A DNA stretch of 64,000 nucleotides from a virus (Duplodnaviria > Caudoviricetes). A program made the position numbers and the translations under genes. Positions 1-64,000 of this stretch are shown here, piece by piece. The stretch covers positions 32,001 through 96,000 of the IMG/VR virus record IMGVR_UViG_3300037692_000137. One strand, given 5' to 3'. Within the stretch, counting starts at the first letter, position 1. Each line of letters opens with the position of its first letter. The notes beneath the pieces were generated by a model. The model was not told where the DNA came from and searched no databases. It saw only the letters and a program-made list of their open reading frames with translations.

Positions 1-1493
1 AAACCACCATACATTCTTAAACGTGAGGGGTCTACACCAGCGTGTAGGGCCAAACTTGTTATAAGGAAAGCCATGTCTTCACAATTATGACATATATGAC
101 CAAACTTACTTACGAACGTATGAGTATCAGCCACCATAAAGTCACGAGTATTGGTGCTGCCCATAGGTTTAACACTGTGTATGGACACTTCGCTTATACC
201 GTCGTACCCGTAGTCCTTTGCAAAATAGCTATTAGAGTTATAACTAAGTCGCCATATGGGTTTGTTGCCTAGCCCTTTATGGTCTTTTTGTAACCACATA
301 TGAATAGGTATGCCCAACTGCATTTGCAGTCTCTGTAGGTCGTAAGCTAACTTGTACGAGCTAGTTGAATAGGTCTTTTCTTTGTTAGAGTTTTCAGCAT
401 ATTTTGAGTAATGCCCATCCCCAAGAAAGTGTCCATTTATTATAGCATATAGTTTATTCGCTGGCAAGTAAAATAGTTCTTCCGGTATATTAATATCAAA
501 ACTATTGACTTTACAAAGCCTTAAATACTGCTTCAACTTTGAGCTCAAAAAATTAAGGTAGGGCACACCACTGTTATTAGTAGTAATACTATATGGTATG
601 TTATATTTATCCAAAATAGGTACTATACTTGTGGGTACATCATAACCACTTGTTCTAACGTGACTACGGTCTGTATCACCTTCAGCTAAAAAATGCCCTA
701 TAACAAAACATAAATCTTCGGTAAGCCAGGCAATGTCTTTAATTACATACGGTAGTTTTTTAACACAAGGTATTTTACGTTTCCACCACCTGCTAAGGTC
801 TATATCACATAGCTTAGTTTTCTCATAATCAGAATACTTTTGTACACGCCTAGTCCAGAAAGGGTGGTCCTCTGTCACGTCTATCCAGGTACCATTAGTA
901 AATTTCACCCTAAAAATAGGTAGATTTCCCTTCTCCCATATTTTAAGCACAGGTTTATAACAATAACTTTTTTTGTCAAAGTCATAAGATAGAACTATGT
1001 CCCCTACTTGTAAAGCACCTACTTCTTTGAGGCCATCCTTTGTCCAAATTTCCTCATAGTTAGCAATACAATCCCCGTCCTTATGTAAAAGCGTTTCAGT
1101 AGGATAGGCCCAGTACTCATTTTGGCCATAATTTAAGTCGTCAGTTTGATAAGTAATATTTTCATTTACCCATTGTTCTACCTTATACATCTTTTCTGTG
1201 TCATCGTAGGAACCCTTTGTTATTTCAGCCGCTAATTTGAACAACCTTGTGTTGGGGTACTCAAAATATTTATTGTAGTCCAAGTCTTGTTCAGCAGCTT
1301 TACCACTTACTGCACCATTAAAACGCAAAAGTGCCACATCAAGAGCTGATTTTGTGTTCATCAGGTTTTGTATAAAGGCACTCGCTGAGTTGGGATCTGT
1401 TTTAAAACTATCCCAAATGGTGGCGGATTTCCAATCATTGATTTGAGGTAGTAATTCAGATATAAAATTAGATACGCTACTGATTGAAGACAT
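1..1493 (-). CDS. Transglutaminase-like cysteine protease (BTLCP/LapG-like) containing an intein; 3' end runs off the window
   Basis: Not in the ORF track because its stop is outside the window. Manual translation from ATG 1493 (AAGGA SD): MSSISSVSNF...EYWAYPTETLLHKDGD|intein|CEDMAFLITSLALHAGVDPSRLRMYGG. YWAxPxETL..GDCED is the BTLCP-type catalytic motif. Confidence 0.8.
   Translation of the reverse strand, partial: MSSISSVSNFISELLPQINDWKSATIWDSFKTDPNSASAFIQNLMNTKSALDVALLRFNGAVSGKAAEQDLDYNKYFEYPNTRLFKLAAEITKGSYDDTEKMYKVEQWVNENITYQTDDLNYGQNEYWAYPTETLLHKDGDCIANYEEIWTKDGLKEVGALQVGDIVLSYDFDKKSYCYKPVLKIWEKGNLPIFRVKFTNGTWIDVTEDHPFWTRRVQKYSDYEKTKLCDIDLSRWWKRKIPCVKKLPYVIKDIAWLTEDLCFVIGHFLAEGDTDRSHVRTSGYDVPTSIVPILDKYNIPYSITTNNSGVPYLNFLSSKLKQYLRLCKVNSFDINIPEELFYLPANKLYAIINGHFLGDGHYSKYAENSNKEKTYSTSSYKLAYDLQRLQMQLGIPIHMWLQKDHKGLGNKPIWRLSYNSNSYFAKDYGYDGISEVSIHSVKPMGSTNTRDFMVADTHTFVSKFGHICHNCEDMAFLITSLALHAGVDPSRLRMYGG
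84..1070 (-). mobile_element. Intein (329 aa) with LAGLIDADG homing endonuclease
   Basis: Starts CIANYEEIWTKDG, block B VTEDHPFW, LAGLIDADG-like motifs VIGHFLAEGD and INGHFLGDGH, ends HTFVSKFGHICHN, followed by +1 Cys. Confidence 0.92.
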
Positions 1494-1494
1494 A

Positions 1495-1662
1495 TTAAAT
1501 CCTTACGTCTAAGATAGTTCCTTTGTTTGTAGCAGTGGAGCAGGCTTCTTTGGGGTCTTTCGAAAAAATTTTCTTAAGCTTCTTCTTATTCTTCTTCTCA
1601 GTTTTTTTAAGGTCATCTACCATCATTAAGGATGTTTTTTGCATTACCGGTGGTATGGGCAT
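1495..1662 (-). CDS. Small Lys-rich hypothetical protein (55 aa)
   Basis: Manual: GGAGG SD, MPIPPVMQKTSLMMVDDLKKTEKKNKKKLKK...; stop lies just before the next gene's start. Confidence 0.5.
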   Translation of the reverse strand: MPIPPVMQKTSLMMVDDLKKTEKKNKKKLKKIFSKDPKEACSTATNKGTILDVRI

Positions 1663-1806
1663 TGTACATCCTCCCTTTAATAAGACAAGTACGCATGGCT
1701 ATTTGAAAGGCGGACCAGTCTTTTAACATAAAAATAGTGTGTTTACAATACGAAATTTCTTTATCTATAATCATTTACCTGCCTTGTAATTAAGTAAAAT
1801 CTATAC

Positions 1807-2466
1807 TTATTTAATTTTTCGTCCTCTAACCCAACCCAAATTTTCCAACGTGTTGAGATCTTCTTTATTTATAGATCTACTCTCATGCGTATAAGGGCAG
1901 TAAACCCACACAGTGCCATAACGAGAATTAAACTGCCCTGCTTGTCCTATTGAATTTTTTCTACCAATTGTGTGCTTGGTCTCTTGTGTGTGCTTCTTAC
2001 CATAAAAACTATTTTTAGCTCCTTTATGCTTACCGGTATGGGATTTACTCATTTTATTTTTATACTTTTCCCATCTGCCCGAAGCTATTAAAATTGTCTT
2101 TAATTTATTACCACACACTAAATTTTCTTGGCCATAACCTTTTTGGCCATTTTTACCATATAAATTTAATTTTAATTCATTTATAGCGGCAATGTTTTTA
2201 TAACCACCCTCAATTAAATTATATGTAAATGGGTTTTTAACAAAGTCTTTGTTTACTAAAATTTCTTCAAGTTCTGACATATCCTCATGGTTATCAAATA
2301 CAGCTAGGATATCTTTTGTAAAATTTTGTATACCATATTTTCGTTGAGCAGCTATAAGATGCCGCCCTGAACCCATATATGTGTCATCAATATGTGTAGT
2401 TCTATGACAACCTACATAAATTTTATTATTAATGGTGTTTGTTATTTTATATACAACATAAAACAT
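1807..2466 (-). CDS. Free-standing GIY-YIG homing endonuclease (Seg-like) with NUMOD3-type DNA-binding motif
   Basis: VVYKITNTINNKIYVG..YMGSG..KYGIQNFTKDIL; NSFYGKKHTQETK. Start moved to MFYVVY (2466) because the track's 2568 start lies inside tRNA-Thr. Confidence 0.88.
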   Translation of the reverse strand: MFYVVYKITNTINNKIYVGCHRTTHIDDTYMGSGRHLIAAQRKYGIQNFTKDILAVFDNHEDMSELEEILVNKDFVKNPFTYNLIEGGYKNIAAINELKLNLYGKNGQKGYGQENLVCGNKLKTILIASGRWEKYKNKMSKSHTGKHKGAKNSFYGKKHTQETKHTIGRKNSIGQAGQFNSRYGTVWVYCPYTHESRSINKEDLNTLENLGWVRGRKIK

Positions 2467-2525
2467 ATAATAATTCCTGACACTTAAATAAAAGATTATT
2501 GTATTTGTATAAACATAATAATAAG

Positions 2526-2611
2526 TGGAGCCTAGAGAGGGATTCGAACCCCCGATGTGTTTTACCACGACAGCTTACAAAACTGCTGCTATACCCCTTA
2601 GCGATCTAGGC
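2526..2611 (-). tRNA. tRNA-Thr(UGU) with an unusual long variable arm
   Basis: Acceptor GCCTAGA/TCTAGGC, U73, encoded CCA; anticodon loop TT-TGT-AA; T-loop TTCGAAT; 16-nt variable region. Confidence 0.85.
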
Positions 2612-2639
2612 CTATATATATATTAAAGTTAGTTAAAGC

Positions 2640-2714
2640 TGGGAGCAGCGGCAGGACTCGAACCTGCATAACCAGGGATATGAGCCCTGTGAGAAGCCAT
2701 TTCTCAACGCTGCG
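2640..2714 (-). tRNA. Initiator-type tRNA-fMet(CAU)
   Basis: C1xU72 mismatch, A11-U24, anticodon stem CAGGG/CCCTG (three G-C pairs), loop CT-CAT-AT, encoded CCA. Confidence 0.88.
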
Positions 2715-2725
2715 TCACATTTTTA

Positions 2726-3028
2726 TTAGCCGTTCCTCAAAAAGAACAAATGATTAAAAAATTCAAAATTTATTTTTTGAAGATACTCAGAGGGTGATTC
2801 AATGTCAAGACCCAGCTGGTCAGCTATTACCTGAGTCATTACTTCATCCTGTAAGTACTGCTGATTAAAATTGTAAAATTCATACAAGTCTTCATCAGAT
2901 AGACTCTCCATGTGTGCCTTCCATGCCCCTTGACAGGTAACACAGACATAAGCAGAGTTGTCGTTGTTATTAATACAATTAGGGTCTGAACATTCAGGGC
3001 GAAAATCTAAATAATCTGGTGCTATCAT
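2726..3028 (-). CDS. Hypothetical protein (Cys-containing N-terminus)
   Basis: ORF track, 100 aa; SD-like GAGG upstream. Confidence 0.55.
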   Translation of the reverse strand: MIAPDYLDFRPECSDPNCINNNDNSAYVCVTCQGAWKAHMESLSDEDLYEFYNFNQQYLQDEVMTQVIADQLGLDIESPSEYLQKINFEFFNHLFFLRNG

Positions 3029-3068
3029 GTGTTAGTCCTCGGTAAGGTTATGTTTAATGCTATTAAGC

Positions 3069-3323
3069 TTATTTACCATAAGTTAACATGTTTGGTAGTA
3101 TTTCATCGTTATTAGACATTGAAACCAGTTCATCTTCTAAAACCTGTGTCCAATATGGTTTACTTCGTAAATAAGATATAGCTGCTGCATAGTCACGCCC
3201 TACCCCCAATTCTTGTGCTACTTCTTGAACTCTACCACAAAATACTCTGTGGTTATTAACAGCTGCTGCGTCTAATGTTACCAAGGACTCATTTATCGTA
3301 GGCATACTTTTAAACTCCTTCAC
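3069..3323 (-). CDS. Hypothetical protein
   Basis: ORF track, 84 aa; directly downstream of a consensus promoter. Confidence 0.55.
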   Translation of the reverse strand: MKEFKSMPTINESLVTLDAAAVNNHRVFCGRVQEVAQELGVGRDYAAAISYLRSKPYWTQVLEDELVSMSNNDEILPNMLTYGK

Positions 3324-3367
3324 TTAGTTTTTAATAATTCTTAGCCTTAATTACCAAACTGGTTAAT

Positions 3368-3396
3368 AGTATAACATACATTAACTGAGTTGTCAA
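3368..3396 (-). promoter_or_regulatory. sigma70-type promoter
   Basis: TTGACA-17nt-TATACT with extended -10 TG. Confidence 0.8.
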
Positions 3397-3399
3397 TAG

Positions 3400-3837
3400 C
3401 TACTTTATATTTAATTCAATGTCAATAGTGTTTAAATAAGATGTATACTCATCTAAACTATTTAAATTATTTAATAACTCATTATGCTTTTTACATTCTT
3501 TTATGTGTTTGTAAGTACCATCACAGCGGCAGGTTCTACCACATAGCTTACAATCGCAATAATCCACCGGATAATTACCTTCAATACCCCAGCTACCTCC
3601 GTTATAATATTCATATCTGGTTTCAGTATTTTCAAAAAGTAGCACGCGTAATCTTCTAAAAGCTACATTCTCAGGGTAATTATTAAATAGCTCATGTGAC
3701 CAGTGCGGGACTAACTCTTCTATAATAGCATTTTGTATATGGTCAGGTAAAGAGTCAAACATTTTTACTACTATATCTTTAAGCGTTGCTTGTGCAAACA
3801 ATGTTTCTTTTGTGGGTATAGCCATGATTAACCTCAA
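3400..3837 (-). CDS. Hypothetical protein with Cys cluster
   Basis: ORF track, 145 aa; CDCKLCGRTCRC. Confidence 0.6.
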   Translation of the reverse strand: MRLIMAIPTKETLFAQATLKDIVVKMFDSLPDHIQNAIIEELVPHWSHELFNNYPENVAFRRLRVLLFENTETRYEYYNGGSWGIEGNYPVDYCDCKLCGRTCRCDGTYKHIKECKKHNELLNNLNSLDEYTSYLNTIDIELNIK

Positions 3838-3841
3838 GTGT

Positions 3842-4093
3842 TTAGTAATCTACTGTGTAGCTTTCAACAAATAATATGGACCTAATTGGTATTAACATAG
3901 TATCTACTTCTATAAAAGTATTATCATTATTATGATCCGCTATTACTTCTAATGGGTTACAATTTTGATTCCTGGATCTACCTGAATTACGTGAAATAGA
4001 TAAATAAGTACATGTAGTGCCTAGTAAATCTACTTTTAACCCATTAAGTAATACTAATCTATAAGCGTACATTCCATAACTCCTTATTATCAA
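3842..4093 (-). CDS. Hypothetical protein
   Basis: ORF track, 83 aa; AAGGAG SD, overlaps upstream stop. Confidence 0.55.
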   Translation of the reverse strand: MIIRSYGMYAYRLVLLNGLKVDLLGTTCTYLSISRNSGRSRNQNCNPLEVIADHNNDNTFIEVDTMLIPIRSILFVESYTVDY

Positions 4094-4302
4094 ACTTTAA
4101 TTGGATCTGGCTCTTTTAAACCCCAACATTCTAATTCGTACTCATATAAATAGCCTATCACTTCTTCTGGCTCGTTAGGATGCTCTAATTTAATTTCTTC
4201 TAATGTTTTAGGACGGTATTCTCCAGGCTTATCCCCGTAAGCTTGTTTCATTAATGTCTCATCTCGTGCTTCACATAAACGCATAAACCAGTTTTTAATC
4301 AT
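4090..4302 (-). CDS. Hypothetical protein
   Basis: ORF track, 70 aa; AGAGG SD. Confidence 0.55.
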   Translation of the reverse strand: MIKNWFMRLCEARDETLMKQAYGDKPGEYRPKTLEEIKLEHPNEPEEVIGYLYEYELECWGLKEPDPIKV

Positions 4303-4319
4303 ATTAGCCTCTTTAAATC

Positions 4320-4426
4320 ACCCCCTCCTCCAAAGTCTGCCGTAGTCACTCGACTTCGCTCTGATATGTAATCAGAACCGGGATGTTTATCCCGCTAAGG
4401 AGAAGGGTTAAGTAAGGGGGTTGTTG
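4320..4426 (-). ncRNA. Candidate multibranch structured RNA directly 3' of tRNA-Tyr
   Basis: Closing helix CCCTTCTCC/GGAGGAGGG enclosing hairpins CGGGAT-AAAC-ATCCCG, TCTGA-TTACATA-TCAGA and AGTC-GAGT-GACT. Confidence 0.4.
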
Positions 4427-4513
4427 TGGAGAGAGGAGGATTCGAACCTCCGGGTTCAGCACAACGGCGGTGGTTTTACAGACCACTCCCTTCAACCGCT
4501 CGGGCATCTCTCC
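4427..4513 (-). tRNA. tRNA-Tyr(GUA), CCA not encoded
   Basis: GGAGAGA/TCTCTCC acceptor, loop CT-GTA-AA, long variable arm, followed by CAA. Confidence 0.92.
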
Positions 4514-4546
4514 ATTTTTATGTTTAGTAGCATAGCATAAAATTAC

Positions 4547-4834
4547 TTAGCCGTCAATAGTTTCTTTTAATATTAAAGTTTCTAATAATGGCGGCAATTG
4601 ATTAAAAGAATTTAAAACTACCTCCCCAGTAGCTACATTTTTTGTTTCTATATACGTAGAATACGTAGTACCTCTATTAGAGCCTGCGTGTTTAATTGGA
4701 ACAGAAAATGTTATTTTATCTCCAATTTTTAGATCTTTAAATAAACGGGCCTTAGTTTTACGTAGAATTTTTGCTACTACTAATATGTTGCTTTTTAATA
4801 GTATATCATTCATTTTATACTCCTTAATAAACAT
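4547..4834 (-). CDS. Hypothetical protein
   Basis: ORF track; likely true start MNDILL behind AAGGAG. Confidence 0.55.
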   Translation of the reverse strand: MFIKEYKMNDILLKSNILVVAKILRKTKARLFKDLKIGDKITFSVPIKHAGSNRGTTYSTYIETKNVATGEVVLNSFNQLPPLLETLILKETIDG

Positions 4835-4861
4835 ATTACTTTATTGTGGTATATGTTTATT

Positions 4862-4890
4862 AGTATACCATACGCTGTAATCATTGTCAA
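4862..4890 (-). promoter_or_regulatory. sigma70-type promoter
   Basis: TTGACA-17nt-TATACT with extended -10 TG. Confidence 0.8.
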
Positions 4891-4891
4891 C

Positions 4892-5395
4892 CTAAAATCT
4901 TTTTGGTATTAAATTAGGGTTGTCCGGTCTATTAGCCATTATCTCCGTAAGCTTGGTAAAAGATACGGGATAAAAATTATTGTTATCTACACCAACATCC
5001 CAACTCTTACCAATAGGCGGTAGTTTGCCATGACTGTGCCCGTAAAGATTCCAACTATTATAGTGACTCGCATTCCATACTCGTAAACTATAATGAGAAC
5101 AAACTATCTTCTGTCCTTCAATAGTACGTTCCCAAATATCACCATAGAATTTATCCTTTTTATGGTCGTGATTACCGCGAAGAAAGACGTGGCTACCATT
5201 AAGTTGTCGCACATATTTCTCACGTGGCTGAAAGCTAAAATCACCGACGTGGATAACCACATCCCCATCCTTAACTACTTCATTGTGTCTACGTATAATT
5301 TCATCATTCATTTCTTGCACATCTTTGAAAGGCCTATTTAAGTACCTAATTATGTTACTATGCCCGTAGTGGCAGTCACCGCTAAAAAAATACAT
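4892..5395 (-). CDS. Calcineurin-like metallophosphoesterase
   Basis: DCHYGH, GDFS, GNHD, SH, GHSHG motifs. Confidence 0.88.
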   Translation of the reverse strand: MYFFSGDCHYGHSNIIRYLNRPFKDVQEMNDEIIRRHNEVVKDGDVVIHVGDFSFQPREKYVRQLNGSHVFLRGNHDHKKDKFYGDIWERTIEGQKIVCSHYSLRVWNASHYNSWNLYGHSHGKLPPIGKSWDVGVDNNNFYPVSFTKLTEIMANRPDNPNLIPKRF

Positions 5396-5398
5396 AGC

Positions 5399-6034
5399 TT
5401 AATACCTCATCCATTGTTTCTTTTTTTTAGTACAATCTTTCCAACAAGTAGTATGAGAGTCACCTCTATGCATATCATCCCACGAGTTTGGTAAGTTCTT
5501 TACATTCCTACAAGCTCGCACATAGGGGTTACACCCACAACTTAGCCGGCGTTCTTGTGTTGTTTTGGGGCGCTTATAGTATTGATTAAAATGCCACCTT
5601 CTTTTTCTTGTATAAGGAACAGGCCCATTACGAAAACCTAACCATTCATACTCTTTAAACCTGTTACGTTTAGTATACTTTTTAGGCACATAATTGTCAA
5701 GATCTTTTTTTATTTTTTCTGTGTTTATTACCCTAAAATTAGCATCTAATAAGATAAGCTCTATCTTATCTTTGACATCTTTACCTAACCAACCACCAGG
5801 CTTCTCAGGAACAAAGTGGATGTAGGTGTCATTCCAGTTGTTGCCAATGTTTTGTGATAACACCGTAGCAATACTTTTTGGGCGAAAATATTCACGTAAT
5901 GTTTTTCTGTTAGGATCAAGCCATTGGCGTTTGCGGTATCTAGCTAATAAAAAGTCTGCGTAAGATTTGAACTCCTCATAGTTGTTATCCCTATCAACCA
6001 AATAAACTCTTACATCTTTATTAATTGTGTGCAT
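5399..6034 (-). CDS. Basic hypothetical protein
   Basis: ORF track, 211 aa; C-terminal LPNSWDD...CWK..KKKKQW; AAGGAG SD. Confidence 0.65.
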   Translation of the reverse strand: MHTINKDVRVYLVDRDNNYEEFKSYADFLLARYRKRQWLDPNRKTLREYFRPKSIATVLSQNIGNNWNDTYIHFVPEKPGGWLGKDVKDKIELILLDANFRVINTEKIKKDLDNYVPKKYTKRNRFKEYEWLGFRNGPVPYTRKRRWHFNQYYKRPKTTQERRLSCGCNPYVRACRNVKNLPNSWDDMHRGDSHTTCWKDCTKKKKQWMRY

Positions 6035-6115
6035 TTAGACTCTCCTTTAAGTTAAAGTTAATAAACTTAAAGGATGTCTTGTACGTAATAGTATAGTATT
6101 TTATGTTTCATAATA

Positions 6116-6352
6116 TTAATCTGTCTCTAATAGTAAATTTGTATAGTAAACTAATTCTTTTTTTACTCCGGCCATATAACAACCCTTACCATGTCTACCA
6201 TCTATACTTATTTGTACATTTGTTTTGTCACACCCTTTACAAAAAGGATATGGATTAGGGGGTTTGGTGTACCATGAGTCATACAATTTACTTTCTAATT
6301 TACGCACCCTATCTTGTAGCCTCTCGCGTGTACTCATATGGTTGGCCTTCAT
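6116..6352 (-). CDS. Hypothetical protein
   Basis: ORF track, 78 aa; AAGGAG SD; CxxC. Confidence 0.55.
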   Translation of the reverse strand: MKANHMSTRERLQDRVRKLESKLYDSWYTKPPNPYPFCKGCDKTNVQISIDGRHGKGCYMAGVKKELVYYTNLLLETD

Positions 6353-6407
6353 GTTAACTCCTTTAGCGCAGTTTATTTAACTCAAAGACAGTGTGCTTAT
6401 GAATCAA

Positions 6408-6493
6408 TGGCGGAGGAAGTAGGATTCGAACCCACGGAACTTTCGTTCAACGGTTTTCAAGACCGCCGCCTTCAACCACTCGGCCATTCCTCC
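6408..6493 (-). tRNA. tRNA-Ser(UGA)
   Basis: GGAGGAA/TTCCTCC acceptor, G73, CCA, loop CT-TGA-AA, long variable arm. Confidence 0.95.
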
Positions 6494-6500
6494 TGCTCAG

Positions 6501-6548
6501 TATAATATAGGCTACTAGAGTCTAACCCCTCTAGTAGCCTATATTATA
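6501..6548. terminator. Perfect 20-bp inverted repeat downstream of the cytochrome gene (terminator or processing stem)
   Basis: TATAATATAGGCTACTAGAG-8nt-CTCTAGTAGCCTATATTATA. Confidence 0.6.
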
Positions 6549-6575
6549 TACTTAATTACCTATTAACTTACATAA

Positions 6576-7370
6576 TTACTTTGTTGTATGGCATCTGGTA
6601 CAAGTGATATTACGTTTTGCATGTGTATCATGAAGTCCGCTATTCCAAGTTTTCCTACTGTGGCAGGTGCTACATAAGTTTTGCCACGGAGTCATAATAA
6701 AACCAGTAGGGTCAACGGTACCTGTATCCGGAGTAGGGGTAGTGCCTGTGTCCTCGTCAACTCCATCTTTTACTTCACCCGAGCCCACTTTAACGTGACA
6801 GTCCAAGCAGCCCTGATGTATAAGGTATTTCTCTTTCTTAAAACCAGGCGTTGCATGTGGATAATGACACATTTTACATGTTATAATATCCCCCTTTAGC
6901 AGTACAGCGATACCTCCTCCAGACACAATATCGTCACCACTCATTGGGTCTTTAACAAACCCCCCATTTCCGTCAGCTACTTTTCTACCATTAAATAAGA
7001 AGTCGTATTGAGCACAGATAAACTTGTCGAATGCAACCACCGAATCCTTCCCATTATGACAGCCTCTGCATACACCAACACCCTCACGCTTTACTCTCTC
7101 ACCATGATTTACTCCGTGTGCGTTGCCGGGTGATGGTAAAAACTCAGTAACAGTTGAACCTGAGTCTGGACATTCTGGACAAACGGGGTCCGGACATTCT
7201 GGACAAACTAGATCTTTGCATTCCTCGCACGGAGGACACTCCTTAACTTTCTTTTCTTGTTTATAAGACTCTCTATCGCGTTTATGCTCATCATCCTTAG
7301 CAATAGACGTACCCACCACCATAAAACTAAAACAGATTAAGATTGTTATGATACTTAACAATTTATTCAT
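6576..7370 (-). CDS. Secreted multiheme (five CxxCH) c-type cytochrome
   Basis: Sec signal MNKLLSIITILICFSFMVVGTSIA; CRGCH, CKMCH(YPH), CLDCH, CSTCH, CTRCH; six additional His; GGAGG SD. Confidence 0.9.
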   Translation of the reverse strand: MNKLLSIITILICFSFMVVGTSIAKDDEHKRDRESYKQEKKVKECPPCEECKDLVCPECPDPVCPECPDSGSTVTEFLPSPGNAHGVNHGERVKREGVGVCRGCHNGKDSVVAFDKFICAQYDFLFNGRKVADGNGGFVKDPMSGDDIVSGGGIAVLLKGDIITCKMCHYPHATPGFKKEKYLIHQGCLDCHVKVGSGEVKDGVDEDTGTTPTPDTGTVDPTGFIMTPWQNLCSTCHSRKTWNSGLHDTHAKRNITCTRCHTTK

Positions 7371-7510
7371 GCGTTCCTCCTTTGTTTTGTAATTATTTAA
7401 ATAGAGTTTATGTTGTTCCTATCCATACCAACGGTTAGTTTGTTATGAATAAGCATTAAATCCTGCTTCTAACTATAGGTAGCTTACTTAAAACGTTAAG
7501 TTACAGGTTA

Positions 7511-7538
7511 AGTATAACACATTTAAAAATATTGTCAA
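7511..7538 (-). promoter_or_regulatory. sigma70-type promoter upstream of the cytochrome gene
   Basis: TTGACA-16nt-TATACT; the -35 box overlaps the TGA stop of the radical SAM gene. Confidence 0.6.
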
Positions 7539-8482
7539 TTGCTTTTAAGCTTTTTAAGTAAAAATTGTCCACATGCTGCTTTTATCTCTGATCCAGTAGA
7601 CACCTGATATTTTAATTTATTAACACTTTTTGAAAGTGTATCTACTATAATATTAAATTTCTCCGACTCTTTAAAAGCAGAGCCCCCACAAGAATTAAAA
7701 CGTAAAATACGCAATTCCTTATTATGATTAATTGGACTAGTCATAAAAGTAATAAGCCCTTTAATCTCTTCTAAGTAGTCATTACGTAGGTGTAAAAAAA
7801 CCTGGTGATATATTATGTCTACACCAGCTAATGCTGAAAGAGTACTTAAATCAGCCACAGCATTTATTATAGGTACGGTACCAGGTATCAAATTATTACG
7901 TGTTTTTTGAAAAGTAGAATGTAATGAATAGAATAACCTAAAAGGGCTTCTACCATCAACGTGTTCTGGATTAACATCATACACTTTTAAAGCTGAGTTC
8001 AAGTCTATAAATTTATTAAAATAAATATTTTTTACATTAGGGTATACAGTAGATAAGTCTACTCCATCCAAACCTTTTGCATAACCATTAGCAAAAATCC
8101 AGTTAAGTACGTTTATAGAAACCTGGTATACAATATCCCCATGAGGTAAAGCGTCGCCCATACCCATCCAGGAAAATTTTATATACTTATCTTTAAGTTC
8201 AGGTTTATGTGCTACTTCTGCCGTTATTGCATCTTTAACATTTTGCTCTATTTGTTTAGCAGTTAATTTTGTATAACCACATTTCTTTAATGTTAGGTAA
8301 CAAAAAGCACAATTCATAGCACACCCTGCTGATATAGAAACAAACACAGAGTACTTATTCCTAGCTGTTGCTGTTACACCAACTATGTTATTACAAGAAC
8401 TTACGGTTTTTATAGCGGTTTCTGAGCCGTCGTTATGTATGTACTTAGTCACTTGATTGTCCTTTGTTCTATAAACTTCCAT
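7535..8482 (-). CDS. RlmN/Cfr-like radical SAM protein
   Basis: VSISAGCAMNCAFC (CxxxCxxC), MGMGDA, SLHS, C-terminal IKAACGQ. Confidence 0.85.
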   Translation of the reverse strand: MEVYRTKDNQVTKYIHNDGSETAIKTVSSCNNIVGVTATARNKYSVFVSISAGCAMNCAFCYLTLKKCGYTKLTAKQIEQNVKDAITAEVAHKPELKDKYIKFSWMGMGDALPHGDIVYQVSINVLNWIFANGYAKGLDGVDLSTVYPNVKNIYFNKFIDLNSALKVYDVNPEHVDGRSPFRLFYSLHSTFQKTRNNLIPGTVPIINAVADLSTLSALAGVDIIYHQVFLHLRNDYLEEIKGLITFMTSPINHNKELRILRFNSCGGSAFKESEKFNIIVDTLSKSVNKLKYQVSTGSEIKAACGQFLLKKLKSN

Positions 8483-8609
8483 AAGTAAACACCCCCGCCC
8501 TAACTATGGTTATTAATAAAAAAACGGCAGAGAAAAGTGGCTAAACTATTTTTTGATTTCTGATTAATAGTCAGAATGAAGTAAGTATAGCCTACACTAC
8601 TGTCGTTTG

Positions 8610-8684
8610 CGCTGTGTACAGGATTCGAACCTGCGAGTTGCCGACTAGAAAGGCCGGTGTCTTAAACCACTTGACTAACACAGC
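8610..8684 (-). tRNA. tRNA-Glu(UUC), CCA not encoded, U37
   Basis: GCTGTGT/ACACAGC acceptor, G73, loop CT-TTC-TA, followed by CAA. Confidence 0.85.
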
Positions 8685-8697
8685 GTAAAGTATAAAC

Positions 8698-9084
8698 TTA
8701 AACTTTTAACTTTGTCTTAGTTAATCCATAGTTTGTCATAAAACTTATTACAAGCTCATTAATATTTATTGGTGTATTGTATGCTGAATCTAGCGCATAT
8801 AATGTTGCGTTGTATCTACCATAAATCTTAGGATCTTTTGACGTTTGTACATACAAAGAGTCTTTGTACTTGTCTAAAAGTTCTGTTAAATAACTAGAAA
8901 CCTTTTTACCAGCAGCTAATTCTGCCTCGTTGGATGGGCGCCAGGTTTCCGGTGCGTCAAAACCAGCTAAACGGTGCTTAGATGTGTGGTATGTATTATG
9001 CCCTAAGTCTATACATAATTCTACAGTATCACCATCTAAAACTCTTCTAACTTCTGCAACTTTTCTTATATAAGCGTCAATCAT
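8698..9084 (-). CDS. Thermonuclease (SNase-like) family protein
   Basis: RVLDGDTVEL..RLAGFDAPE..KIYGRY; true start MIDAYIR at 9084 behind AAGGTGA. Confidence 0.85.
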   Translation of the reverse strand: MIDAYIRKVAEVRRVLDGDTVELCIDLGHNTYHTSKHRLAGFDAPETWRPSNEAELAAGKKVSSYLTELLDKYKDSLYVQTSKDPKIYGRYNATLYALDSAYNTPININELVISFMTNYGLTKTKLKV

Positions 9085-9101
9085 AGTCACCTTCCAATAA
9101 A

Positions 9102-9189
9102 AAAGTTTGGCCACAGTAAAGAAAATAGGAGCAACTCTCTTAGAGTTACACGCTCGCCAGCAAACCAAGTGGCTGCTAAGCCAAACCCC
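9102..9189 (-). ncRNA. Candidate three-way-junction structured RNA with its own promoter
   Basis: Closing stem GGGGTTTGGC/GCCAAACTTT; internal AGCAGCCA..TGGTTTGCT and GAGC..AACTCT-AAG-AGAGTT-GCTC stems; TTGCTG-17nt-TATTAT just upstream. Confidence 0.45.
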
Positions 9190-9277
9190 ATACCTATAAT
9201 AATATAAAATAGCGCAAGCATCAGCAATACTGTAAGCATTTTAATCATATGTATATACCTCACACGATTATATTTAT

Positions 9278-9847
9278 TTATCCCTTTAAAATTAACTCTT
9301 TTGCATATTCAAAGTGTTTTAATACATCTTTGAATTTGGGGCTCTTTTCTCCACCTGTTCTTAACAGATATGACGGGTGATACGTGGGTACAGCATAAAT
9401 ACCTTTGGCATACTCGTACAAGCACCCCTGCATTGAACTTAAGGTTTGCTTTGCATCTAAATTTAGCATAGTGCCAGCAGCATCTTTACCAAGAAGCAAT
9501 ATTACTTTTGGCTTAAGTATGTTTACCTGCATTATTATATATGGTAAACAAGCATCTATCCAGTCCTTTTGTAGTGGCTGGCCAGCAGCCAAGTAGCACT
9601 TAACTAAATTAGTGATGTATACATCTTCATAAGTTAAAGATGTTCTAGCTAAAATTACATCAAGTAGTTTACCGGCTCTACCAACAAAAGGTATACCGAC
9701 TTTGTTCTCTTCGTCTGCTGGCACCATACCACATATAAGCAGTTTAGCAGTAGGATTTCCTTTATCAAAGACGGGAAGCAAGCGCCCTTCATGTAGTGAA
9801 CAAGCAGTACATTCCGCTGCCATATAGTATAAGGTAATTAAATCCAT
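9278..9847 (-). CDS. Family 4 uracil-DNA glycosylase
   Basis: CTAC.L, GIPFVGRAGKLL, YITNLVKC, PTYHPSY. Confidence 0.9.
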   Translation of the reverse strand: MDLITLYYMAAECTACSLHEGRLLPVFDKGNPTAKLLICGMVPADEENKVGIPFVGRAGKLLDVILARTSLTYEDVYITNLVKCYLAAGQPLQKDWIDACLPYIIMQVNILKPKVILLLGKDAAGTMLNLDAKQTLSSMQGCLYEYAKGIYAVPTYHPSYLLRTGGEKSPKFKDVLKHFEYAKELILKG

Positions 9848-9870
9848 TTAGTTACTTCCTTAATGTTTTA

Positions 9871-10284
9871 TTAAACACACTTTTTAGCTAAAATCAATTC
9901 CAGGCCAGGGTTTTTAATAGACTGTTCCACTAGTGCCCTAGTCTCATTAAAAATTTCTAAACTGATTATATCATTTATTTCAGTCTCTGTCAAGTCAATA
10001 TCTGACTTTTCTTTCTTAATGCAGCCCAATGTTTTACCTCTTCTGGTGATACAAGAATGAATACCCTTCTTAGTACTGTCAGAAAATTTACTTCTATTAA
10101 GTAGACGTAATGCTGCTGTGTAATGAGCGCAATCATTAACTGGAAAACTTGATCCAGGTCCGCAAAAAGTTGATTTCTTTAACTTTTTTCTTTCCTTGGT
10201 AGTTAATTTAGCTGCGTCTTCTTTACCAAGAGCGGCGCGTGCTCTTTTTAGTAGTTGATCTAATGCATCTAAAAACTCACTCAT
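9871..10284 (-). CDS. Hypothetical phage protein
   Basis: ORF track, 137 aa; LTTKERKKL..STF..P...FPVND.AH motif resembling a recurring phage DUF. Confidence 0.65.
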   Translation of the reverse strand: MSEFLDALDQLLKRARAALGKEDAAKLTTKERKKLKKSTFCGPGSSFPVNDCAHYTAALRLLNRSKFSDSTKKGIHSCITRRGKTLGCIKKEKSDIDLTETEINDIISLEIFNETRALVEQSIKNPGLELILAKKCV

Positions 10285-10295
10285 GACAGTTCTCC

Positions 10296-10922
10296 TTATC
10301 TGGATAAATAAACTAATTTATCATTTTGTATATACTCGTTAAATAGAGCAAAAAATTTATTTGCATATTCTATTGGAGTATATTTATCAAACCAGCACAA
10401 AATTGTGCCATCTTTAGCTAGTACTTTTTTAGCTGCCTGTACCATATCCTCTATAGCCGGCAATGTTTCTTCATCTATATGTGAGTAAAAGTCAATAAAT
10501 ATAAAATCATATTTCCTGCTTGTTTGATACATATAAACAAGACCGTCGCTGTTTATAATCCTATGTTTACTTTCATCGTAACGTAACCATCTATTATCCC
10601 TAGAACCATTATCTAGTAAAGCACTAACTTTTCTTTGTACATTTATTACGTCTGGGTTTTTTTCAATAGTAGTTAGAGACATAACCTCTGGTTTAGTTAA
10701 AATACATCTGGAGGCTATACCAAGCCCTAAACCTATTTCTAAGCAATTACCTTTTGGAAAGCCCCATAATTGCTCTATGTAATCGCTGACCTCACTTTCT
10801 AACGCCCAAAGATTGTGGCCAGTGCCTATTTCTAGGTATAGCTCATTATTCATATTGTAAACTCTTGCGGTGTTGTGCTCCGCTACGAGCTCGCCGTCGT
10901 TGAAATAAAGTAGTCCATCCAT
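10296..10922 (-). CDS. Class I SAM-dependent methyltransferase (spermidine-synthase-like fold)
   Basis: CLEIGLGLG, TTIEKNPDV, DG, YDFIFID. Confidence 0.8.
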   Translation of the reverse strand: MDGLLYFNDGELVAEHNTARVYNMNNELYLEIGTGHNLWALESEVSDYIEQLWGFPKGNCLEIGLGLGIASRCILTKPEVMSLTTIEKNPDVINVQRKVSALLDNGSRDNRWLRYDESKHRIINSDGLVYMYQTSRKYDFIFIDFYSHIDEETLPAIEDMVQAAKKVLAKDGTILCWFDKYTPIEYANKFFALFNEYIQNDKLVYLSR

Positions 10923-10988
10923 TTTGGCAGCTCCCGTATGTATGGTTATAGTACAAAAACATATTTTAGCCTATCTAGTGCTTAATTA

Positions 10989-11243
10989 TTATTTAGGTAT
11001 ATCGATGACCCTATCAAATTCAAACACTAAATTTATACTCACTGCTTCTGCTTTTGTATTATCAAAAGCTACTGGGGCACCGCCCTCATCTGTTGATATA
11101 ATGGGCTTTTTATAACGTATACCCACATTACCATTTTTAGCCACAGGTAGATAAATATCTAATAATGCGGCTATTTCAGCCCTAACATAATTGGGCCAAT
11201 CAGTAGTTGTTTCTTTTTCTAGGAGTGCTTCATTAGTTTCCAT
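10989..11243 (-). CDS. Hypothetical protein
   Basis: ORF track, 84 aa. Confidence 0.6.
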   Translation of the reverse strand: METNEALLEKETTTDWPNYVRAEIAALLDIYLPVAKNGNVGIRYKKPIISTDEGGAPVAFDNTKAEAVSINLVFEFDRVIDIPK

Positions 11244-11247
11244 AAAC

Positions 11248-11730
11248 TTAATTCTCCACTAATTGTTTCTTATCTTTAGCCGCATCTTTTTCTTGATCAT
11301 ATACAGCACTTACTAAAGAAACAAGATTACGGCCCCATTCAGGATCATCCGCATTTAGTTCAAGCTCCATATAGAAGTCACTAATCTCATGATCAACTAT
11401 TTTAGGAGTTCCTTTCTCGTCGATAAACACGTGACGCATTTCATGTGACATTAATCTCTTTTTATCTGCCGCGGATGACAGTTCCCAGGCTTTATGATCA
11501 ACAATTATGATGTAATCGTAACCCTCCAACGCCTTATCGTCCTGTGTGAAGAATCTAATTTTAGGGGATGCAAGTTCGATGCTAGCCAAACAAACCTTAC
11601 CTTTACTGATACGTTTTTTTGTATCATATATTAGCCTAAAGTTCAAATTAGCTAAATTAGGAAAACGTTCTTCAACAACATTAAGAAAAACCTCAACCAA
11701 GCTTTCGTCACAATCAATATACCTACTCAT
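11248..11730 (-). CDS. Putative phage metallopeptidase
   Basis: YDYIIIVD..W...KKRLMSHEMRH..IVDHEISDF (HExxH). Confidence 0.75.
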   Translation of the reverse strand: MSRYIDCDESLVEVFLNVVEERFPNLANLNFRLIYDTKKRISKGKVCLASIELASPKIRFFTQDDKALEGYDYIIIVDHKAWELSSAADKKRLMSHEMRHVFIDEKGTPKIVDHEISDFYMELELNADDPEWGRNLVSLVSAVYDQEKDAAKDKKQLVEN

Positions 11731-11795
11731 ATTTTTTCCTTTAGTCCTTTAATAAAATGTTAAAAATCCTGAATCTACCTTGCTATAATACATAA

Positions 11796-11912
11796 TTACT
11801 TTCTACCATACTTTTTATCGTAGTACTCTTTTAAAGCAGCTATGTCTTTATTAGTTGGTTTATTGTTACCCCTTACCACGCTTTGTTCTTTCGCTGTACT
11901 AACTTCTTGCAT
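11796..11912 (-). CDS. Very small hypothetical protein (38 aa)
   Basis: Manual: AAGGAG SD, MQEVSTAKEQ...; first ORF after the promoter at 11961. Confidence 0.4.
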   Translation of the reverse strand: MQEVSTAKEQSVVRGNNKPTNKDIAALKEYYDKKYGRK

Positions 11913-11960
11913 TTTACTTTTTCTCCTTATAGATGATTAACTCATATATAATCTATAATC

Positions 11961-11989
11961 AGTATAACCCTTAGTAGTTTATTAGTCAA
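11961..11989 (-). promoter_or_regulatory. sigma70-type promoter
   Basis: TTGACT-17nt-TATACT. Confidence 0.7.
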
Positions 11990-11992
11990 CAG

Positions 11993-12253
11993 TTAATTTA
12001 TTTTATCTTGTAATTTTTTGCCACAGATTGGACAGTAGTGTATATTTATGCCGTAGGTATAAACTCGTGTATGACTAATCTCATTAGTCATTTCTTTCCA
12101 AGAAAGGACCCAACCGTATGGTTCTATCCATTGAAAAACTGAAGGATTTTTTTCAGCAATGCTTCTGCCATCCTCACAACTACAAAAAATCATAGAACAC
12201 CTTGAGTGTGTTTGGTTTGAAAAAGAATATTGCGGGGCTTTTAATGGCCCCAC
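11993..12253 (-). CDS. Hypothetical Zn-ribbon protein
   Basis: FCSC...YCPICG; true start probably MIFCSC, since the track start lies inside the terminator hairpin. Confidence 0.55.
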   Translation of the reverse strand: MGPLKAPQYSFSNQTHSRCSMIFCSCEDGRSIAEKNPSVFQWIEPYGWVLSWKEMTNEISHTRVYTYGINIHYCPICGKKLQDKIN

Positions 12254-12254
12254 A
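12231..12254 (-). terminator. Intrinsic terminator-like hairpin
   Basis: TGTGGGGC-CATTAAAA-GCCCCGCA followed by ATATTCTTTTT. Confidence 0.6.
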
Positions 12255-12272
12255 AATTAGCCACTTGTTACA

Positions 12273-12782
12273 TTACGCTCGAGTACCAGGGGCTACGTAA
12301 CCGGCTGGCCCAGCAGTACGTGAACCAAAGTAATGCCAACCTTCTGACGGATAAATACGCGGAGCAGCAAAATCAGAAGCGTCCGCTTCGTTAGTATCCA
12401 TAACGTCCATTGAAGGGATATTAGCGCCGATGCCACGTCTACTACCAAGACCCATTACAGTAAACTCATCATTACGTACACGTTTTACAGTGGAACCCCA
12501 AACAAAAGGATTAAGGTTATACTCACCGTCCTGAGCAAAAGAAGGAACAACCGGGTTCATAAGCTCATCTTTTGCTTGATACGTAAGTGCAGTCTTGGTA
12601 TAATCGTCTGCGTTCCTAAGACCGTAGTTTAAAGCACCAAAATTAGACATCTTAATATTAAACTGTCTGTACATCTGAGATCCAGCGCCGCCTGGTGTTA
12701 CAGCGTCAGATTCTTCAGGGCCTGTAGCTGCTACTTGAAAAAAGTCAAAATTAAATGTATCTGCCATGATAATATCCTCCAA
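12273..12782 (-). CDS. Hypothetical protein, possibly a virion protein
   Basis: Gly/Ala/Pro-rich; GGAGG SD before MADTFNF; own terminator. Confidence 0.65.
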   Translation of the reverse strand: MEDIIMADTFNFDFFQVAATGPEESDAVTPGGAGSQMYRQFNIKMSNFGALNYGLRNADDYTKTALTYQAKDELMNPVVPSFAQDGEYNLNPFVWGSTVKRVRNDEFTVMGLGSRRGIGANIPSMDVMDTNEADASDFAAPRIYPSEGWHYFGSRTAGPAGYVAPGTRA

Positions 12783-12877
12783 AAGTATTGTTGATTTCCT
12801 TTCTATATATAAGAAAGGTTAGATTATTTAACTCTTACTTACTATATAGGACAAGAAATCAATTCTATACTATTAAA

Positions 12878-13753
12878 TTATTTTTTATTTTCCATAAAGT
12901 CATAAACTCTAATAGAAACGGTACTATTATCAAACAGATATTGTGCCATATCGTCATACTGCTGTAAACTTGAAACTATAACCTCTTGAATACCAGAGTT
13001 TATAATTTTAATAGCGCACTTACTACAAGGGGTACCACACGTAAGGTAAAGAGAGGCGTCTTTTGTGGCTATACCCATACGGGCGCAATTAACTATGGCA
13101 GATTCTTCTGCGTGGCTAGCGGGACAAAGCTCCATACCCTCACCAGATCTATACCCAAGCACTTTTCTGGGGCATTTACCTACCAAGTATTTAAAATTAC
13201 GCTCGGGGCGGGTATTCAATGACTTGTCTAATAGCCATCTATGGTCGCAAGTAGGCACCCCTCTTGGGGGACTGTTGTAACCAGTGCCTAAAATACTATT
13301 ATCTCTTACTAATACAGCGCCAATTCTTCTAGAAAAGCATTTAGAGTTTCTAGCCGCTTGGGCAGCAACACCGTAAAAATACTCATCCCAGCTTTTAACA
13401 GGGTCTTCAATAGATAGTGAGTAATTACAAGTAGACTCTGTAGGCTCTTTCTTAAATTCACCACAGTGGGTTAACCATTTATGAACTAGGGCTACCACAC
13501 CTGAGTCATCTATACATTTACGCGCAACAGAGGAATCTAACATGTCTAAAAAAGCGTTATAAGAGTAACCAAGGGTGTACGAAACACTTATAACGTTGTA
13601 TATTTGTACAACTTCAGAGGCAACGACAGTGTCGGAATTTGCATGTAGTTCAATATTTTCATAAGCCTCTTGCGCTTTTTTAAGATTATTACCGAAATTA
13701 ATTTTAGCTGCTTTTCTAAAATCAGCGTCATTTAAATTAGACATATTATTCAT
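12878..13753 (-). CDS. dCMP deaminase-like cytidine deaminase with N-terminal extension
   Basis: WDEYF..VA...NSKC..RRIGAVLV, HAEESA, PCSKC. Confidence 0.88.
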   Translation of the reverse strand: MNNMSNLNDADFRKAAKINFGNNLKKAQEAYENIELHANSDTVVASEVVQIYNVISVSYTLGYSYNAFLDMLDSSVARKCIDDSGVVALVHKWLTHCGEFKKEPTESTCNYSLSIEDPVKSWDEYFYGVAAQAARNSKCFSRRIGAVLVRDNSILGTGYNSPPRGVPTCDHRWLLDKSLNTRPERNFKYLVGKCPRKVLGYRSGEGMELCPASHAEESAIVNCARMGIATKDASLYLTCGTPCSKCAIKIINSGIQEVIVSSLQQYDDMAQYLFDNSTVSIRVYDFMENKK

Positions 13754-14003
13754 CCTCTTTTAAATTGGCCAACATATCCTCGACACCGAAGAATGGGTTA
13801 CTCTTCTTTAATTCCTCTCTTTTATTCATGTAAAGAGCAAGAATATCTTCAAGATACAATAAAACGGTTTCTTCTAAATCTGGGTTTATTTCCATATCTA
13901 TTAAATGTCTATTTATATCTACCTCGTATACCTTGCCGCCGAGCCTTTCAATAAAGTCTACTATCTCAGCAAGCATTTCTTTTTCAGAATATAATTTACG
14001 CAT
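13746..14003 (-). CDS. Hypothetical protein
   Basis: ORF track, 85 aa; GGAGG SD. Confidence 0.6.
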   Translation of the reverse strand: MRKLYSEKEMLAEIVDFIERLGGKVYEVDINRHLIDMEINPDLEETVLLYLEDILALYMNKREELKKSNPFFGVEDMLANLKEDE

Positions 14004-14012
14004 TTACCCTCC

Positions 14013-14777
14013 TTACTTTAAGTGTGCCTTTACTACTTCCATAACAATGGCTTCAGCTTTAGTATAATCAGGTTTAAGAGGAAGTTTGTTATGTTTAAAA
14101 CTTTCTTCTGTTTTTTTAAATAACCTTTCCGCCTCATTTTTAACCTGTGTCAATGACCATTGGCCAAGCTTTATTTCAAGAAGCTCTTTGGCGTCCTCTC
14201 TATAAACGTTTAGTTCACCAGAGTTAAGATACTCATCGCCCATTCTTAGTAAGCGAATACAGTGAGCAGCATTTTTAGGGTCATAACCATACTTTTTTAC
14301 CAGCTCTTTTCTTTTGGCACCCATATAACCTGATTTAGTATCGCTTTCCATGTGCTTAAGCTGACCAAAAGCATAGCCATTAAAAGCTTGGAAGGCCAGC
14401 TGAGAAATAAAAATATCTCTGTTGTCTATTAATAGCTGACCGGCCTCTGTTTTACTTAAATAGTGCTCATCCTTTAACCAGAGCATCCCCAAAACGTTAG
14501 GATTGGATTTTAATAACAGCCTAACAAATTTTCTAAATTCGTAGGATACTACGTCATACTTACCTATAAAATGTTCTATGGCCCGTTCATGTTTACGTTC
14601 TAACCCTAAACCTATATAGTACTCTTTGGGGGCCAGATAGACTCCCATCAAGTCTATATCATCTATAGAGTTTGGATCTGTATTAGGTACATACATATTA
14701 TGGGCTATTGACCCTCTGTATGCTATTAATACAGCGTTGGCAGGAAACAACTCTTTATGTAATTCTGGTGTTAACAT
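14013..14777 (-). CDS. Pol-beta superfamily nucleotidyltransferase (RlaP-like)
   Basis: YRGSIAH...DDIDLMGV, NPNVL..LW, YDPKNAAHCIRLL. Confidence 0.85.
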   Translation of the reverse strand: MLTPELHKELFPANAVLIAYRGSIAHNMYVPNTDPNSIDDIDLMGVYLAPKEYYIGLGLERKHERAIEHFIGKYDVVSYEFRKFVRLLLKSNPNVLGMLWLKDEHYLSKTEAGQLLIDNRDIFISQLAFQAFNGYAFGQLKHMESDTKSGYMGAKRKELVKKYGYDPKNAAHCIRLLRMGDEYLNSGELNVYREDAKELLEIKLGQWSLTQVKNEAERLFKKTEESFKHNKLPLKPDYTKAEAIVMEVVKAHLK

Positions 14778-14834
14778 TGCTGTATGATCCTTATTATTAG
14801 ATAGATAAATGTTATTAATTAACGTTTATTTTAT

Positions 14835-15227
14835 TCACCAACTTACTTCAAAATAAGTAGAATAAAGCTCCATACCGTCAAAACAAGCAGACCCTGATCT
14901 ACAAATACTCTTTGTATCTACTATTTTTACCTTGTACCCAGCAGCTTTCAATTTATTAGTGAAGGGTATAAAAGCCCCATCATTTAAGTAACCAGACAAT
15001 TTCCAGTTCTCCATAGGTTGTATCTTTACACTATTTTCACCTTCACTTGCTGCCTTAGATATAATAGAAGCTGCAGTTTCATTTAATATTTTAAGTGCTT
15101 CGGCTACAACTTCCGATTGTCTTTTATTTTTTGCTATTTGTTCTTGTTCTGCTTTAATACGGTGGCGGCGGGCGTTTGCTTTGAGTCTGGACTCAGTAAT
15201 TTTTTTAGCTTCTTGCGCACTTATCAT
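14835..15227 (-). CDS. Hypothetical protein
   Basis: ORF track, 130 aa; GGAGG SD. Confidence 0.6.
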   Translation of the reverse strand: MISAQEAKKITESRLKANARRHRIKAEQEQIAKNKRQSEVVAEALKILNETAASIISKAASEGENSVKIQPMENWKLSGYLNDGAFIPFTNKLKAAGYKVKIVDTKSICRSGSACFDGMELYSTYFEVSW

Positions 15228-15231
15228 GTCA

Positions 15232-15465
15232 TTATCCTCCTAAGATTACCATGTCTGCTATGTAATTGTGACGAAAATCAAAAATCAGTGTATGATGTCT
15301 TATCTTAAAATGTATTATCCGGCCACCCCAGAATCTTTGCACGTTTACCCACTGCTTCCAACAACCCTTCCCGGCATTCGGATAAGACTTCCTGAAATTC
15401 ACGTAACGAACAGGAGGAATTAGTCGCCAGAAACTGACAAAATGTGCAACGATTGCTTTATTCAT
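15232..15465 (-). CDS. Hypothetical protein
   Basis: ORF track, 77 aa; overlaps upstream stop. Confidence 0.5.
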   Translation of the reverse strand: MNKAIVAHFVSFWRLIPPVRYVNFRKSYPNAGKGCWKQWVNVQRFWGGRIIHFKIRHHTLIFDFRHNYIADMVILGG

Positions 15466-15731
15466 ACACGGTCCTCTGATAAAAACACTAAATACTTATT
15501 TAAATGATCTCGTAGCTTGGTTACCTGATCAACCCACTCAGCCATAGACATTTCATAGGTCCTATGCAATCTCGCTCTCTCATGACAACTTGATACTTCA
15601 ACAAAATAAAGATCTTCTTCTGAATCTTGCTTTGAACTCCATTTAATTTTTCCAGCGAATGAAACCACAGTACTAGTAGAGGGCTCATTTTCTGGAGTAA
15701 GAAACTCCTTTTTACACCAAATGTCTTTCAT
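15462..15731 (-). CDS. Hypothetical protein
   Basis: ORF track, 89 aa; AGGAG SD. Confidence 0.6.
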   Translation of the reverse strand: MKDIWCKKEFLTPENEPSTSTVVSFAGKIKWSSKQDSEEDLYFVEVSSCHERARLHRTYEMSMAEWVDQVTKLRDHLNKYLVFLSEDRV

Positions 15732-16057
15732 TGACTATCTCCTATAAAATTCCGCGGCGGGTCTAGTGCTCGCTTGCACAGACGTGTGTGCTTAAATATT
15801 AAATACGCCAAAAATGATGGCTAGTAAAACGGCATGGAATTATCCCATGACTAACGTGTAAAATAGCCAACAACAGTTGTCTACCAGCTTCTCTAAGAGC
15901 ACGGCCAGACACCATTATGTTCATATACATATGTTTTAAATACTCTGTCACTTGCTATAACCTCATCATCGTCAAAATACCTGGTCACGCCAAGAATCCT
16001 GCCATACAGCTTACATTGATTATCCCCACGCGTGTTTTTATTAAAGCTTTATATTGC

Positions 16058-16225
16058 TTATTCATCACTAAATGGGGAACCACCGCCAAAGTAGATTGCA
16101 GCAGTGCCTTGTATCCGGCCCAGGTGACTTATGTTATCCCATGTCTCATTGTCATCGGCACATACAACAACTTCGTCATCGTCAAAGAGTCTATCTAACT
16201 CTTCTTTCAACTCTTTTTTGGTCAC
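16058..16225 (-). CDS. Small hypothetical protein (55 aa, GTG start)
   Basis: Manual: GGAGAG SD, MTKKELKEELDRLFDDDEVV... Confidence 0.45.
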   Translation of the reverse strand: MTKKELKEELDRLFDDDEVVVCADDNETWDNISHLGRIQGTAAIYFGGGSPFSDE

Positions 16226-16316
16226 TTTATTTGTCTCTCCAAAAATTTAGTTATTAAATTTTATTTAGCAAATTACCAAGAACATACGGAGCCTTTTATT
16301 AAAAACAACATAAACT

Positions 16317-17900
16317 CTACAACAAGATCGGCCTTTCGGCAATAAGCCCGCCTGTGCCAAATGCTCTGCACTTTAATGACTTACACACCTTGCCTTTTTT
16401 TAAATACTCTTTTATACAAAATGATGGTTTTGTTGTTTTAAAAGTTAGTATGTCATCATCCAATAAGTGTGCAAATAAATCCTCTGCACCTTTATTAATG
16501 GGCTCCGATTCTAAAACCCATGTGTATGCTACAGGTTTTACATGGTAACTTGTTAATTTTGCTTCAACATCGCCATTATTTCTTAGTAAATTCATATGTA
16601 CAGGTTGATATATATTACACTCAAGTTCTATATCAGTGGCAGTTTTTAGTTCTACGGTTATTTTCCCTTTGGATAGGCGTTCTATGTCGGCTGCAACTGC
16701 CTGAGCTGTATTATCTCCGCCAGAAGTATAGCCCATAGAACTTATAAACCTAATTGTGCAATTTTCCCAACCATACTGCTGCATCTTCTGTAAGGCCACA
16801 TGATGCATACTTCTGATATCAGGCCCTCCTATTCTAGAACTATATTTTTTTGCTTGATACACCAATCTACGATTTAAACAAGTACCGTCCGTGCCGCCAT
16901 CGGCCCGTTGTTTTTTATTTGGTGTACCACCATCCATACGTATATAGTATGTTTCCCAAGAGAATGCGTCTAATAAATCGGGGTTCTTATTTATAAAACT
17001 TTTTTCTACTTCTTCATTCTTTGAAAATGGTATATTGGCTTTTTCTAATCGAAAAACAGTTCTATTAAATGCATTTATGTCGAAATCCATACCTATGGCA
17101 TGTCTGTCCATTTCCGCGGCGGCCAATACGGTGGTGCCTCCACCCATATAAGGGTCTACTATGATGTCCCCAGGATTGGTAAAGGTATGTATTATTTTTT
17201 TATATAAACCTAAGGGCTTCTCGGTGTTAGCTTTTTGTTCCATTTGTTGCCAGCCAGCGGGCACAGGGGCTATAGATCCATAATCAGGTTCATATAAAAA
17301 GGGCCAGTTTTCTTTTTCAGCTAAGTACCTCTCATAGGCTTCGGTTCTTACATCCCAAACCCAAGTAAATGGTGTGCCTTTACTCTCGGTGTCAATCTTA
17401 ACCATTGCTGAGGTGCAACCTACACTTTTTGTTCCTAAAGAATAAGGTCTAAAAGTTGGGTTGTAAACCCACCCGTGGTTACTCTTACAGAAAACCAAAA
17501 TGGTGTCATGTTTACTTGGTACATCTTTTTTAGATATACCACCCCCAGAGTAAGACCATATAATTGTACCTCTATAGTGCATGTTAAGCGATCTTAAAGA
17601 CTGCTCGATATAAAATCTCATAGTATCATCACAATGACAAATTATATTACCCGTTTTTTTGAGGGCGCGATACATTTCAGCGAATCGTTGCTCCATGTTT
17701 AACATGTATGTGGATTTGCCACCTTTCCATATGTCAGCCATAATCTGTATCGTACCCTCGTCATCAGGGGAACTTGTGTACACTCTATTAGAATTGTACA
17801 ATGGATCAAATATAAAATGATCTATACTGCAATCATCTAATTTTCTTAATTCATCTATATTATCCTTTGTCTGTATTATTCTAATTGACATTGATAGCAC
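16317..17900 (-). CDS. Beta-class N4/N6 DNA methyltransferase fused to an Mrr-like PD-(D/E)XK domain
   Basis: FDPLYN (motif IV variant), TEKP..L, DPYMGGGTT (motif I); C-terminal DGGTDG..YQAKKY...IGGPDIR. Confidence 0.8.
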   Translation of the reverse strand: MLSMSIRIIQTKDNIDELRKLDDCSIDHFIFDPLYNSNRVYTSSPDDEGTIQIMADIWKGGKSTYMLNMEQRFAEMYRALKKTGNIICHCDDTMRFYIEQSLRSLNMHYRGTIIWSYSGGGISKKDVPSKHDTILVFCKSNHGWVYNPTFRPYSLGTKSVGCTSAMVKIDTESKGTPFTWVWDVRTEAYERYLAEKENWPFLYEPDYGSIAPVPAGWQQMEQKANTEKPLGLYKKIIHTFTNPGDIIVDPYMGGGTTVLAAAEMDRHAIGMDFDINAFNRTVFRLEKANIPFSKNEEVEKSFINKNPDLLDAFSWETYYIRMDGGTPNKKQRADGGTDGTCLNRRLVYQAKKYSSRIGGPDIRSMHHVALQKMQQYGWENCTIRFISSMGYTSGGDNTAQAVAADIERLSKGKITVELKTATDIELECNIYQPVHMNLLRNNGDVEAKLTSYHVKPVAYTWVLESEPINKGAEDLFAHLLDDDILTFKTTKPSFCIKEYLKKGKVCKSLKCRAFGTGGLIAERPILL

Positions 17901-17931
17901 CGCCTCTTAAATATATTTGATGTTTTAAGCA

Positions 17932-18252
17932 TCAAGTTTTATTAATTTTATGTACTTTTTTATGACAATTACTACATAGTGTAGTCAAATTAGCCATAGG
18001 TTCATTCCAAGGATACCTTTTAGTGTACTGTAAATGATGTACATGCAGTTCTGTTTCAGGGTCCTTACATCTTGTACAACGCCAGTTATCTCTTTGAAAA
18101 ACCTTTAAACGTTTCTTCTGCCACTTAGGATGTTTAAGGGCTTTATGATACTCTTCTTTTGAAAGCCTGTCAACATTTTTTGGTTGTTTAGCTACAACTT
18201 TTTTCTTCGGAACTACCTTGTTTAAATTCTTTTTCTTTCTTAATTTTTTCAT
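17932..18252 (-). CDS. HNH endonuclease
   Basis: RDNWRCTRC..LHVHH..NLTTLCSNCHKKVH. Confidence 0.85.
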   Translation of the reverse strand: MKKLRKKKNLNKVVPKKKVVAKQPKNVDRLSKEEYHKALKHPKWQKKRLKVFQRDNWRCTRCKDPETELHVHHLQYTKRYPWNEPMANLTTLCSNCHKKVHKINKT

Positions 18253-19192
18253 TGTCTACCCTTCCACAACTTAGATCATTATAATCACAATTTGGTAGTT
18301 TATGTACTTTTTTATGGCATTTTTTACAGAGCGTTATACAATTATCAATATCTGCTGACTCTATTGGATTCTGTCCTACACCCGTAATATGATGACAGTG
18401 TAGCTCACCGTGTTCTTTATCACAAATCTGACAAGTCCATTCGTCCCGTCCTAAGACCATTTTACGTAGGGCTGGCTGCACCTCACGTGATGTAGCCGAT
18501 TTAAATCCTTTAGGATACTTAACTTGCCTGTATATACTACACGCTGATTTACAACCAGAAGAACAATAAAATCTGTTCTCCGAGGTAGTCTTATTATTAA
18601 GCGAAAGTAGTCTATTTTTTACCTCTGTCCTAGTTGGTCTAAATATCTTACCACAATAAGTACACTCAACCCCTAGTAACTTTAATCCTCTTTCAACTAT
18701 TATTTCCGTATGCTCACAGTATAACATAGAAGCGTAGGTCTTGTACAGAGGCAAATCGTTTTTTATAACCCCTCTATCGTCTTTTATCTTTTTCCTACTA
18801 TTACTAGCTAAACAACCACAGCTTTTGACACTGCCGTTTTTTAAATGTGTGCCAGCAACCAATTTCTCCTTACCACAATCACACAAACATAACCATCTAT
18901 ACCTACCATCTTTAGTTTTTGTATCAGTAACTTCTTTCACTACCAATTTACCAAAACGCCTTCCTGTTATATCTAGTTTTGGGCCACAGATACGTTTGAC
19001 CAGACCTTCCAAATGTAAACAACCACAACTCTTAGTGTTGCTGTGTGTGAGAGCTGAAGCTCTAACGTTTATATAATTACCACAAGAACATAAACACTTC
19101 CATAACACATCCCCCTGAGGTGACCTACCATTTTCTTTTACTACTGTTAGTCTCCCAAAAACTTTATCTTTTAAATTAGTATTTTTTCTCAT
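18188..19192 (-). CDS. HNH homing endonuclease with repeated N-terminal DNA-binding modules
   Basis: Two FG(R/K)LxV..W.C.C.CG..KSCGC repeats; RDEWTCQIC..LHCHH..NCITLCKKCH. Confidence 0.88.
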   Translation of the reverse strand: MRKNTNLKDKVFGRLTVVKENGRSPQGDVLWKCLCSCGNYINVRASALTHSNTKSCGCLHLEGLVKRICGPKLDITGRRFGKLVVKEVTDTKTKDGRYRWLCLCDCGKEKLVAGTHLKNGSVKSCGCLASNSRKKIKDDRGVIKNDLPLYKTYASMLYCEHTEIIVERGLKLLGVECTYCGKIFRPTRTEVKNRLLSLNNKTTSENRFYCSSGCKSACSIYRQVKYPKGFKSATSREVQPALRKMVLGRDEWTCQICDKEHGELHCHHITGVGQNPIESADIDNCITLCKKCHKKVHKLPNCDYNDLSCGRVDNEKIKKEKEFKQGSSEEKSCS

Positions 19193-19199
19193 ATAACCT

Positions 19200-19234
19200 C
19201 CTATGTATTAATGTAAATTACATTAATACATAGG
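19200..19234 (-). promoter_or_regulatory. 17-bp perfect inverted repeat overlapping the SD of the HNH gene
   Basis: CCTATGTATTAATGTAA-N-TTACATTAATACATAGG; on the minus strand it ends in TAGG of the TAGGAGG SD. Confidence 0.65.
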
Positions 19235-19242
19235 ATAGTTAA

Positions 19243-19896
19243 TTAAATATACTCTTTAACGCCCCTAAATGTAAGTCTGTGATACTCGCATGGGCCATAT
19301 AGCCTAATAGCCTCCAGGTGCTGTTTGGTTCCATAAGCTTTGTTAGTTTTCCAACCATAGATAGGAAAAATTTTGTCCAGCTCGTACATGATACGGTCTC
19401 TTATTACTTTAGCCACAACACTTGCCGCGGCTATGGATAATACCTTAGAGTCGCCTTTAATAATTGGGCACTGTGTAGTTGCTATACTTTTAAGTTTTAT
19501 TGGGCCGTCTATAAAAAGGTAGTCGTAAGGAATATCCAAATCATACAGGGCCATTTTCATGGCTAATTTGGTGGCTTCTAGTATATTGATAGCGTCTATT
19601 ATTTTTTGATCTATAACACCTATACCTATATCACAAGTAGTGCTTAGTTCCCTGGCTAATTCTACTCGCTTAGCCTCCATTAGTTGTTTAGAGTCAGTGA
19701 CTCTACCAATGAACTGGGACATAGTATTAGGAGGCATGTAAACAGCAGCAGCCACTACTGGCCCGGCGCAGGCGCCCCTTCCAACTTCGTCTATACCAAC
19801 CGGATGAGTAAAGCCGAGACTTAGCGCCTCGGCTTCATAGGTGTAATCAGGAAACAACTTCATCAGGGTCCGCCGCGGTAGATCTAATTTTAGCAA
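19243..19896 (-). CDS. rnhB: Ribonuclease HII
   Basis: GIDEVGRG..AGPVVAAAV, DSKQL, IDG, IKGD..SIAAASVVAKV.RD; start perhaps MKLFPD (19863). Confidence 0.93.
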   Translation of the reverse strand: MLKLDLPRRTLMKLFPDYTYEAEALSLGFTHPVGIDEVGRGACAGPVVAAAVYMPPNTMSQFIGRVTDSKQLMEAKRVELARELSTTCDIGIGVIDQKIIDAINILEATKLAMKMALYDLDIPYDYLFIDGPIKLKSIATTQCPIIKGDSKVLSIAAASVVAKVIRDRIMYELDKIFPIYGWKTNKAYGTKQHLEAIRLYGPCEYHRLTFRGVKEYI

Positions 19897-20221
19897 GACA
19901 ATCCGGAGTAGTAACAGTCGTATCTTCTAAATAAGAATATTTAGGTGTGGTTACTTCTGCGGTGGCTAACTGGGCTTCACGTAACTTGGTTAAAGCCTTG
20001 AGTCTTTTTCTACGTGCGGCGCCGTCTACTTCCCAAATCGGGGCATATCTACTGACAGGTTTAGATCTAACAACAAGCTTAGTTACATCCAACTGGTAGT
20101 GTAGACAGAATCTACGTTTGTTACCTCTAACCTTATCTTTTTTAATTAGACACCTAGTGGTATCTTCATTACGATTTTTACAATTACCACATCTAACCTT
20201 TTTAACATTGTCTTCTTGCAT
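19847..20221 (-). CDS. Hypothetical protein (Cys-rich N-terminus)
   Basis: ORF track, 124 aa; AAGGAG SD. Confidence 0.6.
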   Translation of the reverse strand: MQEDNVKKVRCGNCKNRNEDTTRCLIKKDKVRGNKRRFCLHYQLDVTKLVVRSKPVSRYAPIWEVDGAARRKRLKALTKLREAQLATAEVTTPKYSYLEDTTVTTPDCLAKIRSTAADPDEVVS

Positions 20222-20231
20222 GTAAGTCTCC

Positions 20232-20378
20232 TTATAAACCTAATTCATCTTCGTCGTCTTCGTCGTCCTTGATTTTTAAATAGTCACTTAGTTCATCGAT
20301 GTTATTAAAAAACTTATCAGTATCCATGTCTATATCCACTAAACCCTCAATAAACGCATCTACGTCATCATCGGCCAT
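20232..20378 (-). CDS. Small highly acidic protein (48 aa)
   Basis: Manual: AGGAGG SD; MADDDVDAFIEGLVDIDMDTDKFFNNIDELSDYLKIKDDEDDEDELGL. Confidence 0.65.
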   Translation of the reverse strand: MADDDVDAFIEGLVDIDMDTDKFFNNIDELSDYLKIKDDEDDEDELGL

Positions 20379-20401
20379 AATAATCCTCCTAGTAGTGTTA
20401 T

Positions 20402-20989
20402 CTAAGCACACTTATTTTTATTAATATATTTTTGTATATCTTGTAGTTTATCTATTCGTATGACCTTATTGTTAGTATACCATCTATTATAAGGCCTGTC
20501 AATTAAAAAGTTTAATGCTTTAGTGTTGGCTAGCACTGTCTCTATATTAACTACATGGTCATCAACGTAAATATCCAACTTTAATTCTCTTCCTAAAATA
20601 CCCTTACTAGTATTATGCCCTATAACATGTAGTGACGTATAAGGTATACCGTGTGTAGCAAACCATTTCTGTGTTGATAACAAAGTGGTTTCAGGGCGCG
20701 CTGTTATAAAATGAACCGAATGACCAGAAGCTAATAAATTTTTTATTACTTTGTCTACCCCAGAGTAGGGTTGTGCTTTATATAAGTAATCCGCGTCATT
20801 AACCCAGGATATAATATCATCTGCAATACTTTTATTCGTTTTATCACAGTCCGTATATTGGTTAGAGAAAAAGTTATACTCAGCAAATGTAGCCATAGTT
20901 TGTTTAACTCCCCATTTCAAATGAACGGAGTCTAATAGTGCAGTCAGTAAATTACATACAACCTCGTCAACATCTACACCTATATTCAT
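20402..20989 (-). CDS. HAD-family 5'(3')-deoxyribonucleotidase-like protein
   Basis: IGVDVDEVV, FITAR, KG, YVDD, PYN. Confidence 0.85.
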   Translation of the reverse strand: MNIGVDVDEVVCNLLTALLDSVHLKWGVKQTMATFAEYNFFSNQYTDCDKTNKSIADDIISWVNDADYLYKAQPYSGVDKVIKNLLASGHSVHFITARPETTLLSTQKWFATHGIPYTSLHVIGHNTSKGILGRELKLDIYVDDHVVNIETVLANTKALNFLIDRPYNRWYTNNKVIRIDKLQDIQKYINKNKCA

Positions 20990-21198
20990 TTTGTATGTCT
21001 CAAATAATAGTTTAATGCCTCTATAGCTAGCACTAATTCATATTCAGTAAGACACACGGAATACGGTTTATCTGTGCCACTTATAGCCCCAAGGACTGTC
21101 CTCATTTTATTTTCTGCTAAACTGGCTGTACTTAAACGTTTTTCATGAAATCCGTCACAGTATTGTTTGTAGCCTTCAACTGTTGTTGTGTCCGCCAT
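20986..21198 (-). CDS. Hypothetical protein
   Basis: ORF track, 70 aa; follows the promoter at 21258. Confidence 0.55.
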   Translation of the reverse strand: MADTTTVEGYKQYCDGFHEKRLSTASLAENKMRTVLGAISGTDKPYSVCLTEYELVLAIEALNYYLRHTK

Positions 21199-21239
21199 GT
21201 CTACACCTACTATTAAACGTTAATTAAAATACTACTAAA

Positions 21240-21286
21240 CGAGATATTATGTTTTATATCATAACACATAATATCTCGCTTGTCAA
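21240..21286 (-). promoter_or_regulatory. sigma70-type promoter overlapped by a 13-bp-arm inverted repeat (operator-like)
   Basis: TTGACA-17nt-TATGAT; arms CGAGATATTATGT (21240-21252) and ACATAATATCTCG (21266-21278). Confidence 0.7.
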
Positions 21287-21306
21287 CAGTTAATTGCCTT
21301 ATATGT

Positions 21307-23823
21307 CTAGTCACAACGAGAGTATGAACAACTTACACACTTAATACAGCTCTCTGATCTTACTAGGCCGTCTTCTCCACATACTGGACATACATTGGAA
21401 CTCTTTTCATATCTATACTGTTTTATGTATGAACTTAAAACTCTTGCTACTACCGCACTAAAATCAGTTATCTCACCATTAGCTTTACGTAGTTGTTGTT
21501 GAATAAACTCAAGTGGCGTACCATGTCGCAGTGCCAAACTAATTAAACGTGTTAAAGCACGTTGGTTAGATGTCATTAAAACATGTGCTAGATCTTTATA
21601 TTCTACCTCAGCCTGTCTAATGGTTATTTCTAAAGAGTACTTACCTCCGCCCTTTTTAACTATTTTACCTGATTTACATGTCTTTGGTACATACAAGCCT
21701 TCTTCTACCTCGCCCGCGAAAATTTCGTAAGGATCACCTTCCATAAGCCCAATAATAACAAGCCATGGAATACCTCTAACAGAGCAGTGGTGGATACTAC
21801 ATTCCAACGAGTCAGGCCTTTTAGGTGCACAAACAGGCATTATACGAGCGGGCCTGTTTTCTGGACTACATAATGGTTGCACTGGTTTATTATCAAACTT
21901 AGCTTTGTTTGTTATTGGATCTTCAAATATAAGAATACCTTCTCTAGAACCATCAACGTACACGGCTACAGCCCTAACGTCATTATCATAAGCGGCCATA
22001 TAAATATCTTCTACATCTTTTATAGTGGCTGTACTTGGTAAATTATATGTACAGCTAATAGAAGCATCCAGCCATTTATACACAGCAGACATAAGCTGTA
22101 TTTTTCGTTGTGGATCAATCTCATGCGCTGGTTTAAAAAACCCCTCTGGAACATATTTTTTAATTATGCTTATAATCTCTAAACCATATTTACCATCTTC
22201 ATCTAAAGTAGCGCCGCCAAAAGACACAAACCTTTCGTAGTCATTAGACTCTGGGTCCATTTTAGACATAACATACTCTCTTAACCTATCTGGCATCATA
22301 AAGTAATGTGTGTAGTTACCTTTATCAATAGCCCTTGTACGTCTCCAATAATACAACCCCATTACAGGCTCGATACCTGAAGAAATACATGGGGATGGGA
22401 AGGTACTAGAAAGTGATCCAGCAGGCGCTATACTCATATGTGCCATGTTACGCATGTACTTTACCTTAGTAGCGTCACCATCAAAGAACTCATTAACGAT
22501 ATTTCTAAAATATGTTGTATTCATATAAAGAGTTTTATCTTCAATGAGTCTAAATGCGAGTGCGTCTCCCTTCTCCTCACCTAAAGCCATAGAAGCCTTA
22601 AAAACTTGATGTGCGTAGCACTTCATAAACTTCTCTACAGCTACCGCAGCCTCCTCTGAATCATAAGCCAGATTTTGTTTTAATAGCCAGCCATGTAAAT
22701 TTGTTATACCCATACCAATTTCACGTAGTTGCTCTACAATCCATCGTTGTTGTGGTACTGGGCTTAAATTATTGCATAGCTCATAGTCAATAACATTGTC
22801 CGCCAGACGTACCATTAACGGCACTATGGCCTCCAATTCTTTTGTATACTCTTCTTCTAAAGTAGAAAAATTTTCCATATTACTAGAAGAAAGATTACAG
22901 ACAGAGTAAGGGGCCATAAACTTTTCAGAACAAGCATTACTACTATGTGGTAAGAACCTAATATCACCAGTATAGTCATAAATAGCCTTATACATAATAC
23001 TATTCTGTAAAAGATTTCTATACTGTATGCCGGGTTCAGCAGTTTTCCACGCACGTGCTGCTATGTTACTAAACAGTTTTTTAGCATCTACCGACTTGGT
23101 TATTACCTCACCAGTACCTTTTACTTCAAAGTGCAGTTCCCATTCAGTTTCAGCTTTAACAGCGTCCATAAAGTCATTAGTAATCTGAACAGATATGTTG
23201 GCATTATTTATTTTTGTAAGGTCATCTTTACAAGAAATAAATTCTTCTATATCTGGATGACTTACAATAAGTGATTCCAAGAGGGCAGGCTTACGACCTT
23301 GTTGACCGACATAATCTCCGACCCTGTTTATTTTATCCATCCATGGTACTACACCGGTAGACTCGCAAGCAGCATTACTGAGCTTACTACCACGAGGACG
23401 CAAATTTGAAAAGTCAATGCCTATACCTTGCCTATAGGCAGCGCACTTCATAACGTCGTACTCACATTGAGATATAGACTCTAGTGTATCTTCGTATAAG
23501 GGTATGGTAGTACAATTTTGTGTAGAGCTTTTTCTATTAGAACCTATACTTGACATAATACTACCGCCAGGCCGGAACCAGCCTTCCCACATTAGGGAAA
23601 ACCAAACAGCCCTGTAGTAAGAAATTTTAACTAAATCTTTTTCCATATTAGCTAAACCATCAGCTATGCGCCAAAAAACCTCGGCAGGAGTCTCCTTTGT
23701 ACCGTCTGCTTTGGTCATTGCATACTTGGCTTTAAAAATGTCAATGGAATAAGAATTATTAGAGAAGTATTCTTCTGTAGAGATATTTTTTACTTTTTCA
23801 AATTGAACATTAGGTTTGTACAT
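21307..23823 (-). CDS. nrdJ: Class II (adenosylcobalamin-dependent) ribonucleotide reductase with TSCPD and Zn-ribbon C-terminus
   Basis: FRPGG, QNCTT, SNACSE, VCNLSS, IAPAGS, SSGIEP, KRPDSL, CPVCG..CIKCVSCSYSRC. Confidence 0.92.
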   Translation of the reverse strand: MYKPNVQFEKVKNISTEEYFSNNSYSIDIFKAKYAMTKADGTKETPAEVFWRIADGLANMEKDLVKISYYRAVWFSLMWEGWFRPGGSIMSSIGSNRKSSTQNCTTIPLYEDTLESISQCEYDVMKCAAYRQGIGIDFSNLRPRGSKLSNAACESTGVVPWMDKINRVGDYVGQQGRKPALLESLIVSHPDIEEFISCKDDLTKINNANISVQITNDFMDAVKAETEWELHFEVKGTGEVITKSVDAKKLFSNIAARAWKTAEPGIQYRNLLQNSIMYKAIYDYTGDIRFLPHSSNACSEKFMAPYSVCNLSSSNMENFSTLEEEYTKELEAIVPLMVRLADNVIDYELCNNLSPVPQQRWIVEQLREIGMGITNLHGWLLKQNLAYDSEEAAVAVEKFMKCYAHQVFKASMALGEEKGDALAFRLIEDKTLYMNTTYFRNIVNEFFDGDATKVKYMRNMAHMSIAPAGSLSSTFPSPCISSGIEPVMGLYYWRRTRAIDKGNYTHYFMMPDRLREYVMSKMDPESNDYERFVSFGGATLDEDGKYGLEIISIIKKYVPEGFFKPAHEIDPQRKIQLMSAVYKWLDASISCTYNLPSTATIKDVEDIYMAAYDNDVRAVAVYVDGSREGILIFEDPITNKAKFDNKPVQPLCSPENRPARIMPVCAPKRPDSLECSIHHCSVRGIPWLVIIGLMEGDPYEIFAGEVEEGLYVPKTCKSGKIVKKGGGKYSLEITIRQAEVEYKDLAHVLMTSNQRALTRLISLALRHGTPLEFIQQQLRKANGEITDFSAVVARVLSSYIKQYRYEKSSNVCPVCGEDGLVRSESCIKCVSCSYSRCD

Positions 23824-23831
23824 AGTTATTA

Positions 23832-24317
23832 TTACCCCTTGACAATGGTAGTATTAAAAGCAGATTTACCGGTAGATCCGAAGCCACCTCTTGCATCACC
23901 ATCTAGTACGTCTACTACTTCAAACGTTAGTTTGGGTTGGATCTTATTTAACCTAAATTGACAAATTCTATCATTCATTTTTATAGTGGTACCCCTTATA
24001 GCATAGGCCATAAAACGCCAAATATCTTGATCTCCGGAATATGAATTATCAACAACACCGTAGTGGTTTGCCTGTAGTATACCAAACTTAACGGCTGTGG
24101 AACTTCTTGGTACAATGTTAGCCTCATAACCGGCCGGTAGTTTCATACTCACACCTAAAGAAATTAGTTTTAAATCCCCTTGTTCAAGTGTTATATCCTC
24201 AGCTGCGCGTAAATCAATCCAATCCCCAATGCTAATTTTTTCCATACGTATTAAATCCTCAACGTGATACTTAATTTTAATTACTAATTCCTTATCACCA
24301 CATTTACAAGTTGCCAT
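23832..24317 (-). CDS. dut: Trimeric dUTPase
   Basis: IDLRAAE, PRSS, GVVDNSY.G, RICQF, RGGFGSTG. Confidence 0.93.
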   Translation of the reverse strand: MATCKCGDKELVIKIKYHVEDLIRMEKISIGDWIDLRAAEDITLEQGDLKLISLGVSMKLPAGYEANIVPRSSTAVKFGILQANHYGVVDNSYSGDQDIWRFMAYAIRGTTIKMNDRICQFRLNKIQPKLTFEVVDVLDGDARGGFGSTGKSAFNTTIVKG

Positions 24318-24525
24318 TACATACCTCCGTGTTATTAATTAATTCTTCTTCTAAGACATCATGTCCGATGCCTGTAGATAAGTCTATTACTTTATAAATT
24401 ATTGAATCATTTATATATTTACCAGTAACAGTAAATACTGGTAGTATCTTGCTAGCTTTAGCTATAAGTTTAGAACAACAGAGTGTGCTTATAGCGGCCA
24501 TTACTATGCGTTTTTTATTAAGCAT
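24304..24525 (-). CDS. Hypothetical protein
   Basis: ORF track, 73 aa; between polA and dut. Confidence 0.45.
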   Translation of the reverse strand: MLNKKRIVMAAISTLCCSKLIAKASKILPVFTVTGKYINDSIIYKVIDLSTGIGHDVLEEELINNTEVCNGNL

Positions 24526-24528
24526 ATA

Positions 24529-27500
24529 TTATTGTTCCTTACCACAAGTAGCACACACTAAATTTTGTCCATACTTGCCGCCGGCATCAAACTTAAATTC
24601 CTGACCACCACAACCACCCTTATCTTTATCACAGGTGCCTTTCATCCAACAGGCTGATATAAGCGCATCAGTTTCCATTGGAATAATTTTAAAGTACATA
24701 TTAAAACCATCCTTTATTGCTTGCTCTACTATCTTTGCAACTTCATATCTATATTCGTAGTCGCACTCAACAATTAGCTCATCGTGTACAGTTAAAAGTA
24801 ATTTAGCATAGTAGGGTAACACTTCTAAACGTTCTACAAGAAAAATCATGGCCTGTTTAATAGTGTCGGCATTCGAGTTATGTACCACCACACCATTGGC
24901 TGTAAAATAATGTATTTTATCACACATTAAATCATACGTATCTTCTACACCTCTATAAGTTAAAGAGGTAGCTTTACAAAAGTCAAAGTTTAAAAATTGT
25001 TCTAAATATTTTTTTTCTCTGCCTTCTGGTAATCTAATATAAAAGTGACGCCAACTGTAAAAAGAGCATTTACCTAATTTAAAGCGCCGCAAGTGTGCCT
25101 TTTCGGTAGAGGTAAATTCTGATAAGTAATTATCTGCTTTTCTTAAAGTTGCTTCTATTAATTTAGGTATAAATTCAGGCACCATACTGCCGTCACCGCA
25201 TCTTGGTGTATTTAATGCCATATTTAAAAGTTTACTTTTATCTAAAACCGAAAAACCTATCAACTCTTTAAATTGTTTATTAAATCTTTTAGGTATTTGA
25301 ATTCTATAAACCAACTCTCCGTTTTCACTATACTCCTTAAGATTAGAGTTTATGCCTAAGGAAAACAAAAGTTGCTGAATAGACTCCGCAAGCGCTTTTG
25401 AACTTGTTGTGTAGTTTGGACCACTGTTTTTCGTCATACCACCATCAGTAGAAAACAGTCCATTTAATAAAGCACCCTTGTTTTTTAAAGTCTCTGTATA
25501 AAAATAATCGGGGATGCTCTTATATCTCGCTGTAACATAATCCAAACCTACATACTTTAAGAAACCCCTTATAACAACGGAACTAGCTTGTGCCGTATAT
25601 AAAGGAGTAGTTCTATTTTTATATACAGTTCTTACAATAGGTTTGTAATTAAACACATTAAATACATAAGAATTGAATTTGTCGAATAGTTCTTTTTGGT
25701 ATTCTGGACAAATAAAACGTATATGATTATGTTCAGTATAATTACCATCACCAATTAAGCAGCCAATAATAAAAGCAAGCTCTTTTGACATCTCTTTAGG
25801 TGTAGTCTGTTCTTTATAGGTTTCTCGCCAGTGCTTTTTTTCATAAGTATACCCTGATAAATCGGACACCTTACCATCAATGGTATTCAACGGGATTAAA
25901 AAGTAGTCTTCATTTAATTTTATATTTTCTACTGCTTTTTCCTCAACACCATTTTCCGTAATCACAGGAATTTTGTGTTCTAATGTTATACCTAAATTAC
26001 TACCATTGGAAAGTTTTAAATCATACACTTTTTTCTTGCCTGAGTAAACACCTACAGCCGTATCCTTACCAAAACCAGTTTCCAAGGGTACTTGAGTGTT
26101 CACATAATTACCAATACTTCCTAACCCATTTATCTGACTGTCAAATACTAAACAACCCTGAATAGGCGCGTTCTTTGCCTGCCTTTTAACACCATTAATG
26201 ATAAATTTTCTATCTGGTGAGTCATACTTAGGTATGTCATAGAATCGTTTACGTCCTATAATAGTCTCACTATATCCTTTCCTTACGGCCTCATTAGATA
26301 AGTCTTCTAACCACTGCTTAATTTTAGGAAACATAGTAAAGTAATTAAGCATTAAGCGCTCGGCCTTCTTTTCTGATATCTTTAATCTACGACTCAAACC
26401 AAACTTGGAAAGACCATAGGCTAAACCGAAAGTAATCGCCTTTGAAGCTTTACGTTGTTCTTTAGATACCTTTTCATACTCTACATTAAAAACACCTGCT
26501 GCGGATTTAGTATGTAAATCAATACCGTCCAAGTAACAAGAAACAAACACGGGATCTTGTGACATATTACCTATGATACGTAGTTCGGCGCCGGACATAT
26601 CTGCGGTTATTAAAGCACAGCCTGGTTTAGCTATGAAGCAGCTTCTATAAATTTGTTTACCTGGTATATTTTGTAGGTTTGGGTTAGAGCTGCTTAGCCT
26701 ACCAGTTTGCATTAGTTGCTTAAAATCTGTGTGCAGTCTACCTGTAGTTGGGTGAATTTTATCCAGCAACGGTTGTCCATAAGTAGAAATAAGTTTTTCC
26801 GCTTTTCTATAAGCTAATATATTATCAATTACATTGACACCAGCGTACTTCTCAAGCTCCTCAACTGCCGTACCTTCAACCTCGATACCGTATTTTTTAA
26901 GTGCCTCCTTAAGCTGCTTAGGACTATCTATATTTATTAAAGATACACCAAATAACGTTGTTTGGTTTTCAGTAGCATCTAGTGTTTTTGTAATTTGAGC
27001 ATGGAGTTCATCTTTCTTTTTAGCTACTTCCTGCATAATCAAAAGCCAGCGCTCCGTATTAATTGTAATGCCGTTTAATTCCATCTCAGCCATGGGCTTG
27101 ACGAAATCAAATTCTAACTGACATACCTTCTCTAACGAGTGTTTAGCCACAGACAGTAATTGAGCATCACGTATTACACCTAAAGTACAAACGTCTAATG
27201 CCGCATACTCAAGTTGATAGTTTTGAAAATCCTGCTCATAGTCTGAGAAAGTACCACGAGGCTCTTTGTCCATAGCAAGCCCTAAATACCTTTGCACTAA
27301 TACGGATAATGCCGCTTTAACATAGGGTCTGCCGAGGTTTATCAGTTGTTCGGCTAACATTGTATCATATATATTGTTTATATAAAAGTTATAATGATGT
27401 TTAATCATTTTAACATCGTACAAAGCATTTTGAAGTAGTTTTAATTTAGTCCTATCTTCTAAAAGGTCCTTAAACAGCGATATATCAAATTCACTTTTAC

Positions 27501-27723
27501 CTATATCCTTTCTAATATCAAAAACAAAGGGCTGCCCTTGTACACCTAACTGTAATAAAACGAGCTTACCGTCAAAAGGAGATAAAGAGGTACCTTCTGT
27601 ATCTACCTCTATCATCTCAAATTGATTGATGTAGTCCAACGCGGCCAAGGCATCATCAAGTTTATTAATGTAAGTATACTTAGGAGCCGGCAATTTAGCA
27701 ACACTTTTATCAAAAACACCCAT
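24529..27723 (-). CDS. polA: Family A DNA polymerase (3'-5' exo plus pol, no 5'-3' exo) containing an intein
   Basis: DTEGT, YAALD, TGRLSSSNPNLQNIP, ADMSGAELRI, RKASKAITFGLAYG, NAPIQG|S.AD, LTVHDEL. Confidence 0.95.
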   Translation of the reverse strand: MGVFDKSVAKLPAPKYTYINKLDDALAALDYINQFEMIEVDTEGTSLSPFDGKLVLLQLGVQGQPFVFDIRKDIGKSEFDISLFKDLLEDRTKLKLLQNALYDVKMIKHHYNFYINNIYDTMLAEQLINLGRPYVKAALSVLVQRYLGLAMDKEPRGTFSDYEQDFQNYQLEYAALDVCTLGVIRDAQLLSVAKHSLEKVCQLEFDFVKPMAEMELNGITINTERWLLIMQEVAKKKDELHAQITKTLDATENQTTLFGVSLINIDSPKQLKEALKKYGIEVEGTAVEELEKYAGVNVIDNILAYRKAEKLISTYGQPLLDKIHPTTGRLHTDFKQLMQTGRLSSSNPNLQNIPGKQIYRSCFIAKPGCALITADMSGAELRIIGNMSQDPVFVSCYLDGIDLHTKSAAGVFNVEYEKVSKEQRKASKAITFGLAYGLSKFGLSRRLKISEKKAERLMLNYFTMFPKIKQWLEDLSNEAVRKGYSETIIGRKRFYDIPKYDSPDRKFIINGVKRQAKNAPIQGCLVFDSQINGLGSIGNYVNTQVPLETGFGKDTAVGVYSGKKKVYDLKLSNGSNLGITLEHKIPVITENGVEEKAVENIKLNEDYFLIPLNTIDGKVSDLSGYTYEKKHWRETYKEQTTPKEMSKELAFIIGCLIGDGNYTEHNHIRFICPEYQKELFDKFNSYVFNVFNYKPIVRTVYKNRTTPLYTAQASSVVIRGFLKYVGLDYVTARYKSIPDYFYTETLKNKGALLNGLFSTDGGMTKNSGPNYTTSSKALAESIQQLLFSLGINSNLKEYSENGELVYRIQIPKRFNKQFKELIGFSVLDKSKLLNMALNTPRCGDGSMVPEFIPKLIEATLRKADNYLSEFTSTEKAHLRRFKLGKCSFYSWRHFYIRLPEGREKKYLEQFLNFDFCKATSLTYRGVEDTYDLMCDKIHYFTANGVVVHNSNADTIKQAMIFLVERLEVLPYYAKLLLTVHDELIVECDYEYRYEVAKIVEQAIKDGFNMYFKIIPMETDALISACWMKGTCDKDKGGCGGQEFKFDAGGKYGQNLVCATCGKEQ
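24877..26154 (-). mobile_element. Intein (426 aa) with LAGLIDADG endonuclease in PolA
   Basis: Starts CLVFDSQ, ITLEHKI, IIGCLIGDG, LNGLFSTDG, ends YFTANGVVVHN, +1 Ser. Confidence 0.93.
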
Positions 27724-27728
27724 AATTT

Positions 27729-28799
27729 TTATCCTTTAACTAGATTAACTATCTTAAACATTTTATGATAAAATATCTGCTCACCTGGTTTTCCCGTTGT
27801 ATATATCGGGTCTATAATTATATCCAGCATCATAGAAAATTTGCGAGCTTCCGCAAATTTAGTACTGCGTTTAAGACAACCAACAAAGTACCCGCATATC
27901 GCTATGCGTATACCCTCAATAGATACAGTTTTAGCTAGAACTTCATAGTGTTTACAAGACTCTAACCATTTACCTGCCATAAGAGACTTACTTAAATCAA
28001 TTATAGCTGGTGTATTCTCTGCGGCTATGCCGCCTAAAATAGTATTAGCTGAGTCTATTGTCCAGGACCCCTCATTAATAACAGAGTCTAGCGCTACAAG
28101 AGCGTCTCTAGGTATACCCTTTGTTTCAGATACAATTAAGTTTAAAACCTCCTCATTATAGACTGTGCCCTCAAACTCTAAAACATTTGTTAGAATAGAA
28201 TGTAGCTGATCTTGAGGTAAAGCATCAAAAGTTACTTTTGTACATCTACTTAAAAACGCGTTACCTCCATCTTTTTTACTCTGTAGTTCTTCTGGCCTGT
28301 TTGTACAAAATATAAAGTAGATATAAGAATACCCATCTTCAGCATCCTTTAATAGTAGATCTTTAGCTGCAGCTGTGAGCATATGAGCCTCATCAAAAAT
28401 GATGACTTTGTTTCTAGAATTAAACGGCGCAAATGGTAGGGTATCCACAATGTCGCTCATATCAGACTTACCGCCATCCTTACCTACATTATGCTCTGTA
28501 ACATCCATACTACTACCACTTAGTATGGAAAGGCATGACGCACATTTTAAACAAGGTTGTGATGTAGACGTAGCTACAGATTCACAGTTTAGCCCCATGG
28601 CTACTATGCGTGCTGCAGTCGTTTTACCTGTACCGGCCGGACCACTAAATAATAACGTATGCGGTAGCTTATTACCATCTAAATAATTTTTTAACGTGGT
28701 TTTACTTACATTATTACCTACAAGCTCATCTACAGTACATGGCCTGTAAGCTGTCTGTAAACTATTACTTCTATTCTTTGATAATCTTTTTATTAGCAT
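27729..28799 (-). CDS. dnaX: DNA polymerase III gamma/tau-like clamp loader
   Basis: YRP..DELVG, GPAGTGKTT, PC.KC.SC, KVIIFDEAHML, SRC. Confidence 0.9.
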   Translation of the reverse strand: MLIKRLSKNRSNSLQTAYRPCTVDELVGNNVSKTTLKNYLDGNKLPHTLLFSGPAGTGKTTAARIVAMGLNCESVATSTSQPCLKCASCLSILSGSSMDVTEHNVGKDGGKSDMSDIVDTLPFAPFNSRNKVIIFDEAHMLTAAAKDLLLKDAEDGYSYIYFIFCTNRPEELQSKKDGGNAFLSRCTKVTFDALPQDQLHSILTNVLEFEGTVYNEEVLNLIVSETKGIPRDALVALDSVINEGSWTIDSANTILGGIAAENTPAIIDLSKSLMAGKWLESCKHYEVLAKTVSIEGIRIAICGYFVGCLKRSTKFAEARKFSMMLDIIIDPIYTTGKPGEQIFYHKMFKIVNLVKG

Positions 28800-29293
28800 A
28801 GATGTCTCCGATCAATCTCACTCTTAAGTAATTCGTAAATTTCATATAGAACACCACCGCCAGAGGGGGTATTTAAACATAAGGCCACTTTACTTTTTAT
28901 ATTTTTATTAGCATTGCTTGGACACACTGAGAATGGTACCCTATTTATGCATGGCAGGTCACTTCTGCCAAAACCTACATAAAGCATCTCATCTAATGTT
29001 ATCTCATAGCGCTGTAATATTTTAGTAATAAAGTCTAATTTATCTTTCTCTGCCCAGTAAAAAGGTATATTTTTACGTCTAAATAAGTTGTAATTTATAT
29101 ACTGATCTTTAGCTAAAAAAATAAATTTAAATGTCTTTTTTAATTCATTTACAATATCCAGATCCTGGGAGTTAAAAGTTTTAAATGGTACATTACCAAG
29201 CTCATCGTAAGTAATTAACCCATCTGTTACTATGCCATCAACTTCACTTACTATAACTTTTAGTTTAGTTAAATACTCATCAATGTTAATCAT
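28793..29293 (-). CDS. KdsC-like HAD phosphatase with the first motif-I Asp replaced by Glu
   Basis: IVSEVDGIVTDG..KTFN..D, YVG....DL, P.GGG.L.E. Confidence 0.75.
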   Translation of the reverse strand: MINIDEYLTKLKVIVSEVDGIVTDGLITYDELGNVPFKTFNSQDLDIVNELKKTFKFIFLAKDQYINYNLFRRKNIPFYWAEKDKLDFITKILQRYEITLDEMLYVGFGRSDLPCINRVPFSVCPSNANKNIKSKVALCLNTPSGGGVLYEIYELLKSEIDRRHLC

Positions 29294-29304
29294 ATTTAAT
29301 CCTA

Positions 29305-29964
29305 TTAATTATAAGAAAACTTTAATTTAATCATTGTGTCCTCTGCTCGGCCCCAAAAGTACTCTAAATCTTTCTGTCCGAAAACCAAGCGCCACACACC
29401 CACGTCTTTAAATAAGGGTTTATATAAAGTTAAATCCTCCAAAGGTTCTATAAGCTTATTACGAGGTTCCAATTTAAAGTAGTCACCTATGTGCATTAAC
29501 ATGGCGGTACCATCTATAAGCATCATGTCGTAGTTAACAAAATACATTTTATCTAAATTGCTATTAATAAACCCCTGAACATGATCTACCCAATACTGCA
29601 CTGGTTCCGAAAACATCCTTGGATCTAGAGGATTTTTAGTTTCTGCGGTCTTTTCAAACAAATCTTTATCGCTGTAAGCTTCTATATAGCCCATAATGTA
29701 CTGCCTAAAAGTCTTTCCTTCAAAGTGTTTTTTGGTTCCGGGCTGTTGTTTCCAATATTCATAGCAGTCGTACAATACATCTCTACCGTCCCGTACAACA
29801 TATAGAGTTAAATCACTATCAGTGATAGCTTTAACCATACTATCAGAGAAATGCCAGTGATTCTTGTCAAAATCATTACAATAATAGTTAGCCATTATGC
29901 TCCTAACAACATAAGAAGCGCCGGATTTTCTATGACAAAAAACTCTATTTATGTTCTTGCTCAT
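29305..29964 (-). CDS. PAPS-dependent sulfotransferase-like protein
   Basis: HRKSGASY (5'-PSB-like), YVVRDGRDV (3'-PB-like), W..HV, GVWR..F. Confidence 0.7.
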   Translation of the reverse strand: MSKNINRVFCHRKSGASYVVRSIMANYYCNDFDKNHWHFSDSMVKAITDSDLTLYVVRDGRDVLYDCYEYWKQQPGTKKHFEGKTFRQYIMGYIEAYSDKDLFEKTAETKNPLDPRMFSEPVQYWVDHVQGFINSNLDKMYFVNYDMMLIDGTAMLMHIGDYFKLEPRNKLIEPLEDLTLYKPLFKDVGVWRLVFGQKDLEYFWGRAEDTMIKLKFSYN

Positions 29965-31129
29965 TTTTATGCCCCCATAGTATCTTTGGCATAACTACAG
30001 ACTTCAGTTCTTGCGGTATCGTGTTTTTAATAACCGACATTGTGTACTCTATTTCTTGTTTTATACTTCTTGTTGGATTATACCCTAAACTTGGTAAAAT
30101 GTCAACTACATAATTATAGTAATGTGCTCCTGTGTACTCACTTCGTGGTGAAGGTATGTGTTGTTTGGAGCTGGGTACTCCTAGCTTAATAGCAACTTCT
30201 TCAACCAATTTAGTTATCTCCATGATTGAGTGCCATTCAGACAGCTGATTCCACACCTGTACCTTACCTGGGTTAGGTGGATTATTAACAGCTATTTCCA
30301 ATGCTTGAATACTGTCATTCAAAGATATAAAGCCTCTTTGGTGTAGACCCTCCCCATAAATTGTCATTGGCACACCAAGTAGTGTTTGTACAATAAAACG
30401 ATTAATAACAGTACCTCCAGCCTCATCACTATCAAGTCTACTATATACTTTGGTCTCGTCTATTTCGTCTGTATAGGAACCAAAAACAACAGACTGTTGT
30501 ACATCTGTACATTTTAAGTTCCAGGTGCGAGATAAAAAATCTATTAAGTAGGTAGACGCTGTTTTAGAACAGTGATAGATACTACCAGGCCTTCTTGGGT
30601 AAATCATCTCATTAGAAGTACGGCCTTTGTGATTAATCTTAATATAGCCTTCCTCAATATCTATGTTACTATAATGATCATACTCGCCCGTTGTGCCTAT
30701 TGTAATATAGTGTGCATTGGGGATATGTTTTTTTATTGCCCACAATAAATTATTTGTGGGTATAATATTGTTTACTAAAGTAAATTCAGCCTTCTCTTGT
30801 GAGATTTGGCTAAAAGGTGCTGAAGGTATATGGGCTAAGTTAATGACGGTGTCTGGTTTATATGTTGCAATTAAGTTCTCTACCTTAGTACTATCTGTTA
30901 ATAAATCAAAAGAATAGAATGTAAATTCACCTAGCTCATTAAGCCTACTAATCTTTTCTACCATTGGTAGTATGGGTGTAGCAGATTTAGATCCCATTAA
31001 ATCTTTTACCCAGAATCTACGTAAAAAGTTATCTACACCAACTACTTTAAACCCTTTGTTTAGTAAACGTTGAGTTAAGGCATTGCCAATGTAACCATCA
31101 CATCCTAACAATAATACTGTCTTATTCAT
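29945..31129 (-). CDS. sqdB: UDP-sulfoquinovose synthase
   Basis: GCDGYIG, DNFLRR, SAPFS, GTTGEY, NIDIEEGYI.I.H.GR, YHCSK, INRF..Q...G.P.TIYG.G; matches SqdB/SQD1 along its whole length. Confidence 0.9.
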   Translation of the reverse strand: MNKTVLLLGCDGYIGNALTQRLLNKGFKVVGVDNFLRRFWVKDLMGSKSATPILPMVEKISRLNELGEFTFYSFDLLTDSTKVENLIATYKPDTVINLAHIPSAPFSQISQEKAEFTLVNNIIPTNNLLWAIKKHIPNAHYITIGTTGEYDHYSNIDIEEGYIKINHKGRTSNEMIYPRRPGSIYHCSKTASTYLIDFLSRTWNLKCTDVQQSVVFGSYTDEIDETKVYSRLDSDEAGGTVINRFIVQTLLGVPMTIYGEGLHQRGFISLNDSIQALEIAVNNPPNPGKVQVWNQLSEWHSIMEITKLVEEVAIKLGVPSSKQHIPSPRSEYTGAHYYNYVVDILPSLGYNPTRSIKQEIEYTMSVIKNTIPQELKSVVMPKILWGHKNEQEHK

Positions 31130-31138
31130 TAGTGCTCC

Positions 31139-31906
31139 TTATTTTATGTCGAGCGCAGCTCTAAAAAGTTTTGATATTAAGAGATCACTTTGCAAAATCC
31201 CTTCTAGGTCATGTTCTAAAATAGAGTAGTCCTTGTGTTTACTAAACAATGAGTTGAACAATGTGATGGCTATCGGTCTAGAATCCATAATAAAGTCAGA
31301 CCCCTTGTTACTAAAAAATACTTGCCAATCTTCCCAAATGACCGGGTGAAACTTGGATTCTGGTAGCAATGCATAATGGTTAATATTATTGAACACGATA
31401 GGGCTCAAAAGTCTTAGGCCCAATTCTCCCCAGTAAAATGAAGTTTTGCTATCTATTAAGGTTTCTTGGGCTTTTAGATACTTAGTTATTATGTGCCCAC
31501 CTTCTACTGAAGCCATAAAACCATTACTTATACCATCAATTGTTCTAGTTTTATGGCAAGCCATAAATCCTTTTTCATTTATAACTTCCAGTAATGGTGT
31601 AAAGTCTTCGAGCACGATAGTGTCGGCGTCAAGCCACACCCCGCCATACTTATGAAGTAGAGCTGTTCTTATATATGCAGTACGTATAGCTATGTTCTTT
31701 GGCGAGTCTACTGAACTGCTGTCATGATGCAGCTCTTTGTACCTAGGATTTATTTCGGGTAAATAAGCCTCAACATTAGAGGGGTTTACAAGCATTATGA
31801 CACACTGGCTACCGCAGTTGGCTTGCATCGACTCAATGCATAGTTTTATATAGGCTGGCATGTCTTTTCCGGGCAGGTTTTCCCAATATACCCATATCAT
31901 ACACAT
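31139..31906 (-). CDS. DxD glycosyltransferase (GT32/capsule-synthesis-like)
   Basis: IWVYW..P..IKLC, R..LLHKYGGVWLDAD, NGFM, WGELG. Confidence 0.85.
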   Translation of the reverse strand: MCMIWVYWENLPGKDMPAYIKLCIESMQANCGSQCVIMLVNPSNVEAYLPEINPRYKELHHDSSSVDSPKNIAIRTAYIRTALLHKYGGVWLDADTIVLEDFTPLLEVINEKGFMACHKTRTIDGISNGFMASVEGGHIITKYLKAQETLIDSKTSFYWGELGLRLLSPIVFNNINHYALLPESKFHPVIWEDWQVFFSNKGSDFIMDSRPIAITLFNSLFSKHKDYSILEHDLEGILQSDLLISKLFRAALDIK

Positions 31907-31908
31907 AA

Positions 31909-32463
31909 TTAAATCTCCAACAAATATTGATTATTAATCCCGCCCTTTACAACACGCAACCTTCCATATGGATTAAGGTCTGACGGTGACCAGTTGGAGA
32001 TATGGCGTTCATTTTCATTTCCGTATACTGGTCCTTGTGGTTTAACCTTCTCCGGTAATACTACTATGCCTAGAATATTACGCTTAAGTTTTATCTGTTC
32101 AAGTAGTGCTTTGCCATCTTCAAGCGTGAAGTGCTCTAGAACTGCAGTACATAGTATTAAATCATAATTACCTAGTGTTGGAAGAACTTTCGACGCATCA
32201 CCAACATAAATACTATCATAAATCGCATATTGTATCTGGGTTAAATACTTATCAAAAACTTCTATACCATCTATACGTGTTGTCCAATTCCCGAATAGTC
32301 TACCGCTCCAAATGTCAGTATACTCTCGAGCCAAGAATCCGTTCTTGCCGAAGCCCACTCCTATATCTAGAACAGATTTTGGTTGTAGTTGTAGTATAGT
32401 ATCACATATATAGTTTAATGTTATAGGGCGTGATGTTGGCATGTTATGCTCCTCTATTTTCAT
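31909..32463 (-). CDS. Class I SAM-dependent methyltransferase
   Basis: VLDIGVGFG, DGIE, GDA, VLEHF. Confidence 0.85.
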   Translation of the reverse strand: MKIEEHNMPTSRPITLNYICDTILQLQPKSVLDIGVGFGKNGFLAREYTDIWSGRLFGNWTTRIDGIEVFDKYLTQIQYAIYDSIYVGDASKVLPTLGNYDLILCTAVLEHFTLEDGKALLEQIKLKRNILGIVVLPEKVKPQGPVYGNENERHISNWSPSDLNPYGRLRVVKGGINNQYLLEI

Positions 32464-33088
32464 TTATATTTATATTAATAACTCTGGTAGCTAGGGGTAT
32501 ATCTAAAAAGGCTAGTAAGCTCGATTGAACTTCTTTATCATTTAGTACCTCCTCAGTATTAAATAGTACAAAATTATCTTTAAATGCCATAGCATATTCT
32601 TCCGCTAAATTATAGTAGTCATCCCAGTAGTGTGCTATCGCATCTACTTTAGGTAAATTATATTTAGGGTAGCAATTATCGTATACGGAGTCAAGACGCC
32701 ATAAGTTACTATCCCAATAAGTGCTGCTTTTATCAGTCCAATGGTTGCGCTCTTTTAGTCCAGTCTTAAAGTTAGCAGCAGTCTTTTTAATGTAACTAGC
32801 AACCGTGTCTTTTTTAGTTCGTTTAAGACAAATAAATTTTGAATTGGGGTATTTGTCTAGTATGTATATAACATATGGTAGATGCCAAAAAGATACGTCG
32901 CATGCAAAAGAACCGTTGGTCCTATTTTGCATAGATGTAATAGTCCTGTCTATATGGTTTTTACTGAACTGCCATGGGGTTATGACTAATTCATGTGTTG
33001 AAGTAAACCCATTCTGTAAACCTAGTAGTTCTTTAAGAGACACGGTACCACATCGGCCAGTACCAAGACCAAAAATAAGCTGCTTCAT
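32444..33088 (-). CDS. Second sulfotransferase-like protein
   Basis: IFGLGTGRCGTVSL..LL, HE, KFICLKR.....VAS. Confidence 0.7.
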   Translation of the reverse strand: MKQLIFGLGTGRCGTVSLKELLGLQNGFTSTHELVITPWQFSKNHIDRTITSMQNRTNGSFACDVSFWHLPYVIYILDKYPNSKFICLKRTKKDTVASYIKKTAANFKTGLKERNHWTDKSSTYWDSNLWRLDSVYDNCYPKYNLPKVDAIAHYWDDYYNLAEEYAMAFKDNFVLFNTEEVLNDKEVQSSLLAFLDIPLATRVINININENRGA

Positions 33089-33861
33089 TATAATACCTCA
33101 TAATACTTTTTATATTTTTCAACAATACCGGCTGTTAGTACACGCTGTGTCCAGCCCCTATGTGGTGCCTCAGCTAAAGCATCCATAGTAACACCTAAAT
33201 CAATTAGACTTTTATTTCGAATGTCATGATCTTTCCAAAGGCGCTTAGCTAGTACACGTGTGGCCAGCCCTATTACAGGAAGTATTATATCACAATACTG
33301 TAATTTGTCAAGTATTTCCTCCATTTTATGATCTAAGGTGTAATAAGCATTCTCCACACCAGGAAAAGAAACAGTATGTGTAACGTTAAACATCTTCTCT
33401 ATAAGTTTATTATTACATAAAGGATCACCAGCTATCAGTAATACCTTTCTACCATAAAAAAAGCTATCAATAAATTTTACAAACCATTCTAGCTTATGCT
33501 CAAAAGCATACTGAAATATCAATGCGTGGTACCCCTCATCTGGATTGCCACGTAGTAATTTCCAAACATGTTTAAGTTGCCCATCTAAAAGCTGTTGTTG
33601 CACTCGTCTTTTTAGCCAAAAGTAGCTGCCACTACCATCCTCGAAAGAGCCTGCAGTACTAGACACGACATAGTTTAGATCAAATATTGTTAAAGACTCT
33701 CTTAGTTCTTGTCTTAGTTTAACACTATTTCTATGCCTTTGTTCATTAGGTGCCCCTTGTATAAGAGTTAAATCTCCATCACCGAATCTTATAAAGTAAA
33801 AAGGTGTGCCTTCATTTACCAATGTATCTAAATAATTACTTGTTTGTTCAATAGTTTTCAA
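33088..33861 (-). CDS. GT-D fold (DUF1792-like) glycosyltransferase
   Basis: FIRFGDGD, KVLLIAG, NAY, IDLG...DAL. Confidence 0.7.
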   Translation of the reverse strand: MKTIEQTSNYLDTLVNEGTPFYFIRFGDGDLTLIQGAPNEQRHRNSVKLRQELRESLTIFDLNYVVSSTAGSFEDGSGSYFWLKRRVQQQLLDGQLKHVWKLLRGNPDEGYHALIFQYAFEHKLEWFVKFIDSFFYGRKVLLIAGDPLCNNKLIEKMFNVTHTVSFPGVENAYYTLDHKMEEILDKLQYCDIILPVIGLATRVLAKRLWKDHDIRNKSLIDLGVTMDALAEAPHRGWTQRVLTAGIVEKYKKYYEVL

Positions 33862-33873
33862 TTCAACTTCTCC

Positions 33874-34764
33874 TTATATTAAGGTGAGTTCTCCAGACCA
33901 GTTGTCTAATTGTAGTGCAAAATCTACATAGTCTTTATAGTGCGGATCTAATCTCATCATTTTAGTTGCGTTTAATGCAACCTCCCTTAAAGCCTCAACA
34001 CGATCCATAAATAGTTCCTGTTTAAACGGTAATTTACCGATCCTGTTTTGACCATAAAAGCCTATGTGTATTTGCCTATCACATGCCGGAGAATAAGACC
34101 TCAACCCTTCTTCAATAAAAGCTGTATCAATTAACCTATTAACAAGCCCGTCCCAACCAATATGTTGAAATAAATTTTTACGCTCTGGTCTATATTTAGA
34201 TCTTTTATCATTCCCATTGCGCTTATTAATAAGATGGATAATAGCTTCTCTATTAGCATAGTAATCATATGTGGCATAAGGTCTTACATATTTAGTAAAA
34301 AAATAGTTATCCATTAAGCAGGCAGGTGCTTCGAATAGATTTGTGGCTTGTATAGCATTTATATTGGTATTAGGCACTAATCTACGACTGGCATTAATAA
34401 CAGAAAAGTTACTATCCTTTAATAAGCTTAATGCTGTAGCCATATATGTAAAGTAGGTCTCATGTAGTAAACAATCATCCTCTATATTTAATACATAATC
34501 AGCCCCTTCAAAAAATACCTGCTTAAAACCCTCTAAAATGTTGCCCCAACCAAAATGTCTGAATGGTCTCATGACAATTGTTTTTTCAAAAGGGTAATAA
34601 TCGTTTATTAGCTCAACACATTTAGGATCAGCATTAAACTCTAATGCAAACAACGTACTATAGTTATCAGTATTTAGTCTTTTCCGCGACTTTATTTCGT
34701 ACTCCATAGACAGGTAAAGCATCTCTGGTCTATTATACACAGCTCTTAATATACGACCGTTCAT
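33874..34764 (-). CDS. GT-A fold glycosyltransferase
   Basis: YNRPEML, IEDD, QIHIG. Confidence 0.65.
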   Translation of the reverse strand: MNGRILRAVYNRPEMLYLSMEYEIKSRKRLNTDNYSTLFALEFNADPKCVELINDYYPFEKTIVMRPFRHFGWGNILEGFKQVFFEGADYVLNIEDDCLLHETYFTYMATALSLLKDSNFSVINASRRLVPNTNINAIQATNLFEAPACLMDNYFFTKYVRPYATYDYYANREAIIHLINKRNGNDKRSKYRPERKNLFQHIGWDGLVNRLIDTAFIEEGLRSYSPACDRQIHIGFYGQNRIGKLPFKQELFMDRVEALREVALNATKMMRLDPHYKDYVDFALQLDNWSGELTLI

Positions 34765-34779
34765 TTATATACCCTCCCC

Positions 34780-35262
34780 TCATCTCTTATATACTTCCAA
34801 TACAAAGTTGGACCCCTCAAATTTGTGAGCTGTTGGTATTAAATTGGCCTCGGTACATAAAGCAGAAAGCCATTTGACATCAAACATAACAAAGTGAAAG
34901 TTACCTGGGTAATCTTGTCCACCAAACATATGATAAGATACAAACTTAGCATCACCTGTTTGTCTATAATATTCCACAGCCCATTGCATATTTGGTGTAC
35001 GAATTTCCATTATACCACCATGCTTTAATAGCCTGGCCCATTCTTTAAGTAGACCAATAGTTTTGCTTATTGGGAAATGTTCTATTATGTCGCTCGCAAG
35101 TATATAATCAAACCGCTCATTGGGCAGGTCTACTGCCTCAACATTACCTACTATATCAACACCTTCTAAGGGGCGTATATCTAAGTTTACACACGTATAC
35201 CCTTTGGGGTATTCTTTGTATATGCGGTTGCCACAACCAATGTTTAAAGTTTTTTTAGTCAT
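34780..35262 (-). CDS. Class I SAM-dependent methyltransferase
   Basis: LNIGCG, NLDI, DIIEHF, RLLKHGG...IRTP. Confidence 0.88.
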   Translation of the reverse strand: MTKKTLNIGCGNRIYKEYPKGYTCVNLDIRPLEGVDIVGNVEAVDLPNERFDYILASDIIEHFPISKTIGLLKEWARLLKHGGIMEIRTPNMQWAVEYYRQTGDAKFVSYHMFGGQDYPGNFHFVMFDVKWLSALCTEANLIPTAHKFEGSNFVLEVYKR

Positions 35263-35268
35263 AATATA

Positions 35269-36393
35269 TTATTTTAATTCAAGTTCTTTAAGTAATTTTG
35301 TACCAATGACGGTTAAAGAAAAATTAGTATTTATATACTGCTTTAATCTTTGCCCTGTTGTTTTGGCGGCCTCTTTATTATCATAAACAAACTTCATTAA
35401 GTCAGCGCCATTTTTTACATCAGGCTCTGCCCAAAGTTGATCACCTCTATACCATGGACTCCATGGCATACCGTAAACAGGTGTTAGTGTGTAATTTACT
35501 AAATAGCTATTATCTTGTTTGGCATATTCTGTCACGCCGCCAAATCCTGTGATTACTACTGGATTACCGAAAGCACCAGCCATAAAAGGACCTATGCCAA
35601 AACCTTCTCCTCTATCTAATGAAACGTAGCAATCACCTCTTTCATGTAACCCATTAATTTCATCCTCGGTTAGCATGTCTGGTAGTAAATAAATGGGTGG
35701 GTATTTGTCCATAGGTGTCACAGCTTTTAGTTTTCTTATGGTAATTCTTATGGCTTCTTTTTCTTCCTCGCTGTAATCACTACGATAAGTTTTTAGTACA
35801 AGAGCCACGTCTTCATTATTCTGAAATGCATGCCAGTAAGCTTTTATAAGAGCGGTGGGGTGTTTTCTTTCAGTAAATTGAAATATACTATAAAACATGT
35901 ACGTATCCTTAGATACACCGCTTATGTCATAAGGAACTGCTGTCTCTACGTAACTTAAGTCCATACAATGTGGCACCACCCCTATAGGAATAGTAACACC
36001 ACTACGTTTAAATACCTCTTTATTCCACTCACAACCAACCAAAACTTTATCTACGTTATTATTTATATACATTTTCCAATCTGGGTGTAGTAAATCGGTC
36101 TCCCATATAGTGTAGCCAATGTTCTTCTTTCCCTTTTCCCTGTATCTAGACCAGAATTCCGGTGTTGTATGTATGATCACTGTATCATAGTCCACCTTAG
36201 TATCCATTAACTTTGTTAAAAGGACTCCATCAGCACCTAAGTCTGGTTTTGCTTTTTCAAATGAAATAGGATCTAATGTTATGGGCACACCAAGTGAATG
36301 GAGTGCCAGAATATTACCACGACAGGCTTTTGCATAACCTGAATTGTCTAGAATTGGCCCTATATATTTTATACCTTTAATAGTCATTTCCAT
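35269..36393 (-). CDS. GT4 family glycosyltransferase
   Basis: SGYAKA, TIWET, ERKH...LI, RGEGFG..P..A, GGV.EY. Confidence 0.9.
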   Translation of the reverse strand: MEMTIKGIKYIGPILDNSGYAKACRGNILALHSLGVPITLDPISFEKAKPDLGADGVLLTKLMDTKVDYDTVIIHTTPEFWSRYREKGKKNIGYTIWETDLLHPDWKMYINNNVDKVLVGCEWNKEVFKRSGVTIPIGVVPHCMDLSYVETAVPYDISGVSKDTYMFYSIFQFTERKHPTALIKAYWHAFQNNEDVALVLKTYRSDYSEEEKEAIRITIRKLKAVTPMDKYPPIYLLPDMLTEDEINGLHERGDCYVSLDRGEGFGIGPFMAGAFGNPVVITGFGGVTEYAKQDNSYLVNYTLTPVYGMPWSPWYRGDQLWAEPDVKNGADLMKFVYDNKEAAKTTGQRLKQYINTNFSLTVIGTKLLKELELK

Positions 36394-36466
36394 ACCTTAT
36401 AGAAAGTGCCTAATCCTGGTAGGCACTATTAAATATAATATGATTCCAGGAAACCTGCTTTTATAC

Positions 36467-36730
36467 TTACATTTGTGGGCCAGAGGGCATAGGACCACTG
36501 GCACTATCAGCGCTAATATCAAAAGTTACTACCTCAGCTTCTACCATAACCAAACGACTCTCATCCAGCCAGGTCCAATCAGGGATGTCACCATTCTCAT
36601 TTACTCTCTTTGGTTGCAATCCGTAGTGGATGCACCCAGTAGAATAGAAAGCCACCACCATTACAACACCCTCTAAACCTGTTATTTTATCTTTTAATAA
36701 ATCGCCGTTAGTAAACTTAGCTTCTCGCAT
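36467..36730 (-). CDS. Hypothetical phage protein
   Basis: KD.ITG.EGVV....Y.TGC..Y..QP...W.DE.RL. Confidence 0.65.
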   Translation of the reverse strand: MREAKFTNGDLLKDKITGLEGVVMVVAFYSTGCIHYGLQPKRVNENGDIPDWTWLDESRLVMVEAEVVTFDISADSASGPMPSGPQM

Positions 36731-36784
36731 AATAATGCTCCTGTAAATCTAATTGTTAATGTTTTACGTACAACTCTGATTATT

Positions 36785-37060
36785 TTACTTCAGTGTGTCC
36801 TCTTTTATATCATCTTTCCAAAGATGATAAGTAAGGGGTGTCCTATTTTCTCGGGCGGAATAATGACTATACTCATCTTTGGTGTCCTTTATGAATTGTA
36901 AATACGCGTGATATTTACAACAAGCAAAACATCTATATTCAGCTTCTAAAATTGTCCATGCGCCTATTGATGTTAAGTAGAAAACAACATATGGGCGTAC
37001 AAAGTATACCTTAGTTTTAGTAAAAAACCTATTAAATAATTTAATTATTTTATCAAACAT
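36785..37060 (-). CDS. Hypothetical protein
   Basis: ORF track, 91 aa. Confidence 0.5.
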   Translation of the reverse strand: MFDKIIKLFNRFFTKTKVYFVRPYVVFYLTSIGAWTILEAEYRCFACCKYHAYLQFIKDTKDEYSHYSARENRTPLTYHLWKDDIKEDTLK

Positions 37061-37091
37061 AATACCCCCATTTAAATACTGCTATAATATA

Positions 37092-37373
37092 TTATAGTGC
37101 TAAGCGGACGGTGGTTATATCTAACAAAATTTCACCATCGGAACCGCTGGTTTTTAATGCTTCACCAGTAACTTTGTATATTATAGCAAAATAATCGCAT
37201 AAAGTCAATACCTCTTTTGATACAGATAATCCAATCTCCGCTTCACCTGTTAAATGATTTATAGAGAGCTTTATATTACCTGAGGCTATTATGTTTGGCT
37301 CGTGGGGATTATTAGTTCCACGATAGTATATTTCAAACATTGCATACCTCGCTGGCTTAATAAATGCAATCAC
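37092..37373 (-). CDS. Hypothetical protein
   Basis: ORF track, 93 aa. Confidence 0.45.
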   Translation of the reverse strand: MIAFIKPARYAMFEIYYRGTNNPHEPNIIASGNIKLSINHLTGEAEIGLSVSKEVLTLCDYFAIIYKVTGEALKTSGSDGEILLDITTVRLAL

Positions 37374-37533
37374 AACTCATATAAGTATAACTATGTCTTT
37401 TAATAGTAGACTTAGGCTTAGGACGATCATAGATACGTTCTTTCCAATGATCCTCGTCGCCACAAACAGGACAGAGTGCGTGATGAAATAAATACCAATA
37501 GTGTTTATTTTGTTTTATTTTAGTAGCGTTCAT
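37357..37533 (-). CDS. Small Zn-ribbon-like protein (58 aa)
   Basis: Manual: MNATKIK..HALCPVCG..SCDCIY; abuts the thyX stop. Confidence 0.45.
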   Translation of the reverse strand: MNATKIKQNKHYWYLFHHALCPVCGDEDHWKERIYDRPKPKSTIKRHSYTYMSCDCIY

Positions 37534-38349
37534 CTAAATTACCTCTTTTTGCGTCTCTTTCCACAAGCCGTAGCCAGCAAGAACTTCATCCTTCGTTGGA
37601 TATTTACCACAACTACGTAGTTTATTCTCAGAGCAGTAACCCGCTTGTTGGCATTTTGGCCCAACATTTTTAAAAACTACGGGTAAAGCCTCTTTACATA
37701 GGGCCAGCATCTCATTAGCCACGATACGAATTTCCCATTGTGATAATGTACAACAACGCAGGCCAAAGAAGTGTATTAAACTAACACAATTTTTTGTAGT
37801 TACAAGTCTAGTAATAGCAGCATTGGGCATAAGGTAACGAGCGTCCTCGCTCTTAATATGCAACCCTTTAAGCTTATTATACGCTTGTTGTATATACTCT
37901 AATGTATCAACATAAATCTGTTTAGCTTCTTCATTTTTAGCTATAGAAGGTGGAATTACAAAATTATTGATATCAAACTCCCCATCATTAGCCACATACC
38001 TTTGGGACTGCTGGGAATAGCTAGCCATGCGGTGACGTACATGTTGATGGCTATCAGCACGTGATATACCATCAATAGCAAATGTAAATTTCACATGTTC
38101 GAGAACACTTGTGTGTCCTGATTTAAATAGATGGTTTATTAAACCCTCTATTTCTTTATCTGTACATAAGTGGCCGTCTTTATTATCAGTGATTGATACG
38201 AAGCCTTCCTCATCTTCTTGCCAGGAATCCCCAACCCAGCCCTCAGAATAGCACTGTCGGCCGGCAGCAAATAATAGTTTTTCAGCATTAGCGGAAACAT
38301 CCAGTAATTTAATTCTTAGCATATTGTAACCTCTAGCCACCAAAACCAC
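37534..38349 (-). CDS. thyX: Flavin-dependent thymidylate synthase
   Basis: GHTSVLEH, SRADSHQHVRHRMASYSQQSQRY, ARYLMP, FFGLR.....QWEIR. Confidence 0.95.
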   Translation of the reverse strand: MVLVARGYNMLRIKLLDVSANAEKLLFAAGRQCYSEGWVGDSWQEDEEGFVSITDNKDGHLCTDKEIEGLINHLFKSGHTSVLEHVKFTFAIDGISRADSHQHVRHRMASYSQQSQRYVANDGEFDINNFVIPPSIAKNEEAKQIYVDTLEYIQQAYNKLKGLHIKSEDARYLMPNAAITRLVTTKNCVSLIHFFGLRCCTLSQWEIRIVANEMLALCKEALPVVFKNVGPKCQQAGYCSENKLRSCGKYPTKDEVLAGYGLWKETQKEVI

Positions 38350-38521
38350 AGAATGGGCAAAATTTTAAACTTTTAGAATATAATCTTTTACAAAGATCGC
38401 ACGCGTACTCAGCATCGGTATTACTATAGGCCTTTTCAGTTTCTTTTTTATCAATTTGTGTTTGTTTTTGTTCCAATTTAATAGTAACCTCTTCCATTTT
38501 AGTACTCCCACAATTATCTGC

Positions 38522-38547
38522 TAAAGAGGGGCTTACACCCCTCTTTA
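38522..38547. terminator. Terminator-like hairpin after the GT4 gene
   Basis: TAAAGAGGGG-CTTACA-CCCCTCTTTA. Confidence 0.6.
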
Positions 38548-38551
38548 AGAG

Positions 38552-40102
38552 TTAAAACGTCTCTGCCTTTATAACATTACTAGTTTGTTGTGCTGCTACT
38601 TCAACTGTCTTAATTTTTTGTGAAACTATAGACTTAGATAAAGCATCAAAAGTTTTAACCCAAATATTACCAACCGCTGTTTGCCAATCTAAGGTGCCTG
38701 TAACAAATTTATACGCCTGTTCCGCCTTAGTCGTTGCCTCTTCATAATTATTATACACATGTAGCATCTTGTCGGTTAGATCTTCTACATCGACTAGCGG
38801 GCGTCTTACCTCGTTGTCATAAGGAAGTACTGTCCATAGGCTGGGGTTAGTACCACTTTTTACAAGGTAGCCCACATCCTCAGTAATATTTTCTATCATT
38901 GCGGTGTTTCTAGGCATAATAACGGGTGTTCTAGTGGCCATGGCCTCTATCCAGGAAAGCCCCCAACCCTCACCAAGGCTAGCACTAATTACGCAGTCAA
39001 CACAATTATATAACATATTAACTATCTCTCTCGGATAGCCTTGGTTAGGTCCAAAGTTCTGAGGAAATATTATGTCCTCTGATAGACTAAAATCGTATGC
39101 TCTGCAAACCTCTGGTAGATTCCAACCTTGATCTTGTTTAGCCATATGTAAATACAGTAAAGTGTTTGGTTCCTTTTTACGTAACTCATAAAATGCTTGA
39201 ATAGTTCTAGGAATATCTTTACGTTGCTGATTTCTATTTAAATTCATGTAGATAAACTTATCTGAGTGACGGCCAAAATAGCGTTTTCTAAAATCAATTA
39301 CTTCCTCACTAGGCAGCGGTTTAAACTCACTAGTATTAACCCCATGAGGGATTACAGACATGTTGCCAACAATTGGATATACTTCTTGGCATAGCTTTCT
39401 TCCAAAATTAGCATAGGTAACTACCTCATCACAAAAACTAATGTTCTTTACCCATTCTGGTTTTGGTGTGCCGTCAATAGGAAAGTATACTATAGACTTA
39501 AAAGGTGTCTCCCTGTTCTTTTTAAGATGTGGTATTAGCTCAGGTAAAAAGTCTAATATGAAACTATCCTGCATAAAAAACAATATATCAAAATCCATTT
39601 TGGGAATCATGTTGACAATCTTTTTACGGCCGTACGGATCTCTTTCCGCATTATTACCAACGGGCCAAATCCTATACGGAAAATTATGAGGATCGCCCCA
39701 GTAGTTTATACCCAGTACTTCAATGTCATACCTGCCAGTTCTGTGTAGTGCCTCTAAAACATTACGACTAACGGTACCAAAACCTGTTGCCAAATATCTT
39801 CGCATAAGAACGTTACTTCTTATACCGCTCTATTAGAGCTGCTGCATGTTTCCATGCAAGTTGAGACTATATCATCGACCACTTGGGCCGCCACGCGCTT
39901 CCACTCACTTGAGTGTACTTCCTTTCGGAATAGTCGTTGTACCTTCCTCTATAAAGAGGCTTGGCTCAGGATTGTCCTCGACTTGACGTTAGGAGTTTCC
40001 CTGAATTCACGTAGTTATTCGATACACATTGCTGTGTAAAGCTGCACATTATTTACAGGTAGGTGTATCCATGTAACATAAAATTTTAGTCTTTCTTTCC
40101 AT
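38552..40102 (-). CDS. GT4 glycosyltransferase split by a group I intron (exon 1 40102-40055, exon 2 39790-38552)
   Basis: The spliced product reads MERKTKILCYMDTPTC|ATGFGTVSRNV in frame; AAGGAG SD before 40102; NRNQQRKD, EGWGL..IEAMA. Confidence 0.9.
39791..40054 (-). ncRNA. Group I self-splicing intron, 264 nt, no internal ORF
   Basis: Exon ends in U with a P1 U-G pair to GCAG; core AATTCAGGGAAAC (P), AATCCTGAGCCAAG (Q), CAACGACTA (R), GATATAGTCT (S; P7 GACTA/TAGTC); GNRA-capped P9; terminal G. Confidence 0.92.
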
Positions 40103-40111
40103 AAAATCTCC

Positions 40112-40801
40112 TTAATTGTTTAATAATCTTTCACGATTACACATTAAAATTGAATACCAATTCTTGTGCCAAGTTCTATCTGTATTAGCACGAGAATTGC
40201 AACTTCTACATATAGTTATTAAATTAATAGGTCTACAGTCTTCCTTATCATAATTTATATGATGTATGGTTAACTCTTTAGTTACGCCAAAGCAACAAGG
40301 ATTCCTACAAATATTGTTATCCCTGTATTTTATAGCTTCTTTGTAAACTTTATCTTTCCAAGCGTCACAATAAGGTTTTAATGATACACCTCCTTTCCAA
40401 CTAGGGTTACCTGAACCAGTAATTTTAATAGCATGACAAGTTGGACACCTATAACCACCATTATTCCAATCTGTCCATGTCATAGTGTGTACATGCCCTA
40501 AAGGGCATTTGTATTCTAATTTAGTTTTCTGATTAGTGTACTTATCTGATAGTAAGGTGTACCCTTCTTTCAGCATAGCTCTACATATTGTAATCAAAGT
40601 GCATTTTATATTACCAGCACATTTAGCACACCTATGCCCATTTAACCAGTTGCTCCAACTTATAGAGTGTGTATGTCCTTTAGGACAAATATAAGTTAGT
40701 TTTTGTAAATTGTTAATATAAACACTACTCAATAGTATGTAACCTTCCGCAGCAAAGGACTCTCGTACATACCCATAAGTTAAGCGTTTACCTGAAGACA
40801 T
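40112..40801 (-). CDS. Free-standing HNH endonuclease with Zn-ribbon repeats
   Basis: CPKGH..W..GHRC..C repeats; NPSWKGG; IHHINYDK.....NLITIC.SCN. Confidence 0.85.
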   Translation of the reverse strand: MSSGKRLTYGYVRESFAAEGYILLSSVYINNLQKLTYICPKGHTHSISWSNWLNGHRCAKCAGNIKCTLITICRAMLKEGYTLLSDKYTNQKTKLEYKCPLGHVHTMTWTDWNNGGYRCPTCHAIKITGSGNPSWKGGVSLKPYCDAWKDKVYKEAIKYRDNNICRNPCCFGVTKELTIHHINYDKEDCRPINLITICRSCNSRANTDRTWHKNWYSILMCNRERLLNN

Positions 40802-40803
40802 TA

Positions 40804-41958
40804 TTATTTCTTTAGTTTACGCACATCTAAGAAGGGCGTTGTAAAATTTACTGTCATACTGTCTAGTATTTTAGCCTTAGCTGCCGGGTTTTTATCCATA
40901 TACTTTTCGACATCCGACTTATTCAATGACACCATATTCAGTAAATACTCTGGTGGTACTATTTGTTTAACCGCGCTAATATCATAAGTGGCCCTACTAT
41001 TTTGTCTAACATAAACTTCTTTACCCTCTACTTGCACATTTAATCCAGTAGTCTTTATACGATCCATTAGAAGTAATGACAATTCTTTTTCGCGCATCTC
41101 ATATATTTTTTTCATTTTTTTAATTTGCTGCCATTCATCTACTAAAGAGTTATTGTCTAAACGATAGGCTTCTTGGAATTTACCGTTAGAGTTTGTGTAG
41201 GCTTCTTTATACGCATTACAATACTCTCTAAAGTCACACCATGGACAAAATGTATTTAACGATGCCTTTACATCTTTTTCTTCTAAACACACCATTGCAT
41301 CATATACTAATTTAAGATACTCGGAGAAAGCTGCACGCTCTTCGGGTGTACGATAAGAGTATAACATCTCATGCTTTAATAAGTCAAGACTAACTATGAT
41401 ACGTTTTCCAGGCCATAGTATACTGGCTACTAAATCATACATAGATAATTGCTTATCTGTTTTCAATTGATCTGGTGTAGGGGCTGTTTTAGATGTTTTA
41501 TAGTCTACAATTAAAATAGTATCTTCATCTACTTGTATTACCTTATCGATAGCACCTAATAAGGGTACCCCTTCTTTGGTAACTACAGCGTCGCCGCCCC
41601 TATAACCAAATGGGGTTTCTAAACTTATAATCTTATGCCCTTCAGGAATGAAGTCATTAATTCTATTTGTTACTAACTCTATACCAGTTTGGTGTACTGA
41701 AAAGTCATCAAGTCCTTCTTTTACAGATGTTTCTTTAAACTTATTAATAATAAGCTCTTTATCTTTTTTACTAAATTTCTCCTTCTTCCGCCAAATATTA
41801 CCAGCTAGTTCTAAAGCCACGTGAACAGCTGTACCTAATTTAAACACCGGGTTATCTATTTTAGGCAACTTATCATAGTAGTTAAACCAGTATCTTTGCT
41901 TACACTGTAAAAAAATACTTATACGTGTAGCACTTATTTTAATATTATTATTTGCCAT
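40804..41958 (-). CDS. PD-(D/E)XK (RecB-like) exonuclease
   Basis: IS.....QC..RY, GAIDKV..IVDYKT, QLSMY, CPWCDFR..C. Confidence 0.85.
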   Translation of the reverse strand: MANNNIKISATRISIFLQCKQRYWFNYYDKLPKIDNPVFKLGTAVHVALELAGNIWRKKEKFSKKDKELIINKFKETSVKEGLDDFSVHQTGIELVTNRINDFIPEGHKIISLETPFGYRGGDAVVTKEGVPLLGAIDKVIQVDEDTILIVDYKTSKTAPTPDQLKTDKQLSMYDLVASILWPGKRIIVSLDLLKHEMLYSYRTPEERAAFSEYLKLVYDAMVCLEEKDVKASLNTFCPWCDFREYCNAYKEAYTNSNGKFQEAYRLDNNSLVDEWQQIKKMKKIYEMREKELSLLLMDRIKTTGLNVQVEGKEVYVRQNSRATYDISAVKQIVPPEYLLNMVSLNKSDVEKYMDKNPAAKAKILDSMTVNFTTPFLDVRKLKK

Positions 41959-42497
41959 TACGCACCCCTAATTAAATGATTATGAAGAGGGTCTTCAATT
42001 TTATAAAAATAACCGTACTCTTTTGTAAATCTAAATTCTTTTAACTTAAGCACTGTATCCATATAACAGATGACCTGAGATAAAGCGTCTACTATATCAT
42101 TGTAATGTTTATATTCCCAGTTTTGATCTATAATATCAAGTATAAAATTAAATACCATTTCTTTCTTTTTGGCTTTATAGTATGCTTTTACTGTATTAGT
42201 GCTTATTACATACGGTACTATATCCGCTACCTCTTTACATGTAAGTTTAGTCACACCTGCAAATTCTGCTAATACTTTTATAGTAGCCGCATTAAGACCA
42301 ACAAATATATCTTCAATAACTATATGAGTAGGTTTGTATGTTTCTAGTATTTTACACAACTCAGTCTTAAATGTCAACAACCTTTCTGCATTTTGTAGCT
42401 TAGCGGATGTTTTTATAGTACCAAAGTGTATACCGGTATCCTGGAATACACACCAACCTGTAGAAGCGGCTGAAACGTCTAAGCTTAATATATTCAT
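41958..42497 (-). CDS. ruvC: RuvC-like Holliday junction resolvase
   Basis: ILSLDVS..STGW, VIEDIF, D..DAL. Confidence 0.75.
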
Positions 42498-43243
42498 ATA
42501 GATTTAAGCAACTCAACCTGCTCAGCTGTTAGGTTGTCTTTATTGGGTAGTTTCATCTTTAGTTGAATAAAAATATTACCCGGAGGACCCCCAAAAGTGC
42601 CATTCGGTCCTTGACCATATAAGTGTACTATATCTTTGTCTCTAGATCCTGGTGGTACATTAAAATGTATATCCACATCAACTACTTTTTTTGTTTTATC
42701 ACCATTGCAAACATAACATTTTTCTTTGGTTGTATTACCTCGGCCATGACAGTAGTTACATGTAACAGTTGAATGCATACGCATGCCCTGTGCTTCTTGT
42801 ATCTTTGTTAGATGTCCTGTGCCATTACAGTGTAAGCATTTATCAAAACTGGAGGCGCCAGTACCATTACATTCAGAGCAAGGGTTAGAATAAGATACTT
42901 TTATAGATCTATCTGCCCCAAATATAAAAGCGTGTATTGGCACATCAACCACATATCTTAAGTCTTGTCCTGAAGTAGGTCTATTAGCTGGCGGGCGTAC
43001 GTTTCTAAATAGCATATCAAAAGGATTACTATACCTATTTAGTGAGTTATCGTAATTATGCCTCTTATTAATATCAGACAAAGTCTCATAAGCCTCGTTT
43101 ATACACTTAAACTTATCCTCAGCTGTTGGGTCATCTTGATTCTTATCAGGATGATATACTTTAGCTAATTTACGGTAGGCTTTTTTTATTTCGTCTGTAG
43201 TAGCCCCATTATCTACACCCAATGTTTCATAGTGATTAGACAC
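42494..43243 (-). CDS. dnaJ: DnaJ (class A-type) co-chaperone
   Basis: J-domain with HPD; CxxCxGxG-type Zn-finger repeats; GP.G..GGPPG. Confidence 0.93.
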
Positions 43244-43607
43244 CTGTTAATACCTCCCATTCAACGGAACAAACAGAGCACTTATATTTATTTTTAGCTG
43301 TTTTATAGGACACTGAATTACATTCCACGCAGCGAATAATACACTCCTCCATAGTACTGGTTGAATCAAGTTCATCCGATAGCCCTAGGATGTCATCAAT
43401 ACCATCTATGGCTAACATCATGTCTCTTAGTTCAGCGTCGTCTATAATATCTATGTCATCTAAAATTGTATCACCACAATTACGCCAAAAGCTCCCGCAG
43501 TCTGGACATATGTTGTAGTTAACTACAACGGTTTCTCCACACTTACATGGGTACTCTTCAACAAAAAAGATAGTTTCTCCAGCATAAGTACATTTAACAC
43601 AACTCAT
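43236..43607 (-). CDS. Zn-ribbon hypothetical protein
   Basis: Multiple CxxC, acidic centre. Confidence 0.6.
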
Positions 43608-44002
43608 ATTGCTTTATCTCCTATAGGTGACAACATACTAATAGTTTGTCCATAAATATCTACAGTATCTTCGTTGAATTTCAAAGCTATGGGCACAAAT
43701 AATTCGCCGTCCTTTAGATCAGGATACTGTGCTGTAGCGAAAAGAATTTTTGATATCGCTGGCAAGTACATAACGGCGGTTTTTTCATCTAACAAATTAA
43801 AAGCACCATCAGACTCATCGAAGAAATCTGGATCTAATTTGTGATAAGTGCCTTTTCGGGGTATAGTTATCTTGTGCTTACCACGCACTTTAAAATAGTA
43901 ACTTCTAGCCGGTAATAACGCTATCGTAGGGGTACCTATCTGCTTTGATTCTTCTGCCCAGTCTACTAAGGAAAGTGCCGGCACATCTATGTTGTTTTTC
44001 AT
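43604..44002 (-). CDS. Hypothetical protein
   Basis: ORF track, 132 aa; coupled in the operon. Confidence 0.6.
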   Translation of the reverse strand: MKNNIDVPALSLVDWAEESKQIGTPTIALLPARSYYFKVRGKHKITIPRKGTYHKLDPDFFDESDGAFNLLDEKTAVMYLPAISKILFATAQYPDLKDGELFVPIALKFNEDTVDIYGQTISMLSPIGDKAI

Positions 44003-44003
44003 A

Positions 44004-44333
44004 TTAAACTCCTTTTAATACTATAAAGTTATCAACTAATACCTCAGTCCAGTACTTTTTGTCGAGCCCGCCACAGTGGCGGCATTGACCATTATAACTA
44101 CTTTCTTCAATGTGTCCATGTATTTTTACAAAAGTTCTTGATGGTACTTCATTTAGGGCCTCCGCCATATTACCCCAAGCGCTAATTTTTATATATTGAC
44201 AACCAGGGTTATCGGCGGCTGGTATTGCTAAAGAAGCTTTAAACATAAAATTATTATTATCTAATTCTTTAAAATTAGGTTTAGTTATTTTACCCACTAA
44301 ACTAACAAAATTCTCACCAATATAGTCGTCCAT
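44004..44333 (-). CDS. SSB/PriB-like OB-fold protein with CxxC insert, no acidic tail
   Basis: N.V.LVG.I..P, I.AWG..AE, VKIHG.IE..SY, TEVLVD. Confidence 0.75.
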   Translation of the reverse strand: MDDYIGENFVSLVGKITKPNFKELDNNNFMFKASLAIPAADNPGCQYIKISAWGNMAEALNEVPSRTFVKIHGHIEESSYNGQCRHCGGLDKKYWTEVLVDNFIVLKGV

Positions 44334-45403
44334 TAAAATAACCCACTTAAATAATTATATACTTGTTCTTTATTAAGGTCTGAAGGATCTAACCCTTTAC
44401 CTTCCACGTCAACTTCAGTTATAAACTGCGGTGTTACTTTTACTTTACCACTTAAATCCTTACACGCCTTAGATGTACATATAATTCCAGCAAGGTCATT
44501 ATCAAAAAAGGGCACACATCCTTGATAGGCAAAAGACATGATAAGATTTAGTTGGCCTGTAGTAACACTAGAACCAATAATGGCAGCTACATTATGAATA
44601 CCGTACTCATATAGGCGCCACACGCTTTTGAAACCTTCAACTAATATTAAAGGTTTGATTACCAACAAGTCTTTAATGTTATTTAAGTTATACAAAACAC
44701 TGTCCTTATCAAATTCGGGTGTTAGCCTATACTTTTTGTGATTATCACTTACGTCATCACGTATATCTCTAAGGCTGTATGCTACTAAATAACCGTCAGC
44801 GTCCCTAATAGGAATTATGTCCCTAATGTATGGGTCCTTCTTATCAGTATATCCTCCAGCTATTTCAAAGTAATCTAGCGTCTCTCGTTTAAAACCATCT
44901 TTTATAAAACGGTCAGACCTAAATTGTTTAAATTTTAATAAATTACTCTCAGATACTATGTCAGGGACATATCTTTCTGGGAAAAAAGCTGCTGTATGCT
45001 CTTCACGTTGTTTACGATATTTATAGGCAACTATTTTAGTATCAAAGTCATCAAGCCCGCCAACTATACTTTTTAAATAGTCTACCGCGCCCATAAAGTC
45101 ACAGCCAGTTACAGCTTTAACTAAACCTATTATGTCGTTACCATAAATATCATGACATTTATGACTAAAACATACCCAGGTACGAGTCTCTAAATTGAAT
45201 CTAAATGAGGTCTCATTGTCACCGCCATGCACTTTACAGGCGCATCTTAACTCATGTCTATTTTTATTAAATACCTTAAAGCCTAGATGCTCTAATAAAA
45301 ATTGCGGATCAATAGCTGCTTTAATATACTGTACTTTATCTTTAAAGTTGTCATCAAACGAGGGTGTCGTCATCATGTGCAGTACCTGTGTCTGTTGTGC
45401 CAA
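44333..45403 (-). CDS. dnaG: DnaG-type primase
   Basis: CHC2 finger (C..H.D..SF..W.CF..C), IIPI.D, LVEGFKSV, FFDND.AG (TOPRIM). Confidence 0.9.
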   Translation of the reverse strand: MAQQTQVLHMMTTPSFDDNFKDKVQYIKAAIDPQFLLEHLGFKVFNKNRHELRCACKVHGGDNETSFRFNLETRTWVCFSHKCHDIYGNDIIGLVKAVTGCDFMGAVDYLKSIVGGLDDFDTKIVAYKYRKQREEHTAAFFPERYVPDIVSESNLLKFKQFRSDRFIKDGFKRETLDYFEIAGGYTDKKDPYIRDIIPIRDADGYLVAYSLRDIRDDVSDNHKKYRLTPEFDKDSVLYNLNNIKDLLVIKPLILVEGFKSVWRLYEYGIHNVAAIIGSSVTTGQLNLIMSFAYQGCVPFFDNDLAGIICTSKACKDLSGKVKVTPQFITEVDVEGKGLDPSDLNKEQVYNYLSGLF

Positions 45404-46793
45404 AGTTAACTACAGTCTTAGTGTAGTCCACTGGTTGCATGGGCGCTAAAGTCTCTGTAATAACAAGGTTTTGTTTTTTAAATTTATACGTTATACCTTC
45501 ATCAGGGGTGGCGCCGCCTCTTCTTGTGTCTTTAATAACCAATTTAAAATTACCCCGTGTCCTATTTTCCCCAAACTCGACTTTCTCTTGTTCCAATGTT
45601 TTTTGATCCCGCATATCCCAGAAAGCCACTATATCTGCATATCTGGCTATTTTATCACTGTCTGCTATATCGGCGGCTCTGTTTAATTGAACCGCGGTTA
45701 ACACTGGTATGTTAAGCTGCCCGGCCATATCCTTTAGTTTGGTGGTTACGTCACCAAGTATTTGATACTCTTTACGTTCCCCACTAACACTTTTTAAGTC
45801 AGGCTCTTTTATGTAGTCGAATATAGCTAAAGCTATGTTATGTTTTAGTTTAAACTTCTTATACAAAGCTATAAGCTTATCCACACTGTACCCAGGCATA
45901 TAAACATGGAACAACTTGTTTTTTTCCATTATACGTTCAGACTTAGCCAGCTGTACAGCTTCGATCTCGTTCCAATCACCATGTTTTATTTTGCGCTCTT
46001 CCACTTGGGAAAGTCCTGCTATGTTACGTGTACGCCATTCCTCAAAAGATAATTCGGTATCTACGTATAGAACTGGCAGTTTTAAAGTAAAAGCTACGTA
46101 CCGTGCTATAACCGCTAAGAAAGCACTCTTACCCATCTTTTTTCTTGCGGCAATTACATGCAGAGCACCGTTAGTTAACCCATCAATCTGTTTATCTAAT
46201 ATAGGAAAACCAGTACTTAAACCTGTCTGTATCACAGGGTTTTCCTTACGGTCTGCTAAAAATTCAGCCACACCTTCGGCTAAATCGTGTGGTTCATTTA
46301 ATGATGGACCAGTCACTAGGTCTAAAATGTCGGTTTCAATTTTAGCTACAAGATCTACAGCTAATGAGTTGTTGGCCAATAACAACTCATTAGCATGACA
46401 TATGCTACAGTACAGTTTATATTTACCACTCGCGTCTAAAACTTTTTCTAGGTGTGCGTTTAAATTCTGAGGATTTAACGGCATGCTGTGTAGTGCGTAA
46501 AGATACTTACTACCACCAAGTATGTCTAAGGCTTGATTATTTTTAGCACAGTCAATAACCGCTGGTATATCAAAAGATTTGATATCCATACTACTAACCA
46601 TATATCTTAATATGGTGTACAAAGTGGAGTGCTCAGGACTAAGAAAGTCCATCTTATCTAAACGAGCTTCCAGTGTATACAGACAATCAATGTTGTTCAT
46701 AGCTAATGATAGTAATATGCGCTCGTCCATATAGGCACAAAAGTGCTCTTTGGCGGCGGCCAAACTCATCATCTTTCTTTGCGTGTCTGCCAT
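45354..46793 (-). CDS. dnaB: DnaB replicative helicase
   Basis: GL.TGF..LD....GL, ARKKMGKS, DYI, AVQLNR, D.IARYAD. Confidence 0.93.
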   Translation of the reverse strand: MADTQRKMMSLAAAKEHFCAYMDERILLSLAMNNIDCLYTLEARLDKMDFLSPEHSTLYTILRYMVSSMDIKSFDIPAVIDCAKNNQALDILGGSKYLYALHSMPLNPQNLNAHLEKVLDASGKYKLYCSICHANELLLANNSLAVDLVAKIETDILDLVTGPSLNEPHDLAEGVAEFLADRKENPVIQTGLSTGFPILDKQIDGLTNGALHVIAARKKMGKSAFLAVIARYVAFTLKLPVLYVDTELSFEEWRTRNIAGLSQVEERKIKHGDWNEIEAVQLAKSERIMEKNKLFHVYMPGYSVDKLIALYKKFKLKHNIALAIFDYIKEPDLKSVSGERKEYQILGDVTTKLKDMAGQLNIPVLTAVQLNRAADIADSDKIARYADIVAFWDMRDQKTLEQEKVEFGENRTRGNFKLVIKDTRRGGATPDEGITYKFKKQNLVITETLAPMQPVDYTKTVVNFGTTDTGTAHDDDTLV

Positions 46794-47224
46794 TGTTCAT
46801 TCTCCCGACGTGTTAACTCTCTTTTAAAAGAGGCTATCAGTTCAGATATTGTTTTGTCAACACCATCTAATAGAAACTCTTGATCTTTAAGATCGTCCAT
46901 CTCAGTCTGTATTTTATACAAATTTTCAGTGTTGTCTATTAAGTAGGCAGAAGCATCTTTCTTAGTTTTATACTCTTTTATCAGTTCTTTTGTTAATAGT
47001 TGACTAACTATATTATCAATAAAGCGCTGCTTTCGTCGTATATCAACCTTATTCTCATTTAACTTACTTTTAAAATATATTAAATACTGTGATAGTGCTA
47101 TAATATACTGACTTAATATAAGGCTATCAGTAATTTCTAAATTACGTACATTATAGGCAAATATACTGTCTATATAGTCCTGATCTACATTTATATGAGT
47201 TGCTGCATTTAAGTCTTTTTGCAT
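46769..47224 (-). CDS. Coiled-coil hypothetical protein
   Basis: ORF track, 151 aa. Confidence 0.6.
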   Translation of the reverse strand: MQKDLNAATHINVDQDYIDSIFAYNVRNLEITDSLILSQYIIALSQYLIYFKSKLNENKVDIRRKQRFIDNIVSQLLTKELIKEYKTKKDASAYLIDNTENLYKIQTEMDDLKDQEFLLDGVDKTISELIASFKRELTRRENEQWQTRKER

Positions 47225-47241
47225 AAGAGGTATGTCCTAAG

Positions 47242-47505
47242 TTATTTTGCAAGTTCGTCTGGGTCCATTTCACCCAGTTTGTGGTATACTCCCTGACATA
47301 AGTAGTCTATGGATGCTACTTTACCTGATTTTAAATCCAGTATTTCGGCACGATCAGACTTCATACCAATTTGTCTACAGTCAAAACTTTTATCACAGTA
47401 CTTTGGGTCACCTGCGCGAGTTCCGTCATGCAAAGGCACAAAGTCCTCACAATCTTTACCACGATTTAAAGGATTTTTATCTCCTGGGATTACAATATTA
47501 CTCAT
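47242..47505 (-). CDS. Hypothetical protein
   Basis: ORF track, 87 aa; GGAGG SD. Confidence 0.6.
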   Translation of the reverse strand: MSNIVIPGDKNPLNRGKDCEDFVPLHDGTRAGDPKYCDKSFDCRQIGMKSDRAEILDLKSGKVASIDYLCQGVYHKLGEMDPDELAK

Positions 47506-47858
47506 TTAATCACCTCCTGCTGAGCTTTATATATACGTTGCATTACTAAATCTTTTGTTATAACATCTATTTTATCATAGAAGTACACTAATGTCAAGGG
47601 TGGTGTGTTGGCTACGTACTCTAATTTAAGATTATCTCTACGTTTCTGCTCTCTAAACATTTCCACACTACCATGGAAATGCCGTATGTATTTAAAATGC
47701 TGTTCTCCCTGTATTTCAAATAATATACTTAATTTCCGTAAGTAAAAATCAAAAAACAAACGTGTCCCCTTATAATAAACGTAATGCTCAGCGACTACAT
47801 CGTCATAAGGGAACAGCTGCTTAAGTACTTCATGGGTATCGTTAGCTATTTTGCTCAT
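47502..47858 (-). CDS. DUF559/Vsr-like small endonuclease
   Basis: FFDFYL..L.ILFEIQGEQHF..RD..K. Confidence 0.75.
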   Translation of the reverse strand: MSKIANDTHEVLKQLFPYDDVVAEHYVYYKGTRLFFDFYLRKLSILFEIQGEQHFKYIRHFHGSVEMFREQKRRDNLKLEYVANTPPLTLVYFYDKIDVITKDLVMQRIYKAQQEVIK

Positions 47859-48882
47859 AGTATGCGTTTAAGCCTAAAGCAATTATGATACAATCACGTA
47901 TTTCATTAAATACAATTTCATTTTCTCGTAAGAAAGCTAAAGCGTTGAGCTCGCCTTGGCCGATATTATTACCGTTGTATTTATACCATGCTCCAGCACG
48001 CTCCAATATACCTAGATCTAACGCTAGTGTAAGACACTCCCAATAAGTATCATAACCAACACCATAAATTAAAGGTACAGTTGCTTTTCTATATGGCTTA
48101 CCAAACTTATTCTTTTTTATTAAAAATGATGTATGGTGTCCTACAACCTCACCCGTCATATCTTCTATGCGGGATGACTTTGATTCACCGCCTGAAACCT
48201 TTATTCTACCAGTGGCACTAAAATCTAAGGCTAAACCCCCTGTGGTTGTTTCAGGGTCACCATAAGCGCCAATTTTATTTCTTACCTGATTGATGAATAT
48301 TAGTAAAGTATCTGTCTCACCAGCAAGGGGCACAAACTTACGCATGGCCTTACTCATAAGACGTGCCAGTAACCCCATAAACTGATCTTCCATATCGGCT
48401 GTGGCCTCAGCTTTAGGTATTAATGCGGAGACACTGTCTACTACCGCCACATCTATCTCGCCTGTCCTAATTAGGCTCTCTAAAACATCAAGATTTTCAT
48501 CACCAGTAAAAGCCTCAACAACAATTAGCTTATTAATATCAACGCCCATGGCTTTAAATAATTTAGGATCTGCGGCCCTTTCTGCGTCAACAAAGCAACA
48601 AGTCATACCACGTCGCTGTGCCTGAGCAATTATGCTCATAGTCAAGGTAGTTTTGCCGCCCGACGGATGACCATAGACTTCATACACACGTCCTTTAACA
48701 AACCCACCACAACCCAAAGCACTGTCTAAACCTAAACTACCGGTAGAAATTGTAGGTGGAGGAGCATCACTTTTTTCACCCATTGTTGTTATTACATCAC
48801 CATATTTTTTCTGTATGGCTTTTCTAGCTACGTCTAAGGAACTTGGTGTTTTTTCTTCTGCAACTACCTTCTTGCCTGCCAT
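47842..48882 (-). CDS. recA: RecA recombinase
   Basis: STGSLGLD.ALG.GG, GHPSGGKTT, FVDAE, VDSVSAL, ARLMSKA.RK, FINQVR, TTGGLAL.F. Confidence 0.96.
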   Translation of the reverse strand: MAGKKVVAEEKTPSSLDVARKAIQKKYGDVITTMGEKSDAPPPTISTGSLGLDSALGCGGFVKGRVYEVYGHPSGGKTTLTMSIIAQAQRRGMTCCFVDAERAADPKLFKAMGVDINKLIVVEAFTGDENLDVLESLIRTGEIDVAVVDSVSALIPKAEATADMEDQFMGLLARLMSKAMRKFVPLAGETDTLLIFINQVRNKIGAYGDPETTTGGLALDFSATGRIKVSGGESKSSRIEDMTGEVVGHHTSFLIKKNKFGKPYRKATVPLIYGVGYDTYWECLTLALDLGILERAGAWYKYNGNNIGQGELNALAFLRENEIVFNEIRDCIIIALGLNAYYEQNS

Positions 48883-48894
48883 AAATATATCTCC

Positions 48895-49482
48895 TTAATC
48901 GTCGTCGGCCAATAATGCATCTAAGTCTAGTAGACCACTACCTTGTTCGTAAGAGTCACCGATAGCGTCTACTAAACGCATATAATCATTAGCGTTTGTT
49001 TTCATTACTTTATTATTTATAATACCAAGAACTTTATCTATAATCCAAGAACACTTTGCGTTATCGAAAATTGATACGCTTGGCGGTGTTTTAAAATTAA
49101 ACTCATTTAAATTATCAAAAAGTACTTCTATTACTAAAGCACATTCTTGTTTAGCTGCTTTAAGGCTTAGGCCCGTTGTTTTCATACGCTTATTAATGAA
49201 GTTTTTTATAGGGCCAGCAATATGTCTATCATTTCTGTAGTATACAAACTCGGGGCCGTAATGTAATGCCACTAAATTATTGAAGTATTGTAGTAGGTCT
49301 TTATAGGTACTAACCTTTATATCTTTTTTTAATTCGGGTGGGGCTACTTTATAACCATTAGCACGGAGTAGTGCGCTACAACAATTCAATACCTTATCTA
49401 ACTTAATTTCCGAAGAGGCTAAAAAATCATTTTGTACATAGTTAATTAAAGAGTTGTTTAAATTATCAAGTAGTTCATCCAT
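48895..49482 (-). CDS. Hypothetical protein
   Basis: ORF track, 195 aa. Confidence 0.6.
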   Translation of the reverse strand: MDELLDNLNNSLINYVQNDFLASSEIKLDKVLNCCSALLRANGYKVAPPELKKDIKVSTYKDLLQYFNNLVALHYGPEFVYYRNDRHIAGPIKNFINKRMKTTGLSLKAAKQECALVIEVLFDNLNEFNFKTPPSVSIFDNAKCSWIIDKVLGIINNKVMKTNANDYMRLVDAIGDSYEQGSGLLDLDALLADDD

Positions 49483-49484
49483 AG

Positions 49485-50621
49485 TTAAGCTCGCTTTTCT
49501 ATGTAAGTAACCAAAGCTTTTTGTTCACCAAAAGTGCCTCCGTCTATAATCAAAGATCCTTTAGCGTTTGAAAACTTTAGTAGTAGTTTATCATCGTTTA
49601 TAGCGTCTATTGTTTGTGCCATGAAAACGCCATTTAAATCTATAGAGAAGCTGGCATCTACATCTAATTCCTCAGCACATACAAAATTAGCATAGTCGTT
49701 ATATAGTGTTAATTTACGGTCATTAATGTCTAGAGTAAGCCTGTTATGATCTTCAGAATTTAGAATACCCATAAAAGGTCTTAAGCTGTTCATAAGCACT
49801 TCTTTATTTATAAGCAGTGTATGATTAAACTTAGCAAACTCTTTTTCATAGACTGGGTACTCATGCCCTACTATAAGTCTGCCCCAATATACAACATTGT
49901 CAAACTTGGTTATTATTTTACCGCCATTAATCTCAAAAGCTATTTGTGTTTCTTCTGAAATAAGGCGTCTAATACCCATAATATAATCATGGCTAATTAT
50001 ATAAGAACCTTCTTTAGTTTTATTTACATTTTCAGTTAGATACTCAGATAACCTCATACCATCAGTACCGGCAAAAGCAATACTGTCTTTACTAAATGTG
50101 AGGCACATTCCGCGTAAAGGAATCCTACTCTCCATAGGATTTATGGAGTACAATACCTTACCAATAGCTGCTTTTAATACACCAGAATTTAAAGCAAAAG
50201 TAGTTTCATTAAATGGGGTTGGTTTAGCAATTGTGTATGTTTGAAATGTATCAAACTTAACTTTGCCTGTTGAAGTCTTACCGCCTATATGCACTGTTTT
50301 AACTTTAACAGTTAAACCAGTGTCGTTCAATATAAACTGAAAACCCTTTGTACCAGTCTCACTATCCCACGCAATAAAGGGACCTATAAAAGACTTTAAT
50401 TTACTATAAAGAACTGCTACTGATCCTTCTTCTACAATGTCCACCTTGTCGGCGGTGACTACTAATGATGTGGTTGGGCTCACCACGGTGAATAAAACGC
50501 CCTCTGCTTTAGATACCTCTATTAAAATTCGGCCAGAGTTATCTGTAGCATTTGCTTTTGCGGACACACCTAATTGATTTACTATCTTTTGTAGTGTCTG
50601 TGTTTCAATAAAAAATTCCAT
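49485..50621 (-). CDS. dnaN: DNA polymerase III beta sliding clamp
   Basis: 378 aa; R..L.G..L, AGTDG.RL, RLI.G.EYP.Y, I.LNG.F....I.AI. Confidence 0.88.
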   Translation of the reverse strand: MEFFIETQTLQKIVNQLGVSAKANATDNSGRILIEVSKAEGVLFTVVSPTTSLVVTADKVDIVEEGSVAVLYSKLKSFIGPFIAWDSETGTKGFQFILNDTGLTVKVKTVHIGGKTSTGKVKFDTFQTYTIAKPTPFNETTFALNSGVLKAAIGKVLYSINPMESRIPLRGMCLTFSKDSIAFAGTDGMRLSEYLTENVNKTKEGSYIISHDYIMGIRRLISEETQIAFEINGGKIITKFDNVVYWGRLIVGHEYPVYEKEFAKFNHTLLINKEVLMNSLRPFMGILNSEDHNRLTLDINDRKLTLYNDYANFVCAEELDVDASFSIDLNGVFMAQTIDAINDDKLLLKFSNAKGSLIIDGGTFGEQKALVTYIEKRA

Positions 50622-50676
50622 AACTTCTCCTTTAATTCTGTTTTTAATCCTCGCGGGCCACGTTTATAGTAATGAC

Positions 50677-50771
50677 ACTATAACAATTAAAATACTTATT
50701 GTCAATAAAAAATAATTTGTAGTTATACATTAATTATTTTAGATTATACAACTATTATTAGTGCGTGTCAA
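50677..50771 (-). promoter_or_regulatory. Tandem sigma70-type promoters driving the replication operon
   Basis: TTGACA-17nt-TATAAT (50771-50743) and TTGACA-17nt-TATAGT (50705-50677). Confidence 0.8.
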
Positions 50772-50800
50772 TAACTTTATACGTAATAATTAAGGGGCTA

Positions 50801-52120
50801 TTAACTTCCTATTATAGCGCTATTGAGATTTTTTGTCCAGGTGTATTTTACTATAGGGTTAATTTCTGAGGTTAACTCCGCGTGTGTAGGTAGAATACCT
50901 ATTATGGTGTTTTTTAAATTTGTTATACGTGGCTCGGCTACTCTAGACATCATATCTTTTATAGCTTGGTCCATTGAGGTATACTTACTTAAGTTAAATA
51001 TAAATTTGCGTTTAATGTTTATATGTTCTATCATGTTATCAGGATCTTTATCATAGCCTGTTACCCATAAAGTCCATTGTTGCTTTTTATCCACCTTATA
51101 TATCTTTTCATCACCGGGCACATAAAAATAGTAGTGTTCCCCATTGATACCGGAAGTAAACATCAGGTCAACAAAGCGCTGCCAACGTTGTTCAAAACGT
51201 GTTAGGTTTATAAATACTTCTGTTGTTTTTGGTTTAATCCATTCAGGTGTAGGATTAAAATTAGATTGCACTTGTGCATTTATATAAGAACCCAGATTTT
51301 TAGAAACTGGGTGCCCGTAAATATAAGCACCTAAAGTAACATAAGCTTTATTTGAGAAAGCTGCCGTTAGAATGTCAACTACTTTATATAAGTTTTTATT
51401 TGTATTTATAAATAAATCTACTTCGGTATAAGGCTTTTCAGCATTAAAACGTATATCTAATGTATCTATTACTAAAGCATCACCAGCATTAATGTATGAC
51501 TTTAAATCTCTAACGTTTTTAGCATAGTCGCCGAACCACCCTATGATAGTACTTTGTAAATCCAGTTTCATTAATGCGTATAAACTAGAGTTTAAATCAA
51601 TGTAGCCAGACTGTCGGCAGCCACAATTTATGAATGACGGTAAGTCCTTATGTTCAAGTAACGCTACACTAAATATCTTACTCATTAGTATAGTCATTGG
51701 TACTATAGAAGCCCCTAGGTCTGCTACTTTACCTACAGAATTTATATAAGAATTTAAGTCTTTTGGTGTAATTGCTTGTATACTACTAGATAAATCAAAA
51801 GCATAGTAGCCCTCTACTACAGACCGTAGATTATAGGTAGCATTTAGTGCCTTAAAGCCAGCAATACTACTCTTTAAATCTAAAGCAGGTATAGGGCTTA
51901 TTGTCGCTTGTATGTCATTGGGACCATACACCGCGTTAATTGACGCAGGTAAATCCCTTATAGCAAAACCATGTATTATTGAGTTTAGGTTTACAGGTTC
52001 TATAGCGGTTACATAGCTTGGAAGATCCCTTATAATACCAAAGTAACCAGCATTTAGAGCGCTGTATAAGTCCCTTGTAACATTTGGTCTTATTATAGAG
52101 TTTAAATCCAAAGTTGCCAT
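50801..52120 (-). CDS. Repeat-rich putative virion protein
   Basis: Many (D/N)L.(S/A).I repeats; next to the large structural genes. Confidence 0.65.
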   Translation of the reverse strand: MATLDLNSIIRPNVTRDLYSALNAGYFGIIRDLPSYVTAIEPVNLNSIIHGFAIRDLPASINAVYGPNDIQATISPIPALDLKSSIAGFKALNATYNLRSVVEGYYAFDLSSSIQAITPKDLNSYINSVGKVADLGASIVPMTILMSKIFSVALLEHKDLPSFINCGCRQSGYIDLNSSLYALMKLDLQSTIIGWFGDYAKNVRDLKSYINAGDALVIDTLDIRFNAEKPYTEVDLFINTNKNLYKVVDILTAAFSNKAYVTLGAYIYGHPVSKNLGSYINAQVQSNFNPTPEWIKPKTTEVFINLTRFEQRWQRFVDLMFTSGINGEHYYFYVPGDEKIYKVDKKQQWTLWVTGYDKDPDNMIEHINIKRKFIFNLSKYTSMDQAIKDMMSRVAEPRITNLKNTIIGILPTHAELTSEINPIVKYTWTKNLNSAIIGS

Positions 52121-52135
52121 TAGTGTCCTATAAGT

Positions 52136-55100
52136 TTATTCTTGTATATCCCACCAAGTTTTGAGTTTAACAGAGTAGTCGGAAAGTGCCGCCTCACTTG
52201 GAATAGCTGTTTTGACATACATGTCTTGACCACTACCTGGTTGTATATCAGAAATCTTTATAGGTCTTTGTATATTTATAGAATTTACCTTGGCATTTAT
52301 TGCTGAGTAACTAGATTGTAATGTTAATCTTGCTTGATGATATCTATTCTTTGGTAAAAAATAACCATTTTTTGGTACCTCTTTCCAAGCTAGTGTTGAC
52401 CATACAGGATCAGCTCCTTGTGGTATTATTACAGATCCTTGCTCTTCAAAATTTGTTTGTGAGGATGCTAGATCACACCAAAATATATCTGGGCAGTTTG
52501 TGTAGTAATTTGGTAAACTGTATGTTCTAGACACCCCCTTTAAGGATAGGTCTATATATTTTACTATAACCTGTGTATTAAAGAATAGAACACAGCCGTA
52601 AGGACACCCTTTCATAGAATATACAGAATACTGACCAGTTATGTGCATGTCCATAACACCATTAGCTGTATAATGATATATGTCGCCTTCAGAGGTTGAG
52701 GCGCGGGCGAAAAAACCACCTCTATAGTCCCGTGTCATTTCATATAAAGGTTTAGGTGTATCAACTGTTTTTAATATAGCACCGTTAGTATCTAATAAAT
52801 AAATTTTTGACGTACCTATATCAGACGCCCAGGCGGTGCCTCCAGTAGAGGCGGCTACTTGGTAAGGTGTTGTTAAAGCGTAAACAGATGCAAGCTGTAT
52901 ATGATTACCAGATAAGTGTATAACCCTGGACAAGTCGCCGTCAACATACCAGGCGCCTGTCCCATCATATTCGGCTGACAAGCTTAGGATATTACTTACA
53001 GATGTATATAATAATTGAGACACCGACATAGCGGCCCCATTTTGAATCTCTAGGTGGGCTAAATAATTGTAACCGGTGTAACCCCAAAGAGTGTTACCAT
53101 AAGTAAATTCTACAAGTTTAGGAAAATAGCTTTCAAGTTGATTAGCAAAACCCGTAGTAAGTTCATATATTCGTGCTTCATCTATGTTATATACACGTAT
53201 TGTATTATAGGTGTTGGAATTACTGTACTCATAGTCCCTTGACAAATATTTATACCCATTGTTGTTATTAACAGCAATAGCTTTAACATACGTGGGTGAA
53301 CCACCTACAGTGTCTGAGCGCATGGTTACTGTATTAGTAACCACATCGCATATTGCATAAGACATATAACTAGTATTTTCTTGATAAGGCCAGTATATTT
53401 TTATTATAGGTGTTGGAGCTATATCACTGCTTCTAACTTCTATTGTGCCCGGGGCTGTGGAGGAATCTTTTGACACCTGTGACATAGCATCAACAGTTGT
53501 TTCCTCTATTAAAAAATAGCTTGCATTGTATTTATCTTCAACATCAAAAATTGGTGACGTGTAGGTACCTGTATTTTCCTCTAAGGTTGTAAAAAACATA
53601 GAGTCATTTATATTATAGCCATAAAGACCGTCTGGATCTCCAGCTATATTACTTAAAAGTAAGGTAACTTCACTATCGATACTTCCTTGTGGTGGTATGA
53701 CTAATATACCTGCAGTTCCAGTAGTGGCCATAGTATAACCCGTAACTATGTGTGATACTGTATCTGTTACAATATCATAAACATGTACAACATCGCCATA
53801 ACTATGTGCGGAAAAGTATATTTTACCATTATAGTAGTCCATATTTAGCCTATCAAAATCTACCCCTAATCTATCGTAAAAATTAAACCATGTTTTGTTC
53901 CAAGTATTAGTAGCAATATCATAACGTTGTATATACCGGCCTGTAGTAGCTCTACCAACTAAAAAGTACAAACAATTTCGTACTGGATCTGCTAATAAAG
54001 TGCAACGAATAGGCTCGGTGGTACTATAGTAGTTAGAATCAGGGTAGCCGCAACTTGTCCATATACTTGTAGCTATTTCATACTTAATACAATAACCCGC
54101 AGCCACCGAACCGCCGGCACCATAATATATATAACCGTTATATGCCACCAGAGCGTTACAAGGATTAGCTAGGATCATTGAAATTGTTGTGTGGGGCAGC
54201 CATGTAAAATTACCTTGAGCTCCCGATAAATCATATCTACCAAACCAATCAGTATTTAGTTCCTCAGCTGAAAATGTTAAATATATGTAATTATCCGCCT
54301 TAGTCATAGCGACCGAAGTTATGTTAAACACAAGGCTGTATGTAGGTAACCAGCTTATATAGGTCCATTCATAAGTAGTTAAATCATACTTGTACAATTT
54401 GAGTGTACTATCATAATGAATAGAGTACACTACATTATCCGTAGAGTCATAAACCCATGGTTGGCCATGCCAACCCAATAATGGTGCCGGTATGTGACAC
54501 AATTTATTTTCTAACGCATCTTCTTGTACAGAACTTATTTGTATATATTCACTATTAACAATTTCTGTGTTATTAAACGTTCCTTGAGACCAACGATACT
54601 TAGAAGATACTAGATCATCAGTTAATTCAAAACCATCTGTTATATCGTAGTAAGTTCCACTTTCTGTAGCGGCTATTTTTACATAGTAGTCGGCAGCGTT
54701 TCCTGTATAGTCTATTACGACATAGGCATTAGCTGGGTATTGCACTGTTGAATTGTTAAATATGGTTACAGGATACGCGTCACTATCTTCTCCAACTGGG
54801 GCGGCATCTAAATATACTGCTGATGCAGTACCATCAGCCCCAAAACCTATGATATAATCATCATTATAAACAATATACTCATATAGAGTTGACTCCATAC
54901 CACTGATTGTAGTTAGCACATATCTCGGCGCCGAAAGTCCTGGTATTGTGGCGTAGTAATAGTCTGTTGTAACCCCTTTACTACAAATGGTGTAGGAGTC
55001 ATCTTCAGCATTTTTATAATAGAAATTAATGTCACTAAGTGCAGTTAAGTCTTCAGCATATACTCTAATCTCATCTACTTTTATTCTTGTAGATAAGTCA

Positions 55101-55264
55101 GTTTCTAAATAGACCACATCAGAGGCAGTCAGCACAACACCGCCAGATACAGTAACACCGTCTATAAGGGTGGACAGCTGACTGTTTGTCAGGTCTTTAT
55201 TACCTGTCCCTGAAGCAGTTAATGTGTATACTATACCATTGTTTATTAAATTATACTTTGCCAT
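52136..55264 (-). CDS. Large putative tail/baseplate protein with beta-propeller-like repeats
   Basis: 1042 aa; Kelch-like YD..TN.W motifs and NHL-like AWASD.G..KI..L motifs; Tyr/Ser/Thr-rich. Confidence 0.65.
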   Translation of the reverse strand: MAKYNLINNGIVYTLTASGTGNKDLTNSQLSTLIDGVTVSGGVVLTASDVVYLETDLSTRIKVDEIRVYAEDLTALSDINFYYKNAEDDSYTICSKGVTTDYYYATIPGLSAPRYVLTTISGMESTLYEYIVYNDDYIIGFGADGTASAVYLDAAPVGEDSDAYPVTIFNNSTVQYPANAYVVIDYTGNAADYYVKIAATESGTYYDITDGFELTDDLVSSKYRWSQGTFNNTEIVNSEYIQISSVQEDALENKLCHIPAPLLGWHGQPWVYDSTDNVVYSIHYDSTLKLYKYDLTTYEWTYISWLPTYSLVFNITSVAMTKADNYIYLTFSAEELNTDWFGRYDLSGAQGNFTWLPHTTISMILANPCNALVAYNGYIYYGAGGSVAAGYCIKYEIATSIWTSCGYPDSNYYSTTEPIRCTLLADPVRNCLYFLVGRATTGRYIQRYDIATNTWNKTWFNFYDRLGVDFDRLNMDYYNGKIYFSAHSYGDVVHVYDIVTDTVSHIVTGYTMATTGTAGILVIPPQGSIDSEVTLLLSNIAGDPDGLYGYNINDSMFFTTLEENTGTYTSPIFDVEDKYNASYFLIEETTVDAMSQVSKDSSTAPGTIEVRSSDIAPTPIIKIYWPYQENTSYMSYAICDVVTNTVTMRSDTVGGSPTYVKAIAVNNNNGYKYLSRDYEYSNSNTYNTIRVYNIDEARIYELTTGFANQLESYFPKLVEFTYGNTLWGYTGYNYLAHLEIQNGAAMSVSQLLYTSVSNILSLSAEYDGTGAWYVDGDLSRVIHLSGNHIQLASVYALTTPYQVAASTGGTAWASDIGTSKIYLLDTNGAILKTVDTPKPLYEMTRDYRGGFFARASTSEGDIYHYTANGVMDMHITGQYSVYSMKGCPYGCVLFFNTQVIVKYIDLSLKGVSRTYSLPNYYTNCPDIFWCDLASSQTNFEEQGSVIIPQGADPVWSTLAWKEVPKNGYFLPKNRYHQARLTLQSSYSAINAKVNSINIQRPIKISDIQPGSGQDMYVKTAIPSEAALSDYSVKLKTWWDIQE

Positions 55265-55273
55265 TTATATTTC

Positions 55274-58200
55274 TCACACTGTGGTTAGCCAAGATATTAG
55301 TAGTTGACCTGTCTTTCCGCTATTATTAAAGTTACCTTTTGTTTTATTGGCTCTTATATAAATAGCTCTTTTATCGCCGGCAGGTACCTGATTAAAAATT
55401 ATAGGTAGTTCAGCACTCCCTACATTATAGAAGGTTATATTATCAGAAGATATCTCCATGTAATCGTTTGGATCGTAAGCCATATCTGTGCTTATATCCT
55501 GTTTGTTTATATCAAAGTCTGTTTTACAATAGTTGTAAAGTTTAATATTTTCATATACACCGCCGCCGGAAGGGGAATCGTAATTATAAGCTAATGGTGT
55601 ATTACCACCAGCCAAGCGCACAATTAAATCCTTTGTGTCATTAATTTCCCAGGTAGTTTTACCATTGTATATAAGAACATTATTAATGTATAGTCTGATG
55701 GTATCATTGTTGTCTGTGTTGGTGCCACTGTTGTCCCATACTACAGCTACATGAATTAAAGAGTCTATATCAAAATAGCCTGATAGCGCAAAGGAAGAGT
55801 CAGCATTAACTAAATTTATACTACGTCTAATGTGGCCAGCAGCAAGCTCCAACCAATGCCCTGCTTTAACACCAAGGGATACTATGTTATTACTATTATT
55901 TACTATGGAAAATAAAGTCCTTGACTGCATTCTATCAAATATATCGAGGCCATAAGAGTCATAATATGTTTTAAGCCAGAACTCAATTGTGCCTTTAGTT
56001 AAAGTAAGACCACTAACAGGAATCTGTAAAAAGTCTCTGTTATTTAAGTAAAGCCCCTTATCAAATTTGACAGTATCATAAAATTTGTTTCTTTCTATTT
56101 TTAAAGAGGTTAGATAAAGGGTTACTGCCTGACCAACCCCTTTGTATCTAAGCGATACATAGTTAAAACCTTCCTCAGCGTATATAAAATTAAGATCTTG
56201 ATTTATTAAATTATAGAATGAATTATCATTCAATGGGTATACTGTTGTGAAATCCTCAAATTTAAGTCTTATATGATTCCAACCGGTAACCAATGTAATA
56301 TCATTTAAAGACCACCTATAATAATTTTCTTGTGCCGCGTTGACAATACCGAATGTTATATCTCCAAAAGAGGCATCTATTTTATTTATGTCTGAGATAT
56401 ATAGTTGGAAGGTAAATAAATCTTTTATGGACCAACCATCGTCTATACCAAAGTCATCTCCTGGTATAAACATTACAGTATCCTCAGCGGTAGATGCAGG
56501 ATAAGCTATTTTTAATGATCTATTAGAGTCCTTTACAAATTGTGTGTCATTGCTTAATACACTAACTGTTGAGGACCACCACCAGGAGTACGCGGTAGGT
56601 GCATAGGAGCCCTCACTGTACACTTTTATTACACTAAGCGTATCTACACCCTCTTCGGAAGTAATATCGTTGTAAGCGTATTCTGTGGCTGTATTTCGCC
56701 TTACACTAATCCAACGGGCATACTCAGAAGTCCTATAAATAGAAATATTTCTAATGGCCCAATTGTATGTGTTAGATATAAAAGCTATACCTTTCAGTGT
56801 ATAATAACCACTTTCTGAAACCTCTATTAAAACATCCTCATCTGCCCAGGCATCTGACGCAATTATTCTACCAGACATATCTATTGTGACAGGGCCCTCT
56901 AACCGTAGGCCAAACTCAGCATCCTCATCTAAATCATAACTCTGCCAACGTACATTATAGGGTCCCTTATCTAAGTAGATGTCACCAAATGTATAGTCCC
57001 AGTAGCCTATTAAATTGCCTGTGTCTATATCCGTGTGATAAATTACTGTTGCACCATTATCCAGGTTAAATGCAACTTTCTTAGGGTCATCATAGAGACT
57101 TTCAGAGTATTTAAAAAACTCGTCCCTATTATCCCAGGAAATCCCCTCATTATTTGGGTCATTACTAATTAGTTCATGACCAACTATGTTAAAATTATCT
57201 TTTAAGTTCATACAAATTACAGGAAAAGTTTCACTATCAATATAAGTGGTTTGCACAGCTGTGTAAATTTCAATCTCTCTTAAAAAGCTGCCAGTAAAAT
57301 AGGCGTCACTTCCTAAAGAGATAGGTGTAGAGGTATAAGAGTTTATTACAAGTCTAAAACGGCGGGCGGTAACAGGGCTAAAATAATGCGTTGTTTCAGT
57401 AGCAGTATTATTAGACGTATAAAATAGCTGGGTAAAATTTTCACCAGAGACTGTTGTAGATATATAGGCAGTAAAGTCTTCGTTAACAAAGTTAGAATCG
57501 TTTACACTAAATGAGTGGTGTATTCTTACTTTATCTATTAAGTAATCATCACCAAATAATATAGCCACTGATGGATTAACACCATCAAAAGCCCAGCAGT
57601 CATAGGCAGCTCCTGAATTATACTTACCATCAACTACTTTATCCGGAGTCATGTGGCCTACATAGTTACTGGCCTCCACATATGCATTGTATGCTACATT
57701 ATTTGGCAGGCTATAATCAGAAAGTATAGTGCCAAGCGAAGACCATTCACAGTTGTAACCGCCACCTATACAATAGGGTATGGCTATATTAGGATATATA
57801 CCCAGTTTGTCTATGGTTTTTAATGTAGCATCTGAAGCTAATAGATTAACTCTCACCCAACGAGCGTCTACTTTTGAACTATTACCAAAAGCTACTTCAT
57901 CAACATCGTCCGTAGTAGTATTGGAGTAGTCCACATTCAAATCGCTGGATAAAAATAGTTTATCACTTAATGTGCCATAGTTACGTATTATGTCTAAGTT
58001 ATGTCTTTTTAGTAAGTCTACGGCTAGATATACAGAATGATTTGAGGTGACTGCTGTATAGTCTAAAGCACTGCCTACTGTAAAGTAATTAATGTTATTA
58101 TAGCTAATAAGTAGTTCTGGATCTTGTAATGTTGATGTGCCATGCACTACTTTTATTTTATTAATAGGGGCATTACTTATAGTTTTAAATCCAACAGCGT

Positions 58201-61200
58201 AATTGGAAGAGTATATAAGCGCTGGATAAAGTATACTTGTAGCTGTTATATTAAAGTTATTAAATGTAATTACTACATTAGGAAAGGCTAATAGCATATG
58301 AGTATAAAGTTCTATTTTTAGCCGGTCATTAGTAAAACCAGTATAACTATAGCCAGAAGATAGTGTGGTCCAAGTTGACACTCCGGTAGTTCTATAGTAA
58401 CATGATATTAGTGCGCCAACTTTAGTTATCTTTAAATCAAAGTTTAATATGCTATTACTAACATAATTTACATAGCTATACCAAGCATCTTTATCAAAAA
58501 CGTATTGTCTGCTTGAACTACCATATATATACTTTCTTATACCAACAAATCCGCCATGCTCTCCCCTGACACCTAAACCTACGCTAAGTCTATCTGCTTG
58601 ACTTGGGAAAGATATAGTTACACTTACTTCCGCGGAGAAATCCGAAGCTATTATTGGTATGTAATTAAGTGTGTACGTACCATCTTCAGAAGTAGTTAAG
58701 CTTAATTGTAACTTATTACTGACTATATGACAGTAGGAAGCTGAGTCATCAAAAAGCATATTATCCTGCCATAAGTATGTGTTGTAACTGGCGCCATCAA
58801 TGCCATCGAACGGGTCGTTACCAGTGACTATTGTAGGTATATTAATGTCTACCCCATTACTTATTACACCATCCACCATTACCGCATCATCAACAGTTTG
58901 ATTTAAATAAATAAGTTCTATTGGTACACGTGTATCATCGTAAAAGGCTAATATATCTTTTACAACACAGTCTTTACTTATAGAATCAAATTGTAACTTC
59001 CAATAGGTGGCTGAAACTTCTGGAATAGCTACCTCAGTAATTTGAGTATTCAGATAAGCGCCTAAATCAAAATTTATACTAGTGCCTGAAATTAAAGTGC
59101 CATATGAAAACCAGTCATGCTCATTAAAAGAGTAATAAGCTTCCTTATCATCAACCAAGTTATTCAAACCATAGCATGGGGTATTAATAGCACTCTGCCC
59201 ATTATTATTAGTTAATATAAAGTCTTCCGCTTTTCTTAATACGGCCGGCGGGCCGATATCAGGATTGTCTATATCTTCTTGACTATTTAATTTACTCCAA
59301 AATACAATACCTGACGTATCAACATTAGTAGTTTTTGGTATGTCTACCATAAGGTCAAAAGGTCTATCATAGAGGTTCTCTATATAATAGACCTTACTGT
59401 CATTAACAACCCCATTTTTAGCATCGTCCAGTAATATAGTATCATCACACTTGGTAGTTTTTACTTGATCACCGGTCTTACAAAAAAGCTCATTGACACT
59501 AAAAGACGTGGCTGTTTGTAAAGATAACTTCATATACCTTGGTGCACCACCTATAAAAGCACTTATCACATTAGTGTCTTCTGTACTAAATAGGGCGTCT
59601 TTCCATTCTACACCGTAAGTTGAGTAAGTAAGAGAGACATTATCAATTATTGAGGGTTCAAAATACATTCTGCTATAAACCTCTATCTCAGTTATTTTGG
59701 TGCTATTATGGTAGTTACATCTTATATTAAAGTCGTAGCTGTCAACTGGGTCAAAGCCATGTTCTAACACGGTCCAATATGAGGCGTTGGCCGCAAAAAA
59801 GTTATCAGTATTTACCATATAGCCATCACCGTCATGTACTATATCTATAGAACATGGGTTACTAAATAAGTACGCAGCTATATCCTCATTATTTGTAGAG
59901 TCGTAGTTAATACCATCCATTTTTATATAATTATAACTTGGTATTAGTTTATGCTGTGCATCAATGTAGTCTCCATTATAACCGTATATACCTAAACCAG
60001 TGTATAAAGCAAAGCTTCTAAAGTTATCCTCTTCTTTAAAGTATATTATTGACTTATGTATTTCACAGGATTTATTAGTAGGAAAAACTAAGGTTAGCGT
60101 TATTGGGTCCTCTACAAACTCATATATACTAACTACAACCGTAGGACTAAACTCCTCCGGTTGTAACCATTCAGCGTCACCATTAACATAGAAGTATGAA
60201 TGTGTGCCAGCAGTGACTAAACCAGTTGATCCGGTTGTGTATGACTGTCCAGCTATATTATTTTCAGCAATTATTTTTCCATCGGAAAGAGCCTCTAACC
60301 CATAAGCCATATTAGTGTGCGTAACTACATAAGAGGTTGTGGCTGTCCATACTTGATGTTTATGATTACCCCCATGTAGATTCACATGCCAATTTACATC
60401 CAAGCACATGGCTATATTATATTCAAAGTAGTCGTCTGCCTCTTCACCATATATAGTAAATTCTTCTATATTTAATCTATCACCAAAATCAATATCGAGT
60501 AGTGTGTTTGTTTGATACTTATCACTTCTTGCATATATAGCTAGACCACCTACACCCATAGAGTAAGCAACACCAGGATCAAAGGCATCTGTAGGCTCAC
60601 CATCTAGTTGGCTGTAAGTGGCGTCTGGTTTATTTGTTAGGGATATGCCTATTGAGACATCAGCATCAAATACAGCCAGTAGGTCCCCTTTATTAACCAG
60701 TATATCACAGTCTATACAATGAGTAAAGCTAATATTTGAGTAAAAATTATTGACGATGGCGGGAAATGGTAGTGAATAAGCTACTTTAAGTGTACCATCT
60801 AGTTTAGGGCGACAAATTAAAATTTTAGCATTAGCATATCTTGTGGCATAAACATAGATGTGTTTTATTTTACCATTACTGTTAAAAGGGTGTGACCAAT
60901 CTACTATTGTCTTTCCTCTATTTGCTAATGTGGTGCCATCGTCTCCTTGTATATAGGCTGTGGAAGAGGTGTAACCAATTTCGTTATAGTCTGATCTACC
61001 ACCTTCTACATTATATTGTTGTGCATTATGTGTGTAGCTAATTACGTCGGTGTTACCATCCATTAAATTGCCTAATTCTGTGGCGGTCAATAAACGATTA
61101 GACGCATAGTCAAAACCGGTGGCAAAGTCTACCCCATTAACACACGTAGAAACATCAGTAAAGGCACTGTCAAAAAAACCTAAGGCAACGGCTGCCGGGC

Positions 61201-62080
61201 TGTATGCTACGGAAACAGCACTATTAATCCCTGTTGTGCCAGATAGTATTTTTAGTTTTCCTTGCTCAACCTCGACAGAAGAGTAGCAATAGCCACCTAT
61301 ACTTAAAGAGCCTAACTTTGTATTTAATATGTGGGCCATTTCATTTATAGTTACATTTAAGTTCTCCCCTAAATGAAATTTTGCGTCACCGTAACCATCT
61401 ATGTTTACTAATATAGTGTCGTTTCCAGAAATAGTAGTATACTGCTCGTAGCCCGTTCCGGCTAAGCAGTACCCTCTTTCTCCAGCTCCTGGACATGGAT
61501 GCGTATAGCTTTGATAGTAAGAGCACTGTGTATTAGAACACTTAAAATTACCTTCTGAACTTATAGTTATATATTTTATAGCAAATTGGTCTTTCTCCCA
61601 ACCATCTATAAATGGATATACACGTAAATTACAAATGTCGCCCACCCAATATCTAGCTGGACCTAGATTTATTACATACAGATGCCATTGATCGTCAGAG
61701 ACAATATCAAATTCGTACTCTTTTTTGTCATCCCAAAGATCGTCTGTTAATGTTATCCAACGTAGTTTGCCTAGTGTTAGCCCTTGATTACGTTTATCCT
61801 TATTATTATTAGTAATCTTTAACATTATTTTTACATAATAATAGTCCTCTGCTGTAATTGGCAGCATGTTATCTGTTCTACCGATATAACAAAATCTATC
61901 CGCAGACGTGCCAAATAACACATTATGCCAACAACCATAAAAGTATGTATTGTAATAAACATCCCATCCGCCCACATTACCATTAATAGAAAAGTCAGTA
62001 ATGTACGCGTTAGAGCTATCATAAACGCAACTTAGATCATTACTTACCTTATGTGCTGTGTTTAAAAAATTATAGGCCAT
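55274..62080 (-). CDS. Giant (2268 aa) putative virion/receptor-binding protein with discoidin-like and LamG-like domains
   Basis: F5/8-like segments (PDKVVDG..W, TARRFRLVI..LREIEIY); LamG-like KGTIEFWLK..HVAVVWD..LYIN. Confidence 0.7.
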   Translation of the reverse strand: MAYNFLNTAHKVSNDLSCVYDSSNAYITDFSINGNVGGWDVYYNTYFYGCWHNVLFGTSADRFCYIGRTDNMLPITAEDYYYVKIMLKITNNNKDKRNQGLTLGKLRWITLTDDLWDDKKEYEFDIVSDDQWHLYVINLGPARYWVGDICNLRVYPFIDGWEKDQFAIKYITISSEGNFKCSNTQCSYYQSYTHPCPGAGERGYCLAGTGYEQYTTISGNDTILVNIDGYGDAKFHLGENLNVTINEMAHILNTKLGSLSIGGYCYSSVEVEQGKLKILSGTTGINSAVSVAYSPAAVALGFFDSAFTDVSTCVNGVDFATGFDYASNRLLTATELGNLMDGNTDVISYTHNAQQYNVEGGRSDYNEIGYTSSTAYIQGDDGTTLANRGKTIVDWSHPFNSNGKIKHIYVYATRYANAKILICRPKLDGTLKVAYSLPFPAIVNNFYSNISFTHCIDCDILVNKGDLLAVFDADVSIGISLTNKPDATYSQLDGEPTDAFDPGVAYSMGVGGLAIYARSDKYQTNTLLDIDFGDRLNIEEFTIYGEEADDYFEYNIAMCLDVNWHVNLHGGNHKHQVWTATTSYVVTHTNMAYGLEALSDGKIIAENNIAGQSYTTGSTGLVTAGTHSYFYVNGDAEWLQPEEFSPTVVVSIYEFVEDPITLTLVFPTNKSCEIHKSIIYFKEEDNFRSFALYTGLGIYGYNGDYIDAQHKLIPSYNYIKMDGINYDSTNNEDIAAYLFSNPCSIDIVHDGDGYMVNTDNFFAANASYWTVLEHGFDPVDSYDFNIRCNYHNSTKITEIEVYSRMYFEPSIIDNVSLTYSTYGVEWKDALFSTEDTNVISAFIGGAPRYMKLSLQTATSFSVNELFCKTGDQVKTTKCDDTILLDDAKNGVVNDSKVYYIENLYDRPFDLMVDIPKTTNVDTSGIVFWSKLNSQEDIDNPDIGPPAVLRKAEDFILTNNNGQSAINTPCYGLNNLVDDKEAYYSFNEHDWFSYGTLISGTSINFDLGAYLNTQITEVAIPEVSATYWKLQFDSISKDCVVKDILAFYDDTRVPIELIYLNQTVDDAVMVDGVISNGVDINIPTIVTGNDPFDGIDGASYNTYLWQDNMLFDDSASYCHIVSNKLQLSLTTSEDGTYTLNYIPIIASDFSAEVSVTISFPSQADRLSVGLGVRGEHGGFVGIRKYIYGSSSRQYVFDKDAWYSYVNYVSNSILNFDLKITKVGALISCYYRTTGVSTWTTLSSGYSYTGFTNDRLKIELYTHMLLAFPNVVITFNNFNITATSILYPALIYSSNYAVGFKTISNAPINKIKVVHGTSTLQDPELLISYNNINYFTVGSALDYTAVTSNHSVYLAVDLLKRHNLDIIRNYGTLSDKLFLSSDLNVDYSNTTTDDVDEVAFGNSSKVDARWVRVNLLASDATLKTIDKLGIYPNIAIPYCIGGGYNCEWSSLGTILSDYSLPNNVAYNAYVEASNYVGHMTPDKVVDGKYNSGAAYDCWAFDGVNPSVAILFGDDYLIDKVRIHHSFSVNDSNFVNEDFTAYISTTVSGENFTQLFYTSNNTATETTHYFSPVTARRFRLVINSYTSTPISLGSDAYFTGSFLREIEIYTAVQTTYIDSETFPVICMNLKDNFNIVGHELISNDPNNEGISWDNRDEFFKYSESLYDDPKKVAFNLDNGATVIYHTDIDTGNLIGYWDYTFGDIYLDKGPYNVRWQSYDLDEDAEFGLRLEGPVTIDMSGRIIASDAWADEDVLIEVSESGYYTLKGIAFISNTYNWAIRNISIYRTSEYARWISVRRNTATEYAYNDITSEEGVDTLSVIKVYSEGSYAPTAYSWWWSSTVSVLSNDTQFVKDSNRSLKIAYPASTAEDTVMFIPGDDFGIDDGWSIKDLFTFQLYISDINKIDASFGDITFGIVNAAQENYYRWSLNDITLVTGWNHIRLKFEDFTTVYPLNDNSFYNLINQDLNFIYAEEGFNYVSLRYKGVGQAVTLYLTSLKIERNKFYDTVKFDKGLYLNNRDFLQIPVSGLTLTKGTIEFWLKTYYDSYGLDIFDRMQSRTLFSIVNNSNNIVSLGVKAGHWLELAAGHIRRSINLVNADSSFALSGYFDIDSLIHVAVVWDNSGTNTDNNDTIRLYINNVLIYNGKTTWEINDTKDLIVRLAGGNTPLAYNYDSPSGGGVYENIKLYNYCKTDFDINKQDISTDMAYDPNDYMEISSDNITFYNVGSAELPIIFNQVPAGDKRAIYIRANKTKGNFNNSGKTGQLLISWLTTV

Positions 62081-62477
62081 TTTTATCCAACTTTTGTTTT
62101 CTTAACTCGCATCTTATCACTATGTCTGAAAAACAATTACCTAAACTATCATAGCCAGGGCATTGACCACAGAATACTAAGCCCCTATCTGGATCTATTG
62201 TATAAGGGTCTAAACTTCTAAAAGCTATAAGTCTTTTTAAATCAGCTATTTCTATAACCATTTGTTTTCTAATTAATGCTTCCCAGTCTTTATATGTTAA
62301 ATTAAATAACTTCTCACATTTTACACATCTATACACCATTTCAGCGTTTATTGTCTCTTCTATTAATACACCTGTATCGGTATACATAACTTTATCTGAA
62401 GTCCATAAATGTTCTCTGGATAATTCCATATCCACGATAAGTAACCCATTACATTCTGTGCATTTTATATCATACAT
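62070..62477 (-). CDS. Cys-containing hypothetical protein
   Basis: CTEC, CVKC, CGQCPG..C. Confidence 0.6.
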   Translation of the reverse strand: MYDIKCTECNGLLIVDMELSREHLWTSDKVMYTDTGVLIEETINAEMVYRCVKCEKLFNLTYKDWEALIRKQMVIEIADLKRLIAFRSLDPYTIDPDRGLVFCGQCPGYDSLGNCFSDIVIRCELRKQKLDKNGL

Positions 62478-62499
62478 AAATAAGTACCTTTTGTTTTAA

Positions 62500-64000
62500 T
62501 TATGGTATATATTGAGATGTTTTAGAGTCTTCATCTACGGTTGAATCGGTGCCTACACTATATTCAATTACTGACGGCTGCCAAATACCGCCAGATAAAG
62601 CGTTAAATACGGTCGACCATGTGCCGTATTCAAATCTATTTATGGCTGCATAATATTGGGACTCTATCCAATCATATCCTCCAAAGCTGTCATATGTACA
62701 CGGATTTATATACTGCCACGAAAATAAGTCTGGTACAGTAATTCTACCGAAAGCACCGCCAGTAGCACAATTATATGCTAGCTTGGGTTTTGTTACATAA
62801 GCATTCCATTCATGGCCACAAGGGCTATATGTATTTTTTGGCAAAACATCAGTTAACGTATAATTTAAGGTGTTAGTAAAACTGCAAGTCCATACCGGAA
62901 ACTTTAAATTTAACATATCCAATAAACCATTTAATCCTGGTGGACATATAGAGGTTGCGGAAAAACTATCTGTACCTTTACGCATTACGGTATCAAATAT
63001 ATTTTTTTGCTCTTTTTCGAAAGCATACACATTATTACCAGGAACCCTTGTTTTATCAGCGACGCACCTATCTAAGAGTCTACCAGATGCCTTATGCATT
63101 GTAGTAAAATCCTCCCCGCTGTTGGCTACACCTAGTATACCAACAATTGTATCTATTTGCATTGGTGTAGATATCTCGTCAACAGGTGGATGCACTATAC
63201 TTCCTGTTATATTGTTACCATAAGTTGGGAAGGTGCCGTAGTCGCCATAAGAAACATAGTATTTACGCTCACTTGTTTTAAAGCCTTCTGTGGCACTTAT
63301 AAAACTTGTATCATATAGATTTATTGTTTTTATACTAATCCTATGATTATATAAATCGTAGTATTCGCCTAAACCGGAGGAGCCTAGTTCTTCATCGGTT
63401 ATGGTAAAGTCGAACTCCAGCTTTAAATACCTATAAAATCTACGCATGTCCTCTACAGAATAAGGTATATCGTAGGACATTGTTTTTATAATTACTACTT
63501 CAGAGTCTTCTGTGACTATCTGCCTATCTGCTTGATATATTTGAACATAGCCACTATCAGATTTTTTGTATACGGTTAACTTCGGTATATGATAAAATGT
63601 GTCAGGAGATTCCTCCTTTTCAGCTGGCTCTATACCAAATTTATACTCTATTTCCACTCTTGTTATAAATCTATTTTTATATTCAGACTTACGGGCTGGA
63701 ATAAAATCCACCTCTATAATTGAAGAGTTTGTAGTTGTTGGGTTGTATAATAAGTCAGGCGCTATTTGCGCAGGATAATATTCCCCAACCTCTATGGAGT
63801 CATAGGGTGTCAACAAAGAAGGCGCATTAAATGACCAATTGTAATCATTAGCACTTAGCGCTTGTGTGAACTTTGGTAAATAGTTAAACATTGCACTAAT
63901 TAAAGATATAGTCAACCCCCTATTATAGTAATACTTTACAAAATCACCAAAAGTGTCCAGCACTGAGTACACCCTGCCGTCAGTCTCAGCTGTGTTTTGT
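62500..64000 (-). CDS. Putative structural protein, 5' end outside the window
   Basis: The frame stays open upstream of the GTG at 63972 (QNTAETDGRV) to the window edge. Confidence 0.6.
   Translation of the reverse strand, partial: QNTAETDGRVYSVLDTFGDFVKYYYNRGLTISLISAMFNYLPKFTQALSANDYNWSFNAPSLLTPYDSIEVGEYYPAQIAPDLLYNPTTTNSSIIEVDFIPARKSEYKNRFITRVEIEYKFGIEPAEKEESPDTFYHIPKLTVYKKSDSGYVQIYQADRQIVTEDSEVVIIKTMSYDIPYSVEDMRRFYRYLKLEFDFTITDEELGSSGLGEYYDLYNHRISIKTINLYDTSFISATEGFKTSERKYYVSYGDYGTFPTYGNNITGSIVHPPVDEISTPMQIDTIVGILGVANSGEDFTTMHKASGRLLDRCVADKTRVPGNNVYAFEKEQKNIFDTVMRKGTDSFSATSICPPGLNGLLDMLNLKFPVWTCSFTNTLNYTLTDVLPKNTYSPCGHEWNAYVTKPKLAYNCATGGAFGRITVPDLFSWQYINPCTYDSFGGYDWIESQYYAAINRFEYGTWSTVFNALSGGIWQPSVIEYSVGTDSTVDEDSKTSQYIP

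Follow-up and report, generated by a model that had tools for sequence, protein, structure and literature searches.

The stretch of DNA analysed here (the window, 64,000 nt; coordinates are window positions unless otherwise labelled) belongs to an uncultured 234-kb sediment phage and carries, at its left edge, most of a gene interrupted by an intein. The gene lies on the minus strand, starts at position 1493 and runs 297 bases past the left edge of the window, to the stop codon located in the whole genome. Within the window it appears as an open reading frame with an open 3' end (3-1493, minus strand), and for this reason it is missing from the ORF track; its absence there, rightly pointed out in the sequence-only reading, is merely an effect of the window edge. 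In the whole-genome reading the gene occupies L001:5703-7493 and encodes a precursor of 596 aa, consisting of an N-extein (aa 1-141), an intein (aa 142-470) and a C-extein (aa 471-596). A possible ribosome-binding site, AAGGA, precedes the ATG at 1493 by 8 nt. The gene is situated in a neighbourhood of DNA-metabolism genes, not of structural ones. The features are given below, with residue conservation counted over 83 related inteins.

1071..1493, minus strand: N-extein, aa 1-141; contains the first half of the transglutaminase core; last residues ...KDGD
84..1070, minus strand: intein of 329 aa (aa 142-470), in which a LAGLIDADG homing endonuclease is nested within a class-1 HINT splicing domain
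1068..1070, minus strand: Cys1 of the intein (aa 142), codon TGT; first-step splicing nucleophile; Cys in 83/83
864..875, minus strand: block B TxxH, T207-E-D-H210; Thr or Ser in 83/83, His in 78/83
675..707, minus strand: first LAGLIDADG motif, aa 263-273, FVIGHFLAEGD; presumed catalytic E271
411..446, minus strand: second LAGLIDADG motif, aa 350-361, AIINGHFLGDGH; presumed catalytic D359
84..143, minus strand: blocks F and G, aa 451-470 (D451...T457-H458...C468-H469-N470)
1..83, minus strand: start of the C-extein; Cys471 (83-81), then EDMAF
G000:C1:31703-32000, left of the window: remainder of the C-extein, aa 498-596, including H514 and E530

Both junctions were read directly from the DNA. 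On the N-terminal side, GAT (D141, 1073-1071) is followed by TGT (intein Cys1, aa 142, 1070-1068), and on the C-terminal side CAT-AAT (H469-N470, 89-84) is followed by TGT (Cys+1, aa 471, 83-81). The codons after the TGT of Cys471, GAA GAC ATG GCT TTC, encode EDMAF, and the originally proposed layout of GD/intein/CEDMAF is therefore exact. When aligned with three intein-less homologues of 267-270 aa (P0003, P0004 and P0005), the precursor differs by a single clean gap of 329 residues at GD/CED, as befits the in-frame insertion of a class-1 intein; since this gap falls precisely at the junction, the match cannot be attributed to chance. Similarly, the two halves of the Pfam Transglut_core domain (profile positions 3-55 and 53-107) adjoin at the insertion point.

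The insertion places one residue in two roles. Cys471 is the +1 nucleophile of splicing and also the predicted catalytic Cys of the GDCED motif in a transglutaminase-like cysteine peptidase, in agreement with the sequence-only reading, and the intein parts D141 from C471-E472. In BTLCP enzymes the Cys of the D-C-E triplet is the nucleophile and the acidic residues on either side of it are calcium ligands, as in D316-C317-E318 of DvhG (PMC13090378).

The intein and its fold

The block A Cys, the TxxH motif and the C-terminal His-Asn with a +1 Cys, by which class-1 inteins are recognized, are all present, and the +1 Cys was found in 82/82 relatives with both junctions resolved. In blocks F and G, D451 and T457 are invariant (83/83), while H458 is retained in 74/83 and the penultimate His in 72/83. 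Of the 83 relatives, 38 have Asn and 45 have Gln as the terminal residue of the intein. Both LAGLIDADG motifs (aa 263-273 and 350-361) are retained, as had been observed from the letters, and each includes a conserved acidic residue: E271 of the first motif is found in 80/83 relatives (with Asp in two more), flanked by G266 and G272 in 83/83, and G358 and D359 of the second motif are likewise present in 83/83. The Pfam families LAGLIDADG_3, Intein_splicing and PT-HINT all match the intein; the LAGLIDADG_3 match covers aa 350-424 with an E value of 4e-7, above the cut-off.

In the AF2 model of the precursor, pLDDT exceeds 90 across the intein. A Foldseek search with this model placed the TliVMA and PhoVMA inteins on top (E 1e-18, TMt 0.72), followed by PI-SceI and PI-PfuI. 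The HINT fold is apparent in the matches to TliVMA, PI-SceI and Ssp DnaB mini-inteins, and the fold of the endonuclease resembles that of I-DmoI. Judged by its residues, the element is a canonical class-1 intein with an active-looking LAGLIDADG homing endonuclease.

The closest known inteins are TliVMA and PhoVMA (PDB 7qsu/7qss/7qst), PI-SceI in yeast VMA1 (1vde/1ef0) and PI-PfuI (1dq3). They share with the phage intein the Cys1, the TxxH motif, two acidic LAGLIDADG motifs, the His-Asn of blocks F/G and the +1 Cys, together with the HINT and LAGLIDADG folds (Foldseek E 1e-18 to 1e-10), and in all of them a conserved active-site motif of the host is occupied. Sequence identity to the phage intein is only 10-20%. 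Unlike the solved inteins, the phage intein is compact, at 329 aa, with no obvious extra DNA-recognition domain, and about half of its family ends in Gln, versus Asn in the solved inteins. The hosts differ as well, being ATPases, polymerases or other nucleic-acid enzymes for the solved inteins and a transglutaminase-fold cysteine peptidase for that of the phage.

The putative host peptidase

The N-extein begins with a helical region, modelled at low confidence, and its residues 87-142 match Transglut_core positions 3-54 and Peptidase_C93 positions 35-74. The C-extein by itself had no match in Pfam; a score is obtained only with the joined domain, as it occurs in the intein-less homologues. In these homologues, the match to PF01841 Transglut_core spans positions 3-107 of 108 at 50.8 and 54.5 bits (cut-off 23), with an E value of 2e-13 over the full profile in one homologue. 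The match to PF06035 Peptidase_C93 is partial (positions 37-100 of 162) and lower-scoring than that to PF01841, at 39.6 bits for P0003 and 28.8 bits for the phage's own N-extein (cut-off 27). No PHROGs family was found for the extein.

Retrieval of the downstream part of the gene, to the left of the window, revealed H514, the catalytic His, which is invariant in 92 relatives, and an acidic residue in the third position, E530, in a protein of transglutaminase-like fold, as the initial assignment to a protease presupposed. The third residue is Glu in the phage's own clade, whereas at least 90% of the 92 aligned relatives have Asp there. The predicted triad would be composed of Cys471-His514-Glu530, in which Glu in third place is chemically plausible. 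Cys471 is the sole Cys of the mature protein of 267 aa.

The likeness to the BTLCP/LapG type is supported both by sequence profile and by fold. Among solved structures, the family profile matched the LapG chain 4u65_E with an E value of 4e-15 and 4fgo with 2e-10; the D-C-E triplet is present at the sequence level, in D141/C471-E472-D473, and aligns with the GDCED of 4u65_E. In Foldseek, the top match of the AF2 model of the host (pLDDT 81) was again LapG, with an E value of 7e-7. The closest known enzymes are therefore LapG/BTLCP (PF06035, MEROPS C93; PDB 4u65 chain E, 4fgo/4fgp/4fgq; DvhG of Desulfovibrio), which resemble the phage protein in their transglutaminase-like fold and GDCED loop and likewise have the catalytic His and an acidic residue at the third triad position.

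Several differences set the phage protein apart from this group. Hydropathy analysis indicated no signal peptide and no membrane segment: the Kyte-Doolittle maxima were about 1.0 (15-residue window, first 70 residues) and 1.13 (19-residue window, anywhere). The hydrophobic N-terminal core of an exported protein is lacking, which bears out the earlier remark that no signal peptide is evident, and the protein carries neither signal peptide nor membrane anchor, in contrast to the periplasmic LapG/BTLCP enzymes. Since it has no export signal, it was not filed as a LapG orthologue. It further possesses an additional helical N-terminus of ~75 aa, bears Glu in place of Asp as third triad residue, and is phage-encoded and intein-split. 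A calcium-dependent enzyme in a low-calcium cytoplasm is somewhat odd.

The mature protein could have an activity other than proteolysis, for instance by cross-linking proteins, as a deamidase, or by attacking cell-wall or glycan substrates as an amidase or isopeptidase, although we consider this rather unlikely. The top Pfam match is the generic Transglut_core, and true transglutaminases and PNGase, as well as two pseudomurein endoisopeptidases, PeiP and psiM2 PeiP, are among the remoter fold matches; all of these would suit such an activity. The nearest solved structures, however, are that of the protease LapG and, after it, those of two putative proteases (3isr and 3kd4) and of the protease CPR-C4, and the DCED calcium motif of the BTLCP proteases is preserved. 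Moreover, in a protein devoid of an export signal the cell wall would be out of reach before lysis. Calcium-assisted cysteine endopeptidase activity is the most likely function of the mature enzyme, which would meet its substrate inside the infected cell.

Same-site relatives and recent transfer between phages

The relatives of the intein comprise 88 protein clusters. All 82 clusters with both junctions carry it at xD/C(E/D)x, and in 64 of the 82 the motif is exactly GD/CED. The residue pair at the C-terminal junction is His-Gln in 38 of the 82, His-Asn in 33 and another pair in the remaining 11. The exteins of these clusters fall into a small class of about 200-300 aa and a large class of 580-690 aa (Peptidase_C93). 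Most of the about 2,000 members of the host family do not carry the intein. In 82/82 clusters the intein is closer to the phage intein than the extein is to the phage extein (mean identity 54% versus 34%), a difference that could partly reflect slower evolution of the intein instead of transfer.

Among phage records, a megablast search with the locus gave no match, and tblastn detected no relative of the extein; the latter search yielded weak intein-intein matches in cytosine methyltransferase and ribonucleotide reductase hosts.

The precursor gene was compared with the gene of a related groundwater phage (L003-L005). The inteins of the pair differ at 11 of 987 nt (1.1%) and the exteins at 115 of 804 nt (14%; Fisher p 5e-30), and dS is 0.031 for the intein versus 0.82 for the exteins. 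The tract of low divergence stops no more than 24 nt from one intein junction and no more than 6 nt from the other, while the flanking genes of the two phages are 75-92% identical. The variant with a near-identical intein and diverged exteins is carried on a 29-kb contig from the public run X2. The comparison of the phage pair demonstrates a recent horizontal transfer of the intein between diverged phages. Of the comparisons within the family, only that of dS in the phage pair is decisive for transfer. Contigs from four public runs, which are blind to rare variants, contained no joint across the intein.

The same data bear on whether the insertion has become a dead end, in which an intein that splices poorly or no longer would leave the host gene effectively inactivated and would persist only because the peptidase is dispensable. 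The distribution of the host family in phages is patchy and, together with the want of a PHROG match, suggests that the family may be accessory; in addition, splicing is read here from sequence. On the other hand, every catalytic residue of splicing is intact, the frame is open over 596 aa in two lineages with exteins at dS 0.82, and the dN/dS of the exteins is 0.06, indicative of purifying selection. Most of the extein divergence may predate the arrival of the intein, so that this low ratio by itself is no proof of an active enzyme from the intein-bearing allele. We regard such inactivation as very improbable. The near-identity of the intein in the two lineages implies that it arrived recently, with little time for decay.

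Predicted splicing and homing, and biological meaning

Taken together, the locus is very probably explained by a selfish, constitutively splicing class-1 intein at the catalytic Cys of a LapG-like phage peptidase. Splicing would begin with an N-S acyl shift at Cys142; Cys471 would then carry out the trans-thioesterification, Asn470 would cyclise, and an S-N shift would complete the ligation of the exteins. Excision would restore the D-C-E-D loop, which forms both the active site and the calcium site, and thereby produce the mature enzyme with its Cys471-His514-Glu530 triad. Before splicing, the precursor would be inactive, and the corresponding statement in the sequence-only reading was a sound one, with D141 split from C471-E472. 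During co-infection the endonuclease would cut intein-less alleles at the GDCED-coding site, and repair would copy the intein in. Homing at this conserved site would explain why the intein occupies the best-conserved point in the gene.

The further suggestion, that redox- or metal-dependent splicing gates the enzyme, was not supported. Such conditional splicing would imply that the intein is kept in order to delay or gate a potentially harmful peptidase, either via a disulfide at Cys+1 or via Zn2+/Ca2+ at D/CED. In its variants, a C468-C471 CxxC or a Cys1-Cys+1 pair would confine the enzyme to reducing or late-infection conditions. Precedents exist in other inteins, in which conditional splicing occurs through redox traps and extein partnerships (PMC5790916; see also Callahan 2011, as cited in PMC5050341), and variation in the penultimate and terminal residues tunes the rate of splicing (PMC5050341). 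Both of these residues vary across the present family, and the precursor would necessarily be inactive, since the nucleophile is split from its neighbouring calcium ligand. In addition, C468-H-N-C471 constitutes a CxxC across the C-terminal junction, shared with P0025 and P0161, and is the sole sequence hint of gating.

Several observations nevertheless render conditional splicing improbable. The cysteine of the CxxC is not conserved, and the position of C468 is mostly occupied in the intein family by Ser, Thr or Gly; a CxxC redox trap as a feature of the family was dropped on this account. P0003, P0004, P0005 and most of the about 2,000 members of the host family are intein-free; with many close relatives lacking an intein, a gate is evidently dispensable for the enzyme. 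In general, moreover, a bacterial cytoplasm is a reducing environment. Finally, the recent lateral spread and the conserved nuclease fit a selfish element that has recently moved. A more elaborate version, to which we assign a marginally lower probability still, is that the intein has been co-opted as a timer or sensor: splicing tuned by the junction residues, namely His-Asn or His-Gln and in some alleles a CxxC, or by redox or metals would free the LapG-like, calcium-dependent peptidase from an inert precursor only at a set stage of infection, perhaps together with a phage c-di-GMP phosphodiesterase, for remodelling of host adhesion or for cutting a defence protein.

Inteins are mostly known from enzymes of replication, recombination, packaging and nucleotide metabolism. 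In mycobacteriophages they are found in the active centres of terminase, TOPRIM, RDF, nucleotidyltransferase and ThyX proteins (Kelley et al. 2016, PMC5050341). The intein of the sediment phage shares with them a site in the active centre, evidence of horizontal transfer between phages and a variable penultimate residue; its host, unlike theirs, is not an enzyme of DNA metabolism or packaging. Neither PMC5050341 nor a 2025 survey of actinobacteriophages includes a protease or a transglutaminase-like protein as intein host, and a literature search of incomplete coverage yielded no report of an intein in the LapG-like/transglutaminase-like host family. The intein is ordinary in kind and leaves concepts of intein function unchanged, while its host family is, so far as the literature was searched, new as an intein host.

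The list of intein hosts is hereby widened, with at least 83 protein clusters sharing a single intein site in a peptidase family, in support of the rule by which the least mutable codons of a gene are the ones that homing elements occupy. The phage pair constitutes an unusually clean natural case of recent intein transfer, with dS of 0.03 inside and 0.82 outside the element. Protein engineering could make use of these inteins, which are compact, of the Cys1/Cys+1 type, terminated by Asn or Gln and equipped with a native GD/CED junction. In terms of phage biology, the interrupted gene draws attention to the LapG-like phage peptidases of the cytoplasm, a family both widespread and uncharacterised.

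The gene and its intein

The intein-bearing ORF lies on the minus strand of G000:C1, a single virus record of 234,228 bases (window, its positions 32001-96000). It starts at window position 1493, with AAGGA 8 nt 5' of the ATG and the stop of a small preceding ORF one base upstream, and runs without a stop up to the window's first base. In the full genome, the stop is located 297 bases left of the window, and 596 residues are encoded (L001:5703-7493). The gene is indeed missing from the ORF track, as the sequence-only reading had stated, because it crosses the window edge. The junctions were read from the DNA:

Window 1073-1071, minus: GAT, D141, last N-extein residue
Window 1070-1068, minus: TGT, intein Cys1 (residue 142)
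Window 89-84, minus: CAT-AAT, H469-N470
Window 83-81, minus: TGT, Cys+1 (residue 471), then EDMAF

The N-extein, used as query against 5.8 billion proteins, yielded two intein-less homologues of 267 residues, P0003 and P0004 (N-exteins 77% and 53% identical), and an exhaustive HMMER search yielded a third, P0005 (270 residues). All three, aligned with the precursor, show one clean 329-residue gap precisely between GD and CED, and the Pfam Transglut_core match to the genome falls into two pieces (profile positions 3-55 and 53-107) abutting at the insertion. The earlier description, an intein between GD and CEDMAF, is therefore correct, far beyond chance, and is borne out by the codons at both junctions.

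Every class-1 intein hallmark was found within residues 142-470:

Cys1: residue 142
Block B: T207-E-D-H210
Two LAGLIDADG motifs: presumed catalytic acids E271 and D359
Block F: D451...T457-H458
Block G: H469-N470, then Cys+1

In Pfam, LAGLIDADG_3 passed its cut-off, while the Intein_splicing and PT-HINT matches fell short of theirs; both LAGLIDADG motifs are kept, as had been claimed. The AlphaFold2 model of the precursor, based on 62 intein-bearing homologues, has a mean pLDDT of 82.8 (>90 across most of the intein). In Foldseek, the best matches to this model were the TliVMA and PhoVMA inteins, both endonuclease-bearing (E 1e-18 to 1e-16; TM by target 0.61-0.72), followed by PI-SceI, PI-PfuI, mini-inteins and I-DmoI, all similar to the modelled intein in fold. 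The intein is ordinary in kind.

The host enzyme

The intein-less homologues matched the whole Transglut_core profile (E 2e-13 and 2e-14), Peptidase_C93 (BTLCP) in part and DUF553 more weakly still (Pfam). Among solved structures, the profile built from 92 relatives matched LapG of P. fluorescens (4u65 chain E; E 4e-15) and of Legionella (4fgo; 2e-10), with the GDCED loop, His and Asp all in register. LapG structures were also the top Foldseek matches (E 7e-7 to 1e-5) to the AlphaFold2 model of P0003 (pLDDT 81, core above 90), followed by the putative cysteine proteases 3isr, 3kd4 and CPR-C4. The predicted triad comprises Cys471, the sole cysteine of the mature protein, His514 and Glu530. The downstream His sought in the earlier reading is present and invariant; the third residue is Glu in this protein, P0003 and P0005, against Asp in 90% or more of the relatives.

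By these comparisons, the host protein appears to be a member of the transglutaminase-core superfamily and is predicted to work like BTLCP. The proposed LapG-type assignment holds in that the closest solved structures are LapG, which share the GDCED loop, His and fold; identity as a LapG orthologue was rejected, since it lacks an export signal and matches PF06035 only in part. Neither a signal peptide, whose absence had been anticipated, nor a membrane helix was found in the host protein. The residues flanking the catalytic Cys of BTLCPs bind essential calcium (D316 and E318 around C317 in DvhG; PMC13090378), and the intein thus comes between D141, a predicted calcium ligand, and C471-E472, the nucleophile and next putative ligand.

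Extein relatives numbered about 2,090 representative proteins (E up to 1e-3), and the protein-atlas neighbours were mostly small transglutaminase-like proteins from tailed phages. A PHROGs search of the extein returned no match.

A same-site intein family and its transfer

Searching with the intein alone recovered 88 protein clusters, 41-72% identical over its full length. In all 82 clusters with both junctions placeable, the site was xD followed, across the junction, by C(E/D)x, and in 64 of these it was exactly GD and CED. The exteins were either small (about 200-300 residues) or large (580-690 residues, annotated Peptidase_C93). Splicing residues were near-invariant among 83 inteins (Cys1, 83; block B His, 78; block F Asp and Thr, 83 each; penultimate His, 72), as were those of the nuclease (E271, 80 plus 2 Asp; D359, 83). 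The last residue was Gln in 45, mostly as His-Gln ahead of the +1 Cys, and Asn in 38; terminal Gln is rare among described inteins. In 82 of 82 cases, the intein was closer to the present one than the extein was to its counterpart here (mean 54% vs 34%).

The gene is also found on three IMG/VR contigs of different sample origin (L003-L005); these copies are identical to one another and encode a protein 96% identical to the present one. Divergence from these copies is distributed very unevenly (p = 5e-30, Fisher's exact test):

Exteins: 115/804 base differences (14%), dS 0.82, dN/dS 0.06
Intein: 11/987 base differences (1.1%), dS 0.031, dN/dS 0.20

Compared in windows of 150 nt, the intein shows 98-100% identity, against 75-92% in the genes on either side, and the extein differences closest to it are found 24 nt ahead of its N-terminal junction and 6 nt beyond its C-terminal one. 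This sharply lower divergence indicates that the intein became common to both phage lineages through sharing long after the host genes diverged, and the pattern appears to be the mark of homing accompanied by short co-conversion tracts. The same variant, with diverged extein and near-identical intein, occurs in a 29-kb groundwater contig of a public run (X2). Immediately 3' of the gene, about 2.9 kb in the related phage (L005:7778-10656) stands against about 0.3 kb here (G000:C1 about 31400-31715), a difference due to insertion or deletion.

Genomic setting and the role of the intein

The neighbouring genes encode an AAA+ protein of the ClpB-D2 type, a GIY-YIG/NUMOD3 homing endonuclease, and proteins resembling Rad52 and an HhH glycosylase; in L002, a 53%-identical intein-less relative, the Rad52-like and AAA+ genes again lie downstream of the transglutaminase-like gene. 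This neighbourhood is not a structural module. In L002, a Peptidase_C14 (caspase-like) gene (5622-6518, plus strand) lies two genes upstream; none of the phage's own ORFs at the corresponding place (the GIY-YIG endonuclease and ORFs of 100, 84 and 145 residues) matched C14. Other mobile elements and tRNA genes of this phage are as follows.

Window 1807-2568, minus: free-standing gene for a Seg-like homing endonuclease, GIY-YIG plus NUMOD3 (phrog_314, E 9e-42), located 5' of the intein-bearing gene at a distance of about 300 bases; also in L005, 83-95% identity
Window 2526-2611, minus: tRNA-Thr(UGU), upstream of the intein locus
Window 2640-2714, minus: tRNA-Met(CAU), likewise upstream
Window 4426-4513, minus: tRNA-Tyr(GUA), likewise upstream
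Window 24529-27723, minus: second intein, in a 1064-residue family-A DNA polymerase; junctions APIQG/C and VVVHN/SNAD; LAGLIDADG_3 (E 1e-14) and Intein_splicing pieces (Pfam)
G000:C1:24442-26016 (L010:811-2385, minus), left of the window: third intein, in a 524-residue ORF for a small P-loop NTPase, placed within its Walker A loop; junctions GTHG/C and VLKN/SGKST; Lys-Asn terminus in place of His-Asn; LAGLIDADG_3 E 3e-8

The GIY-YIG gene probably begins at the Met near position 2466, because tRNA-Thr overlaps the listed GTG start.

Phage inteins in active centres are established (PMC5050341); the literature search found no paper on a transglutaminase-like or BTLCP intein host. While the insertion observed in the sequence-only reading is confirmed, its interpretation is only partly supported. 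It had proposed redox- or metal-gated splicing, by which the intein would regulate release of the active enzyme, and the sole sequence hint of this is the CxxC across the junction (C468-H-N-C471), a motif that is not conserved in the intein family. Moreover, many close relatives of the enzyme are intein-less, and gating is therefore not needed for its function; we consider such regulation quite improbable. The intein is, very probably, a selfish passenger that splices out, its nuclease homing into intein-less alleles. The unspliced precursor would be inactive, and standard four-step splicing would rebuild the D-C-E-D loop, giving a 267-residue cytoplasmic cysteine peptidase, probably calcium-assisted. 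During co-infection, the nuclease would target intein-less alleles at their conserved GDCED-coding sequence.

Follow-up and report, generated by a model that had tools for sequence, protein, structure and literature searches.

A predicted periplasmic pentaheme cytochrome c of a tailed phage and its small, so far phage-only protein family

A linear, 234,228-bp virus record from IMG/VR (CheckV completeness 89%; source sample, a sediment metagenome) was found to carry a gene for a five-heme c-type cytochrome. The window analysed here is the 64,000-nucleotide stretch covering bases 32,001-96,000 of that record, and the gene occupies window positions 6576-7370 on the minus strand. Its 264-residue product, P0001, is predicted to be a Sec-exported, soluble, periplasmic pentaheme cytochrome c with a mature mass of ~24 kDa that works as an electron wire or shuttle, a reading to which we give an even chance. 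An earlier sequence-only reading of the locus had called a secreted five-heme cytochrome; beyond that call, we find that the relatives of the protein are few and come, so far, from phage DNA alone. Our search of the literature returned no description of this family or of any phage-restricted multiheme family. Phages thus seem to keep electron-carrying proteins of their own for the periplasm of the host.

Heme motifs, domains and predicted ligation

The gene is an ATG-started open reading frame of 264 codons. The five CxxCH motifs of P0001 start at residues 101, 165, 188, 233 and 257 and read, from N to C terminus, CRGCH, CKMCH, CLDCH, CSTCH and CTRCH. When all stop-to-stop frames of at least 60 amino acids in the whole 234-kb record were scanned (n = 776), P0001 was the only one with several CxxCH motifs, and eight others had a single motif; the cluster of five is therefore beyond chance. 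The N-terminus, MNKLLSIITILICFSFMVVGTSIA followed by KD, resembles by inspection a type-I signal peptide, with a basic n-region, then a hydrophobic core of 17 residues and, at its end, a cleavage-type site S-I-A. A similar N-terminus, ending in an AxA-like site, is present in every full-length relative. P0001 therefore has five motifs behind a signal-peptide-like N-terminus, where a multiheme c-type cytochrome is defined by at least two CxxCH motifs in an exported protein. Consistent with this assignment, the Pfam model Paired_CXXCH_1 (PF09699) matched residues 165-194 with 27.5 bits against a gathering threshold of 20.6, whereas Cytochrome_C7 (PF14522) reached 19.3 bits, below its threshold of 24.8. 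The earlier call of a secreted five-heme cytochrome was borne out by these results.

Five segments were distinguished, all encoded on the minus strand. The predicted signal peptide (residues 1-24; 7299..7370) is likely cleaved between SIA and KD, as judged by inspection, and is followed by a charged, Cys-rich spacer (residues 25-73; 7152..7298) with CPPC/CPEC repeats and seven non-heme cysteines. The three-heme core (residues 74-200; 6771..7151) has invariant or near-invariant columns in 16 family members. Its hemes would be attached at C101, C165 and C188, with H85, H89 and H185 (and H172) as distal ligand candidates, and it contains a lone conserved cysteine, C119. A Pro/Thr/Gly-rich flexible linker (residues 201-227; 6690..6770), variable in the alignment, joins the core to a two-heme C-terminal module (residues 228-264; 6579..6689) of the form CSTCH-x9-H-x2-H-x6-CTRCH, in which C233, H237, H247, H250, C257 and H261 were invariant in the alignment of close homologues. 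AlphaFold2 (AF2) modelled the full protein with a pLDDT of 32.5 from four sequences and the core with a pLDDT of 61.5 from 19 sequences. The linker stayed below 50, and the best-modelled part was a beta-rich insert of ~60 residues between hemes 1 and 2 (pLDDT 74-87). Foldseek searches of the models against the PDB and AFDB clusters gave no meaningful match, as expected for a heme-dependent fold modelled without its hemes.

Twelve histidines are present in P0001, five inside the CxxCH motifs and seven outside. Six of the latter (H85, H89, H172, H185, H247 and H250) were invariant in four close homologues, and the seventh, H29, lies in a variable linker. The earlier statement that six further histidines would be enough for bis-His ligation thus holds: across the family, H85, H89 and H185 provide three distal ligand candidates for the three core hemes, H247 and H250 would serve the two-heme module, and H172 (in CHYPH) is an additional, less conserved candidate. 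The number of conserved distal histidines, five, equals that of the hemes, from which we predict that every heme is low-spin and bis-His. In multiheme cytochromes such all-bis-His, low-spin hemes are typical of electron transfer, not of substrate binding.

Phage linkage, expression signals and selection

Outside the window, the contig encodes a terminase large subunit (Pfam Terminase_6N; phrog_2, E 3e-26), a portal, a major head protein and PhoH. The terminase, portal and head genes identify the record as a tailed phage, not a chromosome or plasmid, so the phage context reported earlier is real. The window itself encodes a family-A DNA polymerase (PolA), a class II-like ribonucleotide reductase (RNR), a DnaB helicase, methyltransferases and glycosyltransferases with PHROG matches, and five tRNA genes. 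Nearly all of its long open reading frames lie on one strand, and GC content in 2-kb bins is flat at 33-39% throughout, including the cytochrome region. With respect to the two properties expected of an auxiliary metabolic gene, the cytochrome gene lies inside a bona fide phage genome and is flanked by phage genes, but a clear host homologue with a defined metabolic role was lacking: none of its 21 relatives was in a recognisable cellular context.

The closest phage matches of PolA and RNR were to crAss-like, Bacteroides and uncultured huge phages, at ~30% identity. Translation and promoters in Bacteroidota differ from the Shine-Dalgarno and canonical sigma-70 pattern, and a Shine-Dalgarno-like motif preceded 53% of the open reading frames of at least 100 amino acids, versus 4% in the background. 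Together with a canonical and conserved TTGACA/TATACT promoter ahead of the cytochrome gene, this frequency led us to reject the lead to Bacteroidota and to consider more likely a host that uses Shine-Dalgarno sequences and a canonical sigma-70 factor.

That putative sigma-70-type promoter (7511..7538, minus strand; TTGACA-16 nt-TATACT with a TG extension, 11/12 matches) overlaps the end of the upstream RlmN-like gene, and a sister phage (L002, L018) has exactly the same -35 box, extended -10 box and flanks. It is followed by a 5' untranslated leader of ~130 nt, as read from the sequence (7371..7510, minus strand), in which the segment between promoter and Shine-Dalgarno sequence differs from that of the sister phage by a 24-29 nt indel. 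L002 and L018 retain the Shine-Dalgarno sequence GGAGG (7376-7380), which lies 5 nt ahead of the ATG. No Rfam family or riboswitch was matched in the leader, the predicted fold of which was not significant, and a riboswitch was rejected. Downstream, 28 nt after the stop codon, a perfect 20-bp hairpin with an 8-nt loop (6501..6548, minus strand) has a predicted folding energy of -31 kcal/mol (z -6.5). The sister phage has at the same place a hairpin of other stem sequence and similar loop (-28 kcal/mol, z -8.0). This element, conserved in structure but not in sequence, probably acts as a terminator or in RNA processing. Directly beyond it lies a tRNA-Ser(UGA) gene (6408..6493, minus strand; ARAGORN; Rfam tRNA 59.9 bits; conserved in L002), which is context and not part of the cytochrome gene.

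With its own promoter, Shine-Dalgarno sequence, reading frame and hairpin, the gene forms a self-contained, moron-like cassette. The upstream neighbour, a radical-SAM protein, is a distant RlmN/Cfr-like RNA methyltransferase, and a tie between this neighbour and heme chemistry was rejected on that ground. No redox gene was consistently adjacent to members of the cytochrome family. The sequence-only reading had raised the possibility of an undescribed auxiliary metabolic system; a system it is not, since the cytochrome is a single stand-alone gene cassette. Homologues of CcmC/F, ResB and CcmE were also looked for in the phage and none was found. Heme attachment must therefore rely on the host, as the sequence-only reading had stated.

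The orthologue in the sister phage, P0002, has 86% identity to P0001 and was present in 45 collection blocks, on contigs of up to 237 kb from groundwater and soil metagenomes of several studies. In every contig read with those flanks the order was the RlmN-like radical-SAM gene, the cytochrome gene, a gene for a 211-aa protein and a phosphoesterase gene. No terminase was found in the sister-phage fragments, the records of which are 20-58% complete. A further orthologue, P0003 (59% identity), comes from a less closely related jumbo phage (264-kb contig), where its neighbours (DUF1353 and a caspase-like Peptidase_C14) differ from those in the window phage. Between P0001 and the sister orthologue dS was 0.40 and dN 0.030 (dN/dS 0.075), and distant orthologues kept 55-60% of their residues although synonymous sites were saturated. 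The cytochrome gene is under strong purifying selection. Indeed, the five CxxCH motifs, the six non-motif histidines, C119 and a long block at residues 136-160 (GGFVKDPMSG..I.SG.GIAVLLKG) were invariant in the four close homologues. The CPxC-rich spacer varies in length among homologues, and in P0004 the CPxC spacer is missing and the segment has no cysteine. In the sister phage this spacer contains a 33-nt tandem repeat (x2.5) and the Pro/Thr linker between hemes 3 and 4 an (ACCCCT)x5 expansion; no tandem repeat was found in the window copy of the gene. Both linkers evolve by repeat expansion.

These data bear on whether the gene is an artefact or non-phage DNA, whether as a chimeric join at 6.5-7.5 kb, a piece of host chromosome or plasmid, or a decaying passenger. 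In favour of an artefact, the exact cytochrome sequence occurs in one run only, and a Logan assembly that encodes the very same protein, and that probably stems from one sample with the record, ends ~110 nt past the gene, near the hairpin and tRNA; the break probably falls at the long hairpin or the tRNA. A chimera and a chromosomal or plasmid origin had both been named as outcomes that would overturn the sequence-only reading, and when looked for neither was found. The same flanks and gene order recur in more than 20 independent sister-phage contigs (JGI, ENA and Logan), a 152-kb sister record contains both the cytochrome gene and a PolA 93% identical to that of the window phage, and virion genes lie on the cytochrome's own contig. 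The uniform GC content of the window speaks against foreign or artefactual DNA, as the dN/dS ratio does against a decaying passenger. The artefact explanation is already largely refuted and is scarcely credible.

A cytochrome family in unrelated phages

To define the family, a profile of the conserved core was searched against 1.84 billion cluster representatives, which represent ~15 billion proteins. Only 21 proteins were related at E <= 1e-3. A typical member has ~175-210 amino acids and consists of a signal peptide, a short spacer, usually with one Cys pair, and a three-heme core equivalent to P0001 residues 80-200; in most of the distant relatives the spacer cysteines are reduced to that single pair. 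Across 16 members H85, H89, the three CxxCH motifs, G128 and D141 were invariant and C119, H185, G136, G151 and G187 near-invariant, and Paired_CXXCH_1 was matched by 14 of the 16. In the window protein and its close homologues this core is extended, through the flexible linker, by a two-heme module. In P0006 that module is duplicated, giving seven hemes, and it also forms C-terminal repeats in two large multiheme proteins, P0013 (37% identity over the module; 2-kb contig of NCBI assembly GCA_030695585.1) and P0023.

Of the ten relatives whose neighbours are informative, nine lie next to phage hallmark genes. P0009 (L030) overlaps a portal gene at the latter's end; P0007 (L022) precedes scaffold, Phage_capsid_3 and SU10-type adaptor genes; and P0020, on a 69-kb contig (L027), lies between GH19 endolysin/DUF1353/HNH genes and a P22-type portal with capsid. 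P0005/P0021 (L028) follow Mtd_N tail-fibre genes and precede a GH108 endolysin gene, P0006 (L026) follows virion and tail proteins near an SbcCD-like nuclease, and P0004 (L014) is on a 4-kb contig that also has a Tad2-like gene. The tenth, P0010 (L031), adjoins an RNR gene and is ambiguous. The remaining family members are on contigs of less than 2.5 kb, and the GC content of family contigs ranges from 35% to 65%. Family members sit at moron-like positions in unrelated phages.

In a lambda-like temperate phage from IMG/VR (L033, 57% GC), the three-heme P0025 was found between the endolysin and integrase genes. The stretch between lysis genes and integrase is the classic place of lysogenic-conversion genes, and this placement fits an accessory function that benefits or modifies the host.

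None of the family members could be placed in a recognisable chromosomal setting. Two pattern scans over 185,579 GTDB species genomes gave no true member among the matches listed; the one hit (L032) was rejected as an unrelated 723-aa multiheme-TPR protein of Flavobacteriaceae. A tblastn search of the INPHARED phages gave no match to the cytochrome, and the ESM Atlas returned only generic multiheme clusters with scores below 0.9. On present evidence the family is phage-restricted, with no cellular orthologue found.

Proposed role and comparison with known cytochromes

In the role that we propose, host RNA polymerase would most likely transcribe the gene from its own sigma-70-type promoter, Sec would export the apoprotein, its signal peptide would be cleaved, and host Ccm or Ccs would attach the five hemes. 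The resulting soluble, two-domain cytochrome would act as a short electron wire or shuttle in the periplasm, not as a substrate-binding enzyme, and would enter the host's periplasmic respiratory chain at a point between quinol dehydrogenases of the inner membrane and acceptors in the periplasm or outer membrane. Any benefit to the phage would come from electron flow that is kept up or re-routed, and so from energy supply and redox balance during infection, or lysogeny in temperate relatives. Auxiliary metabolic genes of the classical kind were copied recently from hosts. For the cytochrome family, in contrast, no cellular orthologue was found, which hints at a phage-specific role and not simple metabolic boosting.

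The near-invariant lone C119, and a TGA codon in one relative, suggest that the redox chemistry goes further than electron transfer as such. At least 90% of 16 divergent members have C119, and the L028 homologue is one reading frame broken by a single TGA (L028:7163-7165) that aligns exactly with C119 (DKFICAQYDF against DKFL-stop-SQYDF). An in-frame UGA aligned with Cys in homologues, as expected of a selenoprotein, was seen in this relative only. An alternative genetic code was rejected, since TGA is the ordinary stop that ends several genes elsewhere on that contig, the other long genes of which have no in-frame TGA. A random one-step nonsense mutation would hit the C119 codon with a probability of 1/86. 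Speaking against selenocysteine, no Rfam SECIS match was found, and the sole hairpin, of 7 bp, overlaps the UGA and was not significant (z -1.3). The TGA is confined to one lineage: other TGA-truncated relatives were sought and none was found, and the two assemblies that contain it are identical over 4.5 kb and probably represent one sample. We regard selenocysteine at this codon as possible but somewhat unlikely, the TGA being otherwise a nonsense mutation. It would fit a broader reading in which diverse tailed phages (jumbo, P22-portal podovirus-like and lambda-like temperate), with three-, five- and seven-heme members, keep an ancient secreted cytochrome family that has no cellular counterpart, a redox-active cysteine and, in one lineage, selenocysteine. 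That combination is quite unlikely; if true, it would amount to a phage-specific periplasmic redox device that includes the first phage-encoded selenoprotein.

The same cysteine underlies the view that the cytochrome is a redox enzyme, in which C119 (perhaps selenocysteine in the L028 relative) would be a heme ligand or catalytic nucleophile acting on polysulfide, thiosulfate, persulfide or selenium compounds, as in His/Cys-ligated or Sec-bearing multiheme enzymes. It has a precedent in MccSep, a periplasmic pentaheme selenoprotein and polysulfide reductase of Geobacter (PMC13510729), and sulfur cycling is common in the groundwater and sediment habitats concerned. Against it, the conserved histidines already suffice for bis-His ligation of every heme, Leu takes the place of C119 in P0015 and P0017, and P0001 has no sequence similarity to any solved enzyme; we consider an enzyme unlikely. 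A role in manipulating the envelope is decidedly improbable. Here the protein would dock, like MtrA, into porin-cytochrome conduits of the host or other heme-protein partners, masking a receptor (superinfection exclusion, progeny protection) or collapsing or tuning membrane potential to time lysis. Such a role would suit a family found only on phage DNA, in very different phage types of 35% to 65% GC, often next to lysis or late structural genes, and with MtrA, which inserts into the MtrB porin, as nearest solved relative. This is an argument from context only, and five to seven hemes under strong purifying selection would be costly for a mere plug. The window gene, moreover, lies in a tRNA and nucleotide-metabolism region behind a host-type promoter, not in a lysis module. 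Very improbable, finally, is a heme or iron sink or a redox buffer (capacitor, ROS/NO scavenger) with no defined partner. Multiheme proteins do store charge, the heme density of the cytochrome is high and no partner genes are adjacent, but nothing specific speaks for this reading, and the conserved non-heme surface residues and beta-rich insert suggest specific interactions. The periplasmic electron wire or shuttle is the reading we prefer.

In anoxic aquifers and sediments, the cycling of iron, sulfur, nitrogen and metals is driven by multiheme cytochromes. If some of these are supplied by phages, infection could alter the amount and place of electron flow in a community, and part of the cytochromes counted in a metagenome would be viral. 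A phage-only family would suggest periplasmic redox control for the phage's own purposes and not just borrowed metabolism. As a small, predicted soluble protein, the cytochrome is easy to test in standard expression hosts, and its chemistry can be approached directly through the possible Sec/Cys site.

Comparison with solved structures placed MtrA nearest. Used against solved structures, the family profile matched 6r2q_A best (E 5e-7), through repeated paired-CxxCH units; we take 6R2Q to be the Shewanella MtrCAB complex and its chain A the MtrA subunit, the molecule being misnamed in the structure file. The next matches were segments of NrfA and NrfH (E ~0.01), and P0001 alone had no match among PDB sequences. 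Consistent with this result, the DmsE/MtrA decaheme model (NCBIfam TIGR03508) gave sub-threshold matches in 16/16 members (best E 2.9e-10), but P0001 reached 12.4 bits against a threshold of 192.2 and has five heme motifs, not ten. Like MtrA/DmsE, the present family has paired CxxCHxPH-(~15)-CxxCH units and is, by prediction, secreted and equipped with bis-His hemes. P0001 differs from MtrA by its beta-rich insert (~60 residues), its lone conserved Cys, the lack of a porin gene nearby and its phage origin, and its resemblance to MtrA is, by sequence, limited to the paired-CxxCH units.

Models of the GSU2203 decaheme protein, TmcA, NrfH, NrfB, CctA and c7 gave scattered weak matches within the family. 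NrfB, cytochrome c7/PpcA and CctA/STC are, like the predicted protein, small soluble periplasmic bis-His carriers, and NrfB also has five hemes. Nevertheless, the NrfB models (TIGR03146, PF22678) did not match P0001 and matched two or three distant relatives weakly (E ~1e-3), and unlike NrfB, P0001 is not encoded in an nrf operon and has two domains joined by a Pro/Thr linker. The profile comparison with multiheme families that the sequence-only reading had proposed as a check was thus passed for Paired_CXXCH_1 and not for the named families. The NapC/NirT models (PF03264, TIGR02161) likewise had no match to P0001 and a single weak one in a relative (E 0.019); members of that family have a tetraheme domain behind an N-terminal membrane anchor, whereas the signal peptide of P0001 looks cleavable.

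A multiheme cytochrome of the NapC/NirT family was reported in amoC-phages, where the cytochrome genes group with homologues of the predicted hosts (bioRxiv 10.64898/2026.06.18.733297, 2026 preprint) and, by that grouping, look recently acquired. Multiheme cytochromes in tailed phages, called rare in the earlier reading, are thus no longer unprecedented; soxD, too, is in the literature as a phage-borne gene. Shared with the window protein are the c-type cytochrome class, the carriage by tailed, partly jumbo, environmental phages and the dependence on host maturation. In contrast to the amoC-phage proteins, the present family has no cellular orthologue found and is predicted to be soluble, not membrane-anchored.

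MccSep of Geobacter sulfurreducens is, as predicted for P0001, a periplasmic cytochrome with five hemes. Its Sec/Cys site is functional, and its gene had been misannotated as a pair of ORFs on either side of the UGA (PMC13510729), a parallel to the split L028 relative. It differs in being a 49-kDa tetrameric enzyme of another family, with unrelated surroundings of the Sec residue, where P0001 has Cys. The multiheme cytochromes of Borgs and other archaeal elements (PMC9605863, PMC11208441) are likewise carried by large mobile elements of groundwater and sediment. Borgs, however, are archaeal and non-viral, with large, host-like cytochromes, whereas the window element is a bacterial-type tailed phage (Shine-Dalgarno sequences, sigma-70, terminase/portal/HK97-type head) with a small, phage-specific cytochrome. 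Taken by sequence, P0001 stands outside every named family beyond the generic Paired_CXXCH_1 domain; in its working it would resemble the small periplasmic bis-His shuttles and the MtrA-type wires.

Genes and tRNAs around the window cytochrome

The cassette of the window cytochrome P0001, a predicted secreted five-heme protein of 264 aa encoded at 6576-7370 (-), is enclosed by a region (2526-8684) in which small genes alternate with genes for five tRNAs (Thr, Met, Tyr, Ser and Glu). Upstream of the cytochrome, and likewise surrounded by tRNA genes, lies a gene for a distant RlmN/Cfr-like radical-SAM RNA methyltransferase (7535-8482, -). The match of this gene to TIGR00048 (E 1e-13) scored far under the cut-off, and its product contains CxxxCxxC and a C-terminal AACGQF motif. 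A Thg1-like gene adjoins the RlmN/Cfr-like gene in sister phages.

A perfect 20-bp hairpin (6501-6548) is located between the stop codon of the cytochrome and the tRNA-Ser gene. The hairpin is kept at the same place in the sister phage, where the sequence of the stem differs and the GGTTAGAC-type loop is similar. Because the hairpin has no T-run, it may serve for RNA processing and not as an intrinsic terminator. The Logan contig L034, which encodes an identical cytochrome protein and probably shares its source sample with the window, breaks off ~110 nt 3' of the stop codon, near the hairpin and tRNA-Ser; this region appears to be hard for short-read assembly.

The conserved lone cysteine in relatives of the cytochrome

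A phage contig of 12.8 kb carries a pentaheme homologue (L028:6890-7594) whose gene is split by a single in-frame TGA (7163-7165) that falls exactly at the family's conserved lone Cys (C119 in the window protein). The contig L029 has the same sequence at the split homologue, TGA included. Elsewhere on L028, TGA serves as a normal stop. The TGA at the C119 position is either a selenocysteine codon or a recent nonsense mutation.

The three-heme relatives P0015 and P0017, found on short contigs outside the window, have Leu at the position of the lone Cys. In both, the signal peptide is followed by a very long repetitive spacer of up to ~250 aa, composed of VPGPEVIVEVPGETVYVD repeats, and then by the heme core.

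Neighbours of relatives in other phages

In a 264-kb relative (L008:4527-5933), two genes come before the cytochrome, one for DUF1353 and one for a caspase-like Peptidase_C14 (E 6e-23); DUF1353 recurs near the three-heme member in L027. In two small high-GC phage contigs (L030:87-3136 and L022:1-1163), the three-heme gene lies inside the head-morphogenesis module, either overlapping the portal gene or coming immediately after it, an unusual site for an exported redox protein.

The PolA insert

The family-A DNA polymerase of the window phage (24529-27723, -; 1064 aa) carries an insert of ~426 aa (residues ~524-949) matching Intein_splicing and LAGLIDADG_3. The insert looks like a mobile intein, polymorphic between the sister phages: the PolA of G001, the sister phage genome, is 639 aa long, lacks the insert, and is 93% identical to the window PolA.

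Follow-up and report, generated by a model that had tools for sequence, protein, structure and literature searches.

Introduction

The UDP-sulfoquinovose synthases SQD1 of plants (PDB 1qrr/1i24), SqdB of bacteria and Agl3 of archaea are extended SDR enzymes with a GxxGxxG motif, catalytic Thr, Tyr-His and Lys residues and a Glu-Tyr pair after the Thr. Their signature has been published as [ST]MG...Yx3K (PMC8987622), and the Agl3 mutants H95A, R101A and M145A are inactive (PMC4388408). Sulfo-sugar synthases and/or PAPS sulfotransferases, along with glycosyltransferases (GTs), also serve the Agl3-dependent N-glycan of Sulfolobus and rhizobial sulfation by NodH and LpsS, systems which assemble their glycans on lipid carriers and export them. 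Among viruses, the virions of chloroviruses (PBCV-1 and NY-2A, the source of B736L) and of mycobacteriophages (Che8, Corndog and Myrna) are glycosylated by soluble viral GTs and modified by methyltransferases, with no lipid-carrier or export genes involved. Phage DNA glycosylation, as in T4 (alpha/beta-GT), RB69 and DLP3 (arabinosyl-5hoC) and RL38J1, combines GT-B enzymes with HAD-like proteins and sugar-nucleotide enzymes encoded among nucleotide-metabolism genes. To our knowledge, no phage has so far been demonstrated to carry out sulfated and methylated glycan chemistry of the type discussed below.

Here we describe a gene island from an uncultured 234-kb sediment phage, analysed within a window of 64,000 nucleotides. 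It shares features with each of these systems and differs from each. Its SqdB-like enzyme has full-length homology to SQD1, SqdB and Agl3 but is flanked by genes for GT-A, GT-D, GT4, methyltransferase and sulfotransferase proteins rather than by SqdX, SqdD or SqdC. Like the viral virion systems it encodes soluble GTs and methyltransferases, but with sulfotransferases and the SqdB-like enzyme added, so that an anionic sulfo-glycan is predicted; it lies in a replication module, and its glycoprotein is predicted from genes alone. It shares with the DNA glycosylation clusters a GT-B, a HAD-like protein, a sugar-nucleotide enzyme and the location, but has GT-A, GT-D, sulfotransferase and methyltransferase genes in addition. 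Unlike the Sulfolobus and rhizobial surface-glycan loci, it is viral and has no membrane component.

Organization and conservation of the island

The island occupies positions 28793-40102 of the window, on the minus strand throughout, as are all features given below. Its products are a HAD-like protein of KdsC fold, an SqdB/SQD1-family enzyme, two PAPS-type sulfotransferases, two SAM methyltransferases and five GTs (GT32-like, GT-D, GT13/GT2-like GT-A and two GT4). The initial annotation had proposed a run of ten tightly coupled genes with a second GT4 beyond thyX; all were found where it placed them, and the families that it assigned to the SqdB-like enzyme, sulfotransferases, GTs and methyltransferases are borne out by profile, structure and homolog matches. 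From the first GT4 gene (GT4a) to the clamp loader, every junction is either an overlap of 1-20 nt or a gap of 2-15 nt, the clamp-loader and HAD-like genes overlapping by 7 nt. The GC content is that of the remaining window, and the position is within the replication/recombination module, away from the structural genes. Since synteny of the whole island is kept in three related phage contigs (L002/L013 and L025) and every gene is under purifying selection (dN/dS 0.007-0.17), the island is more than a chance assembly. The genome record is 89% complete, so that gene absences are not final. A search of RNA runs found none that covers the island.

Between the two GT4 genes lie three small ORFs without assigned function (87, 91 and 93 aa; 36467-37373), kept in L002/L013, and the gene for ThyX, a flavin-dependent thymidylate synthase whose RHRxxS motif is canonical (37534-38349). 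Because GT4a and the second GT4 gene, GT4b, adjoin in another contig (L026), thyX is, judged by this gene order, an insert inside the island and no glycan gene.

The SqdB-like enzyme

The product of 29945-31129 belongs to the SqdB/SQD1 family of extended SDRs, within a subclade associated with phages. Its residues 3-355 align with SQD1 (1qrr, E 1.8e-73) at 251 bits, against 41 bits for the next SDR family, and similarity to the plant enzyme is about 45%, judged by eye on the full-length alignment. The NAD site reads G-C-D-G-Y-I-G (residues 9-15), and the catalytic Thr, Tyr-His and Lys are present (GTTGEYD, SIYHCSK), as they are in 120 of 120 homologs; Glu147/Tyr148 and Ser180 are also retained. 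In contrast, the three residues essential in Agl3 are absent, His95 being replaced by Asn, Arg101 by Pro and Met145 by Thr (Agl3 numbering). The loop HFGEQRS has become NLAHIPS, its Glu giving way to a new and invariant His, and T-T-G stands where SQD1, Agl3 and the homologs of Sinorhizobium meliloti and Loktanella have T-M-G. The NCBIfam equivalog model NF041015 is by far the best model, yet the score of 363.5 bits falls below its cut-off of 575. The initial name, UDP-sulfoquinovose synthase, is thus upheld as to family but not as to the sulfonate product, which is plausible rather than demonstrated because three residue-level markers and the equivalog score fall short.

We predict that the enzyme makes UDP-sulfoquinovose or a related C6-modified UDP-hexose, and the former, judged from its sequence, has a slightly better than even chance of being correct. 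A competing view, to which we give appreciable though somewhat less than even probability, is that the clade does not synthesize sulfoquinovose at all, stopping at UDP-glucose-5,6-ene, using another C6 nucleophile or acting as some other dehydratase or epimerase. The sulfur of the glycan would then come solely from the two sulfotransferases; this concerns the chemistry and would fit any acceptor. In its favour, all 120 nearest homologs share the altered states (NLAH[I/N]PS and GT[T/A/V]GEYD), whereas SQD1, Agl3 and the cellular homologs of S. meliloti, Loktanella and Pseudonocardia, the first two of these in sqdB-GT operons, keep HF[A/G]EQR followed by GT[M/L]G. The residues replaced are those whose mutation inactivates Agl3 (PMC4388408), both the published signature (PMC8987622) and the equivalog cut-off are missed, and many clade members have no sulfotransferase neighbour. 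Against this stand the full-length alignment with SQD1, its wide lead over the next SDR family and the retained catalytic and accessory residues. Moreover, the new invariant His, two residues before the lost Arg, could substitute for it, and an uncharacterised haloarchaeal homolog has the same Pro and Thr states. Three lineages with sulfotransferases beside the enzyme, and one with APS kinase, also fit a sulfur-centred product.

The clade is compact and found almost solely on phage-like contigs, beside GTs and methyltransferases. The pathway had been called unusual for a phage, and this is confirmed to the extent that no SqdB-type match is present in 50,697 deposited phage records (best identity 24%) and that, in the literature searched, a viral UDP-sulfoquinovose synthase is mentioned in PMC7785012 only. 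A survey of sqdB neighbourhoods in viral contigs, as the initial annotation had suggested, shows the gene with GT, methyltransferase and often sulfotransferase neighbours in several unrelated large-phage lineages (L018, L020, L023, L024, L043 and L044). L024 additionally has the APS kinase, and in L043 a GT4 directly follows SqdB. Among the SqdB-carrying lineages other than that of the present phage, some have GT9 genes (LPS heptosyltransferase family) and KdsA-like genes next to SqdB, and some have QueC/radical-SAM or Dam genes nearby.

The KdsC-fold protein and the sulfotransferases

The HAD-like protein (28793-29293) has a KdsC/YrbI fold, as indicated by its match to PDB 2p9j (E 6e-11) and, below cut-off, to the NCBIfam KDN-9-P phosphatase and KdsC models. 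The description as KdsC-like is right for the fold only. In alignments to 2p9j and 3n1u, motif I is S-E-V-D-G in place of D-x-D-G, the nucleophilic Asp being Glu, and motif IV is G-F-G in place of G-D-D, so that the DxD nucleophile and the Mg-binding pair of KdsC/YrbI phosphatases are both missing; the L025 ortholog has E-V-E at motif I, against E-V-D here. The fold has nevertheless been kept under purifying selection (dN/dS 0.075 against L002), and the protein probably serves as a partner or scaffold, with no catalysis of its own.

The first sulfotransferase, ST1 (29305-29964), is assigned to the PAPS-type fold from homologs, an AF2 model and Foldseek. Its own match to Sulfotransfer_1 (PF00685) is sub-threshold, at 19.3 bits for a cut-off of 22, but 38 of 40 homologs match that family. 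The model (pLDDT 93.6) has PAPS sulfotransferases as its top 50 of 50 Foldseek matches (TM 0.52-0.66). K13-S-G, H36 and R58 are retained, while the consensus Ser66 and RKG are altered. ST1 is the best conserved protein of the island, sharing 97% identity with the ortholog in L002 (dN/dS 0.007). The second, ST2 (32444-33088), scores above the gathering thresholds of Sulfotransfer_3 (PF13469, 30.8 bits, cut-off 27) and Sulfotransfer_4 (PF17784, 25.3 bits, cut-off 22.8), with the PAPS-binding motifs GTGRCGT and KRTKKDTVAS. The fold, 5'-PSB and 3'-PB motifs and catalytic His of PAPS-dependent sulfotransferases are thus found in the island, and both enzymes would add sulfate esters with host PAPS as donor.

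Glycosyltransferases and methyltransferases

The GT32-like GT-A enzyme (31139-31906; Caps_synth/Gly_transf_sug) has DAD as its DxD motif and forms one cassette with the SAM methyltransferase MT1 (31909-32463), for which a weak Pfam match is accompanied by a classical VLDIGxGxG motif. The cassette is swapped in a sibling phage, an exchange that would diversify glycan structure, and the SqdB cluster of L020, a phage-like contig of about 220 kb, includes an MT1 homolog, placed two genes downstream of SqdB. Profile matches identify a GT-D fold enzyme of the DUF1792 type (33088-33861); the sole role of GT-D enzymes that we know of is elongation of protein O-glycans. The product of 33874-34764 had no match in a Pfam search, but its AF2 model (pLDDT 94.5) is that of a GT13/GT2-like GT-A, the nearest folds being GnT-I, POMGNT1, GnT-II and SpsA. 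Its E95-D96-D97 is invariant in a family rare enough to yield 39 clusters in 5.8 billion proteins, and its gene forms a conserved pair with that of MT2 (34780-35262), a SAM methyltransferase matching Methyltransf_11/23.

Both GT4 enzymes, GT4a (35269-36393) and GT4b, are GT-B proteins, and for each the best relative of solved structure is B736L of chlorovirus NY-2A. The second GT4 is present beyond thyX, as annotated, but its gene is not unbroken: comparison with intron-less homologs divides it into exon 1 (16 codons; 40055-40102) and exon 2 (38552-39790), separated by an ORF-less group I intron (39791-40054). The Rfam Intron_gpI match spans 39842-40064 (83.5 bits, E 9.5e-20), and the predicted splicing would rebuild the conserved motif D-[ST]-P-T-C-A-T-G-F. 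In cultured siphophages, GT4b orthologs are part of the head module or adjoin it, accompanied by a methyltransferase; in S-CBS4 they have the portal on one side and the head protease/major head protein on the other, and in TJE1 they are found just upstream of the terminase.

The proposed pathway and its acceptor

A phage-encoded pathway to a sulfated, methylated glycan is well supported by the predicted gene content, while the product chemistry, order of steps and acceptor are inferred. The SqdB-like enzyme would convert host UDP-glucose to a C6-modified UDP-hexose which, with sulfite, is marginally likeliest to be UDP-6-sulfoquinovose. GT4b, GT4a, the EDD-type GT-A, GT-D and the GT32-like enzyme would join sugars directly to a cytoplasmic acceptor to form a short oligosaccharide, and the two methyltransferases would O-methylate the chain; once sulfated, the methyl-capped product would carry a strong negative charge. 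Searches of the genome found no APS kinase, PAPS reductase or NTP-transferase, and with genes for PAPS, sulfite and UDP-glucose thus missing, the host would supply these precursors. No island protein has a 19-residue hydrophobic stretch (maximum Kyte-Doolittle 1.6), nor has any in the island a domain match to the flippase or transporter, polymerase or priming phosphoglycosyltransferase (Wzx/Wzy/PGT) of a Wzx/Wzy- or ABC-dependent surface polysaccharide. For these two reasons the acceptor appears to be cytoplasmic. That the island is a working, phage-encoded and fully cytoplasmic pathway, placing its glycan most likely on phage structural proteins, we consider slightly less likely than not.

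Of the targets originally suggested, we favour virion proteins, here those that make up the phage particle itself, as in chloroviruses and mycobacteriophages, albeit tentatively and on indirect support. The kinship with B736L, the head-module orthologs of GT4b and the presence of a GT-D enzyme point this way. In addition, ORFs of the virion module contain the tripeptide SGT 3 times as often as expected (43 occurrences where 14 are expected, z 8.4, in 24 proteins), most of these 'structural' ORFs being assigned by position with no PHROG match. A sibling phage retains 14 of the 17 sites that could be aligned, against about 10.6 expected, a small excess over an expectation estimated by hand from per-protein identity. 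Another SqdB-carrying jumbo phage shows no enrichment (8 observed, 13.6 expected), and the placement of the island with replication and recombination genes rather than with structural ones also runs counter to this reading.

Alternatively, the enzymes might modify a host lipid or LPS/capsule precursor at the inner membrane face, to be exported by host machinery, for instance as a sulfolipid resembling SQDG or as a core oligosaccharide bearing sulfate; superinfection exclusion, or the sparing of phosphorus for DNA synthesis, would result. The SqdB-GT4 order in L043 recalls sqdB-sqdX, GT9 and KdsA-like genes adjoin SqdB in other lineages, the canonical operons of S. meliloti and Loktanella have one GT together with SqdB, and the position of the island predicts co-expression with early/replication genes. 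However, five GTs, two sulfotransferases and two methyltransferases far exceed the needs of a sulfolipid, and GT9, KdsA and KdsB were not found in this genome. A pathway to SQDG would call for a dedicated SQ-diacylglycerol transferase, either a GT4 of the SqdX/SQD2 type or the GT8 SqdD; the island has two GT4s, and in the searches run their best relatives were viral GTs and glycogen-synthase-type models rather than SqdX. With no export machinery encoded in the island or membrane segment in its proteins, the host surface is an unlikely target. DNA, the third target suggested, is less likely again. The GTs would place a sulfo-sugar chain on a modified base and so block host nucleases, as in T4, RB69/DLP3 and RL38J1. 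The island does lie between the polymerase/clamp loader and ThyX/nuclease genes, GT4b exceeds the Pfam GT4-conflict cut-off (28.2 against 26 bits) and QueC/radical-SAM or Dam genes occur near SqdB elsewhere; phages known to glycosylate their DNA can add up to three sugars, and do so with GT4-like GT-B enzymes, HAD-like phosphatases and sugar-nucleotide genes of their own (PMC13326640). But those clusters have a ThyA-homolog base hydroxylase or hydroxymethylase, and neither a ThyA-type enzyme (PF00303; positive controls in 10 of 14 genomes) nor TET/JBP (PF12851; a search without positive control) was found in this incomplete record, which therefore offers no known route to a hydroxyl handle. 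The ThyX motif is that of a canonical thymidylate synthase, GT-A, GT-D, sulfotransferases and O-methyltransferases are without precedent on DNA, and the cultured-phage orthologs of GT4b lie in head modules.

Returning to virion proteins as the acceptor, a bolder and rather speculative extension is that a virus-specific SqdB-like clade, its active site rewired, has become widespread in jumbo and T4-like phages of sediment and groundwater and, in concert with sulfotransferases, methyltransferases and soluble GTs, provides a sulfonated and sulfated glycan coat on the virion proteins, here attached at a [V/I/T]-S-G-T sequon. If true, this would be the first sulfo-glycosylated particle of a bacterial virus and would represent a new branch of sulfoquinovose biology.

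Genomic setting of the island

The record, present in sediment metagenomes, is linear, 234,228 bp long and 89% complete as assessed by CheckV. Sequence words of the island are found in small shares in further sediment and groundwater runs, while none of the RNA runs searched contained it. With a GC content of 0.33-0.39 throughout, the island is not distinct from its surroundings. All of its genes (window 28793-40102) lie on the minus strand, and the Pfam gene order bears out the location described in the initial annotation. On one flank, ribonucleotide reductase, dUTPase, a family-A DNA polymerase interrupted by a LAGLIDADG intein and a clamp loader lead into the island. On the other, three small ORFs, ThyX and the second GT4 glycosyltransferase, GT4b, are followed by a CapR/HNH endonuclease, a PD-(D/E)XK nuclease, RuvC, DnaJ, primase, DnaB, RecA and the beta clamp. 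From GT4a, the first GT4 gene, to the clamp loader, neighbouring genes either overlap by 1-20 nt or are separated by gaps of 2-15 nt, a spacing which points to one translationally coupled unit running into the replication genes. A promoter and terminator scan gave a site count not above that of shuffled sequence.

Some other features of the window may be recorded here. The polymerase gene (24529-27723, minus strand) encodes 1064 residues including the intein, while its orthologues in the sibling contigs L002 and L013 and in a more distant relative, L025, are intein-free and 638 residues long. Five tRNA genes are clustered at 2529-8684 on the minus strand (Rfam). A 2268-residue ORF with a discoidin (F5/8 type C) domain (55274-62080, minus strand), preceded by a 1042-residue ORF without a family match, is probably a fibre or adhesin.

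Genes of the island

Every member of the gene list first proposed was found. The second sulfotransferase (ST2), the GT32-like and GT-D glycosyltransferases and the second methyltransferase (MT2) all score above the Pfam gathering thresholds. The first sulfotransferase (ST1) is itself sub-threshold (19.3 where 22 is needed), but an exhaustive search retrieved 68 representative relatives, and 38 of the 40 that were aligned match Sulfotransfer_1. For its AlphaFold model (pLDDT 93.6), the top 50 Foldseek matches are PAPS-sulfotransferases without exception. ST1 also retains Lys-Ser-Gly in the 5'-phosphosulfate loop, the Arg that contacts the 3'-phosphate and, at the catalytic position, a His. The 296-residue ORF assigned as GT-A has no Pfam match and belongs to a tiny family, with 39 clusters among 5.8 billion proteins, distant members of which match Glycos_transf_2. 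The model (pLDDT 94.5) shows a GT-A fold closest to GnT-I, POMGNT1, GnT-II and SpsA, with an invariant Glu-Asp-Asp as in GnT-I. GT4a is weak in Pfam and was recognised through a PHROG glycosyltransferase match (E = 3.8e-19). Otherwise PHROGs gave next to no matches, whether to island proteins or to ten presumed virion proteins, and PDB sequence searches with ST1, ST2, GT-D, GT32 and MT2 gave none of significance.

Two of the initial assignments require amendment. GT4b is split by a group I intron (39791-40054, minus strand; 83.5 bits in Rfam) with no ORF inside. Exon 1, of 16 codons (40102-40055), is joined to exon 2 at 39790, and the splice product reads ...DTPTC|ATGFG..., the same motif as is found in the uninterrupted homologues of L025 and the still more distant L026. 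The CapR/HNH endonuclease gene (40112-40801, minus strand) is free-standing and lies immediately upstream of GT4b; in L025 and L026 the PD-(D/E)XK nuclease gene is directly followed by intron-less GT4b. The intron and a free-standing homing endonuclease may act here as a joint arrangement. An ORF with a LAGLIDADG domain inserted between GT4a and MT2 in L026 (8131-9495 of that contig) is another sign of homing-element traffic at the locus.

The KdsC-like protein has the expected fold but not the catalytic residues. Compared with solved YrbI/KdsC structures, the nucleophilic Asp is replaced by Glu and the magnesium-binding Asp-Asp by Phe-Gly; the L025 orthologue has Glu at both motif I positions. 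The protein is nevertheless under purifying selection (dN/dS 0.075) and so has some role, probably other than phosphatase chemistry. In vertebrate CMP-sialic acid synthetase, a KdsC-like domain at the C-terminus that has no activity acts as a tetramerisation platform, which offers a precedent, though not evidence.

Conservation and modular change

The whole island occupies the same place in L002, L013 and L025. Against L002, dN/dS for all island genes ranges from 0.007, for ST1 (97% identical), to 0.17. The GT32-like protein and the first methyltransferase (MT1) behave differently: they are only 37% and 49% identical to their L002 counterparts but 55% and 69% identical to those of L025, although the remainder of the genome is nearer L002. 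The pair (window 31139-32463; L002 8102-9999, where an additional ORF separates the two genes; L025 13024-14353) has been swapped as a cassette, in the manner of serotype loci. L026 retains GT4b-GT4a-MT2-GT-A, followed by a GT9 gene, a cupin/mannose-6-phosphate isomerase-like gene and the contig end. Since GT4b and GT4a are adjacent there, ThyX and the three small ORFs represent an insert. The locus is thus stable at its core and variable elsewhere; that it is conserved, modular and under selection is among the most secure of the new points.

A phage-associated SqdB-like clade and its altered active site

The alignment of the SqdB homologue to Arabidopsis SQD1 is full-length (E = 1.8e-73), while no other solved SDR exceeds 41 bits. 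Among NCBIfam models, that for UDP-sulfoquinovose synthase matches far better than any other, but its score of 363 bits lies below the equivalog cut-off of 575 bits. The catalytic Thr, Tyr-His and Lys are retained, as are the equivalents of Glu147/Tyr148 and Ser180. Cellular references (SQD1, Sulfolobus Agl3 and homologues from S. meliloti and Loktanella, both in sqdB-GT operons, and Pseudonocardia) have a loop HF[G/A]EQR[S/A]APYS, which here reads NLAHIPSAPFS, and T-M-G (T-L-G in Pseudonocardia) where the phage protein has T-T-G. A review gives the family signature as [ST]MG...Yx3K (PMC8987622), and the Agl3 mutants H95A, R101A and M145A are inactive (PMC4388408), the mutagenesis from which the role of Arg101 is taken here. 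The variant motifs are common to all 120 nearest homologues (57-100% identical), which also share a new invariant His, H100 in this enzyme, two residues ahead of the lost Arg. Where the phage enzyme has P102 and T146, an uncharacterised haloarchaeal homologue likewise carries Pro and Thr. The loss of three residues essential in Agl3 suggests that the clade either adds sulfite by an alternative route or makes a new sugar. On the sequence comparison we lean slightly towards UDP-sulfoquinovose as the product. That the enzyme falls in a phage-associated clade whose active site is altered ranks, like the modularity of the island, among the most secure points.

All the neighbourhoods of clade members that were inspected contain phage genes, including those of the phage's own lineage (L002/L013 and L025), with the sole exception of one 11-kb contig carrying only glycan genes. 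Contigs L018, L023 and L024 (~76-223 kb) carry QueC, dCMP deaminase and radical SAM genes, the 220-kb L020 carries RNR, primase and RecA, and the 240-kb L022 also has phage genes in the neighbourhood. L044 has Dam methylases and RecA, and L045 RNase H, RNR, primase, gp5 baseplate and PAAR. The ENA contig L043, with gp32, encodes the same protein as L017, a contig binned as 'Arcobacter'. No contig among the top 120 matches exceeds 0.31 Mb. A scan of species-representative genomes, which detects close relatives only, matched four MAG contigs, of which one is phage-like by virtue of the ENA contig with an identical protein, while L014 and L015, each ~11 kb long, have glycan genes only. A cellular origin of the clade was rejected, since in 401 genomes from the phylum of the 'Arcobacter' MAG, and in 401 from that of the 'Parcubacteria' MAG, the phage-type gene was found only on the index MAG's own contig; each set contained a distant match (36-37%) in one other genome. 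L014 and L015 come from MAGs labelled as two phyla, Parcubacteria and WOR-3, yet score identically for MT2-GT-A-ST1-SqdB; the sibling SqdB is named as Patescibacteria. Mis-binning of viral or mobile DNA is the probable explanation.

In a small tree that did not include plant and cyanobacterial sequences, the clade is monophyletic (90/83) and apart from cellular SqdB. The homologue is 66% identical to that of G002, an unrelated 223-kb jumbo phage, while other proteins shared by the two are 24-55% identical, which points either to phage-to-phage exchange or to strong constraint. Glycosyltransferases and methyltransferases are almost always neighbours of the clade, and sulfotransferases lie beside the SqdB-like gene in three lineages. 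L015 additionally has NeuC/WecB-like, PseB-like and TylF-like genes. Such variety implies that the cassettes build varied, mostly acidic glycans. In L024, a short APS-kinase gene (12030-12404) lies within the SqdB/sulfotransferase cluster, and that phage would top up its own PAPS.

Acceptor of the glycan

None of the island proteins has a segment hydrophobic enough for a membrane helix, and no priming transferase, flippase or polymerase domain is present among the island domain matches, so that assembly must take place on a cytoplasmic acceptor. A pathway predicted to be entirely cytoplasmic is the third of the most secure points. In the genome, 89% complete as recorded, APS kinase, PAPS reductase and NTP-transferase are absent, so that the host would supply PAPS, sulfite and UDP-glucose; KdsA, KdsB and GT9 are likewise absent. 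Modification of the host envelope would require the host's export machinery.

The obvious alternative is that the glycan decorates phage DNA. The location of the island is suggestive in this respect, and GT4-like enzymes are now known to build DNA glycans of more than one sugar (PMC13326640). However, the genome lacks a ThyA homologue to make a hydroxylated base, a TET/JBP search, run with no positive control, was empty, and ThyX resembles an ordinary thymidylate synthase. We favour virion proteins, by analogy with chloroviruses and mycobacteriophages and on three further lines. The best solved relative of GT4a and GT4b alike is chlorovirus B736L. GT4b orthologues occur at or near the head genes of two cultured siphophages. 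In Synechococcus phage S-CBS4 the orthologue, a second glycosyltransferase and a methyltransferase are flanked by the portal on one side and the head protease/major head protein on the other; in Tetrasphaera phage TJE1 it comes after genes for an epimerase and for a methyltransferase, a short way upstream of the terminase. Finally, GT-D is known to us only from protein O-glycan elongation.

The tripeptide SGT may be a modification sequon. It occurs 43 times, where 14 are expected (~3-fold, z 8.4), in the ORFs between 84 and 200 kb of the genome (from 52136 in the window to past its end), most of which are 'structural' by position alone. It is one of the two most enriched tripeptides there, and its sites, usually after V, I or T, fall in 24 different proteins whose sequence contexts are unrelated; the remaining 35.5 kaa contain only six. 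Candidate acceptors are a 517-residue protein with four SGT sites (genome 101707-103260) and the phrog_16122 virion protein (genome 161106-162263). In the sibling phage, 14 of 17 alignable sites are kept, against ~10.6 expected in a hand estimate from per-protein identity. These data are compatible with a sequon, though not proof of one. No such enrichment was found in G002, so SGT is not a general partner of SqdB. Thr-rich tails were rejected as acceptor tags for this phage, a Thr run being present in only one protein.

Novelty and implications

Virus-encoded glycosylation is established in giant viruses, in a few actinobacteriophages and on phage DNA. We know of no phage for which sulfonated or sulfated glycans have been shown. 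Among deposited phages, a DNA-level search with the island gave zero matches and a protein search with SqdB only distant epimerases (23-25% identity). In the literature searched, a viral UDP-sulfoquinovose synthase is reported in one paper alone, as a single gene in a Mu-like contig, read there as boosting host N-glycosylation (PMC7785012), and no paper was found linking phage sulfotransferases with SqdB. The system extends virus-encoded glycosylation and is not a new category. The interpretation originally offered is supported in part: a glycan island stands, whereas its product and acceptor are still predictions.

The clade recurs on many large phage-like contigs, so the island is not a one-off but a widespread viral trait that is open to testing. 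A virion coat of its product would give a new view of the charge of phage particles, and of adsorption, binding to mucus or minerals and evasion of immunity or defence. It would also imply a hidden viral share in the cycling of organosulfur, as sulfoquinovose, in anoxic sediments and aquifers.

Follow-up and report, generated by a model that had tools for sequence, protein, structure and literature searches.

An uncultured 234-kb phage with a probable ORF-less, Twort-like group I intron in a conserved glycosyltransferase gene that adjoins a free-standing HNH endonuclease gene

We analyzed a window of 64,000 nucleotides, bases 32001-96000 of a 234-kb IMG/VR virus record (IMGVR_UViG_3300037692_000137) that is ~89% complete and carries essentially all of its genes on the minus strand. 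Within the window, a glycosyltransferase (GT) gene appears to be split in two. Its first exon (40055-40102, minus strand) has 16 codons, recognized by translation as MERKTKILCYMDTPTC, a motif that homologs run unbroken into the residues ATGFG; an AAGGAG ribosome-binding site lies 7 nt 5' of its start at 40102. The second exon (38552-39790, minus strand) is a full-length open frame of 412 codons plus a stop that begins ATGFGTVSRNV. Between them, at 39791-40054 on the same strand, lies a 264-nt sequence that is very probably an ORF-less, Twort-like IA2 group I intron, judging by an Rfam match, intronless homologs, homologous introns at related loci (L002 and L003) and alignment with the orf142 intron of Staphylococcus phage Twort. 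Directly upstream of the GT, a free-standing gene (40112-40801, minus strand) encodes an HNH homing-endonuclease-like protein of 229 aa, identified from PHROG and Pfam matches, conserved homolog columns and synteny. Other neighbors of the GT are thyX, further GT genes and methyltransferase genes.

The predicted spliced GT product of 428 aa is of GT-B/GT4 type, with its EX7E motif (EGWGLSWIE) encoded in exon 2. It matches the PHROG 2170 glycosyltransferase family (E 1e-49) and, in its C-terminal part, Pfam Glycos_transf_1 (42.3 bits, cut-off 26.4); the N-terminal Glyco_transf_4 match is weak (18.2 bits, cut-off 28.5). Searching proteins with exon 2 gave 942 homologs, many of them more than 60% identical, and the mean column identity among 24 diverse aligned homologs was 71%, in keeping with the original prediction that this GT is conserved and under selection. 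No homolog above 39% identity was found in a cultured phage, the best being that of Tetrasphaera phage TJE1 at 39%, and a cultured model for this phage is thus absent.

The intron separates the Cys16 codon from that of Ala17 and falls where the GT varies least, 2-3 codons 5' of the glycine-rich start of the Glyco_transf_4 profile (the N-terminal GT-B domain). Excising 40054-39791 fuses ...DTPTC to ATGFGTVSRN...; at the DNA level, CCT ACC TGT is followed by the 264 nt and then by GCA ACA GGT. The closest intronless relatives (L005 and L006, 73-74% identical) read CCT ACT TGT-GCC ACA GGT, with nothing between. Among the 120 matches listed of the 942, more than 100 are intronless homologs in which K(I/V)xVLxYxD(S/T)P(T/S)C passes directly into ATGFG, and nearly all of the 120 read ...K(I/V)KVLAYCDSPTC-ATGFGTVSRN... 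unbroken; one example, P0004 (73% identical), starts MNRKLRILCYMDSPTCATGFGTV. The coordinates 40054-39791 are exact, being the sole choice that restores the invariant Cys-Ala junction together with a U at the exon end and a G at the intron end. The in-frame joining first proposed at these positions therefore holds to the nucleotide, with the intronless homologs, whose alignment had been suggested as a check, reading straight across.

A simpler reading would be that there is no intron, that the GT starts at MRRYL (39805) and that the 16-codon frame upstream is an unrelated small ORF. The automatic ORF list does give 38552-39805, beginning at an ATG within the intron (MRRYL...), and a few database proteins start near ATGFG. 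However, these short proteins all derive from loci that bear the intron themselves, the KxLxYxDSPTC strand is fused straight to ATGFG in more than 100 homologs, and the sequence has an Rfam match at E 1e-19. In addition, a Shine-Dalgarno sequence is missing before 39805, whereas AAGGAG stands before 40102. The N-termini of the homologs thus appear already to refute a start at MRRYL, which we consider next to impossible. The original prediction had itself pointed to a mis-start of the ORF list inside the intron, and had named homologs naturally beginning at MRRYL as evidence against it; the only short starters found are the intron bearers. Gene callers truncate the GT in the same way in relatives in public protein sets (P0002, P0005 and P0071), and the truncated proteins lack the N-terminal beta-strand as well as some of the active-site motif.

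The Rfam model RF00028 (Intron_gpI) matches 39842-40064 on the minus strand over model positions 1-253 of 253, with 83.5 bits (E 9.5e-20) against a gathering score of 50 bits, as a covariance-model check proposed beforehand had anticipated. This is the sole RF00028 match in the whole 234-kb genome. Apart from the false GT start, the ORF list has no frame reaching 30 aa on the strand of the intron, which agrees with the ORF-less state first described.

The predicted P1 helix (40042-40058, minus strand) pairs exon CUGU plus intron A (40058-40054) with the internal guide UGCAG (40046-40042), placing a U.G wobble at the 5' splice site (exon U40055 with G40045). A P10 of 3 bp pairs the 3' exon GCA with the UGU immediately 5' of the guide, and the terminal G of the intron is 39791. 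The catalytic center (39865-39935, minus strand) is built on P7, with its 5' strand at 39935-39931 and its 3' strand at 39869-39865. P7 encloses, on the same strand, P7.1 (39930-39919), P7.2 (39915-39902), the 3' strand of P3 (39897-39891) and P8 (39890-39876). P7.1 and P7.2 are the hairpins UUCC-GAAA-GGAA and CACUC-AAGU-GAGUG (39930-39902). Three peripheral 3' hairpins, recognized from the fold and, for P9 and P9.2, from compensatory changes, occupy 39802-39859 on the minus strand: P9 (39859-39842), P9.1 (39839-39827) and P9.2 (39825-39802). An unaided minimum-energy fold gives P2, P3, P4, P5, P6, P6a, P7.1, P7.2, P8, P9, P9.1 and P9.2 (z = -3.6). The U-G pair of P1, the short P10, the core elements, P7 and the terminal G listed in the original prediction can therefore all be placed.

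Homologous introns occupy the same site in two further lineages. One of them, identical in L002, L008 and L009, is 90% identical to the window's intron (Rfam 83.0 bits), and the other, in L003 and L004, is 85% identical (106.3 bits). When metagenomes were scanned for the exon-intron junction string, a single contig was retrieved (L043, 236 kb), and it belongs to the L002 lineage. Within a single five-member clade of the GT tree, the distribution of the intron is patchy. The short contig L208 starts within a homologous intron, with the 3' splice site 9 nt deeper in the GT; a scan of viral contigs for 3' junctions of this type returned no match.

We counted base pairs across the three intron copies in a three-sequence alignment, taking the helices from the minimum-energy fold and adding P1 and the P7 pseudoknot by hand. 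Over 78 pairs, 98.3% of cells were paired and 11 pairs were doubly changed, counts that rest on few and related samples, since there are three intron lineages from one five-member GT clade. The doubly changed pairs fall in P2, P6 (two), P6a, P7.2 (where U-A becomes C-G), P8 (two), P9 (three) and P9.2. None of 500 shuffles scored as high, and slid controls gave 0-1 doubly changed pairs. P7, P4 and P1 are uninformative here because they are invariant among the three copies. At exon position -4, a C that partners the guide's G is present in 3/3 intron alleles and in 0/12 intronless alleles. Our combined findings show that the ribozyme structure is under purifying selection and that the exon sequence flanking the splice site is fitted to the guide inside the intron. 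The pattern of covariation is what a working ribozyme would be predicted to leave, in a small sample of three related sequences.

If the ribozyme works, the pre-mRNA would fold into P1-P9.2, and exogenous guanosine would attack after U40055, the partner in the U.G pair of P1. The freed 3'-OH of exon 1 would then attack after the terminal G39791, aligned by the 3-bp P10, and the ligated product would read ...ACCUGU-GCAACA... and encode the 428-aa enzyme. Unspliced RNA would stop at AAA-UAA; the intron starts AAA TAA, so translation of such an RNA terminates after one codon. Searches of public runs returned no RNA run holding this locus. Three wastewater runs labeled 'RNA-Seq' (probably DNA) and one unlabeled run held mostly the intron cores of other phages, which accounts for a huge read depth at 39844-40071 only. 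A few identical unspliced pieces were present in the same four runs, of which the three from wastewater are probably DNA. One contig from them is a variant intronless allele, with a joint at 39790/40068 and 13 letters replaced, and is not interpretable as a splice joint.

The ribozyme might instead be a decaying relic that splices inefficiently, with the GT a pseudogene or poorly expressed. Such decay, once an intron is fixed, is what the homing-cycle model predicts; the sister lineage L002 has a dead homing endonuclease gene (HEG), and its intron carries one A-A mismatch in P3. In the window copy, by contrast, every core helix is intact, and the P7, J8/7 and R/S strings match those of the self-splicing Twort ribozyme. 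Changes between copies are overwhelmingly compensatory, and exon 2 is open over its full length, 73-90% identical to its relatives and in possession of its EX7E motif. We regard a relic as quite improbable.

A nucleotide search recovered a similar intron core in 311 phage records, with no relative from a tRNA-gene intron among them. These records include Twort orf142 (tail tube), staphylococcal endolysin genes, the terminase genes of Pseudomonas KIL, Aeromonas and DSS3_VP1 phages and the DNA polymerase gene of Pseudoalteromonas phage pYD6-A. Related introns were also found in IMG/VR contigs, in genes for the major capsid protein, a 5'-3' exonuclease and ribonucleotide reductase (RNR). The original prediction had likened the P and Q strings to those of the cyanobacterial and plastid tRNA-Leu intron type, and the intron could accordingly belong to, or derive from, that IC3 lineage. 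Its P, Q, R and S strings do occur there, but as generic strings common to all group I introns, and nothing specific to IC3 was found. P7.1 and P7.2 mark subgroup IA and are absent from IC3, and here both hairpins lie between P7 and the 3' strand of P3. The top nucleotide matches are all introns of phage protein genes, with none in a tRNA gene; the host is likewise a protein gene rather than a tRNA anticodon loop; and an alignment with the IA2 intron of Twort covers the full length of the element. The likeness to tRNA-Leu introns was therefore not upheld, and we regard an IC3 origin as very improbable. From P7.1/P7.2 and its kinship with Twort orf142, the intron is predicted to be of subgroup IA2 (the phage type), a subgroup that is itself heterogeneous (PMC11878797).

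The likeness to the Twort orf142 intron extends along the whole element, with ~72% nucleotide identity over positions 1-209. Both introns start AAAUAAU after an exon-terminal U and have in common P2, P4, P9, the GUGCAACGACUA-UUCC R region, P7.1 and the AUAUAGUCU S region, with R and S nearly identical; the P4, J6/7-P7, P7.1 and P7' strings are also near-identical. Both are ORF-less, ~250 nt long and carry the same set of helices, including P7.1, P7.2 and the P9 extensions. They differ in the sequences of the internal guide, P8 and P9.1/P9.2, and in their host genes, a glycosyltransferase here and a tail tube protein in Twort. The phages are also unlike, Twort being a Staphylococcus herellevirus and the window phage an uncultured phage of 234 kb from sediment or freshwater. 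A crystal structure of the Twort ribozyme has been solved. Introns 2 and 3 of Twort orf142 (I2/I3) are of subgroup IA2 and self-splicing (PMC10136302; PMC3984707). Overall, we consider it highly probable that 40054-39791 (minus strand) is a genuine ORF-less IA2 (Twort-like) group I intron between Cys16 and Ala17 of a conserved GT4-type GT, with splicing predicted from these comparisons.

The most informative part of the intron's context is the HNH gene, which stops 10 nt short of the GT start codon and lies ~60 bp from the intron insertion site. Its protein combines two Zn-ribbon (CapR-like) repeats with an HNH domain at the C-terminus, and matches PHROG 559 'HNH endonuclease' (E 4e-17) and PHROG 681 endonuclease (E 2e-18). 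It also matches Pfam CapR (26.5 bits) and, under its cut-off of 24.8, HNH_3 (18.7 bits). Seven residues of the H-N-H (beta-beta-alpha-metal) motif and its Zn-binding cysteines, invariant in 25 homologs (H180, H181, N193, C198, C201, N202 and H212), are all kept in the window protein. A sequence search against solved structures returned nothing at E <= 1. At L005 and L006 a PD-(D/E)XK nuclease gene is followed by a 14-nt spacer and then the GT, with no HNH gene; the window has the HNH ORF inserted exactly into this spacer, with TAA-GGAG preserved at both junctions.

The HNH family has 2 to 4 Zn-ribbon repeats per member and is multi-copy, with ~28/38 full-length IMG/VR matches not adjacent to a GT and three further repeat-domain paralogs in the window genome itself. 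On the HNH tree the GT-adjacent copies are clustered (5 label changes vs 10.6 in shuffles, the window HNH, L001 on the tree, being labeled 'other' in that output though it is GT-adjacent). The window HNH falls in a clade of six members, all of them GT-adjacent (support 91/97), which indicates an HNH lineage specific to the PD-(D/E)XK-GT spacer. The HNH of L003 is placed in another clade of GT-adjacent copies. Since it is 56% identical to the window HNH while the two introns are 85% identical, and since the intron is patchy on the GT tree, the histories of HEG and intron appear to be partly separate.

Related loci hold the intron and the HNH gene in several combinations. The intron stands with an intact HNH gene in the window and in L003/L004, and with an HNH remnant (a ~430-bp deletion and a broken frame) in L002/L008/L009/L043. 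An HNH gene precedes an intronless GT in L012, L044 and L045 and in 12 of 80 IMG/VR GT loci (~8 lineages), and neither element is present in ~60/80 IMG/VR GT loci, i.e., ~75%. The HEG is thus commoner without the intron than with it. An HNH gene or its remnant nevertheless lies directly upstream in 3/3 intron lineages vs ~12/78 intronless IMG/VR loci (~15%), a comparison of few and related lineages that come from one five-member GT clade. We also screened HEG-bearing intronless alleles for signs of immunity to the HEG. The top leads were exon position +13 G->C (Gly to Ala/Ser in ATGFG), found in 5/9 vs 4/57 alleles, and the third base of the Gly codon; nucleotides near the insertion site reached an uncorrected p of ~0.001-0.05, which is not significant after ~300 tests, with kinship uncorrected.

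An ORF-less intron together with a free-standing HEG adjoining the interrupted gene is the architecture documented for collaborative homing (PMC3984707). We hypothesize that the window locus belongs with such systems. The HNH endonuclease would cut both strands of GT alleles that lack HEG and intron, within the 5' end or close to it, and repair of the break would copy both the HEG and the intron across (collaborative, or trans, homing). The ~60 bp that separate HEG and insertion site are within the usual co-conversion range of HEG-induced repair, as established for T4 mobE/I-TevIII and S-PM2 F-CphI (PMC3984707; PMC2790892). Whether the intron may have been moved in trans by the adjoining HNH endonuclease is, in our estimate, close to evenly balanced, leaning slightly against.

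Alternatively, the intron would splice but its adjacency to the HNH gene would be coincidental, with the HNH homing to the PD-(D/E)XK-GT spacer on its own and the intron a vertically inherited passenger, or one that once moved by other means (reverse splicing, or an internal HEG since lost). HNH genes do occupy the same spacer before an intronless GT in at least 8 lineages, most members of the family sit at many other loci, and the window and L003 enzymes are, as noted, from different clades despite the similarity of their introns. What coincidence accounts for poorly is that a HEG or remnant accompanies every intron lineage, as against ~15% of intronless loci, with the insertion site inside the co-conversion range. 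We hold coincidence to be a serious contender, if somewhat improbable. Trans homing could be carried further still. The HNH gene and the ORF-less intron may form a working collaborative-homing pair that targets the invariant CATGFG-coding stretch of a gene for glycan synthesis, with related uncultured jumbo phages keeping, at this one locus, all stages of the homing cycle, a proposal we make tentatively and regard as rather doubtful. The stages, with the same reservation, might be empty alleles, HEG only, HEG plus intron, dead HEG plus intron and possibly the 9-nt-shifted copy of L208, with inteins at two further sites. If such a pair exists, it would be the third independent natural example of mobile introns assembled from separate parts, and the first in a gene concerned with neither nucleic acids nor photosynthesis. 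For testing whether mobile introns can arise by way of collaborative homing, this locus provides a compact natural series.

The same GT carries LAGLIDADG inteins in other phages, at two other invariant motifs: GEGWGL-C...HN-SWIEAM in L015 and L016, and LYLH-C...HN-CA in L058. The interrupted GT of L058 was considered as a further intron host; no group I intron was found in it, the insertion there being an intein. With an intron, inteins at two sites and the variant intron of L208, the GT is a hotspot for homing elements. Homing elements choose sequences that are unable to drift. The convergence of an intron, two inteins and a site-specific HNH on this GT identifies it as a core gene under strong constraint in a large group of uncultured jumbo phages, and points to an essential role for the glycan genes of these phages.

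This intron does not reveal a new kind of element. What is new is its host gene, a phage glycosyltransferase; the ribozyme type, the ORF-less state, the logic of insertion and the HEG neighborhood all have close precedents. The original prediction had called a GT host atypical. Our full-text literature searches found no report of a phage glycosyltransferase with a group I intron, and the related introns described above sit in tail tube, endolysin, terminase, polymerase, capsid, exonuclease and RNR genes. A 2025 survey likewise found phage introns clustered in nucleotide- and DNA-metabolism genes and terminases (PMC11878797). As in the polymerase, RNR, terminase and thymidylate synthase genes, the insertion in the GT hits a core gene where its coding sequence is most conserved; unlike those nucleotide- and DNA-metabolism targets, the GT is a sugar-transfer enzyme.

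Among collaborative systems, the known pairs described in PMC3984707, PMC2790892 and PMC6083498 are the psbA intron of cyanophage S-PM2 with free-standing F-CphI and the nrdB intron of T4, whose I-TevIII is defunct and which is mobilized by free-standing MobE (source studies, Zeng 2009 and Bonocora & Shub 2009, as cited in PMC3984707). Like these pairs, the window locus combines an ORF-less or HEG-dead intron with a conserved phage gene and a HEG beside that gene, and HEG-only, HEG-plus-intron and empty alleles coexist among related phages. It differs from S-PM2 in that the HEG is upstream of its target gene, whereas F-CphI lies downstream of psbA, and in the endonuclease itself, in the window phage a member of an HNH family with 2-4 Zn-ribbon repeats and an enzyme with an Endo VII-like motif in F-CphI.

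The glycosyltransferase (GT) gene is a recurrent target of insertion in relatives of this phage. LAGLIDADG inteins were found at two distinct invariant motifs of GT homologs, one in contigs L015 (2905-5457, + strand; junctions GEGWGL/C...VHN/SWIEAM) and L016, and the other in contig L058 (3351-5852, + strand; junctions LYLH/C...VHN/CAIKDQGW), with Pfam Intein_splicing and LAGLIDADG_3 scores both exceeding their cut-offs. The GT-adjacent thyX of contig L003 (5282-7156, + strand) encodes 624 aa, with two Thy1 halves flanking a LAGLIDADG_3 domain that is probably also an intein. The thyX gene of the window (37534-38349, - strand) is uninterrupted.

The group I intron itself may have a counterpart at a neighbouring insertion site. 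Logan contig L208 (1330 nt) begins within a homologous intron (L208:1-100), whose P9, P9.1 and P9.2 align, and its exon 2 opens with TTTGGC (FGTV), 9 nt downstream of the 3' splice site in the window. This copy may belong to the same intron family; its 5' half is absent from the contig and was not recovered in a scan of viral contigs. At the window's own site, the last six bases of exon 1, ACCUGU (40055-40060), are perfectly complementary to positions +4 to +9 of exon 2, ACAGGU (39782-39787, - strand), and the two are paired in the minimum-energy fold, a complementarity that may be due to chance within conserved codons. Elsewhere in the window, five tRNA genes (2529-8684, - strand) were identified, three with long variable arms (Rfam).

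Related IA2-like introns interrupt genes for the SU10-type major capsid protein, a 5'-3' exonuclease and the RNR large subunit in other IMG/VR contigs (L019:8815-10759, - strand; L026:7613-9236; L037:2300-3430; L031:6-2874), and a treble-clef Zn-finger ORF lies directly upstream of the split exonuclease gene. In wastewater runs X7, X8 and X11, depths in the thousands were confined to the intron core (window 39844-40071), with many different contigs represented. Twort-like intron cores are very abundant in wastewater.

The Zn-ribbon repeats of the HNH protein encoded upstream of GT number from 2 to >8 across its family. In L058, the GT-adjacent HNH forms the C-terminus of an 800-aa ORF (956-3358, + strand) with many such repeats and an additional central domain. 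Three further ORFs of the phage genome, outside the window (478, 227 and 484 aa), carry the repeat domain and match only the N-terminal half of the HNH protein (G000:C1 101054-101608, 113512-113880 and 148048-148605). All three may encode additional free-standing nucleases from this family.

In the sister lineage with a 90% identical intron (L002:110-460, L008/L009 and L043; corresponding to window 40371-40804), the HNH gene is a remnant: ~430 bp are deleted, and the C-terminal 85 codons that are left, 87% identical, are out of frame. The intron beside it is intact. Within the homing cycle, this lineage is at the stage of HEG decay.
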